Below, piece by piece: positions 1-36,201 of a stretch of DNA of 36,201 nt. This DNA comes from an uncultured Bacilli bacterium (GTDB lineage: Bacteria > Bacillota_I > Bacilli_A > RF39 > UBA660), in assembly GCA_944371545.1 (NCBI GenBank), contig CALVXT010000002.1, positions 1 to 36,201 of the forward strand. The letters run 5' to 3'. A model generated the notes under the pieces. That model was not told where the DNA came from, made no database searches, and worked only from the letters and a program-made list of their open reading frames with translations. The position numbers and the translations under genes were made by a program. How positions within the stretch are numbered: position 1 is the stretch's first letter; the number at the start of each line of letters is the position of its first letter.

Positions 1-1965
1 TTAACTCTTCAAAATTTAAAAAAAACATGCAAAAACTATCTAATATATATAATCTCTATTACTTTATCATTTTCCTTAATGTTTTCATTTAACCTAATAG
101 CCAATGCCAAAGACGTTATCGATTTATCTACTACTATGGAAAATTTTAAAGCGACCATGATCCTTGTTAATTGTATTATCTTATTCGTTCTAAGCTATTT
201 AATTAACTACACCATTAAATTTATGTTTCAAAAAAGAAGCAAAGAATTTGGAACCTATATGCTTCTTGGAATCGAAAAAAGACAAATAAGCAAGATGTTT
301 CTTTTAGAAAACTTACTAATGGGAATTATTGCCTTACTATTTTCCTTTTTCATCGGCTATATCTTTAGTCAAATTCTAAGTTTTATCATAATGAATATTT
401 TTGAACGCCCTTATAAAGTCATCTTAGCAAATGATCTAGGAATTCCCATTTTATATTCTATTATCTACTTTGCTATAATTTATTTTATTGTTCTTTTTTT
501 AACTCATCGTCGAATCAAAAAAACAACTATTCACAATCTTTTAAATTTAGAAAAGAAAAATGAAGAGAAAAAGACCCAAAAAAGAAAACATGGAACTTTA
601 AAATTTTTCTTATTTTTACTTTTAGGAATCATCTCTTTACTGATGATAAATCACGAGTTTATTGGCATTGGTATCGAACCATCTTTTGGAAAAATTGTCC
701 TAGCTTCCCTACTTCTTATCATTAGCATTTATGGAATAACATTTAACTTAGGCGATACTTTAATAAACTTTGTTTTAAAAAAGAATAAACGCAAATACAA
801 AAAAAATCATCTATTTATTGTCAGACAATTTACTTCAAAAATAAAAACTATGTCATTTACTCTATCAACTTTATCCTTATTAATTCTTTTAACATTTTTA
901 TCATTAAGTATTTCTAATTTAATGAATGCAATCCTAGAACATCAAATTGAAATGGTCGCACCTATGGATATTACAATTATTGATGATGAAGAAAATTTTT
1001 CAAAATATCTAGATGTCATTCACAAAAACTATACCATAGAAGAACAATTCATTTATCATAGTTATAATAATGATAACGATTCTATTTTTGATAAATTATC
1101 TGAAGAAGAAAAAAGTTGGAATGAAGACGATACAGTAATTCGATTAAGTGATTATAATAAATTAATGCAAATGCGTGGTAAAGAACCAATTAGTTTAGCT
1201 TCTAATGAATATGCCATAAATGTATCAACTGAGATGGAACAAGTTCTTTCTAATAAAAAAGAAGAAATTCGTAACATTACTTTACCAAATGAAGAAAAAC
1301 TAGAACTTAAAAATATATTTACAGAAAACTATTCTAGCATGTATTCACTAGGCTCAGGTTATCTCGTAATCGTACCAGATGAAAAAATCTACAATTTAGA
1401 AATAGAAGGTAGTTATTTAATTATAAATACCGTAGAAGAAACAAATGAGTTATTAGAAGATGAACTGATTAAAGCTGTGAATAACGAATTATGTGAAGAA
1501 GATGAAAATGGATATACATACTGCTATTCCGTTGCCAACATCTCTGTTAAAGGAAGCTATGAAAGTATGAATAAATCCACGACAACAATATTAAGTTTTG
1601 CATTATTTTACCTAGCATTTATTTTTACAACAGTAACAGGTGCTATTCTAGCAATTCAAACATTAAATGACGCGGAAAAATATAGATATCGTTTCCAAGT
1701 CTTATCAAAACTTGGAATGGAAGAAAAAGAACTCCATAAAAGTATATTTACAGAAACAAGTATTTTCTTTATCTTCCCAATTATTTATCCATTAATCACA
1801 AGTTTTATAATTAACTGTATCTTAAACAAACTGTTTAAACTTTTCTTACCAAGTAGTCATGCTTTCATCTCTATCTATTTATCCGGAATAAGTATTTTCT
1901 TAATTATTTATCTCATATATTATCTAGCTACCTATTTTGGAATCAAAAGAAACATAGAAGACTAG
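1..1965 (+). CDS. BceB-type (FtsX-family) ABC transporter permease; 5' end runs off the window
   Basis: Frame 1 is open from nt 1. LTLQNLKKTCKNYLIYIISITLSFSL precedes the first Met at 79 and looks like the usual N-terminus of this family. There are many TM segments and a large hydrophilic loop (roughly aa 290-510) between TM blocks. It is followed directly by an OmpR-type regulator and a small sensor kinase, which is the Bce-like layout. The ATPase partner would lie upstream of the window. Confidence 0.75.
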   Translation, partial: LTLQNLKKTCKNYLIYIISITLSFSLMFSFNLIANAKDVIDLSTTMENFKATMILVNCIILFVLSYLINYTIKFMFQKRSKEFGTYMLLGIEKRQISKMFLLENLLMGIIALLFSFFIGYIFSQILSFIIMNIFERPYKVILANDLGIPILYSIIYFAIIYFIVLFLTHRRIKKTTIHNLLNLEKKNEEKKTQKRKHGTLKFFLFLLLGIISLLMINHEFIGIGIEPSFGKIVLASLLLIISIYGITFNLGDTLINFVLKKNKRKYKKNHLFIVRQFTSKIKTMSFTLSTLSLLILLTFLSLSISNLMNAILEHQIEMVAPMDITIIDDEENFSKYLDVIHKNYTIEEQFIYHSYNNDNDSIFDKLSEEEKSWNEDDTVIRLSDYNKLMQMRGKEPISLASNEYAINVSTEMEQVLSNKKEEIRNITLPNEEKLELKNIFTENYSSMYSLGSGYLVIVPDEKIYNLEIEGSYLIINTVEETNELLEDELIKAVNNELCEEDENGYTYCYSVANISVKGSYESMNKSTTTILSFALFYLAFIFTTVTGAILAIQTLNDAEKYRYRFQVLSKLGMEEKELHKSIFTETSIFFIFPIIYPLITSFIINCILNKLFKLFLPSSHAFISIYLSGISIFLIIYLIYYLATYFGIKRNIED

Positions 1966-2011
1966 TCACATTCTAGTCTTTTCTGTATAATAAAAGAAAG
2001 GAGAATTTTTT

Positions 2012-2671
2012 ATGAATATAGCAATTATTGAAGATGACGAAAAAATAAGAGAAGAATTAGCTATTCTTTTAAAAAAAGAAAACTACACTCCTCATATAAT
2101 CACAAATTTTGAAAATATTTTGGAAGAAATCTTAAAAATACCATGTGATTTAATTCTTCTAGACATTAATCTTCCTTATGAAGATGGTTTTACCATTTGT
2201 GAAAAAATAAAAAAAGAAAAAGATATCCCCATTATTTTTGTAACTAGCAGATCAAAAGAAGAAGATGAACTAAAAAGTATTCGTTTAGGTGGAATAGATT
2301 TTTTAGCTAAACCTTATAAAAAACTCATTTTATTAGAGAAAATCAAACGAGCATTAAACATCACAAACCCAATTCATTACCAAGAAATAACAATCAATGA
2401 CGTTACTCTAAATCTACATTTATCTACAATAAAAAAAGAAAATACAGAAACAGAATTAACAAGAAATGAATTTCGTATCCTTTACTACTTCTATTTAAAA
2501 CCTCATGAACTTATTACCAAAGAAGATTTATTAGAGTCTTTATGGAATGATAAATATTATTTAGATGAAAATATTTTAAATGTTAGTATGAATCGCTTAC
2601 GAAAAAAATTAGAAGAAATCGGTGCTAAAGACTTTATCAAAACAAAACGTGGAGTTGGTTACTATATATGA
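2012..2671 (+). CDS. OmpR/PhoB-family response regulator (BceR-like)
   Basis: Receiver domain (IAIIEDDE..., LILLDINLP acidic pocket and phospho-acceptor region) plus a C-terminal winged helix (LTRNEFRILYYF ... RGVGYYI). RBS aaaggag lies upstream. The stop overlaps the next start (ATGA at 2668-2671). Confidence 0.85.
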   Translation: MNIAIIEDDEKIREELAILLKKENYTPHIITNFENILEEILKIPCDLILLDINLPYEDGFTICEKIKKEKDIPIIFVTSRSKEEDELKSIRLGGIDFLAKPYKKLILLEKIKRALNITNPIHYQEITINDVTLNLHLSTIKKENTETELTRNEFRILYYFYLKPHELITKEDLLESLWNDKYYLDENILNVSMNRLRKKLEEIGAKDFIKTKRGVGYYI

Positions 2672-3656
2672 ATATCTTTGAATTTTTAGAAAGTAAAATT
2701 ACAAATATTTTATATCATTGTACTTTTTTTCTTATTTTATATATTTTTTTTAGATTATGTAAAATTCCCTTAAATATCATTTTTTTAATCATGATTGCTA
2801 TTATTTTTTCATACATATTCACTTTATGGATAGAATATTTTTGTTTAAAAAGAAAGGCTCAAAAAATAATAAATCAAGTCGATGCCTTACAAGAAAAATA
2901 TTTAATTACTGAACTGTTAAAGAAACCAAAAAATTTAGAAAATCAAGCATATTACTATGCCCTTTTAAAAGCTACGAAAGCTATGAATGATAAAATAAGT
3001 GAACTAGAAAGTTCTAAAAAAGAATATGAAGAATATATAGAATCATTTGTTCATGAAATAAAAACACCTCTTGCCGCTATGTTATTAACAATTGACAATC
3101 AAAAAAATAAAGATTTGAAACCAGAAATAGATAAAATTGATGAGTTAACTGAACAAATTCTTTATTATGCAAGAAGTCAAAATCCTGAAAAAGACTATTT
3201 TATAAAAAAAGTACATTTAGAAGACGTTATTCATTCTTTAATTTTAAAAAATCAATTTTATTTACTTCAAAATAAAATTCAAGTTCATGTCTATAATGTA
3301 AAAACAGAAGTATACACAGATGAGAAATGGTTAAGCTTTATTCTCTCGCAAATTTTAAGTAATGCCATAAAATACAAAAAAATGAACACAGTCAAATCAA
3401 AATTTATACAACCAAAAATGAAAAAAATCTCAACTTAATCATTGAAGATAATGGAATTGGTATTAAAGAAAGTGAATTTCCCAGAGTATTTGAAAAAGGT
3501 TTCACTGGGAGTAATCGAACAAAAAAATATGCCACAGGTATGGGATTATATTTAGCTAAAAAGTTATCAGAAAGCTTAAACATTCATTTAAAAATCGAAT
3601 CAAAATATCAAGAATTTACAAAAGTTATTCTAGAATTTTCTCTTCAAAAAAAATAA
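2668..3656 (+). pseudogene. BceS-like intramembrane-sensing histidine kinase, interrupted by a -1 frameshift in an A7 run
   Basis: The N-terminal ORF (2668-3438) has two TM segments and an H-box (FVHEIKTPLAAM). It leaves the family pattern after NAIKYKK and stops at 3436-3438. A different frame continues with ...NEHSQIKIYTTKNEKNLNLIIEDNGIGIKESEFPRVFEKGFTGSNRTKKYATGMGLYLAKKL... (N, G1 and G2 ATP-binding boxes) to TAA at 3654-3656. One extra A in the A7 run at 3376-3382 would fuse both parts into a protein of about 329 aa. Confidence 0.8.
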
Positions 3657-3690
3657 TAACTTAACATATTATTTATGATATAATATAAAT

Positions 3691-3798
3691 GTCAAAGATA
3701 TTGACATAAAAAAGGGAATACTTAACATTCGCTGGTTGAGTACTCACCTTAAGGTTGATAAGTACTTAATTCATCACGAATTGAGTACTATTTTTTTA
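3691..3798 (+). ncRNA. Candidate antitoxin sRNA, copy 1 (ends approximate)
   Basis: Extended -10 TGaTATAAT at 3676-3684. A 5' hairpin gtcaa-agata-ttgac follows. An intrinsic terminator has stem agtacttaattc (3761-3772) / gaattgagtact (3778-3789) with loop atcac, then T7 at 3791-3797. There is no ORF. It is convergent with the 3' end of the minus-strand peptide gene and overlaps it. Confidence 0.5.
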
Positions 3799-3877
3799 TT
3801 AAAATTATCAATAAAGATAAAATCAATAACAGATTAGTTAAGAGTAAAAAGGTGATTAGTAAATCCTTTTTCTTCAT
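3788..3877 (-). CDS. 29-aa hydrophobic peptide MKKKDLLITFLLLTNLLLILSLLIILIKK, type I toxin-like, copy 1
   Basis: Hand translation gives ATG at 3877 and TAG at 3790-3788. SD gaaaggag lies upstream. Putative sigma-A promoter on the minus strand: TTGCAA (3962-3967), 17-nt spacer, TATATT (3939-3944). The peptide is a single TM helix flanked by Lys residues. It was missed by the ORF track because of its size. Confidence 0.55.
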   Translation of the reverse strand: MKKKDLLITFLLLTNLLLILSLLIILIKK

Positions 3878-4016
3878 AACTTCTCTTCTCCTTTCAAAAA
3901 GAAGATAAGTACTCATGTGTAAATATTCCCTCAAACAAAATATAACATATACCTTCTATAATTGCAAATAGCAAAAAAATAGAATAAAAACAAAGAATTT
4001 ATGGTATAATGAAATT

Positions 4017-4127
4017 GTCAAAAGAAATGACATAAAAAAGGGAATACTTAACATTCGCTGGTTGAGTACTCACCTTATATTTTAAGTGAAGTACTTAATT
4101 CATCACGAATTGAGTACTATTTTTTTA
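4017..4127 (+). ncRNA. Candidate antitoxin sRNA, copy 2 (ends approximate)
   Basis: Extended -10 TGgTATAAT at 4002-4010. The terminator is identical to copy 1: stem 4090-4101 / 4107-4118, then T7 at 4120-4126. Same architecture as copy 1. Confidence 0.5.
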
Positions 4128-4206
4128 TTAAAATTATCAATAAAGATAAAATCAATAACAGATTAGTTAAGAGTAAAAAGGTGATTAGTAAATCCTTTTT
4201 CTTCAT
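4117..4206 (-). CDS. 29-aa hydrophobic peptide, type I toxin-like, copy 2 (coding sequence identical to copy 1)
   Basis: ATG at 4206, TAG at 4119-4117. Minus-strand promoter: TTGAAA (4292-4297), 17-nt spacer, TATATT (4269-4274). Confidence 0.55.
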   Translation of the reverse strand: MKKKDLLITFLLLTNLLLILSLLIILIKK

Positions 4207-4317
4207 AACTTCTCTTCTCCTTTCAAAAAGAAGATAAGTACTCATGTGCTAAATATTCCCTTAAGCCAAATATAACATAAACAAACTAGGTTTTCAAATT
4301 TATAGAAAGGACATAAT

Positions 4318-4683
4318 ATGTTAGAAACAAATGAAATTTTAGAAAAATTAAGTAAATCAAAATTTAGAAATAGCTTTCACTTAAAAGATAAAGAAAAGAA
4401 TTATATCAAAGAAAAAGGAAAGGATACAATAGAAAGACATGCAAAAGATTTTATCTCAAAAAGACTAGCACCAGAAAATCCTTTAAATGATGGCAAACAA
4501 ACACCTATGAAAGGACATCCTGTTTTTATAGCTCAACATGCTACAGCAACATGTTGTCGAAGTTGTCTTTACAAATGGCATCACATTCCTAAAAATAAAG
4601 AATTAACGACCTCAGAACAAACCTATATCATAAATATAATTATGACTTGGATAAAAAAAGAATTAGCTCATAAAACAAGCTAA
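4318..4683 (+). CDS. DUF4186 domain protein
   Basis: The translation contains the block I associate with DUF4186: DGKQTPMKGHPVFIAQHATATCCRSCLYKWHHIPK. RBS aaagga lies upstream. A weak hairpin ttagct/agctaa plus a T-run sits at the 3' end. Confidence 0.6.
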   Translation: MLETNEILEKLSKSKFRNSFHLKDKEKNYIKEKGKDTIERHAKDFISKRLAPENPLNDGKQTPMKGHPVFIAQHATATCCRSCLYKWHHIPKNKELTTSEQTYIINIIMTWIKKELAHKTS

Positions 4684-4699
4684 TTCTTTTTGAATACTT

Positions 4700-6145
4700 T
4701 TATAAAATAATTGAGAAGAATGTTAATAAAATAACATTAATAATTGCAATAGTTAATACAACTTTAAATGCCCATTTAAACCAAGTTGAATATTCTACTT
4801 TAGCTAAAGCAAGTCCTCCCATAATTGCCCCACACGTTGGAGTAATTAAGTTTACAAGTCCATTAGCTGCTACCATAGTCATAACAGTCGTTTCTACACT
4901 ATAATTTAATTGAGTAGCTAAAGGTCCAATAATTGGAGCTGATAATGTTACTAAACCTGAAGATGATGGAACTAAAATAGATAGTACTACATGTAAAACA
5001 TAGTTAAGTGGTGTAAAGACAAATGCTGGGACATTTCGTAATAATTCGGCTGCATTATAAATGATGTAGTTATCTAAATGTGTAGTTTGCATTAATACTG
5101 ATGCTCCACGAGCAATTGCAATGATTAAAATAACTCCAACCATATCATCTGCACCATCTACAAATGTATCAACAAAACTTTTTTCTCCTGTATGATTTAT
5201 AATTCCAATTAATACAGCCATTATTAAGAACCATAAAGCTGCTTCGAAGAAATACCAACTTCCAAGTGGTGTTCCAGTTAACCATCCTGTAAATTTAGTA
5301 AAGAATGTAATTCCAAAGTCTTCCCATGGAATAAATCCAATGATCATAACTACAAATGTTAAAGCGAATAGCCATAAAGTAACTTTTTGATGAAAATTTA
5401 AATGAACAACTTTACTTTGAGCTTCTTCATCTTTAACTCCATATTCTTTCTCCATATTTTTTTGCTCTCTTAAAGAAAGAATTGTTGAGCCTTTTTTCTT
5501 AATAACTCTTTTAGCATACATCATAACAAAGAAAATAGAAATTGCTAAAGTTGTTAACCATAAAGCTACACCAATACCTATAATTAATCCTTGATTAACT
5601 ACTGTTCCTTCTGGTAAAGCACTAATTGCAGCTCCTACTGCAAATGGATTAATTGTTGAACCCAAAACTCCACTTCCAGCACCTAATAATACTATTGCTG
5701 AAGCTACAACTGTATCCATTCCTGCCATAACCATCGTAGCTGATAAAAGTGCGTAGAAACCAACGGTTTCTTCAAGCATACCATATGTTGTTCCTCCTAA
5801 AGAGAAGATAAACATTAAAATTGGAATTAAAACTAGCTCATGTCCTTTTAATTTTCTGACTAAAACTTGAATTCCTGTTTCTAATGCTTTTGTTCTTGCT
5901 ACTACAGCTAAGAATCCACCTAAAATTAAGACGAAAATTCCTACATCAATCGCATTTTCGAATCCTAAAATTGGAGCCATCAAAATATCTGATAAACTTG
6001 CTCCGACAACTCCACTACCATTAACAATTTCATCACCAACAAATTCGGCTTTTGGTAAAAAATGTGAAATTATACCGAGCACAAAAATTAAAATTAAAAT
6101 AATTGAGAATGAGGTTAAAAACCCCTTTTTCTTAGATTTTGCCAT
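4700..6145 (-). CDS. YfcC / DcuC-like anaerobic carrier family membrane transporter (probable basic amino-acid exchanger of the ADI operon)
   Basis: 481-aa polytopic membrane protein with a YfcC-like N-terminus. It is the last gene of the arcABC operon, in the position normally held by the arginine/ornithine antiporter. Confidence 0.65.
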   Translation of the reverse strand: MAKSKKKGFLTSFSIILILIFVLGIISHFLPKAEFVGDEIVNGSGVVGASLSDILMAPILGFENAIDVGIFVLILGGFLAVVARTKALETGIQVLVRKLKGHELVLIPILMFIFSLGGTTYGMLEETVGFYALLSATMVMAGMDTVVASAIVLLGAGSGVLGSTINPFAVGAAISALPEGTVVNQGLIIGIGVALWLTTLAISIFFVMMYAKRVIKKKGSTILSLREQKNMEKEYGVKDEEAQSKVVHLNFHQKVTLWLFALTFVVMIIGFIPWEDFGITFFTKFTGWLTGTPLGSWYFFEAALWFLIMAVLIGIINHTGEKSFVDTFVDGADDMVGVILIIAIARGASVLMQTTHLDNYIIYNAAELLRNVPAFVFTPLNYVLHVVLSILVPSSSGLVTLSAPIIGPLATQLNYSVETTVMTMVAANGLVNLITPTCGAIMGGLALAKVEYSTWFKWAFKVVLTIAIINVILLTFFSIIL

Positions 6146-6154
6146 TTTATCCTC

Positions 6155-7087
6155 CTATACAATCCAAGTACCTGTTTTACCTTTTAAAGCAGGTAACGCT
6201 TTTTCAAGCGATGTAATAATCGCGACTTTTTTTGTATTTTTTACAAACTCAACACATGCTTCTACTTTCGGCTTCATACTCCCTTCTTTAAACTCTTTAT
6301 TTTCCATATAGCTAAGAGCTTCTGATACGGTCATCTCATCAAGCTTTTTTTCATGATCTGTATTAAAGCCAATACAAACTTGATCAACTGCCGTTAAAAT
6401 CAAGAAAACATCAGCTTTAACATCCATTGCAAGTCTAGCGCTTGTTTTATCTTTATCGATGACTGCATCTACTCCAACTAAATGGTTCCACTTTTGGACA
6501 ACGGGAATACCACCGCCACCAGCTGCAACGACAATATGCCCTTTATGTAAAAGATCTTTTATTACACCTTTTTCAATAATTTTTAAAGGCTTTGGAGATG
6601 CTACTACACGTCTATATCCTCTTCCAGCATCTTCTTTCATTACCCAGCCATTTTCTTTTTCAAGTTCTTCTGCTTCTTCTTTTGAATAAAAGTTACCAAT
6701 TGGTTTAGTTGGATTTGAAAAAGCTTTATCCTTAGAATCGACTAAAACTTGGGTTACAATAGTTACGCAACTTTTAGCAATATTATTTTTATAAAGTTCT
6801 TGTTGAATGGCTTGTTGTAAATGATATCCAATATACCCTTGACTCATTGCTCCACATTCGGCAAAAGGAACCTCTGGAGTATCTTCATTTTCATGTGAAT
6901 ACTCTAGAGCCATATTTATCATTCCTACTTGCGGTCCGTTGCCGTGTGTTACAACTACTTGATACCCTTCATTAACCAAAGAAACAATACTTTTAGCTGC
7001 CTTTTTTACTAATTTAATCTGCTCTTCTGGAGTATTACCTAAGGCATTACCTCCTAAGGCAATAACTATTTTTTTCCCTTTATTCAT
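6155..7087 (-). CDS. arcC: Carbamate kinase
   Basis: 310 aa. Motifs [10 protein letters not shown] and THGNGPQVG. Overlaps arcB by 8 nt. Confidence 0.9.
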
Positions 7088-8078
7088 CTTTTAAAGTTGC
7101 ATACATTACTGCTTTTATTGTATGTAGGCGGTTTTCTGCTTGATCCATAACTTTTGAAGAGCTAGAATTAAATACTTCATCTGTAACTTCCATTTCTGAA
7201 ATTCCAAATTTTTCGTAAATTTCTTTACCGATCTGTGTATTGGTATCATGAAATGAAGGAAGGCAATGTAAGAAAATAGCATTTTCTTTAGCATGACTCA
7301 TAATTTCTTTATTTACTTGATATGGTTTTAATAATTCAATTCTCTTTGCCCATAGCGAAGCATCTTCTCCCATTGAAACCCAAACGTCAGTATAAATAAC
7401 GTCAGCATTCGCGACTCCTTCTAATGCATTTTCTGTAAGTACAATTGTTGAGCCTTCTTTGCTTGCTATTTCTTTGCATGTTTCTACTAAAGCTTCAGGT
7501 GGAAATAATTCCTTTGGAGCACAGCATGCAAAATGGATTCCTAATTTTGCACATACCACCATTAAAGAACATGCCACATTGTTACGTGCATCCCCTAAAA
7601 ATACTAATTTTCTGCCGTGTAAATCTCCAAAATTTTCCTCAACAGTTAGCATATCAGCAAGCATCTGAGTTGGATGAAATTCGTTTGTTAATCCATTCCA
7701 AACTGGAACAGAAGAGTTTTTAGCAAGTTCTTCTACAACAGTTTGTTCAAACCCACGATACTCAATTCCATCGTACATTCTAGATAAAACTTGAGCAGTG
7801 TCTGCAATACTTTCTTTTTTTCCCATTTGTGAACCTGTAGGGCCTAAATAAGTAACGCCCATACCTAAATCCATTGCTCCAACTTCAAATGCACAGCGAG
7901 TTCTTGTAGAATCTTTTTCAAAAAGCAAAACTACATTTTTTCCTTTTAAGTACTCATGTGATTCATGATTTTTTTTCTTTTCTTTTAAGACTTTTGCTAA
8001 TCCTAAAAGATATAGAATTTCTTCTTTCGAATAATCTAATAGTTTTAAAAAATCTCTTCCACTTAAATTTATATCCAT
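7080..8078 (-). CDS. arcB: Ornithine carbamoyltransferase (catabolic context)
   Basis: 332 aa. Motifs [17 protein letters not shown] and HCLPSFH. Confidence 0.9.
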
Positions 8079-8079
8079 T

Positions 8080-9318
8080 TTAATCTTCTCTTTCTAATGG
8101 CATACTCATACATCTAGGGCCACCACGTCCACGAGATAACTCTGCTCCGTGAAGCTCTAAAACAACAAGTCCCGCTTCTCTTAAAACTTGGTTAGTAACT
8201 TCATTACGGTCATAAACAACTACAACACCTGGTGCAATACATAAAGTATTTGAACCATCATTCCATTGTTCACGTTCACTACCAACTTTATCTCCTCCAG
8301 CACATGGAATTAAAGTAACAGGAACTCCTAAATAATGTTCCAAAATATTTCCTAAAGAATCATTAATTTCACGAACATTTAAATCTTCTTCACTACTTGG
8401 ATCATTGCCTTCAGTAATTTCAAAAACTTGTAAAGTATCTAAAATACCAGGATGATATGTAAAAATATTGCGATCAATTTGTGTAAATACTGTATCCAAA
8501 TGCATGAAAGCTCTTGAATTTGGAATATTAAAAGCTAAAACAGTATCAATTTTACATTTTTTATCTTTAAATAAATTCTTAGCAATTTGGTCAATTGCTT
8601 CAGCGCGTGTACGTTGAGAAATACCAATAGCTAAAGTATGTTCATTTAAATTTAAAATATCTCCACCTTCAATATGATAATCATAAGTACGATTATAATA
8701 TTTTGGAACATCTTTATATTCTGGATGATATGTAAAAATATACTCAGCATATATAGTTTCTCTATTTCTTGTAACGGAATACATTCTATTTAAAGAAATA
8801 CCATTTCCAATACTTGCAAAATTATCTCGAGTAAAATACAAATTTGGCATTGGGTCAGCTAAGAAATTTGTTTCATCAGTAACTAAATCAACTAAAGATT
8901 TTTCTGTTTCTCTTTTACGACGATTAATTTCTTTTACCTGAATTCCCTCCATGGTTTTTAAAACAAGTTCTTTTGTATCTTTAAAACTCATTAAATATTC
9001 AAAAACCAAATCTTTGTATTTTGGAGTACAAATACCAGCTTCTTCAATAAATTGTCTTAAGAATTTTTCTTTAATTTCTTGACTAATATTTAAAACATCA
9101 GTCATTAAATCTTCCAAGTAAACAACTTCAACGCCGTTACTTTTTAAAATTCTTGCAAATTCATCATGTTCATCTTGAGCATCCTTTAAATAAGGAATAT
9201 CATCAAAAAGTAAATCATGAAGAGTGTCCGGTGTCAAATTTAAAAGTTCATTACCTGGACGGTGTAATAAAACTTTTTTTAGTGGCTTAATTTCACTAGT
9301 TACATGAATAGCATTCAT
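8080..9318 (-). CDS. arcA: Arginine deiminase
   Basis: 412 aa. ADI-family length, with the C-terminal catalytic Cys block [12 protein letters not shown]. Confidence 0.9.
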
Positions 9319-9336
9319 TTATATCCCTCTTTCCTT

Positions 9337-10053
9337 CTAATGTTTTATTTTTCCCAAAAAAACTTTCAACCGCTCCGACTTCGGATGATTGAAAATTTCT
9401 AAAGGAGTTCCCTCTTCTAAAATTTTTCCTTCATCCATAAAAATCACTCGGGTTGCAAATTCTTTAGCAAAATTTAATTCATGAGTTACAACAACCATCG
9501 TCATTCCCTCTCTTGCAACATCCATCATCAAATTTAAAACTTCATCTATCATCTCCGCATCTAAAGCACTAGTCGGTTCATCAAACAAAATGATATCTGG
9601 ATGCATCATTAATGTTCTAATAATCGCGACTCGTTGCCTCTGTCCTCCAGATAAAGAGGAAGGATAAACCTCACTTTTATCTTCGAGATGAATTTGACTT
9701 AAATATTTTTTAGCATTTTCATTAATAGTTTTCTCATCTTCTATTTTTCTTGATAATGGAGCAATCGTTATATTTTCCCAAACAGTTAAATTTTCAAATA
9801 AATTGAAACTTTGAAAAACCATTCCTACTTTATGTCTCATTCGTTTAAATTCATTTTTAGTAATATCTTTATCTTCAAAAAAAATCTTACCTTGAAAACT
9901 TTCTAACCCATTTAAACATCTTAAGAATGTAGATTTTCCACTACCACTTGGACCAATAATAACAACTCTTTCTCCTTTAGAAATTTCTAAAGAGATATTT
10001 TTCAAAATTTTATTTTTTCCAAAAGATTTAGATAATTTTTCTATTTTATACAT
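9337..10053 (-). CDS. Polar amino-acid ABC transporter ATP-binding protein
   Basis: Walker [10 protein letters not shown], signature LSGGQRQR, Walker [12 protein letters not shown]. The start overlaps the end of the permease gene. Confidence 0.9.
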
Positions 10054-10744
10054 AACGATTTAACCTTCTTTCTCCAAAGGAAATTAACTTCGTTAATATA
10101 AAGGTACAGAACAAATAAATAATTGCTGTGATAATCAAAGGAAAGAAATAATCATATGTTCTAGAAGAAATAATATCAGAGGCTTTAATCAGTTCAACAA
10201 TACCAATATAACTTGCCACTGAAGTTTCTTTCAAAAGAGTAATGACTTCATTTCCTAAAGCAGGAAAAATTTTACCTATAGCTTGTGGAAAAACAATACT
10301 TTTCATTGTTTTAAAATAACTAAGTCCTAAAGTTTTTGCCGCTTCTTTTTGTCCTCTAGAAACACCATCAAAACCAGCTCGAATAATCTCGGCAACATAC
10401 GCTCCTGAATTAATTCCAAAAGTAAGGACGCCAACTGTAATAATAGAAATATCTACACTTCGAAAAACTACATAGTACAAAATCATTAATTGTAAAAGCG
10501 TTGGTGTTCCACGAATGATATATACATAAATGTTGGAAATAGCATTTAAAATTTTCAACTTACCAGTCTCTTTATGATAATCTCGAATAATAGAAACAAC
10601 CGTTGCTATAACAAAACCTAATATTGCTGCAAAAAAAGCCATCAACAAGGTATTTTTCAAACCTTCTAAAAAATATAAATATCGTTCATCATAAATGACA
10701 CTTCGATAAAAACGATCTCCTAATTCACTAAACCACTCAATCAT
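10046..10744 (-). CDS. Polar amino-acid ABC transporter permease (HisM/GlnP type)
   Basis: 232 aa, about 5 TM segments, EAA-like loop ([14 protein letters not shown]). Confidence 0.85.
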
Positions 10745-10756
10745 TTTACTCCCCCA

Positions 10757-11485
10757 TTATTCTGTATATTGTAAAATATACTCCTCAATTTTTCCTTCGT
10801 TCATCAATCTTGTTAATACTTCATTAATTTGATTCAATAATTCTGTATTCCCTTTTTTGACAACCATTCCATATTTATCGGAAAATAAAATACCATCCAT
10901 AATTTTTAATTCTGGATTAGATTGAACAAGTTCTTTAGCAGGAAGTTCATCCATAACAATACAATCTGCTTTTCCACTTTTTACATCTTCTGCTGCTGCC
11001 AAATATTTTTTTTGAGAAACAATAGTAGCATTTGGATAATTTTCTTCTACATATCCTTCACCAACGGTTCCTAATTGAACAGCGATTTTTTTATCTCCTA
11101 ACTCATCAAAACTTTGAATGGAACTATCATTTCTTACAACAACAACTTGATTAGATACTGTGTATTCAATAGTAAAATCTACTTGTTCTTTTCTTTCATC
11201 AGTAATACTAATTCCTGCTGCTCCAAAATCAGCCTTTCCACTCTGTACTTCATTAATAATAAAATCAAAAGCAACATCTTTAACTTCTAATTCTTTTCCT
11301 AAAGCTTTTGCAATCTCCTTAGCAATTTCAATATCTACTCCAACAACTTCACCGTTTTCATAAAACTCATATGGAGCAAAACCTGCTTCAGTTGCCATGA
11401 TTAGTTTTTGGTCACGATCACTACCACAGCCTCCAAAAATTAAAATAGAAATAATTAGAAGAAGACTATATAAAACTTTTTTCAT
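10757..11485 (-). CDS. Amino-acid ABC transporter substrate-binding lipoprotein
   Basis: Signal peptide with lipobox (ILIFGGC). Family-3 SBP-like sequence (ATEAGFAPYEF...). First gene of the operon. Confidence 0.85.
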   Translation of the reverse strand: MKKVLYSLLLIISILIFGGCGSDRDQKLIMATEAGFAPYEFYENGEVVGVDIEIAKEIAKALGKELEVKDVAFDFIINEVQSGKADFGAAGISITDERKEQVDFTIEYTVSNQVVVVRNDSSIQSFDELGDKKIAVQLGTVGEGYVEENYPNATIVSQKKYLAAAEDVKSGKADCIVMDELPAKELVQSNPELKIMDGILFSDKYGMVVKKGNTELLNQINEVLTRLMNEGKIEEYILQYTE

Positions 11486-11512
11486 TATTCTACTCTCCCA
11501 CCTATTATAACC

Positions 11513-11540
11513 ATTGTATCATAAAAAAAATTTTTGTAAA
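11513..11540 (-). promoter_or_regulatory. Putative sigma-A promoter of the ABC-arcABC operon
   Basis: On the minus strand: TTTACA (11535-11540), 16-nt spacer ending in TG, TACAAT (11513-11518). It lies about 25 nt upstream of the SBP start. Confidence 0.35.
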
Positions 11541-11783
11541 TCCATAAAGAACAAATTGTAAAATCATTTGTAAAACCAAAGCTTCTAATCTTTTTATAGT
11601 AATAGTATCTAAACTATCTTTTATATAAATATTATTATTATTCTCAAAGATAAGTAAAATTAAACACGATGTATTATTACTAATAATGAATAATTTTGTA
11701 AAGTTCATGAATAAAAAGGTTAGTTTTATCAAAAATTCTAACTGTTCTATGTTTATTTTCATTTAAGTAAAACTTTCAAGCAT

Positions 11784-11814
11784 AAAAAATCCCATATCAA
11801 TAAGTGATATAGGA
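11784..11814 (-). terminator. Intrinsic terminator (minus strand)
   Basis: 10-bp stem with one mismatch (tcccatatca / tgatatagga), loop ataag, then T6 on the minus strand. Confidence 0.6.
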
Positions 11815-11821
11815 TATTTAA

Positions 11822-11848
11822 TAAAATAAAACTCACACGAGGTGTGAG
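11822..11848 (-). terminator. Intrinsic terminator (minus strand), probably the displaced original tRNA-Gly terminator
   Basis: Stem ctcacac / gtgtgag with a 3-nt loop, followed on the minus strand by TTTTATTTT. It starts 9 nt after the tRNA-3'-end-like repeat at 11857-11866. Confidence 0.5.
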
Positions 11849-12002
11849 TAATTCTCTCAATGGAGCGGTTGTCGTAGGTATCTACAACTTTTTCACTTTT
11901 AACGATTTGATATATAAAATATCAATCATTAACGATATTTTAGCATATTTTTTTAAATGGAAGCAAATTTAACGTAACTATATAGAAAGATTTAGTAAAT
12001 AA

Positions 12003-12040
12003 TGCTATAATATAGGGGAAATTTTACCAATTGTTGGTAA
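12003..12040 (+). promoter_or_regulatory. Putative promoter plus perfect palindrome upstream of the OLD-like gene
   Basis: Extended -10 TGcTATAAT at 12003-12011. Inverted repeat TTACCAA-ttg-TTGGTAA at 12024-12040, in the predicted leader or operator position. Confidence 0.4.
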
Positions 12041-12069
12041 ATATGGTAATAGTAGTAGGAGGGTTTAAT

Positions 12070-13896
12070 ATGCAGTATAGTAAGTTTACTATTAAAAATT
12101 ATAGAGCAATTAAGGGACCATTAAAAATCGATTTAAAAAATAAAATTGTACCTTTGGTAGGTATCAATGAGTGTGGTAAAACAACTATTTTACAAGCTAT
12201 TTTTGCTTTTGATATTGCTAATGATAATTTAAATAAATCTAAGCAAATTCAAAATATTGGAAATCTTTACGCTTTAGAGGATGATACTTGCGAAATTGAA
12301 GCTAGCATAAATATACATAAAGAAGAACTGATTAACATTATTGAAAATCTTATAACTGATAATAAAAATTCTAAGATTAAAAATGAAGCAAAGCAAGAAG
12401 AATTGGAGCAAACAAGTCAAGAATGGAAAACGTTTGATATACAAAATCAAAACATAATTCAAGAAAATGATATTTATGCAAAATTGATTCAAATACTTAA
12501 AGATAAAGTTAAAGAAGATGAATTTGAAATAAATATTACCAGATTATTAACTAATGATGAAAATACTTATTATTTATCATTTAAAAGCTTTAATAGAGTT
12601 GAAAATTTTGATCTTATAAGAAATAAATTAGCTACTGAAATAGTAACCAAATTGCCACCAATATTATATAGTGATGATTTTAATGATAGACCTGATGGAG
12701 AAGTCGAAATTACCGAAGAAGGTAATTTTACAGAATGGGAAAGAATATATTCAAGGGTATTTAACAATGCATTAAATAAAAAAGATTTTAGCATTTATTC
12801 ATTATTTGATGAAGATTCAAGAAGACGTAAGTCTACACTTTCAGATGTAAGTAAATATTTAAGTGATAACTTAACTGAAGCATGGTCAAGGTTTTCTAAC
12901 GAAAAAAAGAAGATAACTATTTCATTTGATTTGGATGAAAGAAAAAATAATGATGAAGTGAAAAGAGTGCTTCAAATAAATATAGTTGAAAATGTAAACG
13001 GACAAGAAAGAATATTTGGAGTGTCTGATAGAAGTAAAGGGTTTATTTGGTATTATAATTTTATAATGAAAATTCAATTTAACCCTAAACAAAATAGTAA
13101 TTGTAACACTGTATTTTTATTAGATGAACCTGGTTCTTATTTACATGAAACAGCTCAAAATGAATTATGTAAAAAGCTTGTAGAAATTTCAAAAGATGAG
13201 GGAGTAGTTATTTATTGTACACATTCTCCACAATTATTAAATCCGTTGTATATTCCTTTAAGTACAATTAATATTGTTTCAAAAGTTCAATCTAAAGTAA
13301 ATTGTGTTCCTATTTCTTCATATAAAACTCGTTCAACACAAACAACGGCTTTTCAGCCAATCTATGAAGCATTACAAATTCCAGAGTTCAAACTGATCAA
13401 CAATAATCAAAAAGTTGTTGCAGGTGAAGGAATATACGATAAATACGCAATTGAAATGTTTTGTGATTTACCTAATGATGTAATAGTATTTGGAAGCGCT
13501 AATGCTAAATCTTTGCATGATAACATACAATATTTTATAGCTTTTGCAATTAAATATATAGCAATTTGGGATAATGATCCAGAGGGTAATACACATTGCA
13601 AAAATGCAAAAAACAACTTCGGTGATATTGAAAGCAAAAATTTTTATACTTTGCCGAATTTACATAATAAATCAAAAGTGAGAATGGAAGAAATGTTTGA
13701 ACCAGAGGATATGAATATGATTAATGAGGTGATTGGATTGCCTAAAGATTCATCATATACATTAGCAATGAGTAATTTATACTATTCTGGTAATAAGAAG
13801 ATGTTACTAACGCAAATAAAATCACAACTTTCAAAAAAATGTAATGATAATTTTTCGAATTTAAGCTCTACTATAAAGCAACATTTTAATAAATAA
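12070..13896 (+). CDS. OLD-family nuclease (ABC-type ATPase head plus C-terminal TOPRIM)
   Basis: I prefer the start at ATG 12070 (RBS aggaggg 7 nt upstream) over the ORF-track start at 12031. Walker A GINECGKTT, a long charged/coiled insertion, Walker B VFLLDEPGSYLH, and VIYCTHSP. TOPRIM-like VVAGEG (Glu) and IAIWDNDPEG (DxD) about 50 aa apart. Confidence 0.75.
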   Translation: MQYSKFTIKNYRAIKGPLKIDLKNKIVPLVGINECGKTTILQAIFAFDIANDNLNKSKQIQNIGNLYALEDDTCEIEASINIHKEELINIIENLITDNKNSKIKNEAKQEELEQTSQEWKTFDIQNQNIIQENDIYAKLIQILKDKVKEDEFEINITRLLTNDENTYYLSFKSFNRVENFDLIRNKLATEIVTKLPPILYSDDFNDRPDGEVEITEEGNFTEWERIYSRVFNNALNKKDFSIYSLFDEDSRRRKSTLSDVSKYLSDNLTEAWSRFSNEKKKITISFDLDERKNNDEVKRVLQINIVENVNGQERIFGVSDRSKGFIWYYNFIMKIQFNPKQNSNCNTVFLLDEPGSYLHETAQNELCKKLVEISKDEGVVIYCTHSPQLLNPLYIPLSTINIVSKVQSKVNCVPISSYKTRSTQTTAFQPIYEALQIPEFKLINNNQKVVAGEGIYDKYAIEMFCDLPNDVIVFGSANAKSLHDNIQYFIAFAIKYIAIWDNDPEGNTHCKNAKNNFGDIESKNFYTLPNLHNKSKVRMEEMFEPEDMNMINEVIGLPKDSSYTLAMSNLYYSGNKKMLLTQIKSQLSKKCNDNFSNLSSTIKQHFNK

Positions 13897-13952
13897 AAGT
13901 TGAAATGAGTTTGAATTTATGCAATATTATAAGGCAATAAAGGGGAGATTAT

Positions 13953-14981
13953 ATGGACATGATGCAATATAAACCATGGAAAAGAAAAGAAGTTAATTCT
14001 TTAGTAAGCGAGTCTAATAAGAAATTACCTATATTAGACATTCAGTTAGGTGGAGCATGCAATCTTAGGTGTATTTACTGCGATACTCCCAAATATGGAT
14101 TGCCATGTTCTGTTGATCTTTCATCAATTGAAAAATTAATGAAAGATGGAAATATAAGATGGGTATATGTTTGTGGGCTTGGAGAACCAACAGCTCCTGC
14201 AAATTTAAGACATTTAAAACAAATATTACAATGGTGTAAACAAAGAAATATCGGATTGTCTATGTTTAGTAATATGTTAAATGTTGATAAAGAATTGTTA
14301 GATTATATTGATGATGGTACATTACATGTATTATTTAAATTAGATACTTTTGATAAATCTAAAATGGCTTATCTATATGGTCAAGATAAAGGCGATATAA
14401 TATTAAGAAATTATCAATCATTGAAAGAAGTTACGCATGCTGAAAATGGAGTTACTAACCTAGGTGCTTCAATTGTTCCGACTAGTGTAAACTACAATGA
14501 ATTACCAACTATTATAGATTATTGTATGACAAATGGTATTTTCCCTTTAATTGGCCAACTTAAAGATGCTGGTAGTTGTTCAAAAATATTTAAAGATTTA
14601 GAAGTTAAAGAAGAAGATTTAATTAAATTTAGAAAATATTTATCTCAGACATATGGGGTAAATTATGAAATGCCAACTTATCCTGCTACAATTTCGGGAA
14701 TACATGTAACTAATACAAATAATATAATTTTAGATAAAAGAACAGGGTTGTCTTGTCCTTGGTTCTGGTTAAATGAACCTCAGCTAGAAGTAATTGGCGA
14801 TATACAAAGTATGAATTATGATGAAATTGTTAATAAAATTTTAGAATATAGAGCATCTAAACTTGAAGATGTTGAAACCATGGAAAAACATGTTGAACTT
14901 TATCCATTTGGCGGATGTGGTGGAAATGCAAAACGATTATTAAGGACATATCTTGATATACAAAAAGGTAGAAAATTATAA
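13953..14981 (+). CDS. Radical SAM enzyme of unassigned subfamily
   Basis: RBS aggggag. CNLRCIYC (C36/C40/C43, CxxxCxxC) and a GLGEPT SAM-binding motif. Additional Cys at 209, 268 and 322 (FGGCGGN). It lies 56 nt downstream of the OLD-like gene on the same strand, with no visible terminator between. Confidence 0.75.
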   Translation: MDMMQYKPWKRKEVNSLVSESNKKLPILDIQLGGACNLRCIYCDTPKYGLPCSVDLSSIEKLMKDGNIRWVYVCGLGEPTAPANLRHLKQILQWCKQRNIGLSMFSNMLNVDKELLDYIDDGTLHVLFKLDTFDKSKMAYLYGQDKGDIILRNYQSLKEVTHAENGVTNLGASIVPTSVNYNELPTIIDYCMTNGIFPLIGQLKDAGSCSKIFKDLEVKEEDLIKFRKYLSQTYGVNYEMPTYPATISGIHVTNTNNIILDKRTGLSCPWFWLNEPQLEVIGDIQSMNYDEIVNKILEYRASKLEDVETMEKHVELYPFGGCGGNAKRLLRTYLDIQKGRKL

Positions 14982-15007
14982 ATTAAAAGATGATAAAAGA
15001 GCATAAT

Positions 15008-16380
15008 TTATCGCTCAATATCATCTTTTTCTATTTCTAGTTCTTTATGATTATTTAAATTGTTATTGCCTTGAAGTAGCCTAAAAGTATCATCATCTAA
15101 GGCTCCTTGAGTATATAATTCTTTAGCAAATTCCATATATTTTTCCTTCTCTTTATTTCTATAAATTCTATCCATGAGAAACTGAACTAGATTATAAAAT
15201 AAATTTTTAAAATGTTGAAGAGACTTTTTGAGAGAAATGTTTTCTTCTTGTAATTCTTTGATTTCATCATCTTTTTCTTTGATATTTTTAGTTAAAGTTT
15301 CAATTCTAAGATTATTGGCTTCATTATTTTCAGCTAGCATTTCAATTTTTTTACGGTTGGTAAGAAGTTCATTTTCGACTTCTTTTAAAGTAACGGATAA
15401 CTCTTGTATATTTTGATATTCAGCAATCGTTTTATCAACTAAATCAATAAAGACTAAGGTTTTATCTCTATTAACAACATCTATGACTAATTGATTTTTA
15501 ATTAAACCTTTTGATTTTAAATTTTCAAGCATTTCTCTAATTTTTGTAGTGCTATTCAATAGATTATCAGATTTTTCTTTAGCTCTATTTAAGTTATTTT
15601 GAAGGACTTCAATACTTTTCTTCATTTCCTCATAGTTTTCCATCTCCGATACATGATAATCCTGATTACGACCTTTTAATTTAGGTTTTAGTTTATCATT
15701 TAATAAGTATTCCTTATTGTAAGATTCTATACAAAGTGTTCTCAATTTATCTTGGAGGGTAATCAAGGATTGTTTGGTAATACATCCGATTTACCAACTT
15801 GTTTAGACATACCATTCTTATTTTTATATTTGATTGGAACACCGATTATATGAAGATGGAGAGAAGTTTCATCATAATGAATAATAGCACTTGCTATTTT
15901 AAAATTAGGAACAAGAGTTTCTAAATTTTTGACTTGTTCTTTAAATACATTAGTCATTTTCTTTTTATAATTTATATCTTTTGTATCCCAAAATTTTTTA
16001 TTTCCAAGTTCAATAATAATCTCACAAGCTAAATCACTTTTAGAATTATTACTAACATGAGAAAAGTAATCTTTTATTTTTCTATCTTCTCGGGATTGCC
16101 TATTATTATATTCAATTCTAGCTTCTTCAAACTCATCTTTATATAATTTTTTAACATCATTTACGATTGAATGAGTACCTCGAATAATTTCTATATCATA
16201 TTCTCTATCATCATATTTCCTACAATTATGATTATCACATTTTGATAGTCCAGCTGCATTTTGAATAGCATTATTACTTTTAGAAGTTGTACCACTTAAA
16301 TTAGATTTAGCACTTGCTTTACTACTATTTTTCTTATTTTTATCACTACCTAAATGAAAAGAATATGCTAATTCTATAAT
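15008..16380 (-). pseudogene. MobV/Pre-family relaxase, frameshifted and lacking an ATG start
   Basis: The N-terminal part (open from 16383 to TGA at 15763) carries the HxDE..H.H motif (IHYDETSLHLHIIGVP). The reading frame must switch within 15767-15795: ...MSKQVGKSDV, then ITKQSLITLQDKL.... The C-terminal ORF (15008-15766) is a coiled-coil typical of Pre/Mob tails. After the upstream TGA, only ATT (16380) or ATA (16377) is available as a start, 8 nt after GGAG. Confidence 0.7.
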
Positions 16381-16436
16381 TAATCACGCTCCTTTATTTT
16401 ATTGCTTTTTATAGTAATTAAAGCTATATTTTGGCT

Positions 16437-16472
16437 ATGACAAAATATTTAACCCCCTAGGCATTTTGTCAT
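16437..16472. promoter_or_regulatory. oriT-like inverted repeat upstream of the mob gene
   Basis: Perfect 10-bp inverted repeat atgacaaaat / attttgtcat separated by 16 nt, about 60 bp upstream of the relaxase 5' end. That is where MobV plasmids place oriT. A second small inverted repeat ctaaggc/gccttag sits at 16492-16507. Confidence 0.4.
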
Positions 16473-16547
16473 GCTAACAAAATGCAGGTGGCTAAGGCTC
16501 GCCTTAGAATCCGAAATTAACTATCGTTAATTTATAAATAGAAGAAA

Positions 16548-16838
16548 TTAGCTTAGCCTAATTTCTTCCTCATATTCGTATATCTCGTTTAATACTTTTT
16601 CATTAGCAGGTTTGACTTCAATAGGTGTAGGTTCTTTTCTAAAAGTTAGTGCATCTCTTTTATCAAGTATATATTTAAAAGCATTCTCTTCATCTATTTG
16701 ATAGAACTCATTTTTACTTATCTTTCTAATACTTCCATTAATAAATGTTGGAGTAGTTTTACAAAACTCACAAATAAATTCTAATCTTTGTTTTAGAGTT
16801 TTCTCAAAAGGCATCTCTTGCTTAATAATATTAATCAT
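16548..16838 (-). CDS. Hypothetical 96-aa protein (island-borne)
   Basis: The start is set to ATG 16838 (MINIIKQ..., RBS aggaagga). The longer ORF-track version (to 16973) runs into the tRNA-Gly gene. I recognise no family. Confidence 0.45.
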   Translation of the reverse strand: MINIIKQEMPFEKTLKQRLEFICEFCKTTPTFINGSIRKISKNEFYQIDEENAFKYILDKRDALTFRKEPTPIEVKPANEKVLNEIYEYEEEIRLS

Positions 16839-16945
16839 AAACACCATCCTTCCTTTAGGATGATTTCTTTGTAAACAACAAAAAAACCAATCTTTCGATT
16901 GATTTCTATATATCAATGTCCGAAAAGTTCGAACAGATTCGTCAA

Positions 16946-17019
16946 TGGAGCAGATGATGGGAATCGAACCCACGTGGTCAGCTTGGAAGGCTGAAGTTCT
17001 ACCATTAAACTACATCTGC
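16946..17019 (-). tRNA. tRNA-Gly (anticodon UCC), CCA encoded
   Basis: The reverse complement folds as a 74-nt cloverleaf: acceptor GCAGATG/CATCTGC, D arm GTTT..GAAC, anticodon arm TCAGC-CTTCCAA-GCTGA, T arm GTGGG-TTCGATT-CCCAT, then TCCA. Confidence 0.9.
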
Positions 17020-17123
17020 ATTTCGCTTGACATGATTAATTATACCATAAGTATATGATTTTTCAACAATTTTTTGCTAAAATTATAGAACTTTTTTAAT
17101 TTTTATATTATAATTGTGATGTT

Positions 17124-17199
17124 GCTGGATTAGCTCAGTTGGTAGAGCAACGCCCTCGTAACGCGTAGGTCGCAGGTTCGAGTCCTGTTTCCAGCACCA
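17124..17199 (+). tRNA. tRNA-Thr (anticodon CGU), CCA encoded
   Basis: 76-nt cloverleaf: GCTGGAT acceptor, GCTC-AGTTGGTA-GAGC D arm, anticodon loop CTCGTAA, T arm GCAGG-TTCGAGT-CCTGT, then ACCA. Two non-Watson-Crick pairs (7-66 T.T and 31-39 C.C). Confidence 0.8.
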
Positions 17200-17211
17200 C
17201 TTTTATAAATT

Positions 17212-17242
17212 AAAGATATTAGTTTTTTTGACTAATATCTTT
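17212..17242. terminator. Bidirectional intrinsic terminator (tRNA-Thr on plus, GroEL-like operon on minus)
   Basis: Perfect 12-bp stem aaagatattagt / actaatatcttt with loop ttttttg. The stem ends are A/T-rich, so each strand reads a U-tract after the hairpin. Confidence 0.7.
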
Positions 17243-18724
17243 TTATATATCATAAGATTTTCTGTTTTCTTGGAAATCATTAATAATTAAATGATTAATT
17301 GATAATAACATACAAGCAATGGATACAGCATTTTTTAACGCATAGCTTACTACTTCTAACGGTTCTATTACATTAGTATTGGAAGTACTTTCAAAGTTAT
17401 TTGTTTTTACATTATATAATATTTGAAAATTTTCTTGTTTGATTCTGGTTAAGATTTCTTCTTTTGAAAGGAAAGCATTTTCCAAAATTTGTTTTAAAGG
17501 CATACTTAAAGCTGTTTGGAGTATTTTTGCTCCTGTTGTTTTTGGTTTTATTTCTTCACTTATCTGGTAAAGACAAATTCCTCCCCCAGGCACTATTCCT
17601 TGTTTGGCTATTTCTAATGCACAAAGAGCATCTTCATAACGCATGATTTTTTCTCTCTTTTCAGTAGTGGTTGATGCTCCAACATAAATTGTAGCTAACC
17701 CATAATGAAGTTTAGCAATTCTTTCGGCTAAAATTTCTTTTTGATAGTCTTCATTACTTTGCTCATATCTTTTCTTTAACATATTTCTTCTTTTAAGAGT
17801 ATTTTGATTACTGTGAAAAGTCACTTTATTTTTAGTGATTTTTACTTTTGAAATTGTTTGATTTTCATCTAATAATGTCTCAATATCCTCAATGATTTCT
17901 TCTTCTATATTTTGATATTCAAACCACTCCACAAGAATAATTTGACATTGGCTTTGAATACTCATTTCTACTAAATTTTCTTTTACATTTTTACTATATC
18001 CTTTTGTTAATAAAAGTACAGTTTCTTGATATTCTATACAATTATTTACTAATAAACTTATTTGTTCTAAATTTTCGATTCTTTCATCTATAAAGAAAAC
18101 TTTGCAATTTTCTAATTCTATTTTTTCTTTTCGAAAAAAATATTCTTCTGGAATTTTGCATTCTAATGTATATCCGTTTATTTTTTCATATGTTGTATTT
18201 TCATCTTTACTTTCTTTTAAAAAGATACTTTCTTTGCTTTTTGTTTTTAAAAATACTTCCGTAGTTATTTCACCAATACTTTCATCATTCGCGGCTACTG
18301 TTGCAATTTTTTGAAAGTCTTTTTTTGTTGGATTTTTTTTGAAAGTTGCTAGTTTCTCTAATATTTCTTGTAAAGTCTCTTCTAATTCTACTTTTAAAAT
18401 TTTTCTATTTGTTACTTTTATTCCTTCTTTTAAAAGTGTTTCTAACAAAACAAGAGTTGTAGTAGTTCCATCCCCTACTACTTCATTTGTTTTTAATGAT
18501 GCTTCTTTAGCAATTTCTAGTATCGTTTCAACTACCATATCTTCACTCGTAATATTTTGAGCAATCGTTACGCCATCATTAGTAATAAAAGGTTCACGAT
18601 CTGATGTATTAATTAAAACATTGTTTCCTTTTGGACCTAATGAATCTTTAACCACTCCACATAAAAGTTCTATACTTTCTATCATTTTTTGTTCTAAAAA
18701 TTCTCCACTTATTACTTTTTTCAT
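17243..18724 (-). CDS. Divergent, short (493 aa) Cpn60/GroEL-family chaperonin-like ATPase
   Basis: Equatorial-domain motifs are retained: LGPKGNNVLI, ITNDGVTIA, VGDGTTTTLVL, EDALCALEIAKQGIVPGGG, VIEPLEVV. The middle (apical) region is shorter and not recognisably GroEL-like. There is no GGM tail and no adjacent groES. The start overlaps the upstream stop by 4 nt. Confidence 0.7.
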   Translation of the reverse strand: MKKVISGEFLEQKMIESIELLCGVVKDSLGPKGNNVLINTSDREPFITNDGVTIAQNITSEDMVVETILEIAKEASLKTNEVVGDGTTTTLVLLETLLKEGIKVTNRKILKVELEETLQEILEKLATFKKNPTKKDFQKIATVAANDESIGEITTEVFLKTKSKESIFLKESKDENTTYEKINGYTLECKIPEEYFFRKEKIELENCKVFFIDERIENLEQISLLVNNCIEYQETVLLLTKGYSKNVKENLVEMSIQSQCQIILVEWFEYQNIEEEIIEDIETLLDENQTISKVKITKNKVTFHSNQNTLKRRNMLKKRYEQSNEDYQKEILAERIAKLHYGLATIYVGASTTTEKREKIMRYEDALCALEIAKQGIVPGGGICLYQISEEIKPKTTGAKILQTALSMPLKQILENAFLSKEEILTRIKQENFQILYNVKTNNFESTSNTNVIEPLEVVSYALKNAVSIACMLLSINHLIINDFQENRKSYDI

Positions 18725-19467
18725 TGTTCATCTTCCATTTCTAAAATATTTTTTCTTTTTTTTTTTGTCATAAAGTTTTGTTGACATTTTTTATTTACTC
18801 TTTCTTTTATTGCAATGGTTTTAAAGAAAGATTTCCATAATTCTTCCATATTCTTTTCTTCAGTATTTTGTTTTAAATCTAACTCTATTTCTTTTCCTTC
18901 TAAAAAATAGCAATTTTTTTGATCATATAGACATAATATATCTCGTTTTTCATCTTTTATAATCCATCTTTCTTTTGGCAGTCTTTTCTTAAAATGATTT
19001 GCTAATATTCCTAAAATATTGTTGTCGGCTGTAAATTCCGCATAAAAAATGTGATTTTGTATTTCTTTAAATCTTAAAAAGCCTTTCCATTTATGTGCTT
19101 CTCTTGAAACTCGTTTAGAAATTGTTAATGCTGTGTTTACGCATTTTAAATTGCGCATATAAAGAACATTTTTTTGATATTTAAGACTATTTAATAGAAA
19201 ATAATAAATAATTAATTCTTTATCTTTTTCATTAGATAAAAACACATAATAAGAAATTTTTAATACTTCTTTAGAAATATATTTTTTTAATGTTAAAGTT
19301 TTGATGTTTATAACCGGTTTAAATGGTGGGCTTAATAAATTGTTTTCATATTGGGTTTCTTCAATGATTTGAAAAGGTTTTCTTTTTTCTTTAAAAAGCC
19401 AGGAAATCACCTTTAATAATTCTTCCCAAGTTCCATCATAGATATACGTAAAATTACTTTCCTTCAT
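18721..19467 (-). CDS. DUF4130 / TIGR03915-type 'probable DNA metabolism protein' (family names from memory)
   Basis: 248 aa with WKGFLRFKE ... FYAEFTADNNILGILANHFKKRLPKERWIIKDEKR, which is the pattern I associate with DUF4130. It overlaps the upstream rSAM gene by 14 nt. Confidence 0.6.
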   Translation of the reverse strand: MKESNFTYIYDGTWEELLKVISWLFKEKRKPFQIIEETQYENNLLSPPFKPVINIKTLTLKKYISKEVLKISYYVFLSNEKDKELIIYYFLLNSLKYQKNVLYMRNLKCVNTALTISKRVSREAHKWKGFLRFKEIQNHIFYAEFTADNNILGILANHFKKRLPKERWIIKDEKRDILCLYDQKNCYFLEGKEIELDLKQNTEEKNMEELWKSFFKTIAIKERVNKKCQQNFMTKKKRKNILEMEDEQ

Positions 19468-20674
19468 AGAACAAACTTAATTGTGTAACACTTTCTTTTT
19501 TTTCTTCTTTTTCTTCTAAAATCAAGTTGCTAGTGATGAAACTTTTTTGAAAACAAGAAATATTGGCAAAATACTTTCCGTCACATAATATGAAATATTT
19601 AGCTCTTTTCAGAGAAATGCCCATTTTTTTTAAATCAGAAAAATGAATTGTAAAAAAACGTCTTGATGAAATTATTTTTTTGGCTCCCGTTGGTCCAATC
19701 CCTGGAACTTTTACTAAATCATAATAAGATGCTTTGTTTATTTCTTTTGGAAATTCTTCTAAATGTCTTAATGCCCAGTCAGCTTTGGGATCTAGTAAAA
19801 CATTAAAATTTGGATTGTCTTTTTCTAATAAATCATCTACTTTAAAATTATAATATCTAAGCAACCAGTCGGCTTGATACAAACGGTTTTCTCTTTTTAA
19901 TGGGGGCATTTTGATGCTTGGTAGATTTTTATCTTTATTGACAGCAATATAGGCTGAATAAAAAACTCTTTTTAGTTGATAAGTTTGATAAAGATTACTA
20001 CTTTTTGACATAATATCTAAATCTGTTTCATTTGTGGCTCCGATTATCATTTGCGTACTTTGGCCTGCTGGAGTAAAGATTTTGCTTTTTTTCTTTTTAA
20101 CAAAACTCATAATTTCTGTTACTTTTGAAGTATTTTTGTCGGGCGCGAGTAAGGTTAAGCCATTTTCTGTAGGAAGTTCAATATTGGCACTTAATCTATC
20201 TACTAATAATCCTAATTTTTGAATTAAGTATTCACTGGCACCTGGAATTGCTTTCGCATGAATGTACCCATTGAAATGATATTTGTTTCGCAACAAAGAA
20301 ATTGTTTCAATCATTTTCTCCATAGTATAATCAGGGCTTTTTATGATTCCTGAAGATAAAAATAATCCTTCAATATAATTTCTTTTATAGAAATTTATAG
20401 TAATTGATGCGATTTCTTCTGGTGTAAAAATAGCACGCCTTACTTGATTGCTTTTGCGATTAATACAGTATTTGCAATCAAAAATACAACAATTTGTCAT
20501 CAAAATTTTTAATAAAGAGATGCATCTTCCGTCCGAGGAAAAAGAATGACAAATTCCAGAAATGGCTCCATTACCTATTCCATTTTTATTTTTTCTTGCA
20601 CTGCCACTTGAAGAACAAGAAACATCATATTTGGCACTATCGGCTAAAATTTCTAATTTTTCTTTTAAAGTCAT
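19454..20674 (-). CDS. Putative DNA modification/repair radical SAM protein (TIGR03916-like) with C-terminal helix-hairpin-helix
   Basis: CIFDCKYC (CxxxCxxC) and an HhH-like VPGIGPTGAKKIISSRR. The usual partner, DUF4130, is immediately downstream. Start is either ATG 20674 (MTLKEKLEIL) or the ORF-track GTG at 20683. Confidence 0.7.
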   Translation of the reverse strand: MTLKEKLEILADSAKYDVSCSSSGSARKNKNGIGNGAISGICHSFSSDGRCISLLKILMTNCCIFDCKYCINRKSNQVRRAIFTPEEIASITINFYKRNYIEGLFLSSGIIKSPDYTMEKMIETISLLRNKYHFNGYIHAKAIPGASEYLIQKLGLLVDRLSANIELPTENGLTLLAPDKNTSKVTEIMSFVKKKKSKIFTPAGQSTQMIIGATNETDLDIMSKSSNLYQTYQLKRVFYSAYIAVNKDKNLPSIKMPPLKRENRLYQADWLLRYYNFKVDDLLEKDNPNFNVLLDPKADWALRHLEEFPKEINKASYYDLVKVPGIGPTGAKKIISSRRFFTIHFSDLKKMGISLKRAKYFILCDGKYFANISCFQKSFITSNLILEEKEEKKESVTQLSLFYEGK

Positions 20675-20691
20675 AGGTATCACCGGACAAT

Positions 20692-20721
20692 ATTATACCA
20701 CACAACACGAATATTTGTTTG
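20692..20721 (-). promoter_or_regulatory. Extended -10 promoter with an overlapping LexA (Cheo)-box-like palindrome
   Basis: Minus strand TGgTATAAT (20692-20700). On the plus strand CGAATATTTGTTTG at 20708-20721, against the Firmicutes consensus CGAAC-N4-GTTCG (two C-to-T departures in the arms). Confidence 0.3.
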
Positions 20722-20758
20722 CTAATTTTTACCAAAAAAAATTCCTTTGACAAGGAAA

Positions 20759-21235
20759 CTAATTTTGAACATTTGCTAAAATATATTCTTTTGCTTCTTC
20801 TAAGGATATACCAAAGACCGTGGCAATTTCTGAATATAATAAATTTTCGGCTAGTGTAAAATATTTGTTATCTTTTTCACTTATTTTTTTATTATTGTTT
20901 AAGCGATCTTGATTTCTTTTATAGGTTGTTTTAATAATTCTAATTAAGTCCTCTTTACTTCCTGAGTGATATAATCTTTTGTATTCATTTTCTAATAGTT
21001 TGTCTTCAATATCAATTAATGGAATGGATGGCATTAAAGCAATTAAATTTTTGATTTCTTCTTTAGTCATTAAGTTCTTAATATTTGGATTATTTACGGG
21101 TACATTTAATTTTAATGATGAATCTGTTACTGGTACCAAAATAAAACTTTCTAAATTCGTAAATTCATTAATTTTTTGTTCTTTGATTTGACAAACTTGT
21201 TCTTGATAAATGACATAATCTCCAACTTTTAACAT
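20759..21235 (-). CDS. CarD/CdnL-family RNA-polymerase-binding regulator
   Basis: The start is moved to ATG 21235 (MLKVGDYVIY, RBS gaggggag 7 nt upstream); the ORF-track start is a TTG. The protein has a CarD_TRCF-like N-terminal beta domain and a helical C-terminus, about 158 aa in total. Confidence 0.65.
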   Translation of the reverse strand: MLKVGDYVIYQEQVCQIKEQKINEFTNLESFILVPVTDSSLKLNVPVNNPNIKNLMTKEEIKNLIALMPSIPLIDIEDKLLENEYKRLYHSGSKEDLIRIIKTTYKRNQDRLNNNKKISEKDNKYFTLAENLLYSEIATVFGISLEEAKEYILANVQN

Positions 21236-21254
21236 ATGTAAACTCCCCTCTAAC

Positions 21255-21293
21255 AAAAAAGCTATTCAACTGGTTTTACGCCCATGAATAGCT
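21255..21293 (-). terminator. Intrinsic terminator after the ligD-like gene
   Basis: Perfect 9-bp stem agctattca / tgaatagct with a 16-nt loop, followed on the minus strand by T5-6. Confidence 0.5.
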
Positions 21294-21355
21294 ACACGTT
21301 GTACTTTTATTATACCACTTTTTTTAAAATTTTTCTTGGGATTTTTTTTGCTTTT

Positions 21356-22708
21356 TTATAAAAAATCTTTTAATTCTTGCCATGGATCTTGTCTATTTAA
21401 TCTTTTGATTGCTTCTTTCATTGTTATTTCATTTGGTTTTACTTTATCTAATTCACTCCATTTAATAGGCATGGAAACAGGAATATTTTTTCTTAAACGA
21501 ACTGAGTACGGAGCAACACTTGTGGCTTTTTCGGTATTTCGAACCCAATCAATAAAAATTTTGTTTCTTCTTTTCTTTTTACTCATATTACTCGTATATT
21601 TTTCAGGCCATTTTTTCTCCATTAGGTTAGCAATATTTTTTGCGAAATTTCGAAAATCATTCCAACTTTTCATCGGCAATGGAACCACTATATGATACCC
21701 TTTTCCTCCGCTTGTTTTTAAAAAAGCTGGTAATTTTAATTCATCTAAAATACTTTTTAAATCTTTTACTCCTTCACGAACTTTTTCTAGAGAAAGTTTT
21801 TCGTCTGGGTCTAAATCAAAAATCATTAAGTTTGGTTTTTTTATTTTAGGAACAGTACTTCCCCAAATATGAAATTCATAACTATTCATTTGAACTTCTG
21901 ATAAGATACCTTGTGTATCTTTAATATAATAGTAGTCTTCTTTTTTTCCTTTATCATTCGTTATTTTTATTTTTCCTAAATAGTTATCGATATTTTCAAA
22001 ATGTTTTTTATAAAATTTTGTTTTTTCTATACCTTGTGGACTTCTTATCGTGCTTATTAGTCTATTTTTTATATAAGGAAGCATACGTTCTGCTATTTTT
22101 TCATAATAAGAAAATATATCTTTTTTGGTAATTTTATTTTTTTTATCAATCATCTTTTCTGAATTTGTTAGGATGATTTTTCCAGCAATTTCTTCCATAG
22201 TTTTCCCACTTCGAATGCTCGTTGTAAAGTTTTTTATATCTTGAAATGGTTCTTCATCTTTTTCTTTAATCAAAAGCCAATTTTCTTCTTTAAATGGAAT
22301 TAATGTCCAATGTCCTTTTAATCTTTTCCCATGTAAAAGAAATTTTATGGGCTTTTTGAAAGAAACTGTTGAACTTATTGGTTCCCAGTATCCTTCATCC
22401 CAAATCATCACTGTACCTCCACCATATTCTCCTTTTGGAATAGTTCCTTCAAAATTTCGATAATTCAAAGGATGATCCTCTACTTTTACGGCTAATCGCC
22501 TATCTTTCGAATTATAAGAAGGTCCTTTTGGCACTGCCCAACTTTTTAAAACGCCATGCCATTCTAATCTTAAATCAAAGTGGTCTTTTCTTGCTAAGTG
22601 ATGTTGAACAACAAAATGAAGTTTTTTGGTACTTTTTTGTTTTTTTCCTATTGGTTCTTTTGTCTTTTTAAAATTTCTTTTTTTATTATATTTTTGTAAT
22701 TCACGCAT
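21356..22708 (-). CDS. LigD-type 3'-phosphoesterase + AEP polymerase/primase fusion (no ligase domain)
   Basis: N-terminal PE domain: KRNFKKTKEP, VVQHHLARKDHFDLRLEW, GTIPKGEYGGGTV. C-terminal LigD-Pol domain: MIFDLDPDE, KTSGGKGYHIVVPL, IFIDWVRN. Confidence 0.8.
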   Translation of the reverse strand: MRELQKYNKKRNFKKTKEPIGKKQKSTKKLHFVVQHHLARKDHFDLRLEWHGVLKSWAVPKGPSYNSKDRRLAVKVEDHPLNYRNFEGTIPKGEYGGGTVMIWDEGYWEPISSTVSFKKPIKFLLHGKRLKGHWTLIPFKEENWLLIKEKDEEPFQDIKNFTTSIRSGKTMEEIAGKIILTNSEKMIDKKNKITKKDIFSYYEKIAERMLPYIKNRLISTIRSPQGIEKTKFYKKHFENIDNYLGKIKITNDKGKKEDYYYIKDTQGILSEVQMNSYEFHIWGSTVPKIKKPNLMIFDLDPDEKLSLEKVREGVKDLKSILDELKLPAFLKTSGGKGYHIVVPLPMKSWNDFRNFAKNIANLMEKKWPEKYTSNMSKKKRRNKIFIDWVRNTEKATSVAPYSVRLRKNIPVSMPIKWSELDKVKPNEITMKEAIKRLNRQDPWQELKDFL

Positions 22709-22756
22709 AATAAAAACCTCTTTTTTAGTATTCTAAAAAAAAGGCTTTTTATACTA

Positions 22757-23368
22757 TTAAGCTTTTTTAGGACTCTTTTTATTTAATGTATAGCCCATAA
22801 TTAATATTAAAACAATTACTACTCCAAAAATAAACGCTAAAACAATTCCAGAAGAACTTTCTTCTTCAGTTTTTACTTCATCTAAATTTCCACTTTCGAC
22901 TTCTGCTACGACATCATAAGGGTTTTCTTCAGCAGCATATTCTTCAATTGTTTCAATAATTTCTTCATCATCTGAAGAAGCGTATCCATTAAAGACTTTT
23001 GTTCCAATTACCATGTAAGGATATCCTGAAACTTCGTCACCAAATTTTGCTCCAACTTTTTCATATAAATCCCAGTTATCTGTGTTATCGGCAACTTCAT
23101 AAACTACAAAGTTTACTTTATCTTGGTATTCTTCAGCGATGGTTCCTAGAAAAGTTAATAGTCTTTGGCAATAGCCACAGCCATTTCCTCTAAAAATATA
23201 TATGTCTGGTAAATCTTCTGATGGTTCTTTTTCTTCAAAATCGCATGTTAATTCTTCCGTATCACAAGCTTCTTTTAAGGTTTCTGTGACCACTTCAGCA
23301 TTTGCTACTCCGATGAAAAAGAATGAAGAAAGAATAAGTAAAGTAGTAATTATTCCTTTTTTTATCAT
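22757..23368 (-). CDS. Exported, C-terminally membrane-anchored thioredoxin-fold protein (CGYC active site)
   Basis: N-terminal signal/TM segment, FRGNGCGYCQRLL CxxC motif, a very acidic linker, and a C-terminal TM segment followed by KKSPKKA. Confidence 0.6.
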   Translation of the reverse strand: MIKKGIITTLLILSSFFFIGVANAEVVTETLKEACDTEELTCDFEEKEPSEDLPDIYIFRGNGCGYCQRLLTFLGTIAEEYQDKVNFVVYEVADNTDNWDLYEKVGAKFGDEVSGYPYMVIGTKVFNGYASSDDEEIIETIEEYAAEENPYDVVAEVESGNLDEVKTEEESSSGIVLAFIFGVVIVLILIMGYTLNKKSPKKA

Positions 23369-23411
23369 TTGTACATCACTCCCTAGATAAGTATAGCATA
23401 AAACATCAAAA

Positions 23412-23436
23412 GAAAAAGGAAAAATTCTCCTTTTTC
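23412..23436 (-). terminator. Intrinsic terminator after PFOR
   Basis: Perfect 9-bp stem gaaaaagga / tcctttttc with a 7-nt loop, followed on the minus strand by TTTTGATGTTTT. Confidence 0.6.
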
Positions 23437-23454
23437 ACAAAATTTTCATTTAAT

Positions 23455-26400
23455 TTATTGATTATCAGCAATCTTTTTATAATATTGATATCTTTTCATG
23501 GCCGAAGCTTTGTTATCTTCTAATAATGCACTCGCCATTTCTTTATTTTTTATACTTAAAGAACGATATCTGACTTCTCTTTCTAGGAAATCATGATATT
23601 TCTCAAAGTCTGGTGTTTTTGAATCAATATATAATTTTTCGTCTTCTGGTTTGTAGCGCATTAAAATTGTATATCCAACTTCAACAGCAAGTTTTTGCTC
23701 TTCTGTTGTACAACTCATCCCGCCTTTAATACCATGTTCAATACAAGGAGCATAAGCAATGATAATACTTGGTCCTTGATGGGCCTCGGCTTCTTTAAAC
23801 ACTTTTAAAGTTTGCATCATATTTGCCCCTAAAGAGATACTTGCCACGTAACAATTTGGATAACTCATAGCTATTCTAAATAAATCCTTCTTATGAGAGC
23901 GTTTTCCTAAATCGGCAAATTCAGCAACTTGGCCAATATGACTGGATTTACTCATTTGTCCACCTGTATTTGAATATACTTCGGTATCTAAGACTAAAAT
24001 TTTAATATTTTCTTCTGATGATAAAACATGATCAATTCCTCCAAAGCCGATGTCATAAGCCCAGCCATCTCCTCCGATTGCCCAGACTGTTCTTGCAGGA
24101 ATATAATCTAATAGACTTTTTAAATTTCCAATGTTATTTTCTTTAGATAGTTCCTCTTTAATTTTAGCTGTCACTTCATAATCGTTTTTGTTATCAAGCC
24201 ATTTTTGATATAATTCTTTCGTTTTTTCTGGAACATTTTCTAGATTTTCTCGCATAATTTTTTCAATACGTTTTCTTTTATTTTGATATGATAAATGCAT
24301 ACCATAAGCAAATTCAGCATTATCTTCAAAAAGACTATTTGCCCACGGAATTGTATAAGGTGTTGATGGCGCGCTTCCTCCATAAATTGAAGAACATCCG
24401 GTTGCGTTTGCTAAAACGATTTGTTCGCCATAAAGTTGAGTTAGTAACCTAATATAAGATGTCTCTCCACATCCAGCACATGCGCCTGAGAATGCAAATT
24501 CCGGTTTTAACATTTGACTACCCTTAATTGTATATTTTGGAAAAACTTCTGGATTTTTGTAAGAATCAAAATACTTGTTAGCTATTTGTTGTTTCTCTTC
24601 TTCGTATGAACCTAGATATAAAGCCTTTTTTCCATTTTTTCCTGGACAAATTTTTACACAAAGACCACATCCAGTACAATCCGCTTCAGATACGCTTATT
24701 AAATAATGATAATCTGTAGCTCCCATAGCAATAGGTCCTTGCTCTTCCTTTACTAAGAATGGTCTTATTACGGCATGAGGACAAACAAAGGAACACATAC
24801 CACATTGAATACAATTTTCAGGAATCCATTTGGATACTAGACCAGAAATTTTTCTCTTTTCTTTACTAGAAAGTCCACCTGGAAATTTTCCTTTACTTAA
24901 TGGTAAGACTTCTTTTACAGTCAATTCATTGCCTAAACGAGCATTCATTTTTTCGATGATATTTTGAGGAATATTTTCTTTATTCACATTTACATCTTTG
25001 TCTGTGACTACTAACTTTCTTACCATCTTTAAAGCTTCAGCAATGGCATTTTGATTATTTTTAACAACGTCTTCTCCTTTTGTTTTAAAACTTTTTTCAA
25101 TTGAGTCATTTAATTTTTGGATAGCATCTTTTTCTCCTAGTAAATTTAAAATAATAATTTCCATAATCTTACTGATTTTTCCTGGAATATGATTTTTCAT
25201 GGCTATTTCATCAGCATCGATTGTTAGGATTCTTAAATTTTTGTTTATAATATTTTGAATATCTGAAGACGACATTTTTTCTAAACATTTTTGTTCATCT
25301 TTGGTATTGATAAGCAGAATGCTATTCGGTTTTGCTTTGTTTAGGATTTGATATTTTTCAAAATATTCATCTTTTGTTACAACTGTTAAATCTGATGCGG
25401 TAACATAGTATGGTGCATGGATTTTTTCTTTCCCTATTCTTAAATGACTAACTGTTACTCCACCACTTTTTTTTGAATCATATTCAAAATATCCTTGAAC
25501 ATAATTTTCTTCACCCATAATGTGCATAATGTCTTTACTAGCTGATACCATACCATCTGAACCAAAACCATAAATTTGAATTTCATAAGCATTTAGATTA
25601 ATTTCATAGTCTTCTCTTTTTAAACTTGTATGATTTACATCATCTATAATTCCAATAGTAAAGTTATTTATAAGTTTTGTTTCTAACATTTTATATACTG
25701 CATAAATATCACTTGGTGTAGTATTTTTGCTAGATAATCCATATCTTCCTCCGACAATTTCAATCTCTTTGTCTTTTAATGTTGCTACTACATCTAAATA
25801 TAATGGTTCACCTGTGCTTCCTGATTCTTTTGTCCGATCTAAAACAGCGATTCTTTTTACTGTATCAGGTAAAACATTTTCTAAATATTTTTTGCTAAAA
25901 GGACGATATAGGTGAACAATAATGCAGCCTATTTTTTCGCCTTTTTTCATTTCTTTTTCGACCACAAGTTTTATTGTGTCGGTCACACTTCCCATAGCTA
26001 CGATGATTCTTTCCGCATCAGAGGCTCCAAAGTATTCAAAAGGTGCATAATGAGTATCTGCTAATGTGTTGATTTTTTGCATATAAGTGTTTACAATATC
26101 AGGCATTTGTTCATAAAGTGGAGTTCTGGCTTCCATGCTTTGAAAATAAATATCTTCGGTTTCAGACATCCCATATTGTTTCGCTTCTCCAATATTTAAA
26201 GAACGTTCTTTAAATTCTTTTAATTTTTGTTCATCTACTAATGCAATTAAATTTTCACGGCTTAAAGGGTTTAGCACGTTTAATTCATGACTGGTACGAA
26301 AGCCATCAAAAAAATGAAGAAATGGCAAAGATCCTTTAATGCTTGATAAATGAGCAACTGCCGCTAAATGATAAGCTTCCTCAACATTTGAACTTGCTAA

Positions 26401-26811
26401 CATACAAAAACCTGTTTGTCTTGCCGCATAGATATCTGAATGATCTCCGAAAATGGATAAAGCATGTGTAGCTATTGTTCTTGATGCAACATGAATTACT
26501 CCTGGTAAGCATTCACCAGCAATTTTATACATATTTGGAATCATTAATAGTAACCCTTGACTTGCTGTAAAAGTTGAAGCAAGAGAACCAGCTAAAAGTG
26601 CTCCATGCATCGCTCCAGCGGCACCTGCTTCTGATTGCATTTCGGTTACATGGACAATATCATTAAATAAGTTTTTTACTTGTTTGCTACTTTGAGCATC
26701 CATATTGCTTGCCATCGGACTTGAAGGCGTGATTGGATAGATACTTGCTACTTCGCTAAAAAGATAGGCCATCATTGAACATGCTGTATTACCATCTACA
26801 ATTTGTTTCAT
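23455..26811 (-). CDS. nifJ: Pyruvate:ferredoxin (flavodoxin) oxidoreductase
   Basis: 1118-aa single-chain PFOR. Two ferredoxin motifs (CIQCGMCSFVCPH and CTGCGLCVKICPG) and a TPP-binding block GGDGWAYDIGFGG. Confidence 0.9.
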   Translation of the reverse strand: MKQIVDGNTACSMMAYLFSEVASIYPITPSSPMASNMDAQSSKQVKNLFNDIVHVTEMQSEAGAAGAMHGALLAGSLASTFTASQGLLLMIPNMYKIAGECLPGVIHVASRTIATHALSIFGDHSDIYAARQTGFCMLASSNVEEAYHLAAVAHLSSIKGSLPFLHFFDGFRTSHELNVLNPLSRENLIALVDEQKLKEFKERSLNIGEAKQYGMSETEDIYFQSMEARTPLYEQMPDIVNTYMQKINTLADTHYAPFEYFGASDAERIIVAMGSVTDTIKLVVEKEMKKGEKIGCIIVHLYRPFSKKYLENVLPDTVKRIAVLDRTKESGSTGEPLYLDVVATLKDKEIEIVGGRYGLSSKNTTPSDIYAVYKMLETKLINNFTIGIIDDVNHTSLKREDYEINLNAYEIQIYGFGSDGMVSASKDIMHIMGEENYVQGYFEYDSKKSGGVTVSHLRIGKEKIHAPYYVTASDLTVVTKDEYFEKYQILNKAKPNSILLINTKDEQKCLEKMSSSDIQNIINKNLRILTIDADEIAMKNHIPGKISKIMEIIILNLLGEKDAIQKLNDSIEKSFKTKGEDVVKNNQNAIAEALKMVRKLVVTDKDVNVNKENIPQNIIEKMNARLGNELTVKEVLPLSKGKFPGGLSSKEKRKISGLVSKWIPENCIQCGMCSFVCPHAVIRPFLVKEEQGPIAMGATDYHYLISVSEADCTGCGLCVKICPGKNGKKALYLGSYEEEKQQIANKYFDSYKNPEVFPKYTIKGSQMLKPEFAFSGACAGCGETSYIRLLTQLYGEQIVLANATGCSSIYGGSAPSTPYTIPWANSLFEDNAEFAYGMHLSYQNKRKRIEKIMRENLENVPEKTKELYQKWLDNKNDYEVTAKIKEELSKENNIGNLKSLLDYIPARTVWAIGGDGWAYDIGFGGIDHVLSSEENIKILVLDTEVYSNTGGQMSKSSHIGQVAEFADLGKRSHKKDLFRIAMSYPNCYVASISLGANMMQTLKVFKEAEAHQGPSIIIAYAPCIEHGIKGGMSCTTEEQKLAVEVGYTILMRYKPEDEKLYIDSKTPDFEKYHDFLEREVRYRSLSIKNKEMASALLEDNKASAMKRYQYYKKIADNQ

Positions 26812-26906
26812 AAATTCACATCCTATTCTTGTTTTATTATATCATGATTTTTTTATTTTCTGATAACAGATTTAAAAAATATGTTAAAGTTAGCTCAAAA
26901 GAATTT

Positions 26907-27035
26907 TTAAATTTCTTTACGATTAATACTTTTTGTATTTAATATTTCTTTATTTTTCTTATTTATAAAACAAATATCATAACCACATATATTTGCAATT
27001 TTTTCAATCGTTTCAAATGTTTCGATCGTCGCAGC
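26907..27035 (-). pseudogene. 3' remnant of an XRE-family HTH regulator gene
   Basis: The minus-strand frame reads (TGA)AATIETFETIEKIANICGYDICFINKKNKEILNTKSINRKEI*. It matches the helix-3 / C-terminal part of HTH_3 proteins (P-S-IETLxKIAxxL...). There is no start codon and no N-terminal half. The frame closes exactly where the GC-rich patch begins. Confidence 0.4.
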
Positions 27036-27156
27036 TCATGGGTTCGGTGCTGGCATAGTGGGCTTTGCTTACTACTACTGGGTTACCAACAGCATTGGCG
27101 TGCGCGGAGTTATACTCATTAAAAAATATAAAGTCTTTGATCAACTTTATATTTTT

Positions 27157-28692
27157 TTATAAGTGATAATATTTTATTCTATTTTGATAATCTTTTTCAG
27201 CTGCTTTTTTGAAATTTATCCCGAAATCAATATCCATTGAAAAGAATAAACTATCATAAATCAATTTATCTTCAAACGGCAAAATTGTAGTTATGGCAAT
27301 ATAAGGTAACTCATTATAAGGTATTATTTCATCAATATTTGAAGTAATTCCTTTTATCATATAACATTTCTCTTCATCCATTATTGCTGTATATTCTTCT
27401 AAGTAATCCATTATAAAAAATATTTTACGAATTCCTTTTTTAAATCCTTTGACAATTTCTAATTCTTCTTTAGAAAATTTATAAGGATTTGCTAAGACAA
27501 ATTCTGTGATATTCGCTTCTTTATTTTTCCATAGTTTGTCAATTATTTCTGATAAATCATGTGGATTTAATCCTATTTGCTTATAGATTTTTAATTTTGG
27601 TTTGATTTTATATTTTCGATTGGTAAAATCCAATAATCCAAAATATAATTTATAAAATAAATCTCGTTCTTTTTTGCTTAAACAAGCATTTTTTTGTGGA
27701 ATATATTTTTTGTGTTTATGTAAATGATATTCTATGTTTTCTTGATTTTGTTTTCTTACTTCATTTGGAGTACAACCGTTTAATGCACCTGAAGGCATTT
27801 CATCCATTGCGACATCCATATCTTTTAGATAATCAGTTAAGTCTATATCTTTTAAAGCGGGAACATTTATAAGTGCATTTTTAAGACTTGTTCTATCTCT
27901 ATTTAATAAAGCATATTCCTGTACATATTCAATAAAATCTATATAGAAAAAAGGAAGTGTAATTGTTTCTTTGTAAAATTTCTTTATTTTTGGATTATTC
28001 ATATTAAAATCATTATAAAATAAAGAAATATAATCTTTTATATTTACTTGAGTAGTAAATGCGCCTCCTTGTTTTTTTCGCTCTTCAGCTAATTCATCTT
28101 TTAAATGATAATAATCATTATAAATAGCTTCAACTTGCTCTCCTATGCTTTCTAAAGTTATCAATTCTAATGAAACATAAAATTTAAAAAGTTGATTATT
28201 AAGGATATGGTAACGAAATACGGTTTCTTTTACTCCTAGTAAAGATGAGCTTATTTGAATTAAACTTTCAACTAAAATTGTTCCTTGAATTTTACAAATA
28301 CTTACTAGTATTTCATTTAATTTATCAATTGCTTTTGTTTCATTCCATTTCACATTTTTAAGCGCTAATTTTATATTATTTTCTAATTCTTTAATTATTT
28401 GATAGCCTGTACCTATGTTGTAAAAAATCAAAAATTTCTTTTGTAACATTTTTTCTTCCCATTCATATTTACTTTCACCAGGCATTGACTTTTTTTCTAG
28501 TAACATTTCTAAGTATTTTAATTCTCTTGTTGTACATATATTGATAATTTTACGATAATCTGAATAAACATTAAAAATTTCTTTAAGCATCTTTACTTTT
28601 GTAATTTTCTCATAATCTTTAAAATCTTCTACAATTCGACTATACGAATCAAAAACATATTCTTTTTTATAATATTTTATTTCTTCTAACAT
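27157..28692 (-). CDS. Hypothetical 511-aa soluble protein (no family recognised)
   Basis: Long ORF with host-like composition, 5 nt downstream of a GT2 gene on the same strand. No TM segments and no motifs that I recognise. Confidence 0.6.
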   Translation of the reverse strand: MLEEIKYYKKEYVFDSYSRIVEDFKDYEKITKVKMLKEIFNVYSDYRKIINICTTRELKYLEMLLEKKSMPGESKYEWEEKMLQKKFLIFYNIGTGYQIIKELENNIKLALKNVKWNETKAIDKLNEILVSICKIQGTILVESLIQISSSLLGVKETVFRYHILNNQLFKFYVSLELITLESIGEQVEAIYNDYYHLKDELAEERKKQGGAFTTQVNIKDYISLFYNDFNMNNPKIKKFYKETITLPFFYIDFIEYVQEYALLNRDRTSLKNALINVPALKDIDLTDYLKDMDVAMDEMPSGALNGCTPNEVRKQNQENIEYHLHKHKKYIPQKNACLSKKERDLFYKLYFGLLDFTNRKYKIKPKLKIYKQIGLNPHDLSEIIDKLWKNKEANITEFVLANPYKFSKEELEIVKGFKKGIRKIFFIMDYLEEYTAIMDEEKCYMIKGITSNIDEIIPYNELPYIAITTILPFEDKLIYDSLFFSMDIDFGINFKKAAEKDYQNRIKYYHL

Positions 28693-28697
28693 TTTTT

Positions 28698-29639
28698 CTA
28701 ATCTTTCTTAACACTTTCTGTTTCTTTTACAATATAAATAGGTCTTTTTTTGGTTTCTAAATATGTTTTAGCTAAGTATTCACCAAATATTCCCATAAAG
28801 AATAATTGAATTCCACTTACAAAAATGATGATGCAAGCAAGGCTTGGCCAACCACCTACTGGATCACCCCATATCAAAGTTTTGCATATTATTACAAGAA
28901 TCATGATGAAAGCGATGATGCAAAACAAAATTCCTAAAAAAGCTGCAATCGTTAAAGGAACAGTTGTAAAAGCTACTATGCCTTCAACAGCATATTTAAA
29001 TAATTTCCAAAAAGACCATTTCGTTTCTCCAGCTACTCTTTCAACATTTTCAAATTCTATCCATTTTGTTTTGAATCCAACAAAACTCCATAATCCTTTA
29101 GAATAGCGATTATATTCCCTGCAAGATATGATTGAGTCAACCATTTGTCTTGTCATTAATCTATAATCTCTTGCTCCATCAACCATTTCTACTTTACTCA
29201 TATGATTAATAATTTTATAAAATCTTCTAGCAAAAAAACTTCTGATTGGTGGTTCACCTTTTCTTGTTACTCTTCTTGTTCCTACACAGTCATAATCTTC
29301 CTCTTCAATATATTTAACCATTTCTGGTAACATTTTTGGTGGGTCTTGTAAATCAGCATCCATCAAAGTTACGTAATCTCCTGTTGAATAATCAAGTCCT
29401 GCTAACATGGCAGCTTCTTTTCCAAAATTTCTGGAAAAGGAAACATAACAGACTCTTTTATCCTGACTGTTTAATTCTTTAATAATTTTTAAACTGTTAT
29501 CTTTTGAACCGTCGTTTACAAAAATAAGTTCAAATTGATAATTTGACATACTTTCCATTACTTTAGACATTTCTTTATAAAACAATGGTAAGGATTCTTC
29601 TTCATTGTAACAAGATACAATTACACTAATTTTTTTCAT
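28698..29639 (-). CDS. GtrB/CsbB-like GT2 polyprenyl-phosphate glycosyltransferase
   Basis: VIVSCYNEEESL, FVNDGSKDNS, SRNFGKEAAMLAG, MDADLQDPP, plus two C-terminal TM helices. Confidence 0.8.
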   Translation of the reverse strand: MKKISVIVSCYNEEESLPLFYKEMSKVMESMSNYQFELIFVNDGSKDNSLKIIKELNSQDKRVCYVSFSRNFGKEAAMLAGLDYSTGDYVTLMDADLQDPPKMLPEMVKYIEEEDYDCVGTRRVTRKGEPPIRSFFARRFYKIINHMSKVEMVDGARDYRLMTRQMVDSIISCREYNRYSKGLWSFVGFKTKWIEFENVERVAGETKWSFWKLFKYAVEGIVAFTTVPLTIAAFLGILFCIIAFIMILVIICKTLIWGDPVGGWPSLACIIIFVSGIQLFFMGIFGEYLAKTYLETKKRPIYIVKETESVKKD

Positions 29640-29680
29640 AAGCCACTTCCTAACTTTATTTTACCAAAATTTTGAATAAA

Positions 29681-31300
29681 TTAATAGTACACCTTTATGC
29701 TACAAAAACTTAGTGTTTTAAAATCTGCATTTTTTATTTCTTCAGGAATTTGATTTTCTTTTAAAAAGATGTATATATTGCCTTTTTTTATTTCATCTAA
29801 CCGAAAATAATATTTATCTACTTGGATAATATTGTTTCCATCCATTATCTTTTTTTCATTAAATGTATATGGATCCATTTCTAATGCAAGCATCGTATAT
29901 ATATAAGGCTGATGATAATCTTCATCAATCACATAAATTTTATCTGCATCACTTTGACTTGCGAAGGATAAAGCTGATGCTATATCTTCTTCTGATACAA
30001 AGAAATAGGTATCATGAACTTCTTTAGGATATTCTTTAAAATAATAATGACCGAAGGAAAGAAACATAATAAGATACATAGTTAAAATGACATATCCACT
30101 CCAATTTTTCTTGGATATTAAAGCACTTATTCCCATGATAATAAAATAAATTAATGGAAAATAAATGGCATTTGCTCGATTAATATTTGGTCCATCTAAA
30201 ATCATGGTAATAAGAAAAACTGAAATAAATAAAGCTAGCATTATTCCATCTAAATTTATCTTTTTTTCTTTAATAGCTTGAATTGTATTTTTACAAACTA
30301 AAATAAATCCATAAATACAGAAAGGAATACTAAAATAATAAACTGTTCCATATTCTTTAAACGCATTGTAAATTAAACCGTCATTAGAAAATAAAATTCC
30401 AAAAATGTTAAAATTCTTCCAAATATTTTGAAGACTAAATTCACTTCCCCGATAGAAAAATAGTTCAGGAATAGATAAGAATGGTGTTTTTATTTCATTT
30501 ATCAATCCATTATTCACTGCGAGCATTAAAATTAAAGGTAAAGCTAAAATAAATAATGGTATTCCAAGAAGAAAACACTCACTCCATTTTATTTTTTCAC
30601 TATATAAACCATATAATAAAACTATTGCGAGAAAAATTGGTAAAATCAAGTAAGAAACAGCATAGGTATATAATGTTAACCCAAAACTTATTCCAGAAAA
30701 AATAAACCATCTTTTTTTATGTTTTGTAAGAGCTTGGTATAGAAAATAGCAAGAAATTATTATCATTGGAAATAATAAATAGGACTCTAACCCCCATCTA
30801 GAATGCATGATGGAAAATGGTAAACACACTAGTAAAAAAAGAGTGATTATTGCGCTTAACTTGCCTTTTTCTTTTTTCATCATTGAAACAAAACAATAGG
30901 CTGAGATGAAAGATAAAAGAATAGCTGGCAAGCGTATGTTTTCGACACTGAACCCTAAAATATCAATAACTATGAATGCTAGATATGTATATAAAGCATT
31001 TTGACCTCCGCCAAAATTAATAAAATAAACAGGATTTTGATATAGAAAACGGTCTACTCCATATCTACTTAAATTTAAAGCATCATACGCCATCCCTGCT
31101 TCATCAACATGAAGTCCATTTGGAATATTTCCTAGATTAAATGTTAAAAGAAAGACAAACAAACCTGTAAAAAAAAGAATTATTCCTTTATAGACTTTGT
31201 CTACTTTTTTTTCTATTTTTTTATCTAATGGCTTTTTCCATAAAAATAGGATAAGTAAGATACTTATTATTGTAAAAATTATTGAAAGAATATTAATCAT
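29681..31300 (-). CDS. GT-C fold (ArnT/PMT, GT39/83-like) membrane glycosyltransferase
   Basis: 539 aa, more than 10 TM segments. The first extracytoplasmic loop carries LHVDEAGMAYDA (DE motif). Overlaps the upstream GT2 gene by 8 nt. Confidence 0.6.
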   Translation of the reverse strand: MINILSIIFTIISILLILFLWKKPLDKKIEKKVDKVYKGIILFFTGLFVFLLTFNLGNIPNGLHVDEAGMAYDALNLSRYGVDRFLYQNPVYFINFGGGQNALYTYLAFIVIDILGFSVENIRLPAILLSFISAYCFVSMMKKEKGKLSAIITLFLLVCLPFSIMHSRWGLESYLLFPMIIISCYFLYQALTKHKKRWFIFSGISFGLTLYTYAVSYLILPIFLAIVLLYGLYSEKIKWSECFLLGIPLFILALPLILMLAVNNGLINEIKTPFLSIPELFFYRGSEFSLQNIWKNFNIFGILFSNDGLIYNAFKEYGTVYYFSIPFCIYGFILVCKNTIQAIKEKKINLDGIMLALFISVFLITMILDGPNINRANAIYFPLIYFIIMGISALISKKNWSGYVILTMYLIMFLSFGHYYFKEYPKEVHDTYFFVSEEDIASALSFASQSDADKIYVIDEDYHQPYIYTMLALEMDPYTFNEKKIMDGNNIIQVDKYYFRLDEIKKGNIYIFLKENQIPEEIKNADFKTLSFCSIKVYY

Positions 31301-32249
31301 TTTCTTCCTCCAAATTTCTAGCTATATGATATCTTGGTCTTTTTTTGGACTCACTATATATTTTTCCAATATATTCTCCTACTATACCTAAAGAAAGCAT
31401 TTGTACTCCACCTACTAACCAAATAGAGCATGCAAGGAAAGTCCAACCATCTACTGTATATCCAACAAGTTTTACCACAATACAATAAATTGTTACTAAT
31501 AAACTAATAATAAAAATTAAAATTCCTAAGTTTAAAATTAACCTTATGGGTTTAACGCTGAAGGATGTGATTCCGTCCCATGCAAAGTGAAGCATTTTCT
31601 TTAGTGGATATTTGCTTTCTCCAGCAAATCTTTTATTTCTTTCATAGTAAACAACGTCGCTTGTATAACCAATTAAAGGAAAAATACCTCTCAAAAATAA
31701 ATTTACTTCTTCATATCCATCTAAAGCTTCTAAAACTCTTTTACTTGTTAACCTATAATCTGCATGATTAAAGACAATGTTGACCCCTAAAAATTTCATA
31801 ATTTTATAAAATGTTTCGGCAGTAAATCTTTTAAACCAACTGTCTTTTTTTCTTGAGCTTCTCACTCCATAAACAACGTCACAACCTGCGAGATATTTAT
31901 CAATCATTTCATCGATTGCATTAATGTCATCCTGTAAGTCAGCATCCATACTAATTACTACATCTGCATAATTTTTAGCTGTTAAAAGTCCTGCTAATAA
32001 AGCATTTTGATGTCCCTTATTTCTTGAAAGGCATATACCTGTAAAAAGCGAATTTGTCTCGTGAAGATTAAGAATTTTTTCCCATGTTTTATCTTTTGAA
32101 CCATCATTTACAAACATTACCTTACTTTTTTTTGAAATCTTATTTGCTTTTATTAAGCTTTTTAATTTTTTGTCAATTTGTTTTGCGGTTTCATTAAGCA
32201 CTTCTTCTTCGTTATAGCATGGAATAACAACATATAATACTTTTTCCAT
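31293..32249 (-). CDS. GtrB-like GT2 polyprenyl-phosphate glycosyltransferase (second paralogue)
   Basis: VVIPCYNEEEVL, FVNDGSKDKT, SRNKGHQNALLAG, SMDADLQDD, plus two C-terminal TM helices. Confidence 0.8.
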   Translation of the reverse strand: MEKVLYVVIPCYNEEEVLNETAKQIDKKLKSLIKANKISKKSKVMFVNDGSKDKTWEKILNLHETNSLFTGICLSRNKGHQNALLAGLLTAKNYADVVISMDADLQDDINAIDEMIDKYLAGCDVVYGVRSSRKKDSWFKRFTAETFYKIMKFLGVNIVFNHADYRLTSKRVLEALDGYEEVNLFLRGIFPLIGYTSDVVYYERNKRFAGESKYPLKKMLHFAWDGITSFSVKPIRLILNLGILIFIISLLVTIYCIVVKLVGYTVDGWTFLACSIWLVGGVQMLSLGIVGEYIGKIYSESKKRPRYHIARNLEEEND

Positions 32250-32319
32250 TTATTAAGCTCACTTCCTACGTTTATTTTTACACAAATATATAAAAAAAGC
32301 AATAAAAGAGAAATTTTTA

Positions 32320-33237
32320 TTACTTTTTTAACAAATTCAAATATAATTCATAACTTTGACGATTTTTTTTAACTATAACTTGAAGTATAATTCCTGTAAT
32401 GAATAACAGTAGTGCAAATACATAGATAAAACCACTTACTATTAAGGTTGGAAAACGTAATACTAAACCTGTTTTAAAATAATCTACAAATACTGGAACT
32501 ACTAAAATAGTTGCAAGTATAGCTAATAATAGCGCAAGAAAGCTAAAAAATCCAAACGGCTTATATTCTTTAAATAAAGTTGCAATTGTTTTTAATACTT
32601 TTAGTCCATCTGAATAGGTATTTAGTTTTGAAACACTTCCTTCAGGTCTATCGCGATAATTAACTGGAATTTCTATCAGCTTAAAATTTTTATCAACGGC
32701 ATGTATAGTCATTTCAGTTTCAATTTCAAATCCTTTAGAAAGAACAGGAAATCCTTTAACAAATTCATAACTAAAAGCTCGATATCCAGTCATTATGTCT
32801 TTAACTTCATTTTTAAATAAATGATTAATTAACCAACGAACTATTTTATTTCCAAAATTATGGAATGGTCTTTTATTTTCTGTAAAATACGTTGAAGATA
32901 AACGATCTCCTATTACCATATCAGCTTTTCCATTTAATATCAAATCGCACATCTCTTTGGCATTTTCAGCTGGATATGTGTCATCTCCGTCTATCATTAA
33001 ATAACATTCAGCATCTATTTCTCTAAACATTGTACGAATCACGTTTCCTTTTCCTTGGCGATATTCGTATCGTACAATAGCTCCAGCTTTTTTTGCAATA
33101 ATATCTGTTTTGTCTGTTGAATTATTATCATACACATAAATTTTAGCTTCAGGTAATGCTTTTTTGTAATCTTCTACAACTTTTTCTATAGTTTTTGCCT
33201 CATTGTAACAAGGTATTAGAATAGCAATTTTATCCAT
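32320..33237 (-). CDS. GT2 glycosyltransferase with C-terminal TM helices (third paralogue, more divergent)
   Basis: ILIPCYNEAKTI, VYDNNSTDKT, MIDGDDTYP, plus C-terminal TM helices. Confidence 0.75.
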   Translation of the reverse strand: MDKIAILIPCYNEAKTIEKVVEDYKKALPEAKIYVYDNNSTDKTDIIAKKAGAIVRYEYRQGKGNVIRTMFREIDAECYLMIDGDDTYPAENAKEMCDLILNGKADMVIGDRLSSTYFTENKRPFHNFGNKIVRWLINHLFKNEVKDIMTGYRAFSYEFVKGFPVLSKGFEIETEMTIHAVDKNFKLIEIPVNYRDRPEGSVSKLNTYSDGLKVLKTIATLFKEYKPFGFFSFLALLLAILATILVVPVFVDYFKTGLVLRFPTLIVSGFIYVFALLLFITGIILQVIVKKNRQSYELYLNLLKK

Positions 33238-33410
33238 AAGACACCTCTTCCAATCCTATTATACCTTTTATTAGAATTATATTCAAATAGAATATACCAA
33301 AAAATGCCTAAACTCCCAGACAATAAATACTTTATAAAAAATTTTTTTTAACGTCAACCAGTCAGTTTGAAAAACCATCTATGTTGACGTCCTTAAGATC
33401 TTTCATTATC

Positions 33411-35477
33411 TTATTTTATTTCTAAATTGACACAAGAAAGAATTTTATCTTCGACTAAATTATTTTTTTCATCTACTACTCGTATTTCTAGTTCATCTGT
33501 ATTTCTTGTATCTATTGAACTACTTACCCGAATCATTTGTCCATCATTTGGAAGAACTGATGTAGAAATAATTTCTTCTTCACCATGCTTTTTTGATACC
33601 AATTGGACTTGATAATTTGATACTGATTCATTTTTTGATTTATTATTTAAACCGATCCAATAAGATATTTGAGTATTTTCTTTTTTAGGAAAAGATAATT
33701 TTTTTTGTACAAATTCTTCATAATTATTCATAATATTTGAAGTGTTCTCGTCAATTTCAACAATATATAAATAATTATTATAATTTAAAAAACTAGGGGT
33801 GCTTGTTTTATAAAATTCTTTTATTTTATATCCACTACTATTTAAATTATCTATAAATGCTTGGAATTCTATCGCATCGGCTAATGTGTATAAATGAGTT
33901 ATTTTTTCTAACCGCTCATTTAATAAATTTTTAGCATATTCTGTATCAGTTGACATAACTAATGAATAAATTGGAATTTCATCATTTAATAACATCATAT
34001 ATCCAGAATTAGCATTTACTACTCCCCAAGCAGAATTTTCAGGCATTTGCACTGGTTCATCTTTGACAAACAATTGCTTCACATTATATTTGTAACTCTC
34101 TAAACCATTACCAAAAATGTTATTTGCAGACCAGTAGTCAGCTTGATATACATAATTAAAAACATTATAATAAACATGATAAGAAAGCAAAACTATTATG
34201 ACTGGTAAACAAATATATTTCTTGTATTTAATGCAATCTATTATAAATATTCCGATGGTTATAGTAGACAAAATGAGTAAAAATAGACCATATCTTGTAT
34301 ATCCTAATACGAATTTAGCCCAAATCAAATAATAAAAAATCAGACAAACCATAAATAGTAATTTTGTTTTGTTTACTTTTCTTTTTCGAATTTTTTGTAA
34401 TAAGTAATATCCTAAATAAGAAATTGCTATTAGATAACCAATGGCCCACGCAGGCTCAATAATTGAAATATCTATAGCTCTATTTTTTTCAAAAAGCATT
34501 TTTACTGGCCAGATTAAAGTTTCTAATAATCCTTTTGGTCCAAATCGAAGATCCATCCAATTTGTATTGCTGTATAAGTTCGACTGAAAAATAGTATTAT
34601 AAAATGGAAAAAATGGATTACTCGTCTCTAAATAAGTGTAAATCATATAGATAATAAATGGAAAACAGAAAGTTATACTTGAAACTAATAATGTTTTCAA
34701 CTTAAACTTTTTCAGTTCTTGCCAATAATTTATTAAAAATAATAGAAATAACCCTAAAATAAAGTAAGCGTTAGAAATTTTGGCACAAAATGCTAATCCT
34801 GAAAGAAAAGCCATAAAAGGAAATAATTGATTGATATCGTAATTATATTTTTTAAATATATGTATAAATATTTCTAGTAAGAAAATAATAGAAAAATAAT
34901 CTACATAATAAACATCTATTAAATCTATAATTGAAAATGTAAATATGGAAAAAGTAGCGATTAACGTTTTTGTTAAAGCATTTTTTATATTTAAAGACAT
35001 TAAAATTTGTTTTATTTGATGATAAATAACAATCAAACATAAATAATTAAAAATTAAACCTAACCGATATCCAAATACCAATCGAAATGGATAAAAAGCG
35101 CGGTCTGTAAAAGAGTATGTATAGGAATTAATGTTACGACTTGGAAAAAAATCACCTGTTAATAAGTTATTAAATGGATGAACTTGTGAATACAAATGAT
35201 AATTTAAAGTGTCATACATTCGGTCCGGAAATACAATAGTTATTGCAAATACCAAAAAAAGTAAGATATAAAAGATCCAATCAGCTTTATTAAAGTCCTT
35301 TGTAATTTGAATTTTTTTATTTACAAAATGAATAATTCCTAAGCTTAAGACTCCTGAAATAAGTAAACTGATAAAATAGTTCCAATTAAAGAAAAAAGTA
35401 AGATAATCATTGACTAAAATAATGAAACAAAAAGCAATGAATAGATACGAAAAGATATTTATTTCAATTTTTTTCAT
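33411..35477 (-). CDS. Large polytopic membrane protein with a C-terminal extracytoplasmic domain; probable GT-C-type transferase
   Basis: 688 aa. About 13 TM segments in the first roughly 440 aa, then a soluble domain of about 240 aa. It sits upstream of a GT2 gene, as in GtrB/GtrC-like pairs. No family is confidently recognised. Confidence 0.45.
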   Translation of the reverse strand: MKKIEINIFSYLFIAFCFIILVNDYLTFFFNWNYFISLLISGVLSLGIIHFVNKKIQITKDFNKADWIFYILLFLVFAITIVFPDRMYDTLNYHLYSQVHPFNNLLTGDFFPSRNINSYTYSFTDRAFYPFRLVFGYRLGLIFNYLCLIVIYHQIKQILMSLNIKNALTKTLIATFSIFTFSIIDLIDVYYVDYFSIIFLLEIFIHIFKKYNYDINQLFPFMAFLSGLAFCAKISNAYFILGLFLLFLINYWQELKKFKLKTLLVSSITFCFPFIIYMIYTYLETSNPFFPFYNTIFQSNLYSNTNWMDLRFGPKGLLETLIWPVKMLFEKNRAIDISIIEPAWAIGYLIAISYLGYYLLQKIRKRKVNKTKLLFMVCLIFYYLIWAKFVLGYTRYGLFLLILSTITIGIFIIDCIKYKKYICLPVIIVLLSYHVYYNVFNYVYQADYWSANNIFGNGLESYKYNVKQLFVKDEPVQMPENSAWGVVNANSGYMMLLNDEIPIYSLVMSTDTEYAKNLLNERLEKITHLYTLADAIEFQAFIDNLNSSGYKIKEFYKTSTPSFLNYNNYLYIVEIDENTSNIMNNYEEFVQKKLSFPKKENTQISYWIGLNNKSKNESVSNYQVQLVSKKHGEEEIISTSVLPNDGQMIRVSSSIDTRNTDELEIRVVDEKNNLVEDKILSCVNLEIK

Positions 35478-35479
35478 AT

Positions 35480-36201
35480 TTATTCCTTCTCTTTAATTCT
35501 ATTTATAATCTCTAATGATGTATATCCGTTTTTTTGAGCTAGAACAGAAAAACATCTTTCAATAGCATGAGCCATAGTCCCATCCAATTGACCATCTTCT
35601 TCTTCAAAGTCTTCTTTTGTAACTGATGTGAATATTTCTTTAATTGCATCCATTTTTGCCCAGAACATAGAACTAGTTGGAAAAGTCAAAAAGTAATTTA
35701 TTTCTGATAAATCTATACCTAATTTCTGGAATAATTTTTCCATATTTTCTCTATTATTTTCAATTGCACCAGTTGAGTCAATTAATGAATAAAAAATTCG
35801 GGGATATGGAATTGAATATATAATTCCTAATTTAGGATTGTCCAAAAATTCATTAAATATAGCTAGGATATTCTCTGTATTCCCTAATATATTTTTATAA
35901 ACATATCTCCGCCAATCATTGCCAAAATTCGTAGTTGTACTTTTTTTGGAATGCAAATGCAAAAAATAATCATAATTCTGATATACCTTTTTTGTTTGTA
36001 AAATCATTGGTAAAATATCACGACCATGATTTGGATAGGTATCAATCTGATATTTTTTTATTTTTTCATCTTTTAAAATTTTAGCAATTTCCTTTTTTTT
36101 TTTTTTAGTTTTTGTTGTAATAAATAAATTAAATTTATATGGGTTTTTTTTTATTTTTTTAATCATTTTTGGTAGTATGTCTGGATAGTATTTATGTGTT
36201 T
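35480..36201 (-). CDS. RgpF (rhamnan synthesis protein F)-family glycosyltransferase; 5' end runs off the window
   Basis: YPNHGRDILPMILQ, LHLHSKKS and NDWRRY blocks. The frame stays open upstream of the Met at 36166 (..HKYYPDILPK-MIKK..), which matches the family N-terminal region. The CDS is therefore partial. Confidence 0.65.
   Translation of the reverse strand, partial: THKYYPDILPKMIKKIKKNPYKFNLFITTKTKKKKKEIAKILKDEKIKKYQIDTYPNHGRDILPMILQTKKVYQNYDYFLHLHSKKSTTTNFGNDWRRYVYKNILGNTENILAIFNEFLDNPKLGIIYSIPYPRIFYSLIDSTGAIENNRENMEKLFQKLGIDLSEINYFLTFPTSSMFWAKMDAIKEIFTSVTKEDFEEEDGQLDGTMAHAIERCFSVLAQKNGYTSLEIINRIKEKE

Follow-up and report, generated by a model that had tools for sequence, protein, structure and literature searches.

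What does a tandemly duplicated intergenic segment encode in the genome of an uncultured Bacilli bacterium? Within the window (the whole stretch of DNA analysed, 36,201 nucleotides), positions 3647 to 4299 form a tandem duplication with a unit of about 329 nt and a period of 326 to 330 nt, which bears out a preliminary description of units of about 328 bp. The two copies are 100% identical over 160 nt (3760-3919 and 4089-4248), and the flanks of this core are less similar, with 84% identity between 3647-3751 and 3973-4077 and 78% identity between 3920-3969 and 4250-4299. Each unit holds a gene pair inside the intergenic gap, consisting of a minus-strand ORF of 29 amino acids and a convergent plus-strand gene for a small RNA (sRNA), together with an inverted repeat, GGGAATAyTTA ... 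TAAGTATTCCC. It is argued here that each unit is probably a type I toxin-antitoxin (TA)-like gene pair, with a candidate toxin and a predicted antitoxin sRNA. The same reading was proposed in the preliminary description, and it is supported both by the anatomy of the units, which holds, and by a comparison with over 200 related loci; on this reading the peptide would be toxic and the sRNA would neutralise it. The coordinates of the features are collected in Table 1.

The cassette is a single locus in the 36-kb window and lies between a histidine kinase (HK) gene and a DUF4186 gene. This HK-DUF4186 site is kept only in the five closest species, where it holds tandem arrays of one, two or at least four units. 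A synteny search from the DUF4186 neighbour found no HK-DUF4186 site that lacked the cassette, and at the remaining loci from this search the cassette model had no match next to DUF4186. The neighbours of the window copy are housekeeping genes (a two-component system, DUF4186 and a DcuC carrier). The cassette occurs in multiple copies, and metagenome-assembled genomes (MAGs) tend to break at contig ends here.

Table 1. Positions of the features of the duplicated cassette within the window.
Feature	Position	Strand	Details and basis
sRNA extended -10, copy 1	3676-3684	+	TGATATAAT; sequence
sRNA extended -10, copy 2	4002-4010	+	TGGTATAAT; sequence
Predicted sRNA, copy 1	3691-3798	+	about 108 nt; -31.4 kcal/mol, z = -5.15; predicted ends
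Parts of sRNA, copy 1		+	5' hairpin 3691-3705; A-rich linker; hairpin 1 3712-3750; terminator 3761-3789; U7 3791-3797
Predicted sRNA, copy 2	4017-4127	+	about 111 nt; terminator 4090-4118; U7 4120-4126; -30.2 kcal/mol, z = -5.06
Toxin-like ORF, copy 1	3788-3877	-	29 aa, MKKKDLLITFLLLTNLLLILSLLIILIKK, then TAG; ORF translation
Toxin-like ORF, copy 2	4117-4206	-	29 aa, peptide identical to copy 1; ORF translation
Toxin promoter, copy 1	3939-3967	-	-35 TTGCAA (3962-3967), 17-nt spacer, TG, -10 TATATT (3939-3944); promoter scan
Toxin promoter, copy 2	4269-4297	-	-35 TTGAAA (4292-4297), 17-nt spacer, TG, -10 TATATT (4269-4274); promoter scan
Predicted toxin mRNA, copy 1	3706-3932	-	about 226 nt; predicted ends (start 7 nt after -10, end at U-run); -66.2 kcal/mol, z = -7.3
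Predicted toxin mRNA, copy 2	4032-4262	-	about 231 nt; -69.0 kcal/mol, z = -8.4; 15-bp 5'-3' closing helix
SD-sequestering hairpin, copy 1	3887-3905	-	anti-SD UCUUCUUU, loop, AAAGGAGA; MFE structure
Closing helix 5' strand, copy 1	3904-3930	-	box0 GGGAAUAUUUA (3920-3930), box1 AUGAGUACUUAUC (3904-3916); MFE and family co-evolution
Closing helix 3' strand and U-run, copy 1	3708-3748	-	box4 GGUGAGUACUCAAC (3735-3748), 8-nt internal loop, box5 GUUAAGUAUUCCC (3714-3726), U6 (3708-3713); sequence and fold

The minus-strand gene has the general layout expected of a type I toxin. Both copies carry the near-consensus promoter with a 17-nt spacer exactly where the preliminary description had placed it; these promoters are of the sigma-70 type, and a TTGnnn-17-TATAAT toxin promoter is found throughout the family, 7 to 8 nt before box0. 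The claimed 29-aa ORF with one transmembrane helix and Lys-rich ends is likewise present in both copies and conserved in the family, its peptide being laid out as MKKKD, about 20 hydrophobic residues and KK, and predicted to form a single-pass membrane helix. Family peptides are generally of this kind: 24 to 29 aa long, with one hydrophobic helix and Lys-rich ends, and encoded by a gene that has a promoter and SD of its own. Neither Pro nor Gly occurs in the window peptide or in either family consensus peptide, and a few variants have a single G or P substitution.

The plus-strand gene would yield the convergent RNA of about 110 nt that had been described from the window, and its anatomy is confirmed: the extended -10 and the terminator whose stem lies over the toxin stop codon are both conserved. 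Across the family, the median sRNA length is 112 nt. A promoter-like site precedes the sRNA in 103 of 124 units, is TG-extended in 99 of the 124, and has a 17-nt spacer in 89. The -10 lies 34 to 35 nt before the GGGAA box in 69 of 103 units, and 29 to 30 nt before it in the clade of the window. To judge from where the -10 lies, the likely start of the sRNA is about 22 nt before the GGGAATAC box, at a small 5' hairpin. The suggestion that both transcripts begin at a GGGAATA(C/T)TTA box is thus retained for the box and for the inverted repeat that it forms, and is revised for the sRNA start. Hairpin 1 of the copy 1 sRNA contains GGGAAUACUUAAC and GUUGAGUACUCACC. The two copies had also been said to be identical in ORF and terminator and to differ in one internal sRNA hairpin; the identity stands, and the difference is better placed outside any hairpin, as the segments concerned (3749-3760 and 4075-4089) are predicted to be unpaired in both sRNAs.

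A terminator scan found two terminators where 0.1 were expected by chance, with stems that cover the TAG stop codons. Across the family the terminator stem shows compensatory pairs at three positions (UA 44 / CG 38, CG 54 / UA 13 and UA 62 / CG 12), and is followed by a T-run in which 7 to 9 of 10 bases are T in 103 of 104 scored units and 6 of 10 in the remaining unit. The T-run is kept by the subfamily with 24 to 27 aa although its ORF ends about 20 nt earlier. In both sRNA hairpins a G.U wobble becomes an A.C mismatch on the mRNA strand. Of 84 sequences, 77 have U.G for the terminator wobble, whose position was free in every search pattern. The wobble of hairpin 1 falls within the search pattern, and its conservation is therefore not independent evidence. 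By construction, the predicted sRNA matches about 90 nt of the mRNA 3'UTR with perfect complementarity, as is characteristic of type I antisense genes. Its overlap with the ORF does not extend beyond the stop codon and the two codons before it, and is absent in the 24- to 27-aa subfamily.

The predicted toxin mRNA is highly structured and appears translationally restrained, a further type I feature that is visible in its predicted folds and in a conserved anti-SD hairpin. Folding of the predicted transcripts, suggested as a check in the preliminary description, gave z-scores for both sRNAs and both mRNAs that are far beyond chance (Table 1). The leader hairpin described earlier is predicted to occlude the SD as proposed, with a different stem: in place of pairing across the SD, direct anti-SD pairing of UCUUCUUU with AAAGGAGA is most likely, and is conserved in the family, where the arms of the SD hairpin covary (CUUUC/GAAAG and CCUCC/GGAGG). 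A lock between the 5' and 3' ends of the mRNA had been raised as a possibility, and such end pairing is present in the folds of both copies, the ends co-evolving across the family. In the minimum free energy (MFE) structure of copy 1, the first 13 nt of the mRNA (3932-3920) are paired to 3712-3724, at the 3' end. For the window clade (both copies), MFE folding joins box1 to box2, which in copy 1 is 3782-3789, and not to box4, and the inner part of the modelled closing helix is therefore ambiguous in this clade. sRNA hairpin 1 and the 3' strand of the closing helix are reverse complements of each other, and the mRNA 5'UTR is nearly that hairpin minus its loop.

The closing helix is recovered in the MFE structure of 79 of 79 predicted family mRNAs. 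In the genome set, cognate 5' and 3' segments form duplexes with a mean of -34.2 kcal/mol versus -31.9 kcal/mol for non-cognate pairs, with none of 5000 permutations as good, and shuffling of the 5' segments reduces the mean to only -9.6 kcal/mol. An independent metagenome set gives nearly the same values (-34.3 cognate and -31.9 non-cognate, 0 of 5000). The best 5'/3' duplex stops directly before the T-run in nearly all of 76 independent units. Compensatory variants of the helix (GGAGAUA/UAUCUCC and GGAAGA/UCUUCC) are found, as is an indel that covaries across it (GGAAAUAC with GUAUUUCC). At the sequence level, the first 27 or so nucleotides of the mRNA co-evolve with the last 35 or so, forming a long helix up to the U-run.

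RNAalifold applied to the full mRNA alignment recovered the box1:box4 and box2:box3 helices, and missed box0:box5 and the SD hairpin at gapped columns; the latter two were for this reason assessed by duplex energies. Co-variation among box1, box2 and box3 amounts to only a small number of independent switches (at least three), with 62 concordant versus 7 discordant cases in the unbiased set. Box4 was considered as the co-varying partner of box1 and was rejected, being almost always AGUACUCAAC in the unbiased set whatever the state of box1; the sole variant that looks compensatory is AACACUC with box1 GAGUGCU. Control of translation by the sRNA was likewise considered and is unsupported: in a simple thermodynamic model, masking of the 3'UTR to mimic bound sRNA did not lower the predicted accessibility of the SD (mean probability of being unpaired 0.35, versus 0.25 in the free mRNA).

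The family to which these comparisons refer was assembled with DNA patterns only. A genome scan used the non-coding 3'UTR pattern AGTACTCAACN{6,10}GTTAAGTNTTYCC, without reference to the ORF, and matched at least 120 genome stretches in uncultured gut Bacilli. A small ATG ORF stands just upstream of the pattern in about 100 of 124 distinct units, and 79 units pass a stricter filter (box1 motif, SD and an ORF of 18 to 40 aa). A second, independent scan by the 5'UTR and the peptide N-terminus yielded 90 metagenome loci. Overall the loci exceed 200; their sources are gut metagenomes of chickens, rabbits, goats, mice and humans, their neighbours are unrelated, and the family comprises 69 distinct peptides of 24 to 29 aa. 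The search of related genomes and the test for sRNA covariance that had been recommended at the outset thus both gave positive results, the latter in the compensatory changes of the terminator. Conservation extends over the genes, the promoters, the structures and their co-variation.

The ORF is under purifying selection, as judged from its sequence: dN/dS is 0.22 in the 29-aa group, 0.26 in the 24-aa group and 0.30 in the 27-aa group, the codon-position entropies are 12.0 / 5.7 / 15.4, and frame 0 is open in 76 of 76 coding sequences while frame +1 is open in none of the 76. These dN/dS values differ from the equal rates of synonymous and non-synonymous change that had been named as the mark of a non-coding repeat. 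An open antisense frame occurs in 67 of 76 units, an observation that was set aside as expected from the Leu, Ile and Lys codon make-up of the ORF.

Arrays with two peptide subtypes exist. One toxin copy is frameshifted, and its 3'UTR/hairpin-1 pattern and terminator remain; at least 22 units carry sRNA features beside a missing or broken toxin gene. A count of antitoxin-only against toxin-only units gave 22 and 17, a split from which no asymmetry of loss is read, because the pattern rules mis-score real variants such as those with CGCACTC terminators. The variation in copy number, the mixed arrays, the frameshifted toxin and the sRNA-only remnants are read as typical behaviour of TA loci. No matches to the cassette were obtained in IMG/VR, PLSDB or GenBank phages, and a plasmid-type addiction role is not indicated, since no copies were found on the plasmids, phages and viral contigs searched.

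The peptide has no Pfam or NCBIfam match at E-values up to 10, a 42-aa extended form of the ORF has no homologue in the protein database, and four peptide motifs were absent from the literature searched. At the gathering threshold, Rfam recognises only two tRNAs in the window; at E-values up to 10, the region 3600-4350 gives only unrelated families at chance level, the best scoring 24.6 bits against a gathering score of 115. Type I antitoxin RNAs are represented in Rfam by 13 families (PMC8594479), and no match to a covariance model of these was obtained. The cassette thus represents a family, widespread among uncultured gut Bacilli, that had not been catalogued before and is of an already known type I TA-like kind.

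Purifying selection fits any functional peptide, and the units might accordingly encode an ordinary small membrane protein, such as a regulator or subunit of a membrane complex, held under a cis-antisense RNA and serving neither as a toxin nor as an addiction or stress module. The housekeeping surroundings of the window copy agree with this alternative, as does the lack of plasmid or phage copies in the collections searched, and the toxicity of the peptide is itself something we infer. It is nevertheless judged unlikely. The genomic position is variable beyond the five closest species, copy number at one site ranges from one to at least four, two peptide subtypes can share an array, and pseudogenised ORFs and sRNA-only remnants occur. 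The doubly locked mRNA, with its closing helix and sequestered SD, is typical of toxin mRNAs (PMC3834814) and hard to explain for a peptide that is simply needed.

That the unit is a non-coding MITE-like or REP-like repeat, bounded by inverted repeats and with an incidental ORF and promoters, could be argued from the inverted repeat it contains and from its multi-copy occurrence at MAG contig ends. This is very improbable given a dN/dS of 0.2 to 0.3 and the consistently open reading frame; both conserved promoters lie outside the inverted repeat, which therefore does not mark the ends of the unit, its arms allow G.U and not A.C on the transcribed strand, which amounts to a constraint at the RNA level, and the window has but one such locus. 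Still harder to credit is the idea that the hairpins merely serve the histidine kinase and DUF4186 genes on either side as bidirectional terminators or attenuators. The cassette does sit between convergent and divergent neighbours and has hairpins with U-runs on both strands, but it recurs at more than 200 loci with unrelated neighbours and has promoters of its own on both strands as well as a conserved ORF. The type I TA-like gene pair thus remains the preferred reading.

Among the systems to which the arrangement had been likened (Fst/RNAII, TxpA/RatA and BsrG/SR4), bsrG/SR4 of Bacillus subtilis is the closest in RNA architecture; the comparison with Fst does not extend to the peptide, which lacks the P...G motif. 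The likeness to bsrG/SR4 concerns how the system works and not common descent: Pfam, NCBIfam and Rfam models give no sign of homology to the BsrE-G-H group, with which the predicted RNA architecture agrees. Both systems have convergent genes and an antisense RNA with complementarity to the 3' part of the toxin mRNA (PMC3834814, PMC8594479). In bsrG, 5' nucleotides 1-35 pair with 3' nucleotides 232-262, and binding of SR4 to the 3' side frees nucleotides 1-33 and extends the SD helix from 4 to 8 bp (PMC3834814). The mRNA of the present family is similarly closed by a long 5'-3' helix (involving the first 35 or so nucleotides in bsrG) with the SD stem just inside it, its antitoxin RNA is modelled on the 3' strand of that helix and would free the 5' strand, and its product is a small single-TM peptide with a Lys-rich C-terminus.

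The differences from bsrG/SR4 are also clear. BsrG has 38 aa and SR4 183 nt, whereas the present peptides have 24 to 29 aa without a Pfam or NCBIfam match and the sRNA about 110 nt without an Rfam match at E-values up to 10, both being set apart at the level of family models. Unlike in bsrG, the U-run directly follows the closing helix, with no separate terminator stem-loop. The sRNA of the present family reaches no further than the stop codon and the last two ORF codons, the mRNA 5'UTR is a near-copy of sRNA hairpin 1, and the hosts are uncultured gut Bacilli, with no prophage context seen.

In txpA/RatA of B. subtilis and sprG/SprF of Staphylococcus aureus, duplex formation triggers mRNA decay, and the toxins (59 aa in TxpA) are longer than the family peptides described here. 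These Gram-positive systems resemble the present one in having convergent genes with overlapping 3' ends (PMC8594479). They differ in that their antisense RNA overlaps the ORF, and the present family has no Pfam, NCBIfam or Rfam match to join it to them. The fst/RNAII system, the par locus of pAD1 from Enterococcus faecalis, has convergent transcripts that share a terminator region, an SD sequestered in a 5' stem-loop, an mRNA 5' end protected by an intramolecular helix, and a toxin of about 30 aa. All of these traits have a counterpart in the cassette. However, the Fst family is marked by the motif APxxxG / PxxxGC (PMC8309996), and the (A)PxxxG(C) motif of Fst/Ldr is absent from the window and consensus peptides, which have neither Pro nor Gly nor a Pfam match. 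Moreover, most of the contact between fst and RNAII is made at 5' direct repeats that lie outside the overlap (PMC8594479), whereas the complementary region here is the overlap itself. Among Gram-negative systems, 3' processing of hok (PMC8309996) and metastable structures of aapA1 (PMC6733600) have been described; in hok/Sok and aapA1/IsoA1, as in the model proposed here, an interaction between distant 5' and 3' parts holds the full-length toxin mRNA in an inert state. In those systems, though, it is the 5' region that the antisense RNA binds, and the mRNA must be trimmed at its 3' end to become active, whereas here the sRNA would target the 3' strand of the lock, and the peptides are unrelated.

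As to how the gene pair might operate, we infer that both genes are transcribed and that the mRNA decays by the route outlined here. A constitutive-looking promoter would give an mRNA of about 230 nt that encodes the 29-aa membrane peptide and folds shut, its first 27 or so nucleotides (box0 and box1) pairing with its last 35 or so (box4 and box5), with the SD held in its own anti-SD hairpin just inside the closing helix. Such an mRNA, with both ends buried, would be stable and poorly translated. From an extended -10 promoter would come the sRNA of about 110 nt, complementary to the stretch of 3'UTR between the stop codon and the end of the mRNA, and therefore to the 3' strand of the closing helix. 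Since the mRNA 5'UTR is nearly hairpin 1 of the sRNA without its loop, the sRNA and the mRNA 5' end would compete for one target in the 3'UTR. By analogy with bsrG/SR4, first contact may be made by exposed loops, namely the loop of the terminator and the variable 8-nt loop of hairpin 1, the latter of which would lie opposite the closing helix's internal loop. The sRNA would then zip into a long duplex, expelling the mRNA 5' end. This duplex may mark the mRNA for decay by RNase III and a 5'-exonuclease, and the bound sRNA may also tighten the SD hairpin, both as suggested by bsrG/SR4. Where the sRNA is lost, the stable mRNA would be translated and the peptide would damage the membrane.

A more elaborate version may be put forward tentatively, as a possibility that is doubtful at present, in which three RNA segments compete. 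Here the toxin mRNA would carry a cis copy of the recognition domain of its antitoxin, box1 would have two co-varying partners that exclude one another, box2 during transcription and box4 in the mature mRNA, the G.U versus A.C wobbles would bias the outcome, and the 8-nt loop would set cognate specificity among paralogues. If true, this three-way competition would represent a compact and portable design for an RNA switch, and the family would be the first of the type I TA systems to be characterised in uncultured gut Bacilli with reduced genomes.

Type I toxin-antitoxin loci are missed by automatic annotation, and the present family offers an example at more than 200 gut metagenome and genome loci. 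Its hosts are uncultured Bacilli with small genomes, of whose regulatory biology very little is known. On the practical side, its tandem arrays fragment MAG assemblies at the locus. The two independently retrieved sets, with their natural compensatory mutations, can be used to test how 5'-3' locks of the bsrG/SR4 type are opened, the peptides form a new class among candidate membrane toxins, and the family could provide orthogonal parts for RNA control.

A head-to-tail duplication with a period of about 329 nt, recognized by self-comparison, occupies 3647-4299 of the window (28% G+C), with a histidine-kinase gene on one side and a DUF4186 gene on the other. The two units share an identical core of 160 nt (3760-3919 = 4089-4248), around which the flanks are 78-84% identical between copies. 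The tandem duplication proposed in the preliminary description is thus borne out, and the minus-strand promoters, the leader of about 55 nt and the 29-aa ORF that it had read are present in both units, together with a predicted plus-strand RNA that has an extended -10 and a terminator. Two terminator-like sites were found in the scanned kilobase, both in the cassette, against 0.1 expected, and the plus-strand terminator stem covers the TAG stop codon of the ORF. The predicted sRNAs fold into a 5' hairpin, a hairpin 1 and the terminator. It is very likely that a peptide gene and an antisense sRNA gene exist at this locus. The upstream histidine-kinase gene is frameshift-split at 3380-3445: a stop codon closes the HisKA part (2668-3438), and the HATPase_c part follows in another frame (about 3441 to 3656). 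The break, near an A-run (gaaaaaaatc), may be an assembly artefact or mark a genuine pseudogene.

Predicted elements of the cassette in the window, conserved mRNA segments, and related loci (L numbers: genome-contig stretches carrying the cassette or its DUF4186 neighbour)
Feature	Sequence or size	Position or locus	Strand	Basis or remark
Toxin promoter-like sites, both with TG	TTGCAA or TTGAAA, 17-nt spacer, TATATT		minus	sequence scan; one per unit
Leader	55 nt		minus	each unit
Toxin-like ORF	29 aa, MKKKDLLITFLLLTNLLLILSLLIILIKK	3788-3877 and 4117-4206	minus	ORF reading
Extended -10 of sRNA, copy 1	TGATATAAT	3676-3684	plus	read in sequence
Extended -10 of sRNA, copy 2	TGGTATAAT	4002-4010	plus	read in sequence
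Terminators	12-bp stem then T7	3761-3789 and 4090-4118	plus	terminator scan
Predicted sRNAs		3691-3798 and 4017-4127	plus	fold z = -5.15 and -5.06
Predicted toxin mRNAs		3932 to 3706 and 4262 to 4032	minus	fold z = -7.3 and -8.4
box0	(A)GGGAAUAyUUAAC		toxin sense	first element
box1	GUUGAGU[A/G]CUUGCC		toxin sense	after box0; then anti-SD/SD hairpin, then ORF
box2	AG[U/C]ACUCAAUCUA		toxin sense	after ORF; loop next
box3	UAGAUUAAGU[A/G]CU		toxin sense	after box2 loop; spacer next
box4	GGyrAGUACUCAAC		toxin sense	after spacer; variable loop of about 8 nt next
box5	GUUAAGUAUUCCC		toxin sense	after variable loop; U-run last
Insert between box3 and box4	about 25 nt	L103:2574-2819, L107:7607-7850, L115:5321-5560, L149:3123-3367, L153:5168-5418		
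HK-DUF4186 site	1 unit	L008		
HK-DUF4186 site	2 units	window, L002/L007, L003, L010		
HK-DUF4186 site	at least 4 units	L001 plus L006		

Protein-level searches with the cassette ORF found no homologue, and because such searches were unusable or empty the family was built with DNA patterns. Scanning for exact copies of the terminator sequence retrieved three related MAGs with 2-3 tandem units each, and a degenerate peptide pattern retrieved two further related MAGs. A model made from the retrieved units matched only the two cassette copies within the window and, on loci fetched through the DUF4186 neighbour, one diverged copy (L042). The window and L042 yielded a non-coding search pattern, AGTACTCAACN{6,10}GTTAAGTNTTYCC, which lies wholly in the toxin-sense 3'UTR and, with the ORF not used in the search, matched at least 120 genome-contig stretches. 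Among the matches listed, nearly all are MAGs labelled uncultured Bacilli, Tenericutes, Mycoplasma, Bacillales or Erysipelotrichaceae, with chicken, rabbit, goat, mouse and Hadza human guts as sources; Firmicutes bacterium CAG:822 and Coprobacillus sp. CAG:605 are also among them. A second, independent scan of metagenome contigs, based only on the 5'UTR box, the SD and the peptide N-terminus, added 90 cassette loci. Searches of viral contigs (IMG/VR), plasmids (PLSDB) and GenBank phages yielded no copy of the cassette. Some records titled uncultured Muribaculaceae, Gastranaerophilales or Alphaproteobacteria (L091, L096, L139, L161, L162; also L016, L021, L078 and others) carry the cassette or the DUF4186 neighbour gene; their sequences are close to those of Bacilli MAGs, and the titles look like mis-binning or mislabelling.

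A small ATG ORF that ends 45-70 nt upstream of the 3'UTR pattern occurs in about 100 of the 124 distinct units that this pattern retrieved. The 76 distinct CDS encode 69 distinct peptides of two subtypes, that of the window (29 aa, consensus MKKKDLLISFLILIIILLIVSLMILCIKK) and one of 24-27 aa (for example MTKKDFLIFALIIIILLLIILLFK and MHKKDFLILSLIIIIFLLIGLLFTLVK). All 76 are open in the coding frame and none in frame +1, and entropy at the three codon positions is 12.0, 5.7 and 15.4. The preliminary description had considered that a non-coding repeat would show synonymous and non-synonymous changes equally often; pairwise dN/dS (NG86) is instead 0.22, 0.26 and 0.30 in three length classes, and the window clade has about nine synonymous changes versus two conservative replacements, besides one frameshifted copy. 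Judged from sequence, substitutions are non-neutral with respect to the reading frame and the ORF is a gene. The frame antisense to it is also stop-free in 67 of the 76 members (in the window, 3736-3837 and 4086-4166, plus strand), which most likely follows from the ORF's Leu/Ile/Lys codon composition.

Both predicted transcripts have conserved signals. On the toxin strand, TTGnnn, 17 nt and TATAAT precede the mRNA 5' box in nearly every intact unit, and the predicted start is the purine before GGGAA, 7-8 nt after the -10. A strong promoter is present on the sRNA strand in 103 of 124 units (TG extension in 99, 17-nt spacer in 89), its -10 lying 34-35 nt upstream of the GGGAA box in 69 of the 103 and 29-30 nt in the window clade. 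The small hairpin between these two elements has arms with compensatory changes in the alignment (GCAAG/CUUGC, GAGA/UCUC, GAAG/CUUC, GCAGG/CCUGC) and fits a putative 5'-terminal protective stem of the sRNA. Pairing in the sRNA terminator is likewise preserved by double changes (UA 44 / CG 38, CG 54 / UA 13, UA 62 / CG 12), and of 104 units scored, 103 have 7-9 T among the 10 nt after the stem. The 24-27-aa subfamily has the T-run as well; since its ORF stops about 20 nt earlier, Lys codons cannot account for the run. The predicted sRNA has a median length of 112 nt in the family. In both of its hairpins a G.U wobble corresponds to an A.C mismatch on the mRNA strand, so the structures look adapted to the sRNA strand, with weaker pairing on that of the mRNA; the terminator wobble (U.G in 77 of 84 sequences) is at a position fixed by no search pattern, and the one in hairpin 1 falls within the search pattern, which makes its conservation uninformative.

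Pairing between the mRNA ends, also anticipated in the preliminary description, is predicted in both window mRNAs, where the initial 13-15 nt pair with the final nucleotides preceding a U6 run, and the closing helix (box0 and box1 with box4 and box5) is in the MFE structure of 79/79 predicted mRNAs. RNAalifold recovered the box1:box4 helix and the box2:box3 hairpin. Cognate 5'/3' duplexes reach -34.2 kcal/mol versus -31.9 for non-cognate ones, with none of 5000 permutations as good, and -9.6 with shuffled 5' segments. The independent metagenome set gave -34.3 versus -31.9 kcal/mol (0/5000), its best duplex stopping directly before the T-run in nearly all units. Compensatory variants of the helix include GGAAAUAC/GUAUUUCC versus GGAAUAC/GUAUUCC, GGAGAUA/UAUCUCC and GGAAGA/UCUUCC. 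Hairpin 1 of the sRNA is the exact complement of box4-loop-box5, and the mRNA 5'UTR has nearly the sequence of hairpin 1 minus its loop; sRNA and mRNA 5' end thus compete for one 3'UTR segment.

The variable base of box1 tracks those of box2 and box3 (G,C,G in 45; A,U,A in 36; none discordant) in the pattern-selected set, with at least three independent switches on the tree; the unbiased set has 62 concordant and 7 discordant units, and there box4 almost always keeps AGUACUC in either box1 state. Two partners are thus possible for box1. The MFE structure of the window clade has box1:box2 and box3:box4 within a 13-15-bp terminal helix, and in most other members it pairs box1 with box4. A switch from a co-transcriptional to a mature fold, of the kind reported for type I toxin mRNAs elsewhere (PMC6733600), is possible. 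Some members have an insert (..GATTAAGTAnnnCTTAAT..) between box3 and box4 that resembles a partly duplicated box3 region and could give a further hairpin.

The type I toxin-antitoxin-like interpretation given earlier is supported by the conserved ORF, both promoters, the sRNA terminator and the co-varying closing helix, and the gene pair probably functions as a toxin-antitoxin module. The best-supported reading is that it would act like bsrG/SR4. Probing of bsrG mRNA showed nt 1-35 paired with nt 232-262; on binding the complementary 3' segment, SR4 leaves nt 1-33 single-stranded, extends the SD helix from 4 to 8 bp and promotes mRNA decay (PMC3834814). For the present cassette the reading draws on the genes, conserved signals, predicted structures and co-variation, and we infer further that contact would begin loop-loop, at the 8-nt loop and that of the terminator, that the duplex would trigger decay by RNase III and a 5'-exonuclease after expulsion of the mRNA 5' end, and that the peptide would be toxic to the membrane. 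A translational effect of the sRNA is unsupported by the folding model, in which masking of the 3'UTR, to imitate bound sRNA, does not lower SD accessibility (mean P(unpaired) 0.25 in free and 0.35 in masked mRNA).

Copy number varies at the HK-DUF4186 site. MAG contigs repeatedly stop inside the array (L001 and L005 at the contig end, L004 and L006 at the contig start), and L001 and L006, two contigs of one MAG, meet at the array. Because short-read assemblies break at the tandem repeat, the copy numbers are lower bounds. Arrays in L132 (5483-6058) and L123 (140-1700) mix both peptide types, for example a 24-aa MTKKDF... unit adjoining a 29-aa MKKKDLL... unit, and both subtypes therefore coexist in one genome. 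In at least 22 of 124 units (including L090, L097, L119, L151, L152, L155, L173, L175 and L196) the sRNA promoter, terminator and hairpin-1 pattern are kept where the adjoining toxin gene is broken or missing, and in many of these the toxin promoter, 5'UTR and ORF are wholly absent; such units look like orphan antitoxin genes or decayed cassettes. Copy-number variation, mixed arrays and toxin-less units are behaviour typical of TA loci.

Rfam matched nothing in the cassette at its gathering threshold, and with E relaxed to 10 no toxin-antitoxin RNA family appeared there; its only gathering-threshold matches in the 36 kb are two divergent tRNA genes (16949-17019, minus; 17124-17196, plus). Four representative peptides matched nothing in Pfam or NCBIfam, and four peptide motifs had no occurrence in the literature searched. 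T1TAdb holds 24 families, and in every Gram-positive one the antisense RNA is on the 3' side (PMC8594479), a pattern that the cassette fits. The Fst/Ldr motif (A)PxxxG (PMC8309996) is absent from its peptides, and the likeness to bsrG/SR4 is one of architecture and not of demonstrable homology. The lack of database matches, the 3'-side arrangement and the missing motif together argue for a new, previously uncatalogued family in the known class of type I TA systems whose antisense RNA is 3'-overlapping. While introducing no new principle, it is a well-supported family in an understudied lineage and provides a clean natural-variation dataset.

Follow-up and report, generated by a model that had tools for sequence, protein, structure and literature searches.

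A probable decayed mobilizable element at the 3′ end of a tRNA-Gly gene and its relatives encoding large serine recombinases in uncultured gut bacteria

In a review of integrative mobilizable elements (IMEs), all those listed at the 3′ ends of tRNA genes carry tyrosine integrases, and IMEs that use site-specific serine recombinases are described as inserting within genes and disrupting them (PMC5704250). For large serine recombinases (LSRs) of phages, the reported integration sites lie outside tRNA genes (PMC10654092). The literature that we searched showed the same division, with tRNA 3′ ends as targets of tyrosine integrases and serine-recombinase elements within genes or elsewhere. Among the described systems, Tn4451/Tn4453 of Clostridium perfringens and Clostridioides difficile are mobilizable transposons that encode TnpX, an LSR, and TnpZ, a MobV relaxase, and have an RS_A oriT, and CIMEs are att-flanked remnants without recombination or transfer genes.

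Here we analyzed a stretch of 36,201 nucleotides from an uncultured Bacilli bacterium (contig CALVXT010000002.1, referred to as the window), in which the segment 11867-16945 is very probably a decayed IME inserted at a tRNA-Gly gene (Table 1). This reading explains an orphan terminator pair, an odd 96-aa ORF and two plus-strand accessory genes amid a minus-strand run. The initial annotation had described everything between the flanking repeats as accessory, and the content agrees: an OLD-like ATPase gene, a radical SAM gene, a broken Mob_Pre gene, an oriT-like region and the 96-aa ORF.

Table 1. Positions of the island features and of the target tRNA gene in the window
Feature	Position	Strand	Description
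Two tandem intrinsic terminators	11789..11849	-	Hairpins and T-runs; directly 3′ of the tRNA CCA in L008 and L113
attR core	11857..11866	-	GCTCCA (11866-11861), tRNA-end copy of the element; TTGA (11860-11857), native chromosome
tRNA-distal element end (P arm)	11867..11950	-	AAAAAGTTGTAGATACCTACGACAACC conserved family-wide
OLD/AriA/GajA-like ABC-type ATPase, 608 aa	12070..13896	+	PF13175 AAA_15, E = 7e-19; ATG after AGGAGG site
Radical SAM enzyme, 342 aa	13953..14981	+	PF04055
MobV (Mob_Pre) relaxase pseudogene	15008..16387	-	Pfam PF01076; GTG start 16387-16385
oriT-like region, three hairpins	16400..16545	-	Conserved core 16418-16483 with GCATTTTGT/ACAAAATGC hairpin
96-aa ORF, chimeric	16548..16838	-	5′ part of small ORF and 3′ part of LSR gene
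Element end adjoining tRNA (P′ arm)	16839..16945	-	TTGACGAATCTGTTCGAAC conserved family-wide; 85-88% identical to L060-L068
attL core	16942..16951	-	GCTCCA (16951-16946), family-wide core; TTGA (16945-16942), start of P′ arm
tRNA-Gly(tcc), target gene	16946..17019	-	ARAGORN; Rfam RF00005, 70.6 bits; intact, CCA encoded

The 10-mer TCAATGGAGC, which had been reported at both ends of the island, was found as exactly these two copies and nowhere else in the window (0.04 copies expected by chance; two or more copies in 0 of 100 shuffles); when one mismatch was allowed, two or more matches arose in 39 of 100 shuffles, so that the relaxed search carries no information. The tRNA-Gly gene overlaps the 10-mer by its last 6 nt (GCTCCA) only, TTGA being the downstream 4 nt, and the earlier assignment of part of the repeat to the tRNA 3′ end holds for these six positions. 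The repeat had also been taken for a duplicated tRNA end. GCTCCA is indeed present at both ends, but the second copy was brought in by the element itself rather than made by duplication at insertion, and TTGA is shared only because the local chromosome (TTGAGAG) and the arm of the element (TTGACG) coincide there by chance. Among complete elements of the related family (n = 34), attL and attR were identical over 5-7 nt up to the A of CCA in 33, and identity past CCA was 0 nt in 26.

Just past the left copy of the 10-mer, two terminator-like hairpins followed by T-runs lie on the minus strand (11849-11831 and 11815-11789), close to where they had been placed before, and, in line with the earlier remark that they have no gene to terminate, no minus-strand gene ending near the pair was found. 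The proposed comparison with empty sites gave a positive result: in the metagenome contigs L008 and L113, tRNA-Gly is followed directly by the terminators, the same terminator lying within 8 nt of the tRNA CCA. In L008, whose flanks are 98% identical to the window, window 17757-16944 abuts 11866-9000 with an 8-nt overlap, and in L113, the second empty site from a more distant relative, the junction reads GCTCCATTGAGAGAATTAC. The terminator pair thus originally belonged to tRNA-Gly and now lies 5.1 kb from the gene. In addition, the sample ERZ28614461 holds both alleles, occupied (L097) and empty (L008). No RNA leader was detected between the terminators and the ABC transporter operon; the only Rfam matches were the two tRNAs. 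These empty sites, together with end arms common to more than 30 complete relatives, bear out the claim of site-specific insertion at the tRNA-Gly 3′ end and subsequent decay.

Regarding the 96-aa ORF, the possibility of a conserved small protein was rejected because the only full-length match in the database search was the window's own sequence; all other matches covered the N-terminal half only, which corresponds to a 91-94-aa small ORF of intact elements, and the chimeric layout was absent from all diverged homologues. Codons 1 to ~40 come from the small ORF upstream of the LSR gene (aa 1-45: 71% identity to the small ORF of L062, E = 2e-23), and codons ~41-96 from the 3′ end of the LSR gene (aa 35-92: 43% identity to LSR aa 585-640, E = 1e-6). 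Window 16991-16720 aligned to L065 9195-9470 and window 16717-16594 to L065 11526-11657, which places the deletion junction at ~16717-16720 with ~2055 bp missing. The ORF is thus an in-frame chimera left by a ~2.05-kb deletion. The integrase had been considered wholly gone; no working integrase is present, but the last ~56 codons of the LSR gene survive in this ORF, and the integrase of the element appears to have been an LSR, not a tyrosine integrase. The intact LSR of L062 consists of 640 aa with Resolvase, Recombinase and Zn-ribbon domains. The LSR of the family has a C-terminal extension of ~170 aa past the last recognized Pfam domain, and its catalytic domain matched TP901-1 integrase at E = 6e-21 and TnpX weakly at E = 9e-7. 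No close plasmid relatives were found in PLSDB (LSR ≤31%, Mob ≤40% identical). As in the published definition of IMEs (PMC5704250), the island sits at a specific site and has att ends with short direct repeats; since an integrase is lost in the window but present in relatives such as L062, the window copy is read as a decayed IME.

The relaxase gene had been described as frameshifted, and it is broken, but by two frameshifts instead of one. DNA comparison with L062, L064 and L060 placed a +1 frameshift (extra A) at 16380-16381 in codon 3 and a -1 frameshift (TTT to TT) at 15779-15780 at about codon 203, and tblastn with the intact Mob of L062 gave alignments in two frames (aa 2-204 and aa 202-456). 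The second frameshift was also found in an independent sample (L093, 99.4% identical, no gaps), and the relaxase of relatives is intact (461 aa, PF01076). Upstream of the gene, the oriT-like region folds as DNA with -26 kcal/mol (z = -5.6), and the oriT core is 88-95% identical to L060-L068 and 84-94% across most other loci, compared with ~70% for the adjacent mob gene. The oriT is intact, the relaxase gene is doubly frameshifted and type IV secretion genes are absent from the island, which judging from its gene content would be unable to move on its own.

The OLD-like gene matched the PADLOC models AriA (1.4e-20), Old (1.1e-18) and ATPase-Toprim_I-B (5.7e-8 over aa 347-607), and the protein showed a weak match to the OLD nuclease 6p74 in the PDB. 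The product may carry a C-terminal Toprim region, for which the ATPase-Toprim_I-B model was the only match, Pfam Toprim being absent. Homologues of the radical SAM enzyme (56-88% identity) are single chromosomal genes in a housekeeping neighborhood (the tsaD/tsaE operon, tatD or a UDG gene) and never adjoin an OLD-like gene, so that a two-gene defense system was discarded, and the OLD-like ATPase is likely a stand-alone defense gene. The island cargo lies in the slot where relatives have theirs. Restriction-modification, OLD/AAA_15 and toxin-antitoxin genes abound in the cargo of relatives, which includes caspase-like genes as well; because of these contents, the slot probably serves as a route of defense-gene exchange among not-yet-cultured bacteria.

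When genomes were scanned with an LSR fragment from L010, 328 relatives emerged, and 80 loci, from uncultured gut Bacilli and Clostridia, were fetched for comparison. The intact order in these loci was tRNA, attL (P′) arm, small ORF, LSR, oriT, Mob_Pre, variable cargo and attR (P) arm. GACGWWTCTGTTCGAAC was observed after the tRNA CCA in more than 50 loci, and GTTGTAGATAnCTACGACAnnnGC[T/A]CCA preceded the distal chromosomal junction, where the P arm was present in more than 50 loci. The elements whose tRNA-proximal junction was inside the fetched DNA all began directly after the tRNA CCA, and their targets included at least seven kinds of tRNA genes: Gly(tcc), Gly(gcc), Leu, Thr, Tyr, Gln and Phe. 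Tandem arrays were common (L013, L019, L026, L039, L043, L054 and L058). None of the 80 loci contained the window flanks, the best match being L047 (Candidatus Pelethosoma merdigallinarum) with 74% over the arginine deiminase operon. By sequence, the island belongs to this large family of gut-bacterial elements, which has apparently gone undescribed so far. The island itself would be an ordinary decayed mobilizable element; what seems unusual is the LSR-mediated targeting of tRNA ends by its family.

In the composition check that had been suggested, only the GC skew changes: it flips in the island because the two cargo genes lie on the other strand. The G+C content (0.25-0.29) equals that of the flanks, so that composition gives no independent support and was set aside as a sign of foreign origin. 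The same decayed island, 98-100% identical, was present in at least five other samples from two studies. All copies found were at the same chromosomal site and their divergence was about equal to that of the flanks, which fits vertical inheritance. We found neither a direct ancestor that still has its LSR intact, the intact elements compared being only about 70-88% identical, nor, from the window's own species, an intact copy with the OLD and radical SAM cargo.

It is possible, albeit rather unlikely, that the island is still alive as a CIME-like cis-mobilizable satellite, for which a related element sharing the cell would supply the LSR for excision and the relaxase for transfer. Its att arms and oriT core agree with the family consensus, and its LSR gene is deleted and its relaxase gene frameshifted, as expected of a CIME, a role that the island may play. 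Other strains of the species carry at this site, within the same flanks, a related but different element with intact LSR and Mob (L010), and the P arm is common to different elements at this site in L010 and L007; the frequent tandem arrays and the coexistence of occupied and empty alleles in one sample also favor a satellite. On the other hand, the window yielded no intact helper element, the copies share one chromosomal site and have diverged about like its flanks, and the chimeric 96-aa layout occurs in no other lineage, giving no sign of selection that maintains the decayed form.

A classical tRNA-borne island, whose tyrosine integrase disappeared entirely after mediating the insertion, would suit the typical preference of such integrases for tRNA 3′ ends (PMC5704250, PMC10654092). 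We consider this very improbable, since the data contradict it: the arms of L062 enclose the LSR as the only recombinase, intact relatives have the small ORF and then the LSR at the tRNA-proximal end, no integrase family was among the Pfam families reported for relatives' cargo (101 ORFs in 40 elements), and no tyrosine recombinase was present in L062, the sole element with all ORFs listed. Moreover, the window retains part of the 3′ region of the LSR gene, and the shared core is only 5-7 nt. Slightly more improbable still is a small MobV plasmid integrated through relaxase (Pre) recombination at oriT (RS_A). According to the Pfam entry PF01076, Mob_Pre proteins were initially reported as enzymes of plasmid recombination, but the junctions are not at the oriT, which lies intact ~460 bp inside the element, a replication gene is absent, and at the junctions lie the arms typical of the LSR-bearing family. 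Least credible of all is an ancestral gene order with L008 and L113 as deletions between chance repeats, which a 10-bp repeat could in principle support, given that the same two arms surround unrelated cargo at seven or more kinds of tRNA genes in dozens of genomes and that L010 has a different element between the same flanks.

Returning to the decayed IME, we suggest the following history. An intact relative comprises the small ORF, LSR, oriT, MobV relaxase and cargo slot. Its LSR would recombine a ~55-bp attP, in which the final 5-7 nt of a tRNA are present as a separate copy ([G]C[T/A]CCA), with the 3′ end of the tRNA gene. Crossover would occur somewhere in these 5-7 nt, most simply at CCA, an exact position that we infer, as the dinucleotide is not fixable from the junctions alone. 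With crossover within the last nucleotides, the tRNA would stay intact and the downstream terminators would be pushed off by the length of the element. The LSR presumably catalyzed the insertion, and Mob together with oriT would have given conjugative mobilization. Later, the ~2.05-kb deletion took the greater part of the small ORF along with almost the whole LSR gene and left the 96-aa chimera, and the relaxase gene acquired its two frameshifts. The island still has both att arms and the oriT in intact form, together with the OLD-like ATPase and radical SAM cargo.

The family runs counter to the usual pattern of tyrosine integrases at tRNA genes and serine integrases at other sites, and its LSRs are candidate tools for site-specific integration, with a target that is short and universally conserved. 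We tentatively propose, with somewhat more doubt than confidence, that they form a clade with the tRNA 3′ CCA as natural attB (at least seven tRNA kinds) and a tRNA-end mimic in attP, in which crossover in the last 5-6 nt restores the tRNA, and that this clade moves small mobilizable carriers of defense genes that occur widely among uncultured gut Bacilli, 'Tenericutes' and Clostridia.

Compared with known systems, the family resembles Tn4451/Tn4453 in size (~6 kb), in its single LSR, in a MobV/Pre relaxase with oriT just upstream, and in carrying cargo and no conjugation pore genes (PMC5704250). The TnpZ-like relaxase with oriT immediately upstream is recognizable from PF01076 and NF041497 matches and conserved upstream hairpins, and TnpV domains (PF14198) occur in the cargo of three surveyed related elements. 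However, Tn4451 has low target specificity and a 2-bp (GA) crossover (PMC5704250), whereas insertion here is directly after the tRNA CCA with a 5-7-nt core, and the catalytic domain of the family LSR is far closer to TP901-1 than to TnpX. Tyrosine-integrase IMEs such as NBU1 at tRNA-Leu and IME_Sag2603_tRNAlys share with the family an undisrupted tRNA 3′ end, relaxase and oriT, tandem arrays and in-place decay (PMC5704250), but differ in the recombinase, tyrosine versus serine, and in a shared core that is much shorter in the family. Like CIMEs, the island keeps attL, attR and oriT without a working integrase or relaxase, although it still has a recognizable LSR-gene remnant and a relaxase pseudogene. 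Finally, the LSRs of temperate phages (TP901-1, Bxb1 and phiC31) have the same Resolvase, Recombinase and Zn-ribbon set, an attP of ~50 bp and a very short common core, whereas the family differs from them in a C-terminal extension of ~170 aa and in using the 3′ ends of several tRNAs as attB.

The 5.1-kb island (window 11867-16945) is a decayed integrative mobilizable element (IME), ordinary as a class, and the initial annotation, which had proposed insertion at the tRNA-Gly end followed by decay, was essentially right: the finding is real and is borne out by empty sites, a deletion in the gene of a large serine recombinase (LSR) and relaxase frameshifts. The 10-mer TCAATGGAGC occurs exactly twice in the window, where 0.04 copies were expected from shuffles and 0 of 100 shuffles reached two; allowing one mismatch made the test uninformative. 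The two minus-strand terminators reported beyond the left copy were found as hairpins with T-runs, and 3 kb separate them from the nearest upstream gene on this strand. The window has ~27% G+C, the same in island and flanks; GC skew alone flips in the island, because both cargo genes sit on the opposite strand.

Features of the island, its ends and the adjoining tRNA genes (window coordinates)
Feature	Position	Strand	Remarks
Terminator-like hairpins with T-runs (two)	11849-11831 and 11815-11789	-	
TCAATGGAGC, second copy	11857-11866		
AAA_15/OLD-like ATPase gene	12070-13896	+	
Radical SAM gene	13953-14981	+	
Mob_Pre relaxase gene	15008-16387	-	split over two reading frames
Non-coding stretch, strongly structured (oriT-like)	16400-16545		DNA fold z = -5.6
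96-aa ORF	16548-16838	-	
TCAATGGAGC, read on plus strand	16942-16951		complement of GCTCCA (last 6 nt of tRNA-Gly) plus TTGA
tRNA-Gly(tcc)	16946-17019	-	Rfam among bases; CCA encoded in gene
tRNA-Thr	17124-17199	+	Rfam among bases

Alleles of the locus were found as contigs encoding exactly the flanking solute-binding protein (window 10757-11485). Contig L008 (98% identical) aligns to window 17757-16944 and, with an 8-nt overlap, to window 11866-9000; its tRNA reads ...CATCTGCTCCATTAAGATAATTACTCACATC..., and the distance from CCA to the first terminator is within 8 nt. A more distant relative, L113 (87-92% identity), is a second empty site and reads GCTCCATTGAGAGAATTACTCAC. Both carry tRNA-Gly followed by the terminator with no island, as had been predicted from the window, and neither a different junction, nor a common 10-mer, nor an ancestral gene order was found. 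Among the other contigs, L002 is identical to the window, L004 stops at window 11867, which is the junction, and different elements occupy the same place in L010 and L007. Two studies together gave at least five further samples with the decayed island (98-100% identical); one such copy, L097, and the empty allele, L008, came from the same sample, ERZ28614461.

A second structural polymorphism lies ~300 bp from the island: in L001 (9938), L003 (5213), L005, L006 and L009, similarity to the window ends at 11548, the identical solute-binding protein notwithstanding, and upstream of this break an unrelated block with arylsulfotransferase, HTH, SLFN/AlbA_2 and pheT replaces the terminators and tRNA-Gly. 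Elsewhere in the window, a tandem duplication of ~330 bp (3647-3969 and 3973-4299, 160 nt identical between copies) lies in the gap between a 256-aa ORF and a DcuC-like gene; the stretches that match it in L004 (7588-8225) and in L007 are located just past a single DUF4186 gene (L004 7187-7552). At 18721-20683, next to a Cpn60-like gene, are genes for a DUF4130 protein and a radical SAM/HHH protein, with a LigD primase-polymerase gene further on (~21356-22708); these are ordinary chromosomal context outside the island.

The element in L010 encodes the C-terminal 558 aa of an LSR upstream of an intact 460-aa Mob_Pre protein. A scan with this LSR fragment (one genome per species) gave 328 relatives, of which 80 loci were fetched and compared with the window parts by BLAST; they stem from uncultured Bacilli, 'Tenericutes' and Clostridia of the gut, L062 being from Clostridium sp. 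CAG:524. Their order was constant: tRNA gene, P' arm (the tRNA-proximal element end, up to 88% identical to window 16945-16839), small ORF (91-94 aa), LSR (640 aa, at 9755-11677 in L062; domains Resolvase, Recombinase and Zn ribbon), oriT-like core (88-95% identical in the L060-L068 elements vs ~70% for neighbouring genes), Mob_Pre relaxase (461 aa), variable cargo (0.9-5.7 kb) and P arm (the distal end, matching window 11867-11950). According to the complete ORF list of L062, the LSR is the sole recombinase between the arms, and the families reported when the cargo of 40 elements was scanned with Pfam included no integrase family. The small ORF between tRNA-proximal arm and LSR gene is conserved (L062 9343-9627 and homologues P0124-P0240) and had no match in Pfam or NCBIfam; it may be a directionality factor or a regulator. 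Tandem arrays, with a P arm and its CCA leading straight into another P' arm, were seen in L013, L019, L026, L039, L043, L054 and L058 (for instance, L043 16970-17063 and L058 8029-8183). In the second unit of L058 the arm is followed directly by oriT, a decay further advanced than that of the window's island. At another locus, on metagenome contig L109 (JABLTK010000534.1, ~918-1050, minus strand), the same tRNA-Gly end precedes an arm that has diverged, GAGGAATCTGCTCGGAAC, suggesting one more sub-lineage of the family.

At more than 50 loci, 1-3 nt separate the tRNA CCA from a downstream GACGWWTCTGTTCGAAC. On the distal side, AAAGTTGTAGATAnCTACGACAnnnGC[T/A]CCA leads up to the junction, beyond which the chromosome is unrelated and often begins with a terminator hairpin. 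Among the target tRNA genes are Gly(tcc), Gly(gcc), Leu(caa, tag, taa), Thr(ggt), Tyr, Gln and Phe. For 33 of 34 complete elements, attL (the junction at the tRNA) and attR (the distal junction) share 5-7 nt whose last position is the A of CCA, and in 26 of 34 no nucleotide past it is shared. The window repeat is 10 bp long because the chromosome after CCA is natively TTGAGAG, a sequence also present in L068, L021 and the empty L113, and the element arm, TTGACG, also starts with TTGA. Thus, of the repeat initially taken as a duplicated tRNA 3' end, the 6-nt tRNA end carried by the element stands, but the TTGA extension beyond it does not. Where tRNA end and element copy differ, CACCA alone is common (for example, tRNA CCCACCA vs attR GGGCACCA in L073), which would place the crossover within the last five nucleotides of the tRNA, most simply at CC or CA. 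The reconstructed attP, made up of P arm, GCTCCA and P' arm, has AAAAGTT at both outer ends, ~55 bp apart, a size that fits a large serine integrase site.

Decay of the window's copy is evident in both mobility genes. Window 16991-16720 aligns to 9195-9470 of the related element L065 (85%), from the tRNA end through the arm to about codon 40 of the small ORF, and the next match, window 16717-16594, is to the end of the LSR gene at L065 11526-11657; therefore, ~2055 bp are missing from the window. Residues 1-45 of the 96-aa ORF showed 71% identity to the L062 small ORF (E = 2e-23) and residues 35-92 showed 43% identity to LSR residues 585-640 (E = 1e-6), so that the ORF reads as an in-frame chimera of small ORF and LSR end. 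No diverged protein of this layout was found in the database search, all other matches covering the N-terminal half only, so that the chimera arose by a recent accident and does not represent a gene family. The initial annotation held that no integrase remains; indeed no working one does, but, judging from the sequence, the integrase was a serine recombinase of which a fragment survives in this ORF. The relaxase gene, which had been described as frameshifted, is broken by two frameshifts rather than one relative to L062, L064 and L060: an extra A right behind the GTG start (window 16380-16381; GTGATTAATTATAGAA vs GTGATTATTATAGAA) and the loss of one T (window 15779-15780; GTATTTAC to GTATTAC). 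An independent copy, L093 (99.4% identical), aligns without gaps across the second frameshift, which is therefore not a sequencing error. The +1 and -1 shifts (15779-16381) cancel, leaving the GTG start and the C-terminal 252 codons in one frame and the whole catalytic domain between them out of frame; the mutual cancelling is probably coincidence.

For the cargo, 101 ORFs from 40 elements were scanned against Pfam and PADLOC together with the window's two cargo genes. Matches included C5 DNA methylases, R.HinP1I and Mrr-type endonucleases, AAA_15/OLD-like ATPases (3), TnpV (3), and HTH, antitoxin, NUDIX and Band_7 proteins, and L062 carries a caspase-like protein. The OLD-like gene of the window is in keeping with this cargo; it has a clear ATPase part, and a possible Toprim part is backed by just one PADLOC model. 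The radical SAM gene has homologues (56-88% identity) that stand singly in the chromosome among housekeeping genes, none next to an OLD-like gene, and a two-gene system of the two was therefore rejected. The closer ones, in related Bacilli (L105, L107, L099, L100, L102; 76-88% identical), look single-copy and neighbour tsaD/tsaE, tatD or a UDG gene. The radical SAM gene seems to be a copy of a common chromosomal gene of unknown function, captured by the element.

Among known systems, Tn4451/Tn4453 combine an LSR, a MobV relaxase whose oriT lies immediately upstream, and cargo (PMC5704250), and the element order of the window's family is alike. However, Tn4451 selects its targets with low specificity and crosses over at 2 bp (PMC5704250), unlike the tRNA-end insertion observed here; the catalytic domain of the family LSR matched TnpX (E = 9e-7) much less well than TP901-1 integrase (E = 6e-21), and on PLSDB plasmids the best identities were 31% for LSR and 40% for Mob. 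For these reasons membership in Tn4451/Tn4453 is not supported. In the list of one review, IMEs at tRNA 3' ends have tyrosine integrases only, and site-specific serine-recombinase IMEs insert within genes and disrupt them (PMC5704250); a survey of mycobacterial prophages gave the same split between tyrosine and serine integrase classes (PMC10654092). The literature searched, whose coverage was incomplete, contained no account of a family of serine-recombinase elements directed to tRNA ends, and this is absence of evidence only. Serine-recombinase elements at the CCA end of many tRNA genes, with defence-type cargo, are a widespread and apparently undescribed group, and this family-level result is more interesting than the decayed island itself.

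Follow-up and report, generated by a model that had tools for sequence, protein, structure and literature searches.

A derived GroEL-like protein encoded in a radical SAM–DUF4130 operon of Bacilli

Known modules and chaperonins

The gene pair encoding a TIGR03916-family radical SAM (rSAM) protein and a TIGR03915/DUF4130 protein (COG4277-COG1573) is a described SOS-regulated module, and SOS or DNA-damage regulation has been reported for it elsewhere (PMC8565304, PMC12392091, PMC3765255), including in Bacteroidetes, Verrucomicrobia, Alphaproteobacteria, and Acinetobacter (PMC8565304, PMC12392091). According to AF3 predictions, the two proteins associate as a heterodimer, the predicted target of which is nucleic acid (bioRxiv 2026 preprint). 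Known modules consist of two genes, and often a family 4 uracil-DNA glycosylase (UDG) is fused to DUF4130. In a 36,201-nucleotide stretch of DNA from an uncultured Bacilli bacterium (hereafter, the window), the first two genes of one operon are full members of this module; however, the operon lacks a UDG domain and has gained a chaperonin gene. A chaperonin-like gene linked to the rSAM-DUF4130 pair was not described in the literature searched, as the preliminary description of this DNA had supposed.

Several bacteria possess specialised GroEL paralogues, such as mycobacterial GroEL1/Cpn60.1, the rhizobial nif/nod-linked GroELs, and chlamydial GroEL2/3. These are duplicated, have a narrower task and an altered C-terminal tail, and in some cases lack a GroES of their own, in which respects they resemble the window protein; yet they are usually much closer to canonical GroEL than it is and, to our knowledge, none is translationally coupled to its presumed client. 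Myxococcus GroEL2 is a further specialised paralogue (PMC3578752). The clade to which the window protein belongs differs from all of these in that the chaperonin lies in the operon of its presumed client and that a graded series of lid loss has been preserved. Models of chlamydial GroEL2/3 scored only 58-80 bits against the window protein (cut-offs 600).

GroEL-like chaperonins of phages (EL gp146, OBP, and AR9) and mitochondrial Hsp60 can act as single rings, the phage proteins without a co-chaperonin, and the loss of lid and inter-ring residues in the window protein suggests that it acts in the same manner. The phage proteins are nevertheless remote, the phmmer match to 6tmt having E = 1.6e-20 over 210 residues and the BFVD chaperonin models being 13-23% identical, and no member of the rSAM-linked Cpn60 clade was found in IMG/VR. 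Thermosome models gave 58-63 bits (cut-offs 400-671), and in the PDB search thermosomes were matched at E = 1e-11 to 1e-18 versus 1e-47 to 1e-59 for GroEL. An identity as a group II (thermosome/CCT) or phage chaperonin was rejected, the best similarity being to GroEL.

Operon architecture and regulatory region

The three genes lie in one operon on the minus strand (17243-20683) in the order TIGR03916 rSAM, TIGR03915/DUF4130, and a 493-aa Cpn60-family protein. The rSAM gene (19454..20674, minus strand; 406 aa) carries the CxxxCxxC motif as CIFDCKYC, a PF04055 domain, and a C-terminal HhH with a weak HHH_3 match (residues 315-342), and scored 620.6 bits against TIGR03916 (cut-off 343.5). Its open reading frame spans 19454-20683 and could begin at GTG 20683, but homology and the ribosome-binding site GGTGA (20680..20684, minus strand), located 5 nt before ATG 20674 and found 5′ of the rSAM start in most related loci, make the ATG the most likely start. 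Directly following is the DUF4130 gene (18721..19467, minus strand; 248 aa), which exceeded the TIGR03915 cut-off (197.3 versus 112.25 bits) and matched PF13566 at 146.6 bits, such that both family assignments in the preliminary description were upheld by profile search. The third gene (17243..18724, minus strand) encodes a derived group I chaperonin of 'type B' that matched PF00118 at 138.4 bits over residues 24-481. The end of the rSAM gene and the start of the DUF4130 gene share 14 nt, and the Cpn60-like start overlaps the DUF4130 stop by the 4 nt already reported (ATGA, 18721-18724).

These genes form one transcription unit, running from an extended -10 promoter with a LexA-box-like operator to a hairpin terminator. 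The -10 element, TGGTATAAT (20692..20700, minus strand), was read directly from the sequence, and TATAAT is present equally far from the start codon in five related loci (L001, L004, L005, L006, and L248). It escaped a simple promoter scan, since the operator-like imperfect palindrome GCAAACAAATATTCG (20708..20722, minus strand) covers the -35 region. This palindrome, CAAAC-AAAT-ATTCG, has one mismatch per half-site relative to the LexA (Cheo) box CGAAC-N4-GTTCG. At the same position relatives carry GCAAACAAACGTTTGC (L005, L253), CAAACAAATGTTTG (L006, L087, L255), or AAACAATTGTTTG (L011), the form in relatives being CAAAC-N4-GTTTG, and Firmicutes loci having only the gene pair carry AGAACATTTGTTCG (AGAAC-N4-GTTCG). 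The strict motif RAAC-N4-GTTY was present in 6 of 18 upstream regions, the background rate being 0.007 per 100 nt (P about 1e-9), and the loci that encode a 547-aa Cpn60 carry a divergent HTH and S24-peptidase repressor. Control by LexA is inferred from the box-like palindrome, without binding or induction data; given this operator and the behavior of the module in other phyla, the operon is probably damage-inducible.

Immediately 3′ of the Cpn60-like stop is a terminator-like hairpin (17212..17242, minus strand) comprising AAAGATATTAGT, a 7-nt loop, ACTAATATCTTT, and a T-rich tail, with a folding energy of -11.2 kcal/mol (z = -5.0) that none of 200 shuffled sequences equaled; its AT-rich stem accounts for its not being listed by a consensus terminator scan. 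At the other end, a short hairpin and T-run after the upstream CarD-like gene (TTCCTT-GTCA-AAGGAA, then T8; 20733..20757, minus strand) is probably the 5′ boundary of the operon, although its fold is weak (z = -1.3) and the assignment no more than plausible.

Linkage, descent, and divergence of the chaperonin

The preliminary description had regarded the Cpn60-like gene as hard-wired to the rSAM pair, and the loci examined bore this out. Chaperonins of this clade occurred solely downstream of the rSAM-DUF4130 module, which was directly upstream in all 24 distinct loci examined; among canonical groEL loci, the pair was present in 0 of 77 and groES in 77 of 77. Recurrence across all 24 related loci excludes a chance arrangement. 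The linked loci belong to Erysipelotrichales and to related Bacilli of very low GC content (genomes of 24-28% GC). The group carrying the linked chaperonin consists of low-GC gut bacteria. About 65 more distant rSAM-DUF4130 pairs (51-61% identity) had no Cpn60 and were followed by unrelated genes, from which it follows that the Cpn60-like protein is an accessory, not a core, component.

That the linkage has no functional meaning, being the inherited gene order of one lineage or a decaying Cpn60-like remnant, appears very improbable. The loci do represent a single section of the Bacilli, and the rSAMs next to these chaperonins form one clade, as the chaperonins do, such that 24 loci are not 24 independent events. 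However, the trio is intact while the flanking genes are unrelated and differ in almost every locus, and the DUF4130 and Cpn60 frames overlap in most, the remainder being within about 30 nt (in L094 and L250, Cpn60 starts 24-29 nt past the DUF4130 stop). Moreover, the arrangement was maintained even as the Cpn60 fell to about 30% identity, and a dN/dS of 0.089 places the Cpn60-like gene under purifying selection and excludes decay (rSAM, 0.034 against L248; DUF4130, 0.17). Based on this value, the conserved ATP-site residues, the largely hydrophobic apical groove, and the AF2 fold, the gene is functional, while protein-folding activity is inferred.

Searches by tblastn with 74 GroES sequences recovered no groES in the window, as had been noted previously, or in 11 loci of the window's type; all 76 canonical loci compared had groES. 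A private Cpn10 was found only in two four-gene relatives (L253 and L255), in which the order is rSAM-DUF4130-Cpn10-Cpn60 and every junction overlaps by 4 nt; this Cpn10 is 27-31% identical to canonical GroES, versus an average of 56% among canonical GroES. Three-gene operons with a 547-aa Cpn60 were present in Breznakia and Coprobacillaceae. The 547-aa and four-gene relatives passed the GroEL subfamily models (558-586 bits) and fell below the equivalog model (553-568 versus 582), and they still keep Y199, L259, and N265.

We defined the rSAM-linked Cpn60 clade by position downstream of rSAM-DUF4130, by M394, C401, and Y193 (E. coli numbering), and by the absence of a GGM tail. The window protein, with M361, C368, and Y185 in these columns, meets the definition, and loss of R197 and of inter-ring residues is likewise common to the clade. 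The window's form and the 547-aa forms, the four-gene forms among them, grouped as a monophyletic clade of group I chaperonins in 40 of 40 NJ bootstraps, support that long-branch attraction could inflate. The window protein is the most derived member and descends from a GroES/GroEL pair. A likely history is that a groES-groEL pair was appended to the rSAM-DUF4130 pair, as survives in the four-gene operons, and that the Cpn10 gene was then lost, as in the 547-aa forms. In the window's branch, the GroES-contact residues, the allosteric R197-E386 salt bridge, inter-ring contacts, GGM tail, and about 36 internal residues would likely have been lost thereafter, with the full ATP site and three-domain fold being kept.

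The extent of this divergence bears on whether the gene is a general or housekeeping chaperonin that sits here by chance, either as the sole GroEL, in degenerate form, of a reduced AT-rich genome, or as a damage-induced chaperonin with many clients. We consider this rather improbable, although a canonical groESL has not been established in the same genomes, their GC content is low, the 547-aa forms are named 'chaperonin GroEL' by NCBI, and GroEL has reportedly been lost in related wall-less lineages. Specifically, the Cpn60 clade evolves far faster than its rSAM neighbor, with mean identities of 41% and 71% (rSAM identity to orthologues in related loci is 66-89%), while canonical GroELs average 68% across phyla (minimum 51%). 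The window protein is only 24-30% identical to solved GroELs and scored under every GroEL cut-off (NF009487, 281.6 versus 352; NF000592, 264.5 versus 397; TIGR02348, 252 versus 582.1 bits). Canonical GroEL belongs to a CIRCE heat-shock operon, whereas no CIRCE element was present in the window and the operator resembles a LexA box. The two upstream partners also stay constant where other neighbors change, and in the four-gene forms the private Cpn10 is itself highly divergent. The rapid evolution, lack of groES and CIRCE, and LexA-box-like operator are indirect evidence, but argue against a housekeeping role.

Structurally, the window protein remains recognizable as GroEL. The AF2 monomer model (pLDDT 91.2) retains the equatorial, intermediate, and apical domains and matched GroES-bound or ATP-state GroEL/Hsp60 subunits, including T. 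thermophilus, E. coli, and mitochondrial structures, in Foldseek (TM 0.80-0.87, rmsd 3.3-5 Å). The equatorial motifs pointed out earlier are present as GDGTTT, VPGGG, and VIEP. The protein had also been called truncated, and it is ~55 residues shorter than E. coli GroEL; however, it is not cut at one end, but lacks internal segments (Ec 108-111, 300-317, 334-337, and 427-433), with about 36 internal residues absent, and the 19 residues of the tail end bearing the GGM repeats (Ec 530-548) are replaced by a short, different tail. Similarly, the apical domain is ~22 residues shorter and divergent in sequence, as described, but not unrecognizable, since it folds confidently as a GroEL apical domain.

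The residues for ATP binding and hydrolysis (T30-P33, D52, D87-T91, D398, G414-G416, and D495) are the same as in canonical GroEL, fulfilling the test of an intact site. Among 102 family members, D52, D87, T89-91, D398, G414, G416, and D495 are conserved in 92-102, with D52, D87, G88, T89, D398, and G414 invariant; position 495 is D or E (E in the window protein), and 415 is S in most members (G in the window protein). The hinge glycines are kept as well. In contrast, the apical set that contacts GroES and substrate (Y199, Y203, F204, L234, L237, L259, V263, V264, and N265) did not meet the consensus. In the window-type family, Y199 is replaced by L/I/N (I in the window), L234 by S/A, V264 by S/E, N265 by L/I/Y, and R268 by N/E/D/Q, while Y203, F204, L237, and V263 remain hydrophobic, as do most positions of the apical groove. 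The R197-E386 salt bridge is lost in the window's form, and the five inter-ring contacts (A109, R452, E461, S463, and V464) are all variable polar or charged residues or deleted. The window-type tail, predicted to be disordered, has 9-15 residues without GGM repeats, the absence of which had been recognized, and ends in [ED]-[LIMF], being acidic at -2 in 87 of 102 members and hydrophobic at -1 in 101 of 102. Conservation within the family departs from the canonical GroEL residue at 32 positions, among them the invariant apical residues N227 and Y185, and its members are acidic proteins with a mean pI of 5.1 and a net charge of about -14.

A proposed private chaperonin or a possible enzyme subunit

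The explanation we favor, at a probability of roughly 55%, is that the rSAM-DUF4130 complex is served by a private chaperonin that has no lid and is inducible by damage. It builds on what is established here, namely that the genes are linked, that the chaperonin descends from a GroES/GroEL pair, that it retains the ATPase residues and is under purifying selection, and that the operator motif is present, whereas the identity of the client, the stoichiometry of the ring, independence of GroES, and control by LexA are inferred. Under this proposal, an ATP-driven ring, probably single, would bind the newly made radical-SAM TIM-barrel protein, its DUF4130 partner, or both, and would aid folding or assembly into the heterodimer once the operon is switched on. 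TIM-barrel proteins are said to be over-represented among obligate GroEL clients. The idea of a dedicated maturation factor, raised in the preliminary description, is also favored by the private Cpn10 that related operons keep between DUF4130 and Cpn60. However, there is no direct evidence that either rSAM or DUF4130 is a client, most bacteria run the pair without a dedicated chaperonin, and a shared operon could likewise reflect a structural subunit or a damage-induced chaperonin of general function. The loss of canonically invariant binding residues (Y199 and N265, plus L234 and V264), along with the 32 new positions and the tail motif, could indicate a changed function and not narrower clients.

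It is possible, if doubtful, that in the window's branch the ring is no folding chamber but a neofunctionalised ATPase subunit, which would belong permanently to the rSAM-DUF4130 machine as an ATP-driven part or scaffold. Its conserved C-terminal tails could hold several heterodimers, for example, or it could gate how damaged nucleic acid reaches the radical-SAM site. The losses of Cpn10, GroES-contact residues, salt bridge, and inter-ring contacts, and the new residues and tail motif, are consistent with such a role, and translational coupling suggests matched stoichiometry. There is also a reported precedent for a DNA-binding GroEL homologue in M. tuberculosis GroEL1 (PMC2731897), although the acidity of the family counts against direct DNA binding. 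Other points that disfavor a subunit are the Cpn10 lid of the ancestors, which is the defining feature of a folding chamber, the fact that in most lineages the pair works with no chaperonin, and the retention of an ATP site and hinge glycines like those of a cycling chaperonin. A more specific version, in which a lid-less single-ring ATPase is bound to rSAM-DUF4130 heterodimers and its ATP-driven apical movements govern radical-SAM chemistry on damaged nucleic acid, seems unlikely; docking could then occur via the acidic-hydrophobic C-terminal tails or the remodelled apical domains.

With respect to the private chaperonin, the relatives with a matching GroES gene suggest that the association started as a private folding machine for the enzyme pair. 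Were the subunit interpretation true of the window's branch, it would represent a chaperonin turned enzyme subunit.

Layout and surroundings of the operon

Three overlapping reading frames on the minus strand (window 17243-20683) form the operon. The first encodes a TIGR03916 radical SAM (rSAM) protein (620.6 bits against a cut-off of 343.5) with the motif CIFDCKYC and a weak C-terminal HhH, and the second a TIGR03915/DUF4130 protein (197.3 bits against 112; PF13566, 146.6 bits), such that both family assignments of the preliminary description withstood profile search. The third frame encodes a 493-aa member of the Cpn60 family (PF00118, 138 bits), which in the profile search fell under all curated GroEL cut-offs, its top score being 281.6 bits versus 352. 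The DUF4130 frame overlaps the rSAM stop by 14 nt, and the 4-nt overlap reported earlier, an ATGA common to the DUF4130 stop and the Cpn60-like start, was confirmed. Homologue comparison and a GGTGA ribosome-binding site place the rSAM start most likely at ATG 20674. Located 5′ of this gene were an extended -10 element, TGGTATAAT (20692-20700), and an imperfect palindrome covering the -35 region (20708-20722), and a 12-bp hairpin (z = -5.0) was present 3′ of the Cpn60-like stop codon.

The window is chromosomal, with about 27% GC, and also contains an arginine deiminase operon, PFOR, and cell-wall glycosyltransferases. No groES was present within the window, as had been stated, and PADLOC, with which defence-system membership was looked for, returned no match for any of the three proteins. 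Directly upstream of the operon is a gene for a CarD/CdnL-like protein of 165 aa (20759-21256, minus strand; sub-threshold Pfam matches), probably a separate transcription unit; among the homologous loci compared, it is also upstream in L001-L004, L007, and L248 and is absent in L085-L087. At 0.7 kb from the operon, on its upstream side, is a gene for a LigD polymerase plus 3′-phosphoesterase protein that lacks a ligase domain (21356-22708, minus strand), and a homologue is found about 4 kb from the three genes in L086 (15714-17108). Neither Ku nor a ligase was encountered among the genes of the window.

The DNA just 3′ of the Cpn60-like gene differed among close relatives (window 16946-17199; L248 4707-14309; L001/L002 9522-17494), containing tRNA-Thr and tRNA-Gly in the window, a serine recombinase and nSTAND3 in a 93%-identical relative, and CBASS or an integrase in a 71%-identical one, and it looks like an integration hot spot. 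A 141-aa ORF (16548-16973, minus strand) that overlaps tRNA-Gly (16946-17019) and is without family match is probably not a gene. Further along, the plus strand encodes an OLD/AriA/GajA-like AAA_15 ATPase of 621 aa and, after it, another radical SAM protein (342 aa), unrelated to the first and with weak pVip/MoaA-like matches (12031-14981); strand and GC skew are opposite to those of the neighbours, and the two look like an inserted defence-type gene pair.

Linkage to the rSAM-DUF4130 pair and origin of the third gene

The order rSAM, DUF4130, Cpn60-like gene was found in every readable context of relatives with the short, window-type protein (the window, L001, L004-L007, L011, L085-L087, L088-L093, L096, and L248), along with the gene overlaps. 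These relatives are 492-523 aa long and about 40-45% identical to the window protein, and at least 55 clusters (50% identity) exceeded 460 bits against the family profile. As controls, we used 76 canonical groEL loci from a genome scan together with L254. groES occurred in all of them, directly upstream in 74 of the 76, and the rSAM-DUF4130 pair in none. Among the 80 loci listed in the genome scan, most carried canonical Firmicutes GroELs, and the rSAM-linked members listed were L005-L007 and L011. The contig of the last (CAYNFP010000005.1) is titled 'uncultured Muribaculaceae bacterium', yet has 24% GC and a low-GC Bacilli version of the three genes, and is therefore probably mis-binned or mislabelled.

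The preliminary description had regarded the linkage of a chaperonin-like gene to TIGR03916/TIGR03915 pairs as something to be sought in other genomes, and a reverse survey with an rSAM alignment against metagenome contigs bore it out for near relatives. A Cpn60 gene followed DUF4130 in 8/8 loci where the rSAM shared at least 63% identity with that of the window and enough downstream DNA was available, whereas approximately 65 loci with rSAMs 51-61% identical had the pair alone, followed by genes that were unrelated between loci, with no conserved third gene. A third gene was therefore added, in a single lineage, to a two-gene module that is widespread. Synteny alone, or decay of the gene, is barely tenable as the reason for the arrangement, given that the flanks vary by locus (polysaccharide synthesis, peptide deformylase, Ham1, ABC transporters, and recombinases among them) and that dN/dS against the 93%-identical relative was low, at 0.089 for the Cpn60-like gene (rSAM, 0.034; DUF4130, 0.17). 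The Cpn60-like gene is under purifying selection, and its linkage is neither chance nor mere synteny. We found no published description of an rSAM-DUF4130-chaperonin linkage in the full-text literature searched.

The Cpn60 of one linked locus, L094, is much less diverged (47-50% identical to canonical GroELs), and a search with it recovered a clade of 537-557-aa proteins that includes those named 'chaperonin GroEL [Breznakia sp. PF5-3]' and '[Coprobacillaceae bacterium]' by NCBI. An rSAM-DUF4130-Cpn60 operon with this longer (547-aa) form is present in a Breznakia isolate, L252, and L256, with a divergent HTH plus S24-peptidase (LexA-like) repressor upstream. Two further loci, L253 and L255, have a four-gene form comprising rSAM, DUF4130, a 91-aa Cpn10, and a 537/538-aa Cpn60, with a 4-nt overlap at each junction. 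Their Cpn10 shares no more than 27-31% identity with canonical GroES, which average 56% among themselves, and scores 37 bits versus GroES cut-offs of 96-215.

All rSAM-linked Cpn60s formed one clade in 40/40 bootstraps of NJ trees, for which long-branch attraction is a caveat, and have in common the derived features M394, C401, and Y193 (E. coli GroEL numbering, used throughout), loss of R197, and loss of inter-ring residues. The linked rSAMs were monophyletic in 21/40 bootstraps; otherwise their clade also included the pair-only loci L097, L099, and L100. These comparisons point to a single origin of the rSAM-linked Cpn60s. In the simplest history, a groES-groEL pair would have been appended to an rSAM-DUF4130 operon, followed by loss of Cpn10 and then by further divergence of the branch to which the window belongs.

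Promoter palindromes and putative damage control

In most window-type, four-gene, and pair-only Firmicutes loci, the rSAM promoter carries a GAAC/AAAC-N4-GTTC/GTTT palindrome (for example GCAAACAAACGTTTGC and AGAACATTTGTTCG), its strict form occurring in 6/18 upstream regions versus a background of 0.7% per 100 nt. It resembles the Gram-positive LexA (Cheo) box, without LexA binding data. The window's own site has one mismatch per half-site relative to the Cheo-box form CGAAC-N4-GTTCG, and the only exact match to CAAAC-N4-GTTTG in the window is at chance level and lies elsewhere. Loci with the 547-aa form instead have GTACGT-N2-ACGTAC beside their own S24-peptidase repressor. In the Breznakia-type loci, the divergent HTH_3 plus Peptidase_S24 gene (76 bits) faces rSAM (L250 3249-4020; L252 5236-6006; L256 2500-3268) across an intergenic region with repeated palindromes of this kind, and the two may constitute a dedicated damage-sensing switch. 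Control by CIRCE/HrcA was rejected, there being no CIRCE match in the window within 3 mismatches. Because the rSAM-DUF4130 module is reported to be SOS/damage regulated in other phyla (PMC8565304; PMC12392091; PMC3765255), it is likely, though inferred, that damage induces the entire operon together with its chaperonin gene.

Chaperonin features retained and lost, and their interpretation

The third protein had been described as a truncated GroEL-like ATPase. Truncation applies to internal segments (108-111, 300-317, 334-337, and 427-433) and to the GGM tail, but not to the architecture, in that the AF2 model (pLDDT 91.2) has the full three-domain fold, apical domain included, and matches ATP-state or GroES-bound subunits of GroEL/Hsp60 with TM scores of 0.80-0.87. 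All ATP-binding and catalytic positions are retained, as are the hinge glycines G192, G375, and G410, and the apical groove remains mostly hydrophobic by position. Lost or changed are Y199, L234, V264, N265, and R268, the R197-E386 salt bridge, and A109, R452, E461, S463, and V464, and 32 family-conserved positions are unlike canonical GroEL. The GGM tail is replaced by one of 9-15 residues, predicted to be disordered, with an acidic-then-hydrophobic end in about 85% of members. In the family alignment this end (window residues 483-493) reads [YF]-x-[ED]-[LIMF]-COOH; that of the 547-aa and four-gene forms reads ...ES[IV]IKK[DE]LNDQL...G[L][FY]-COOH, and both stand in place of the GGM repeats, which in GroEL line the floor of the cavity. 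Two proteins, P0300 (1078 aa) and P0307 (1081 aa), each had two family-profile matches and look like two Cpn60 units in one chain; the fusions could be real or a gene-calling artefact.

By descent and fold, the window protein is a group I chaperonin. Its place among Cpn60s, thermosomes, and phage chaperonins, raised in the preliminary description, was settled accordingly on the Cpn60 side: it is neither a thermosome nor a phage chaperonin. A phage origin was rejected, since all IMG/VR matches were canonical host-type GroELs at 27-30% identity and phage chaperonin models were more distant than cellular ones. It does not, however, qualify as a GroEL, whether judged by score, by a co-chaperonin gene, by the consensus residues of the apical domain, by contacts between rings, or by the tail. 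Members of the clade shared on average 41% identity in the Cpn60-like protein versus 71% in rSAM (canonical GroELs across phyla, 68%), and the protein thus changes fast at greater evolutionary distance.

That this is a housekeeping or general-purpose chaperonin which happens to be encoded here is improbable, since it changes rapidly, neither groES nor CIRCE accompanies it, its scores against GroEL profiles are below threshold, and it is always partnered with the pair, although canonical groESL in the same genomes was not established either way. We favour, at a probability of roughly 0.55, a private chaperonin for the rSAM-DUF4130 complex, lid-less and probably single-ring, with client and folding activity inferred. 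The pair's biochemistry is unknown; it is predicted to make a tight heterodimer (bioRxiv 2026 preprint). The strongest argument for a folding role, present or at least past, is the descent from an operon-embedded Cpn10/Cpn60 pair. The main competing possibility, which we hold as a tentative second, is that the protein has turned into a stable ATPase subunit of an rSAM-DUF4130 machine; this would fit the disappearance of generic binding residues and the appearance of newly conserved positions and of a new C-terminal motif, while the acidic charge of the family (pI about 5.1) makes direct DNA binding unlikely.

Specialised GroEL paralogues are already known, and therefore so is this kind of system. 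What sets this case apart is the chaperonin's fusion into the operon of its presumed client, control that appears to be of SOS type, and a lid loss whose steps are preserved. The last provides a series formed in nature: captured by one operon, a GroES/GroEL pair lost lid, double-ring contacts, and generic substrate-binding residues yet remained under selection. It is thereby a ready system for studying how a chaperonin of general function can become specific to one client and independent of GroES. For annotation, the 547-aa forms are called plain 'chaperonin GroEL' by NCBI, and the window-type forms were encountered unnamed. The TIGR03916/TIGR03915 module is widespread and damage-induced, with chemistry still unknown, and the need for a private chaperonin suggests that its complex is hard to fold. 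Co-expression with its own Cpn60, alone or together with Cpn10, may be the way to active enzyme. Breznakia, being cultivable, is a possible experimental host.
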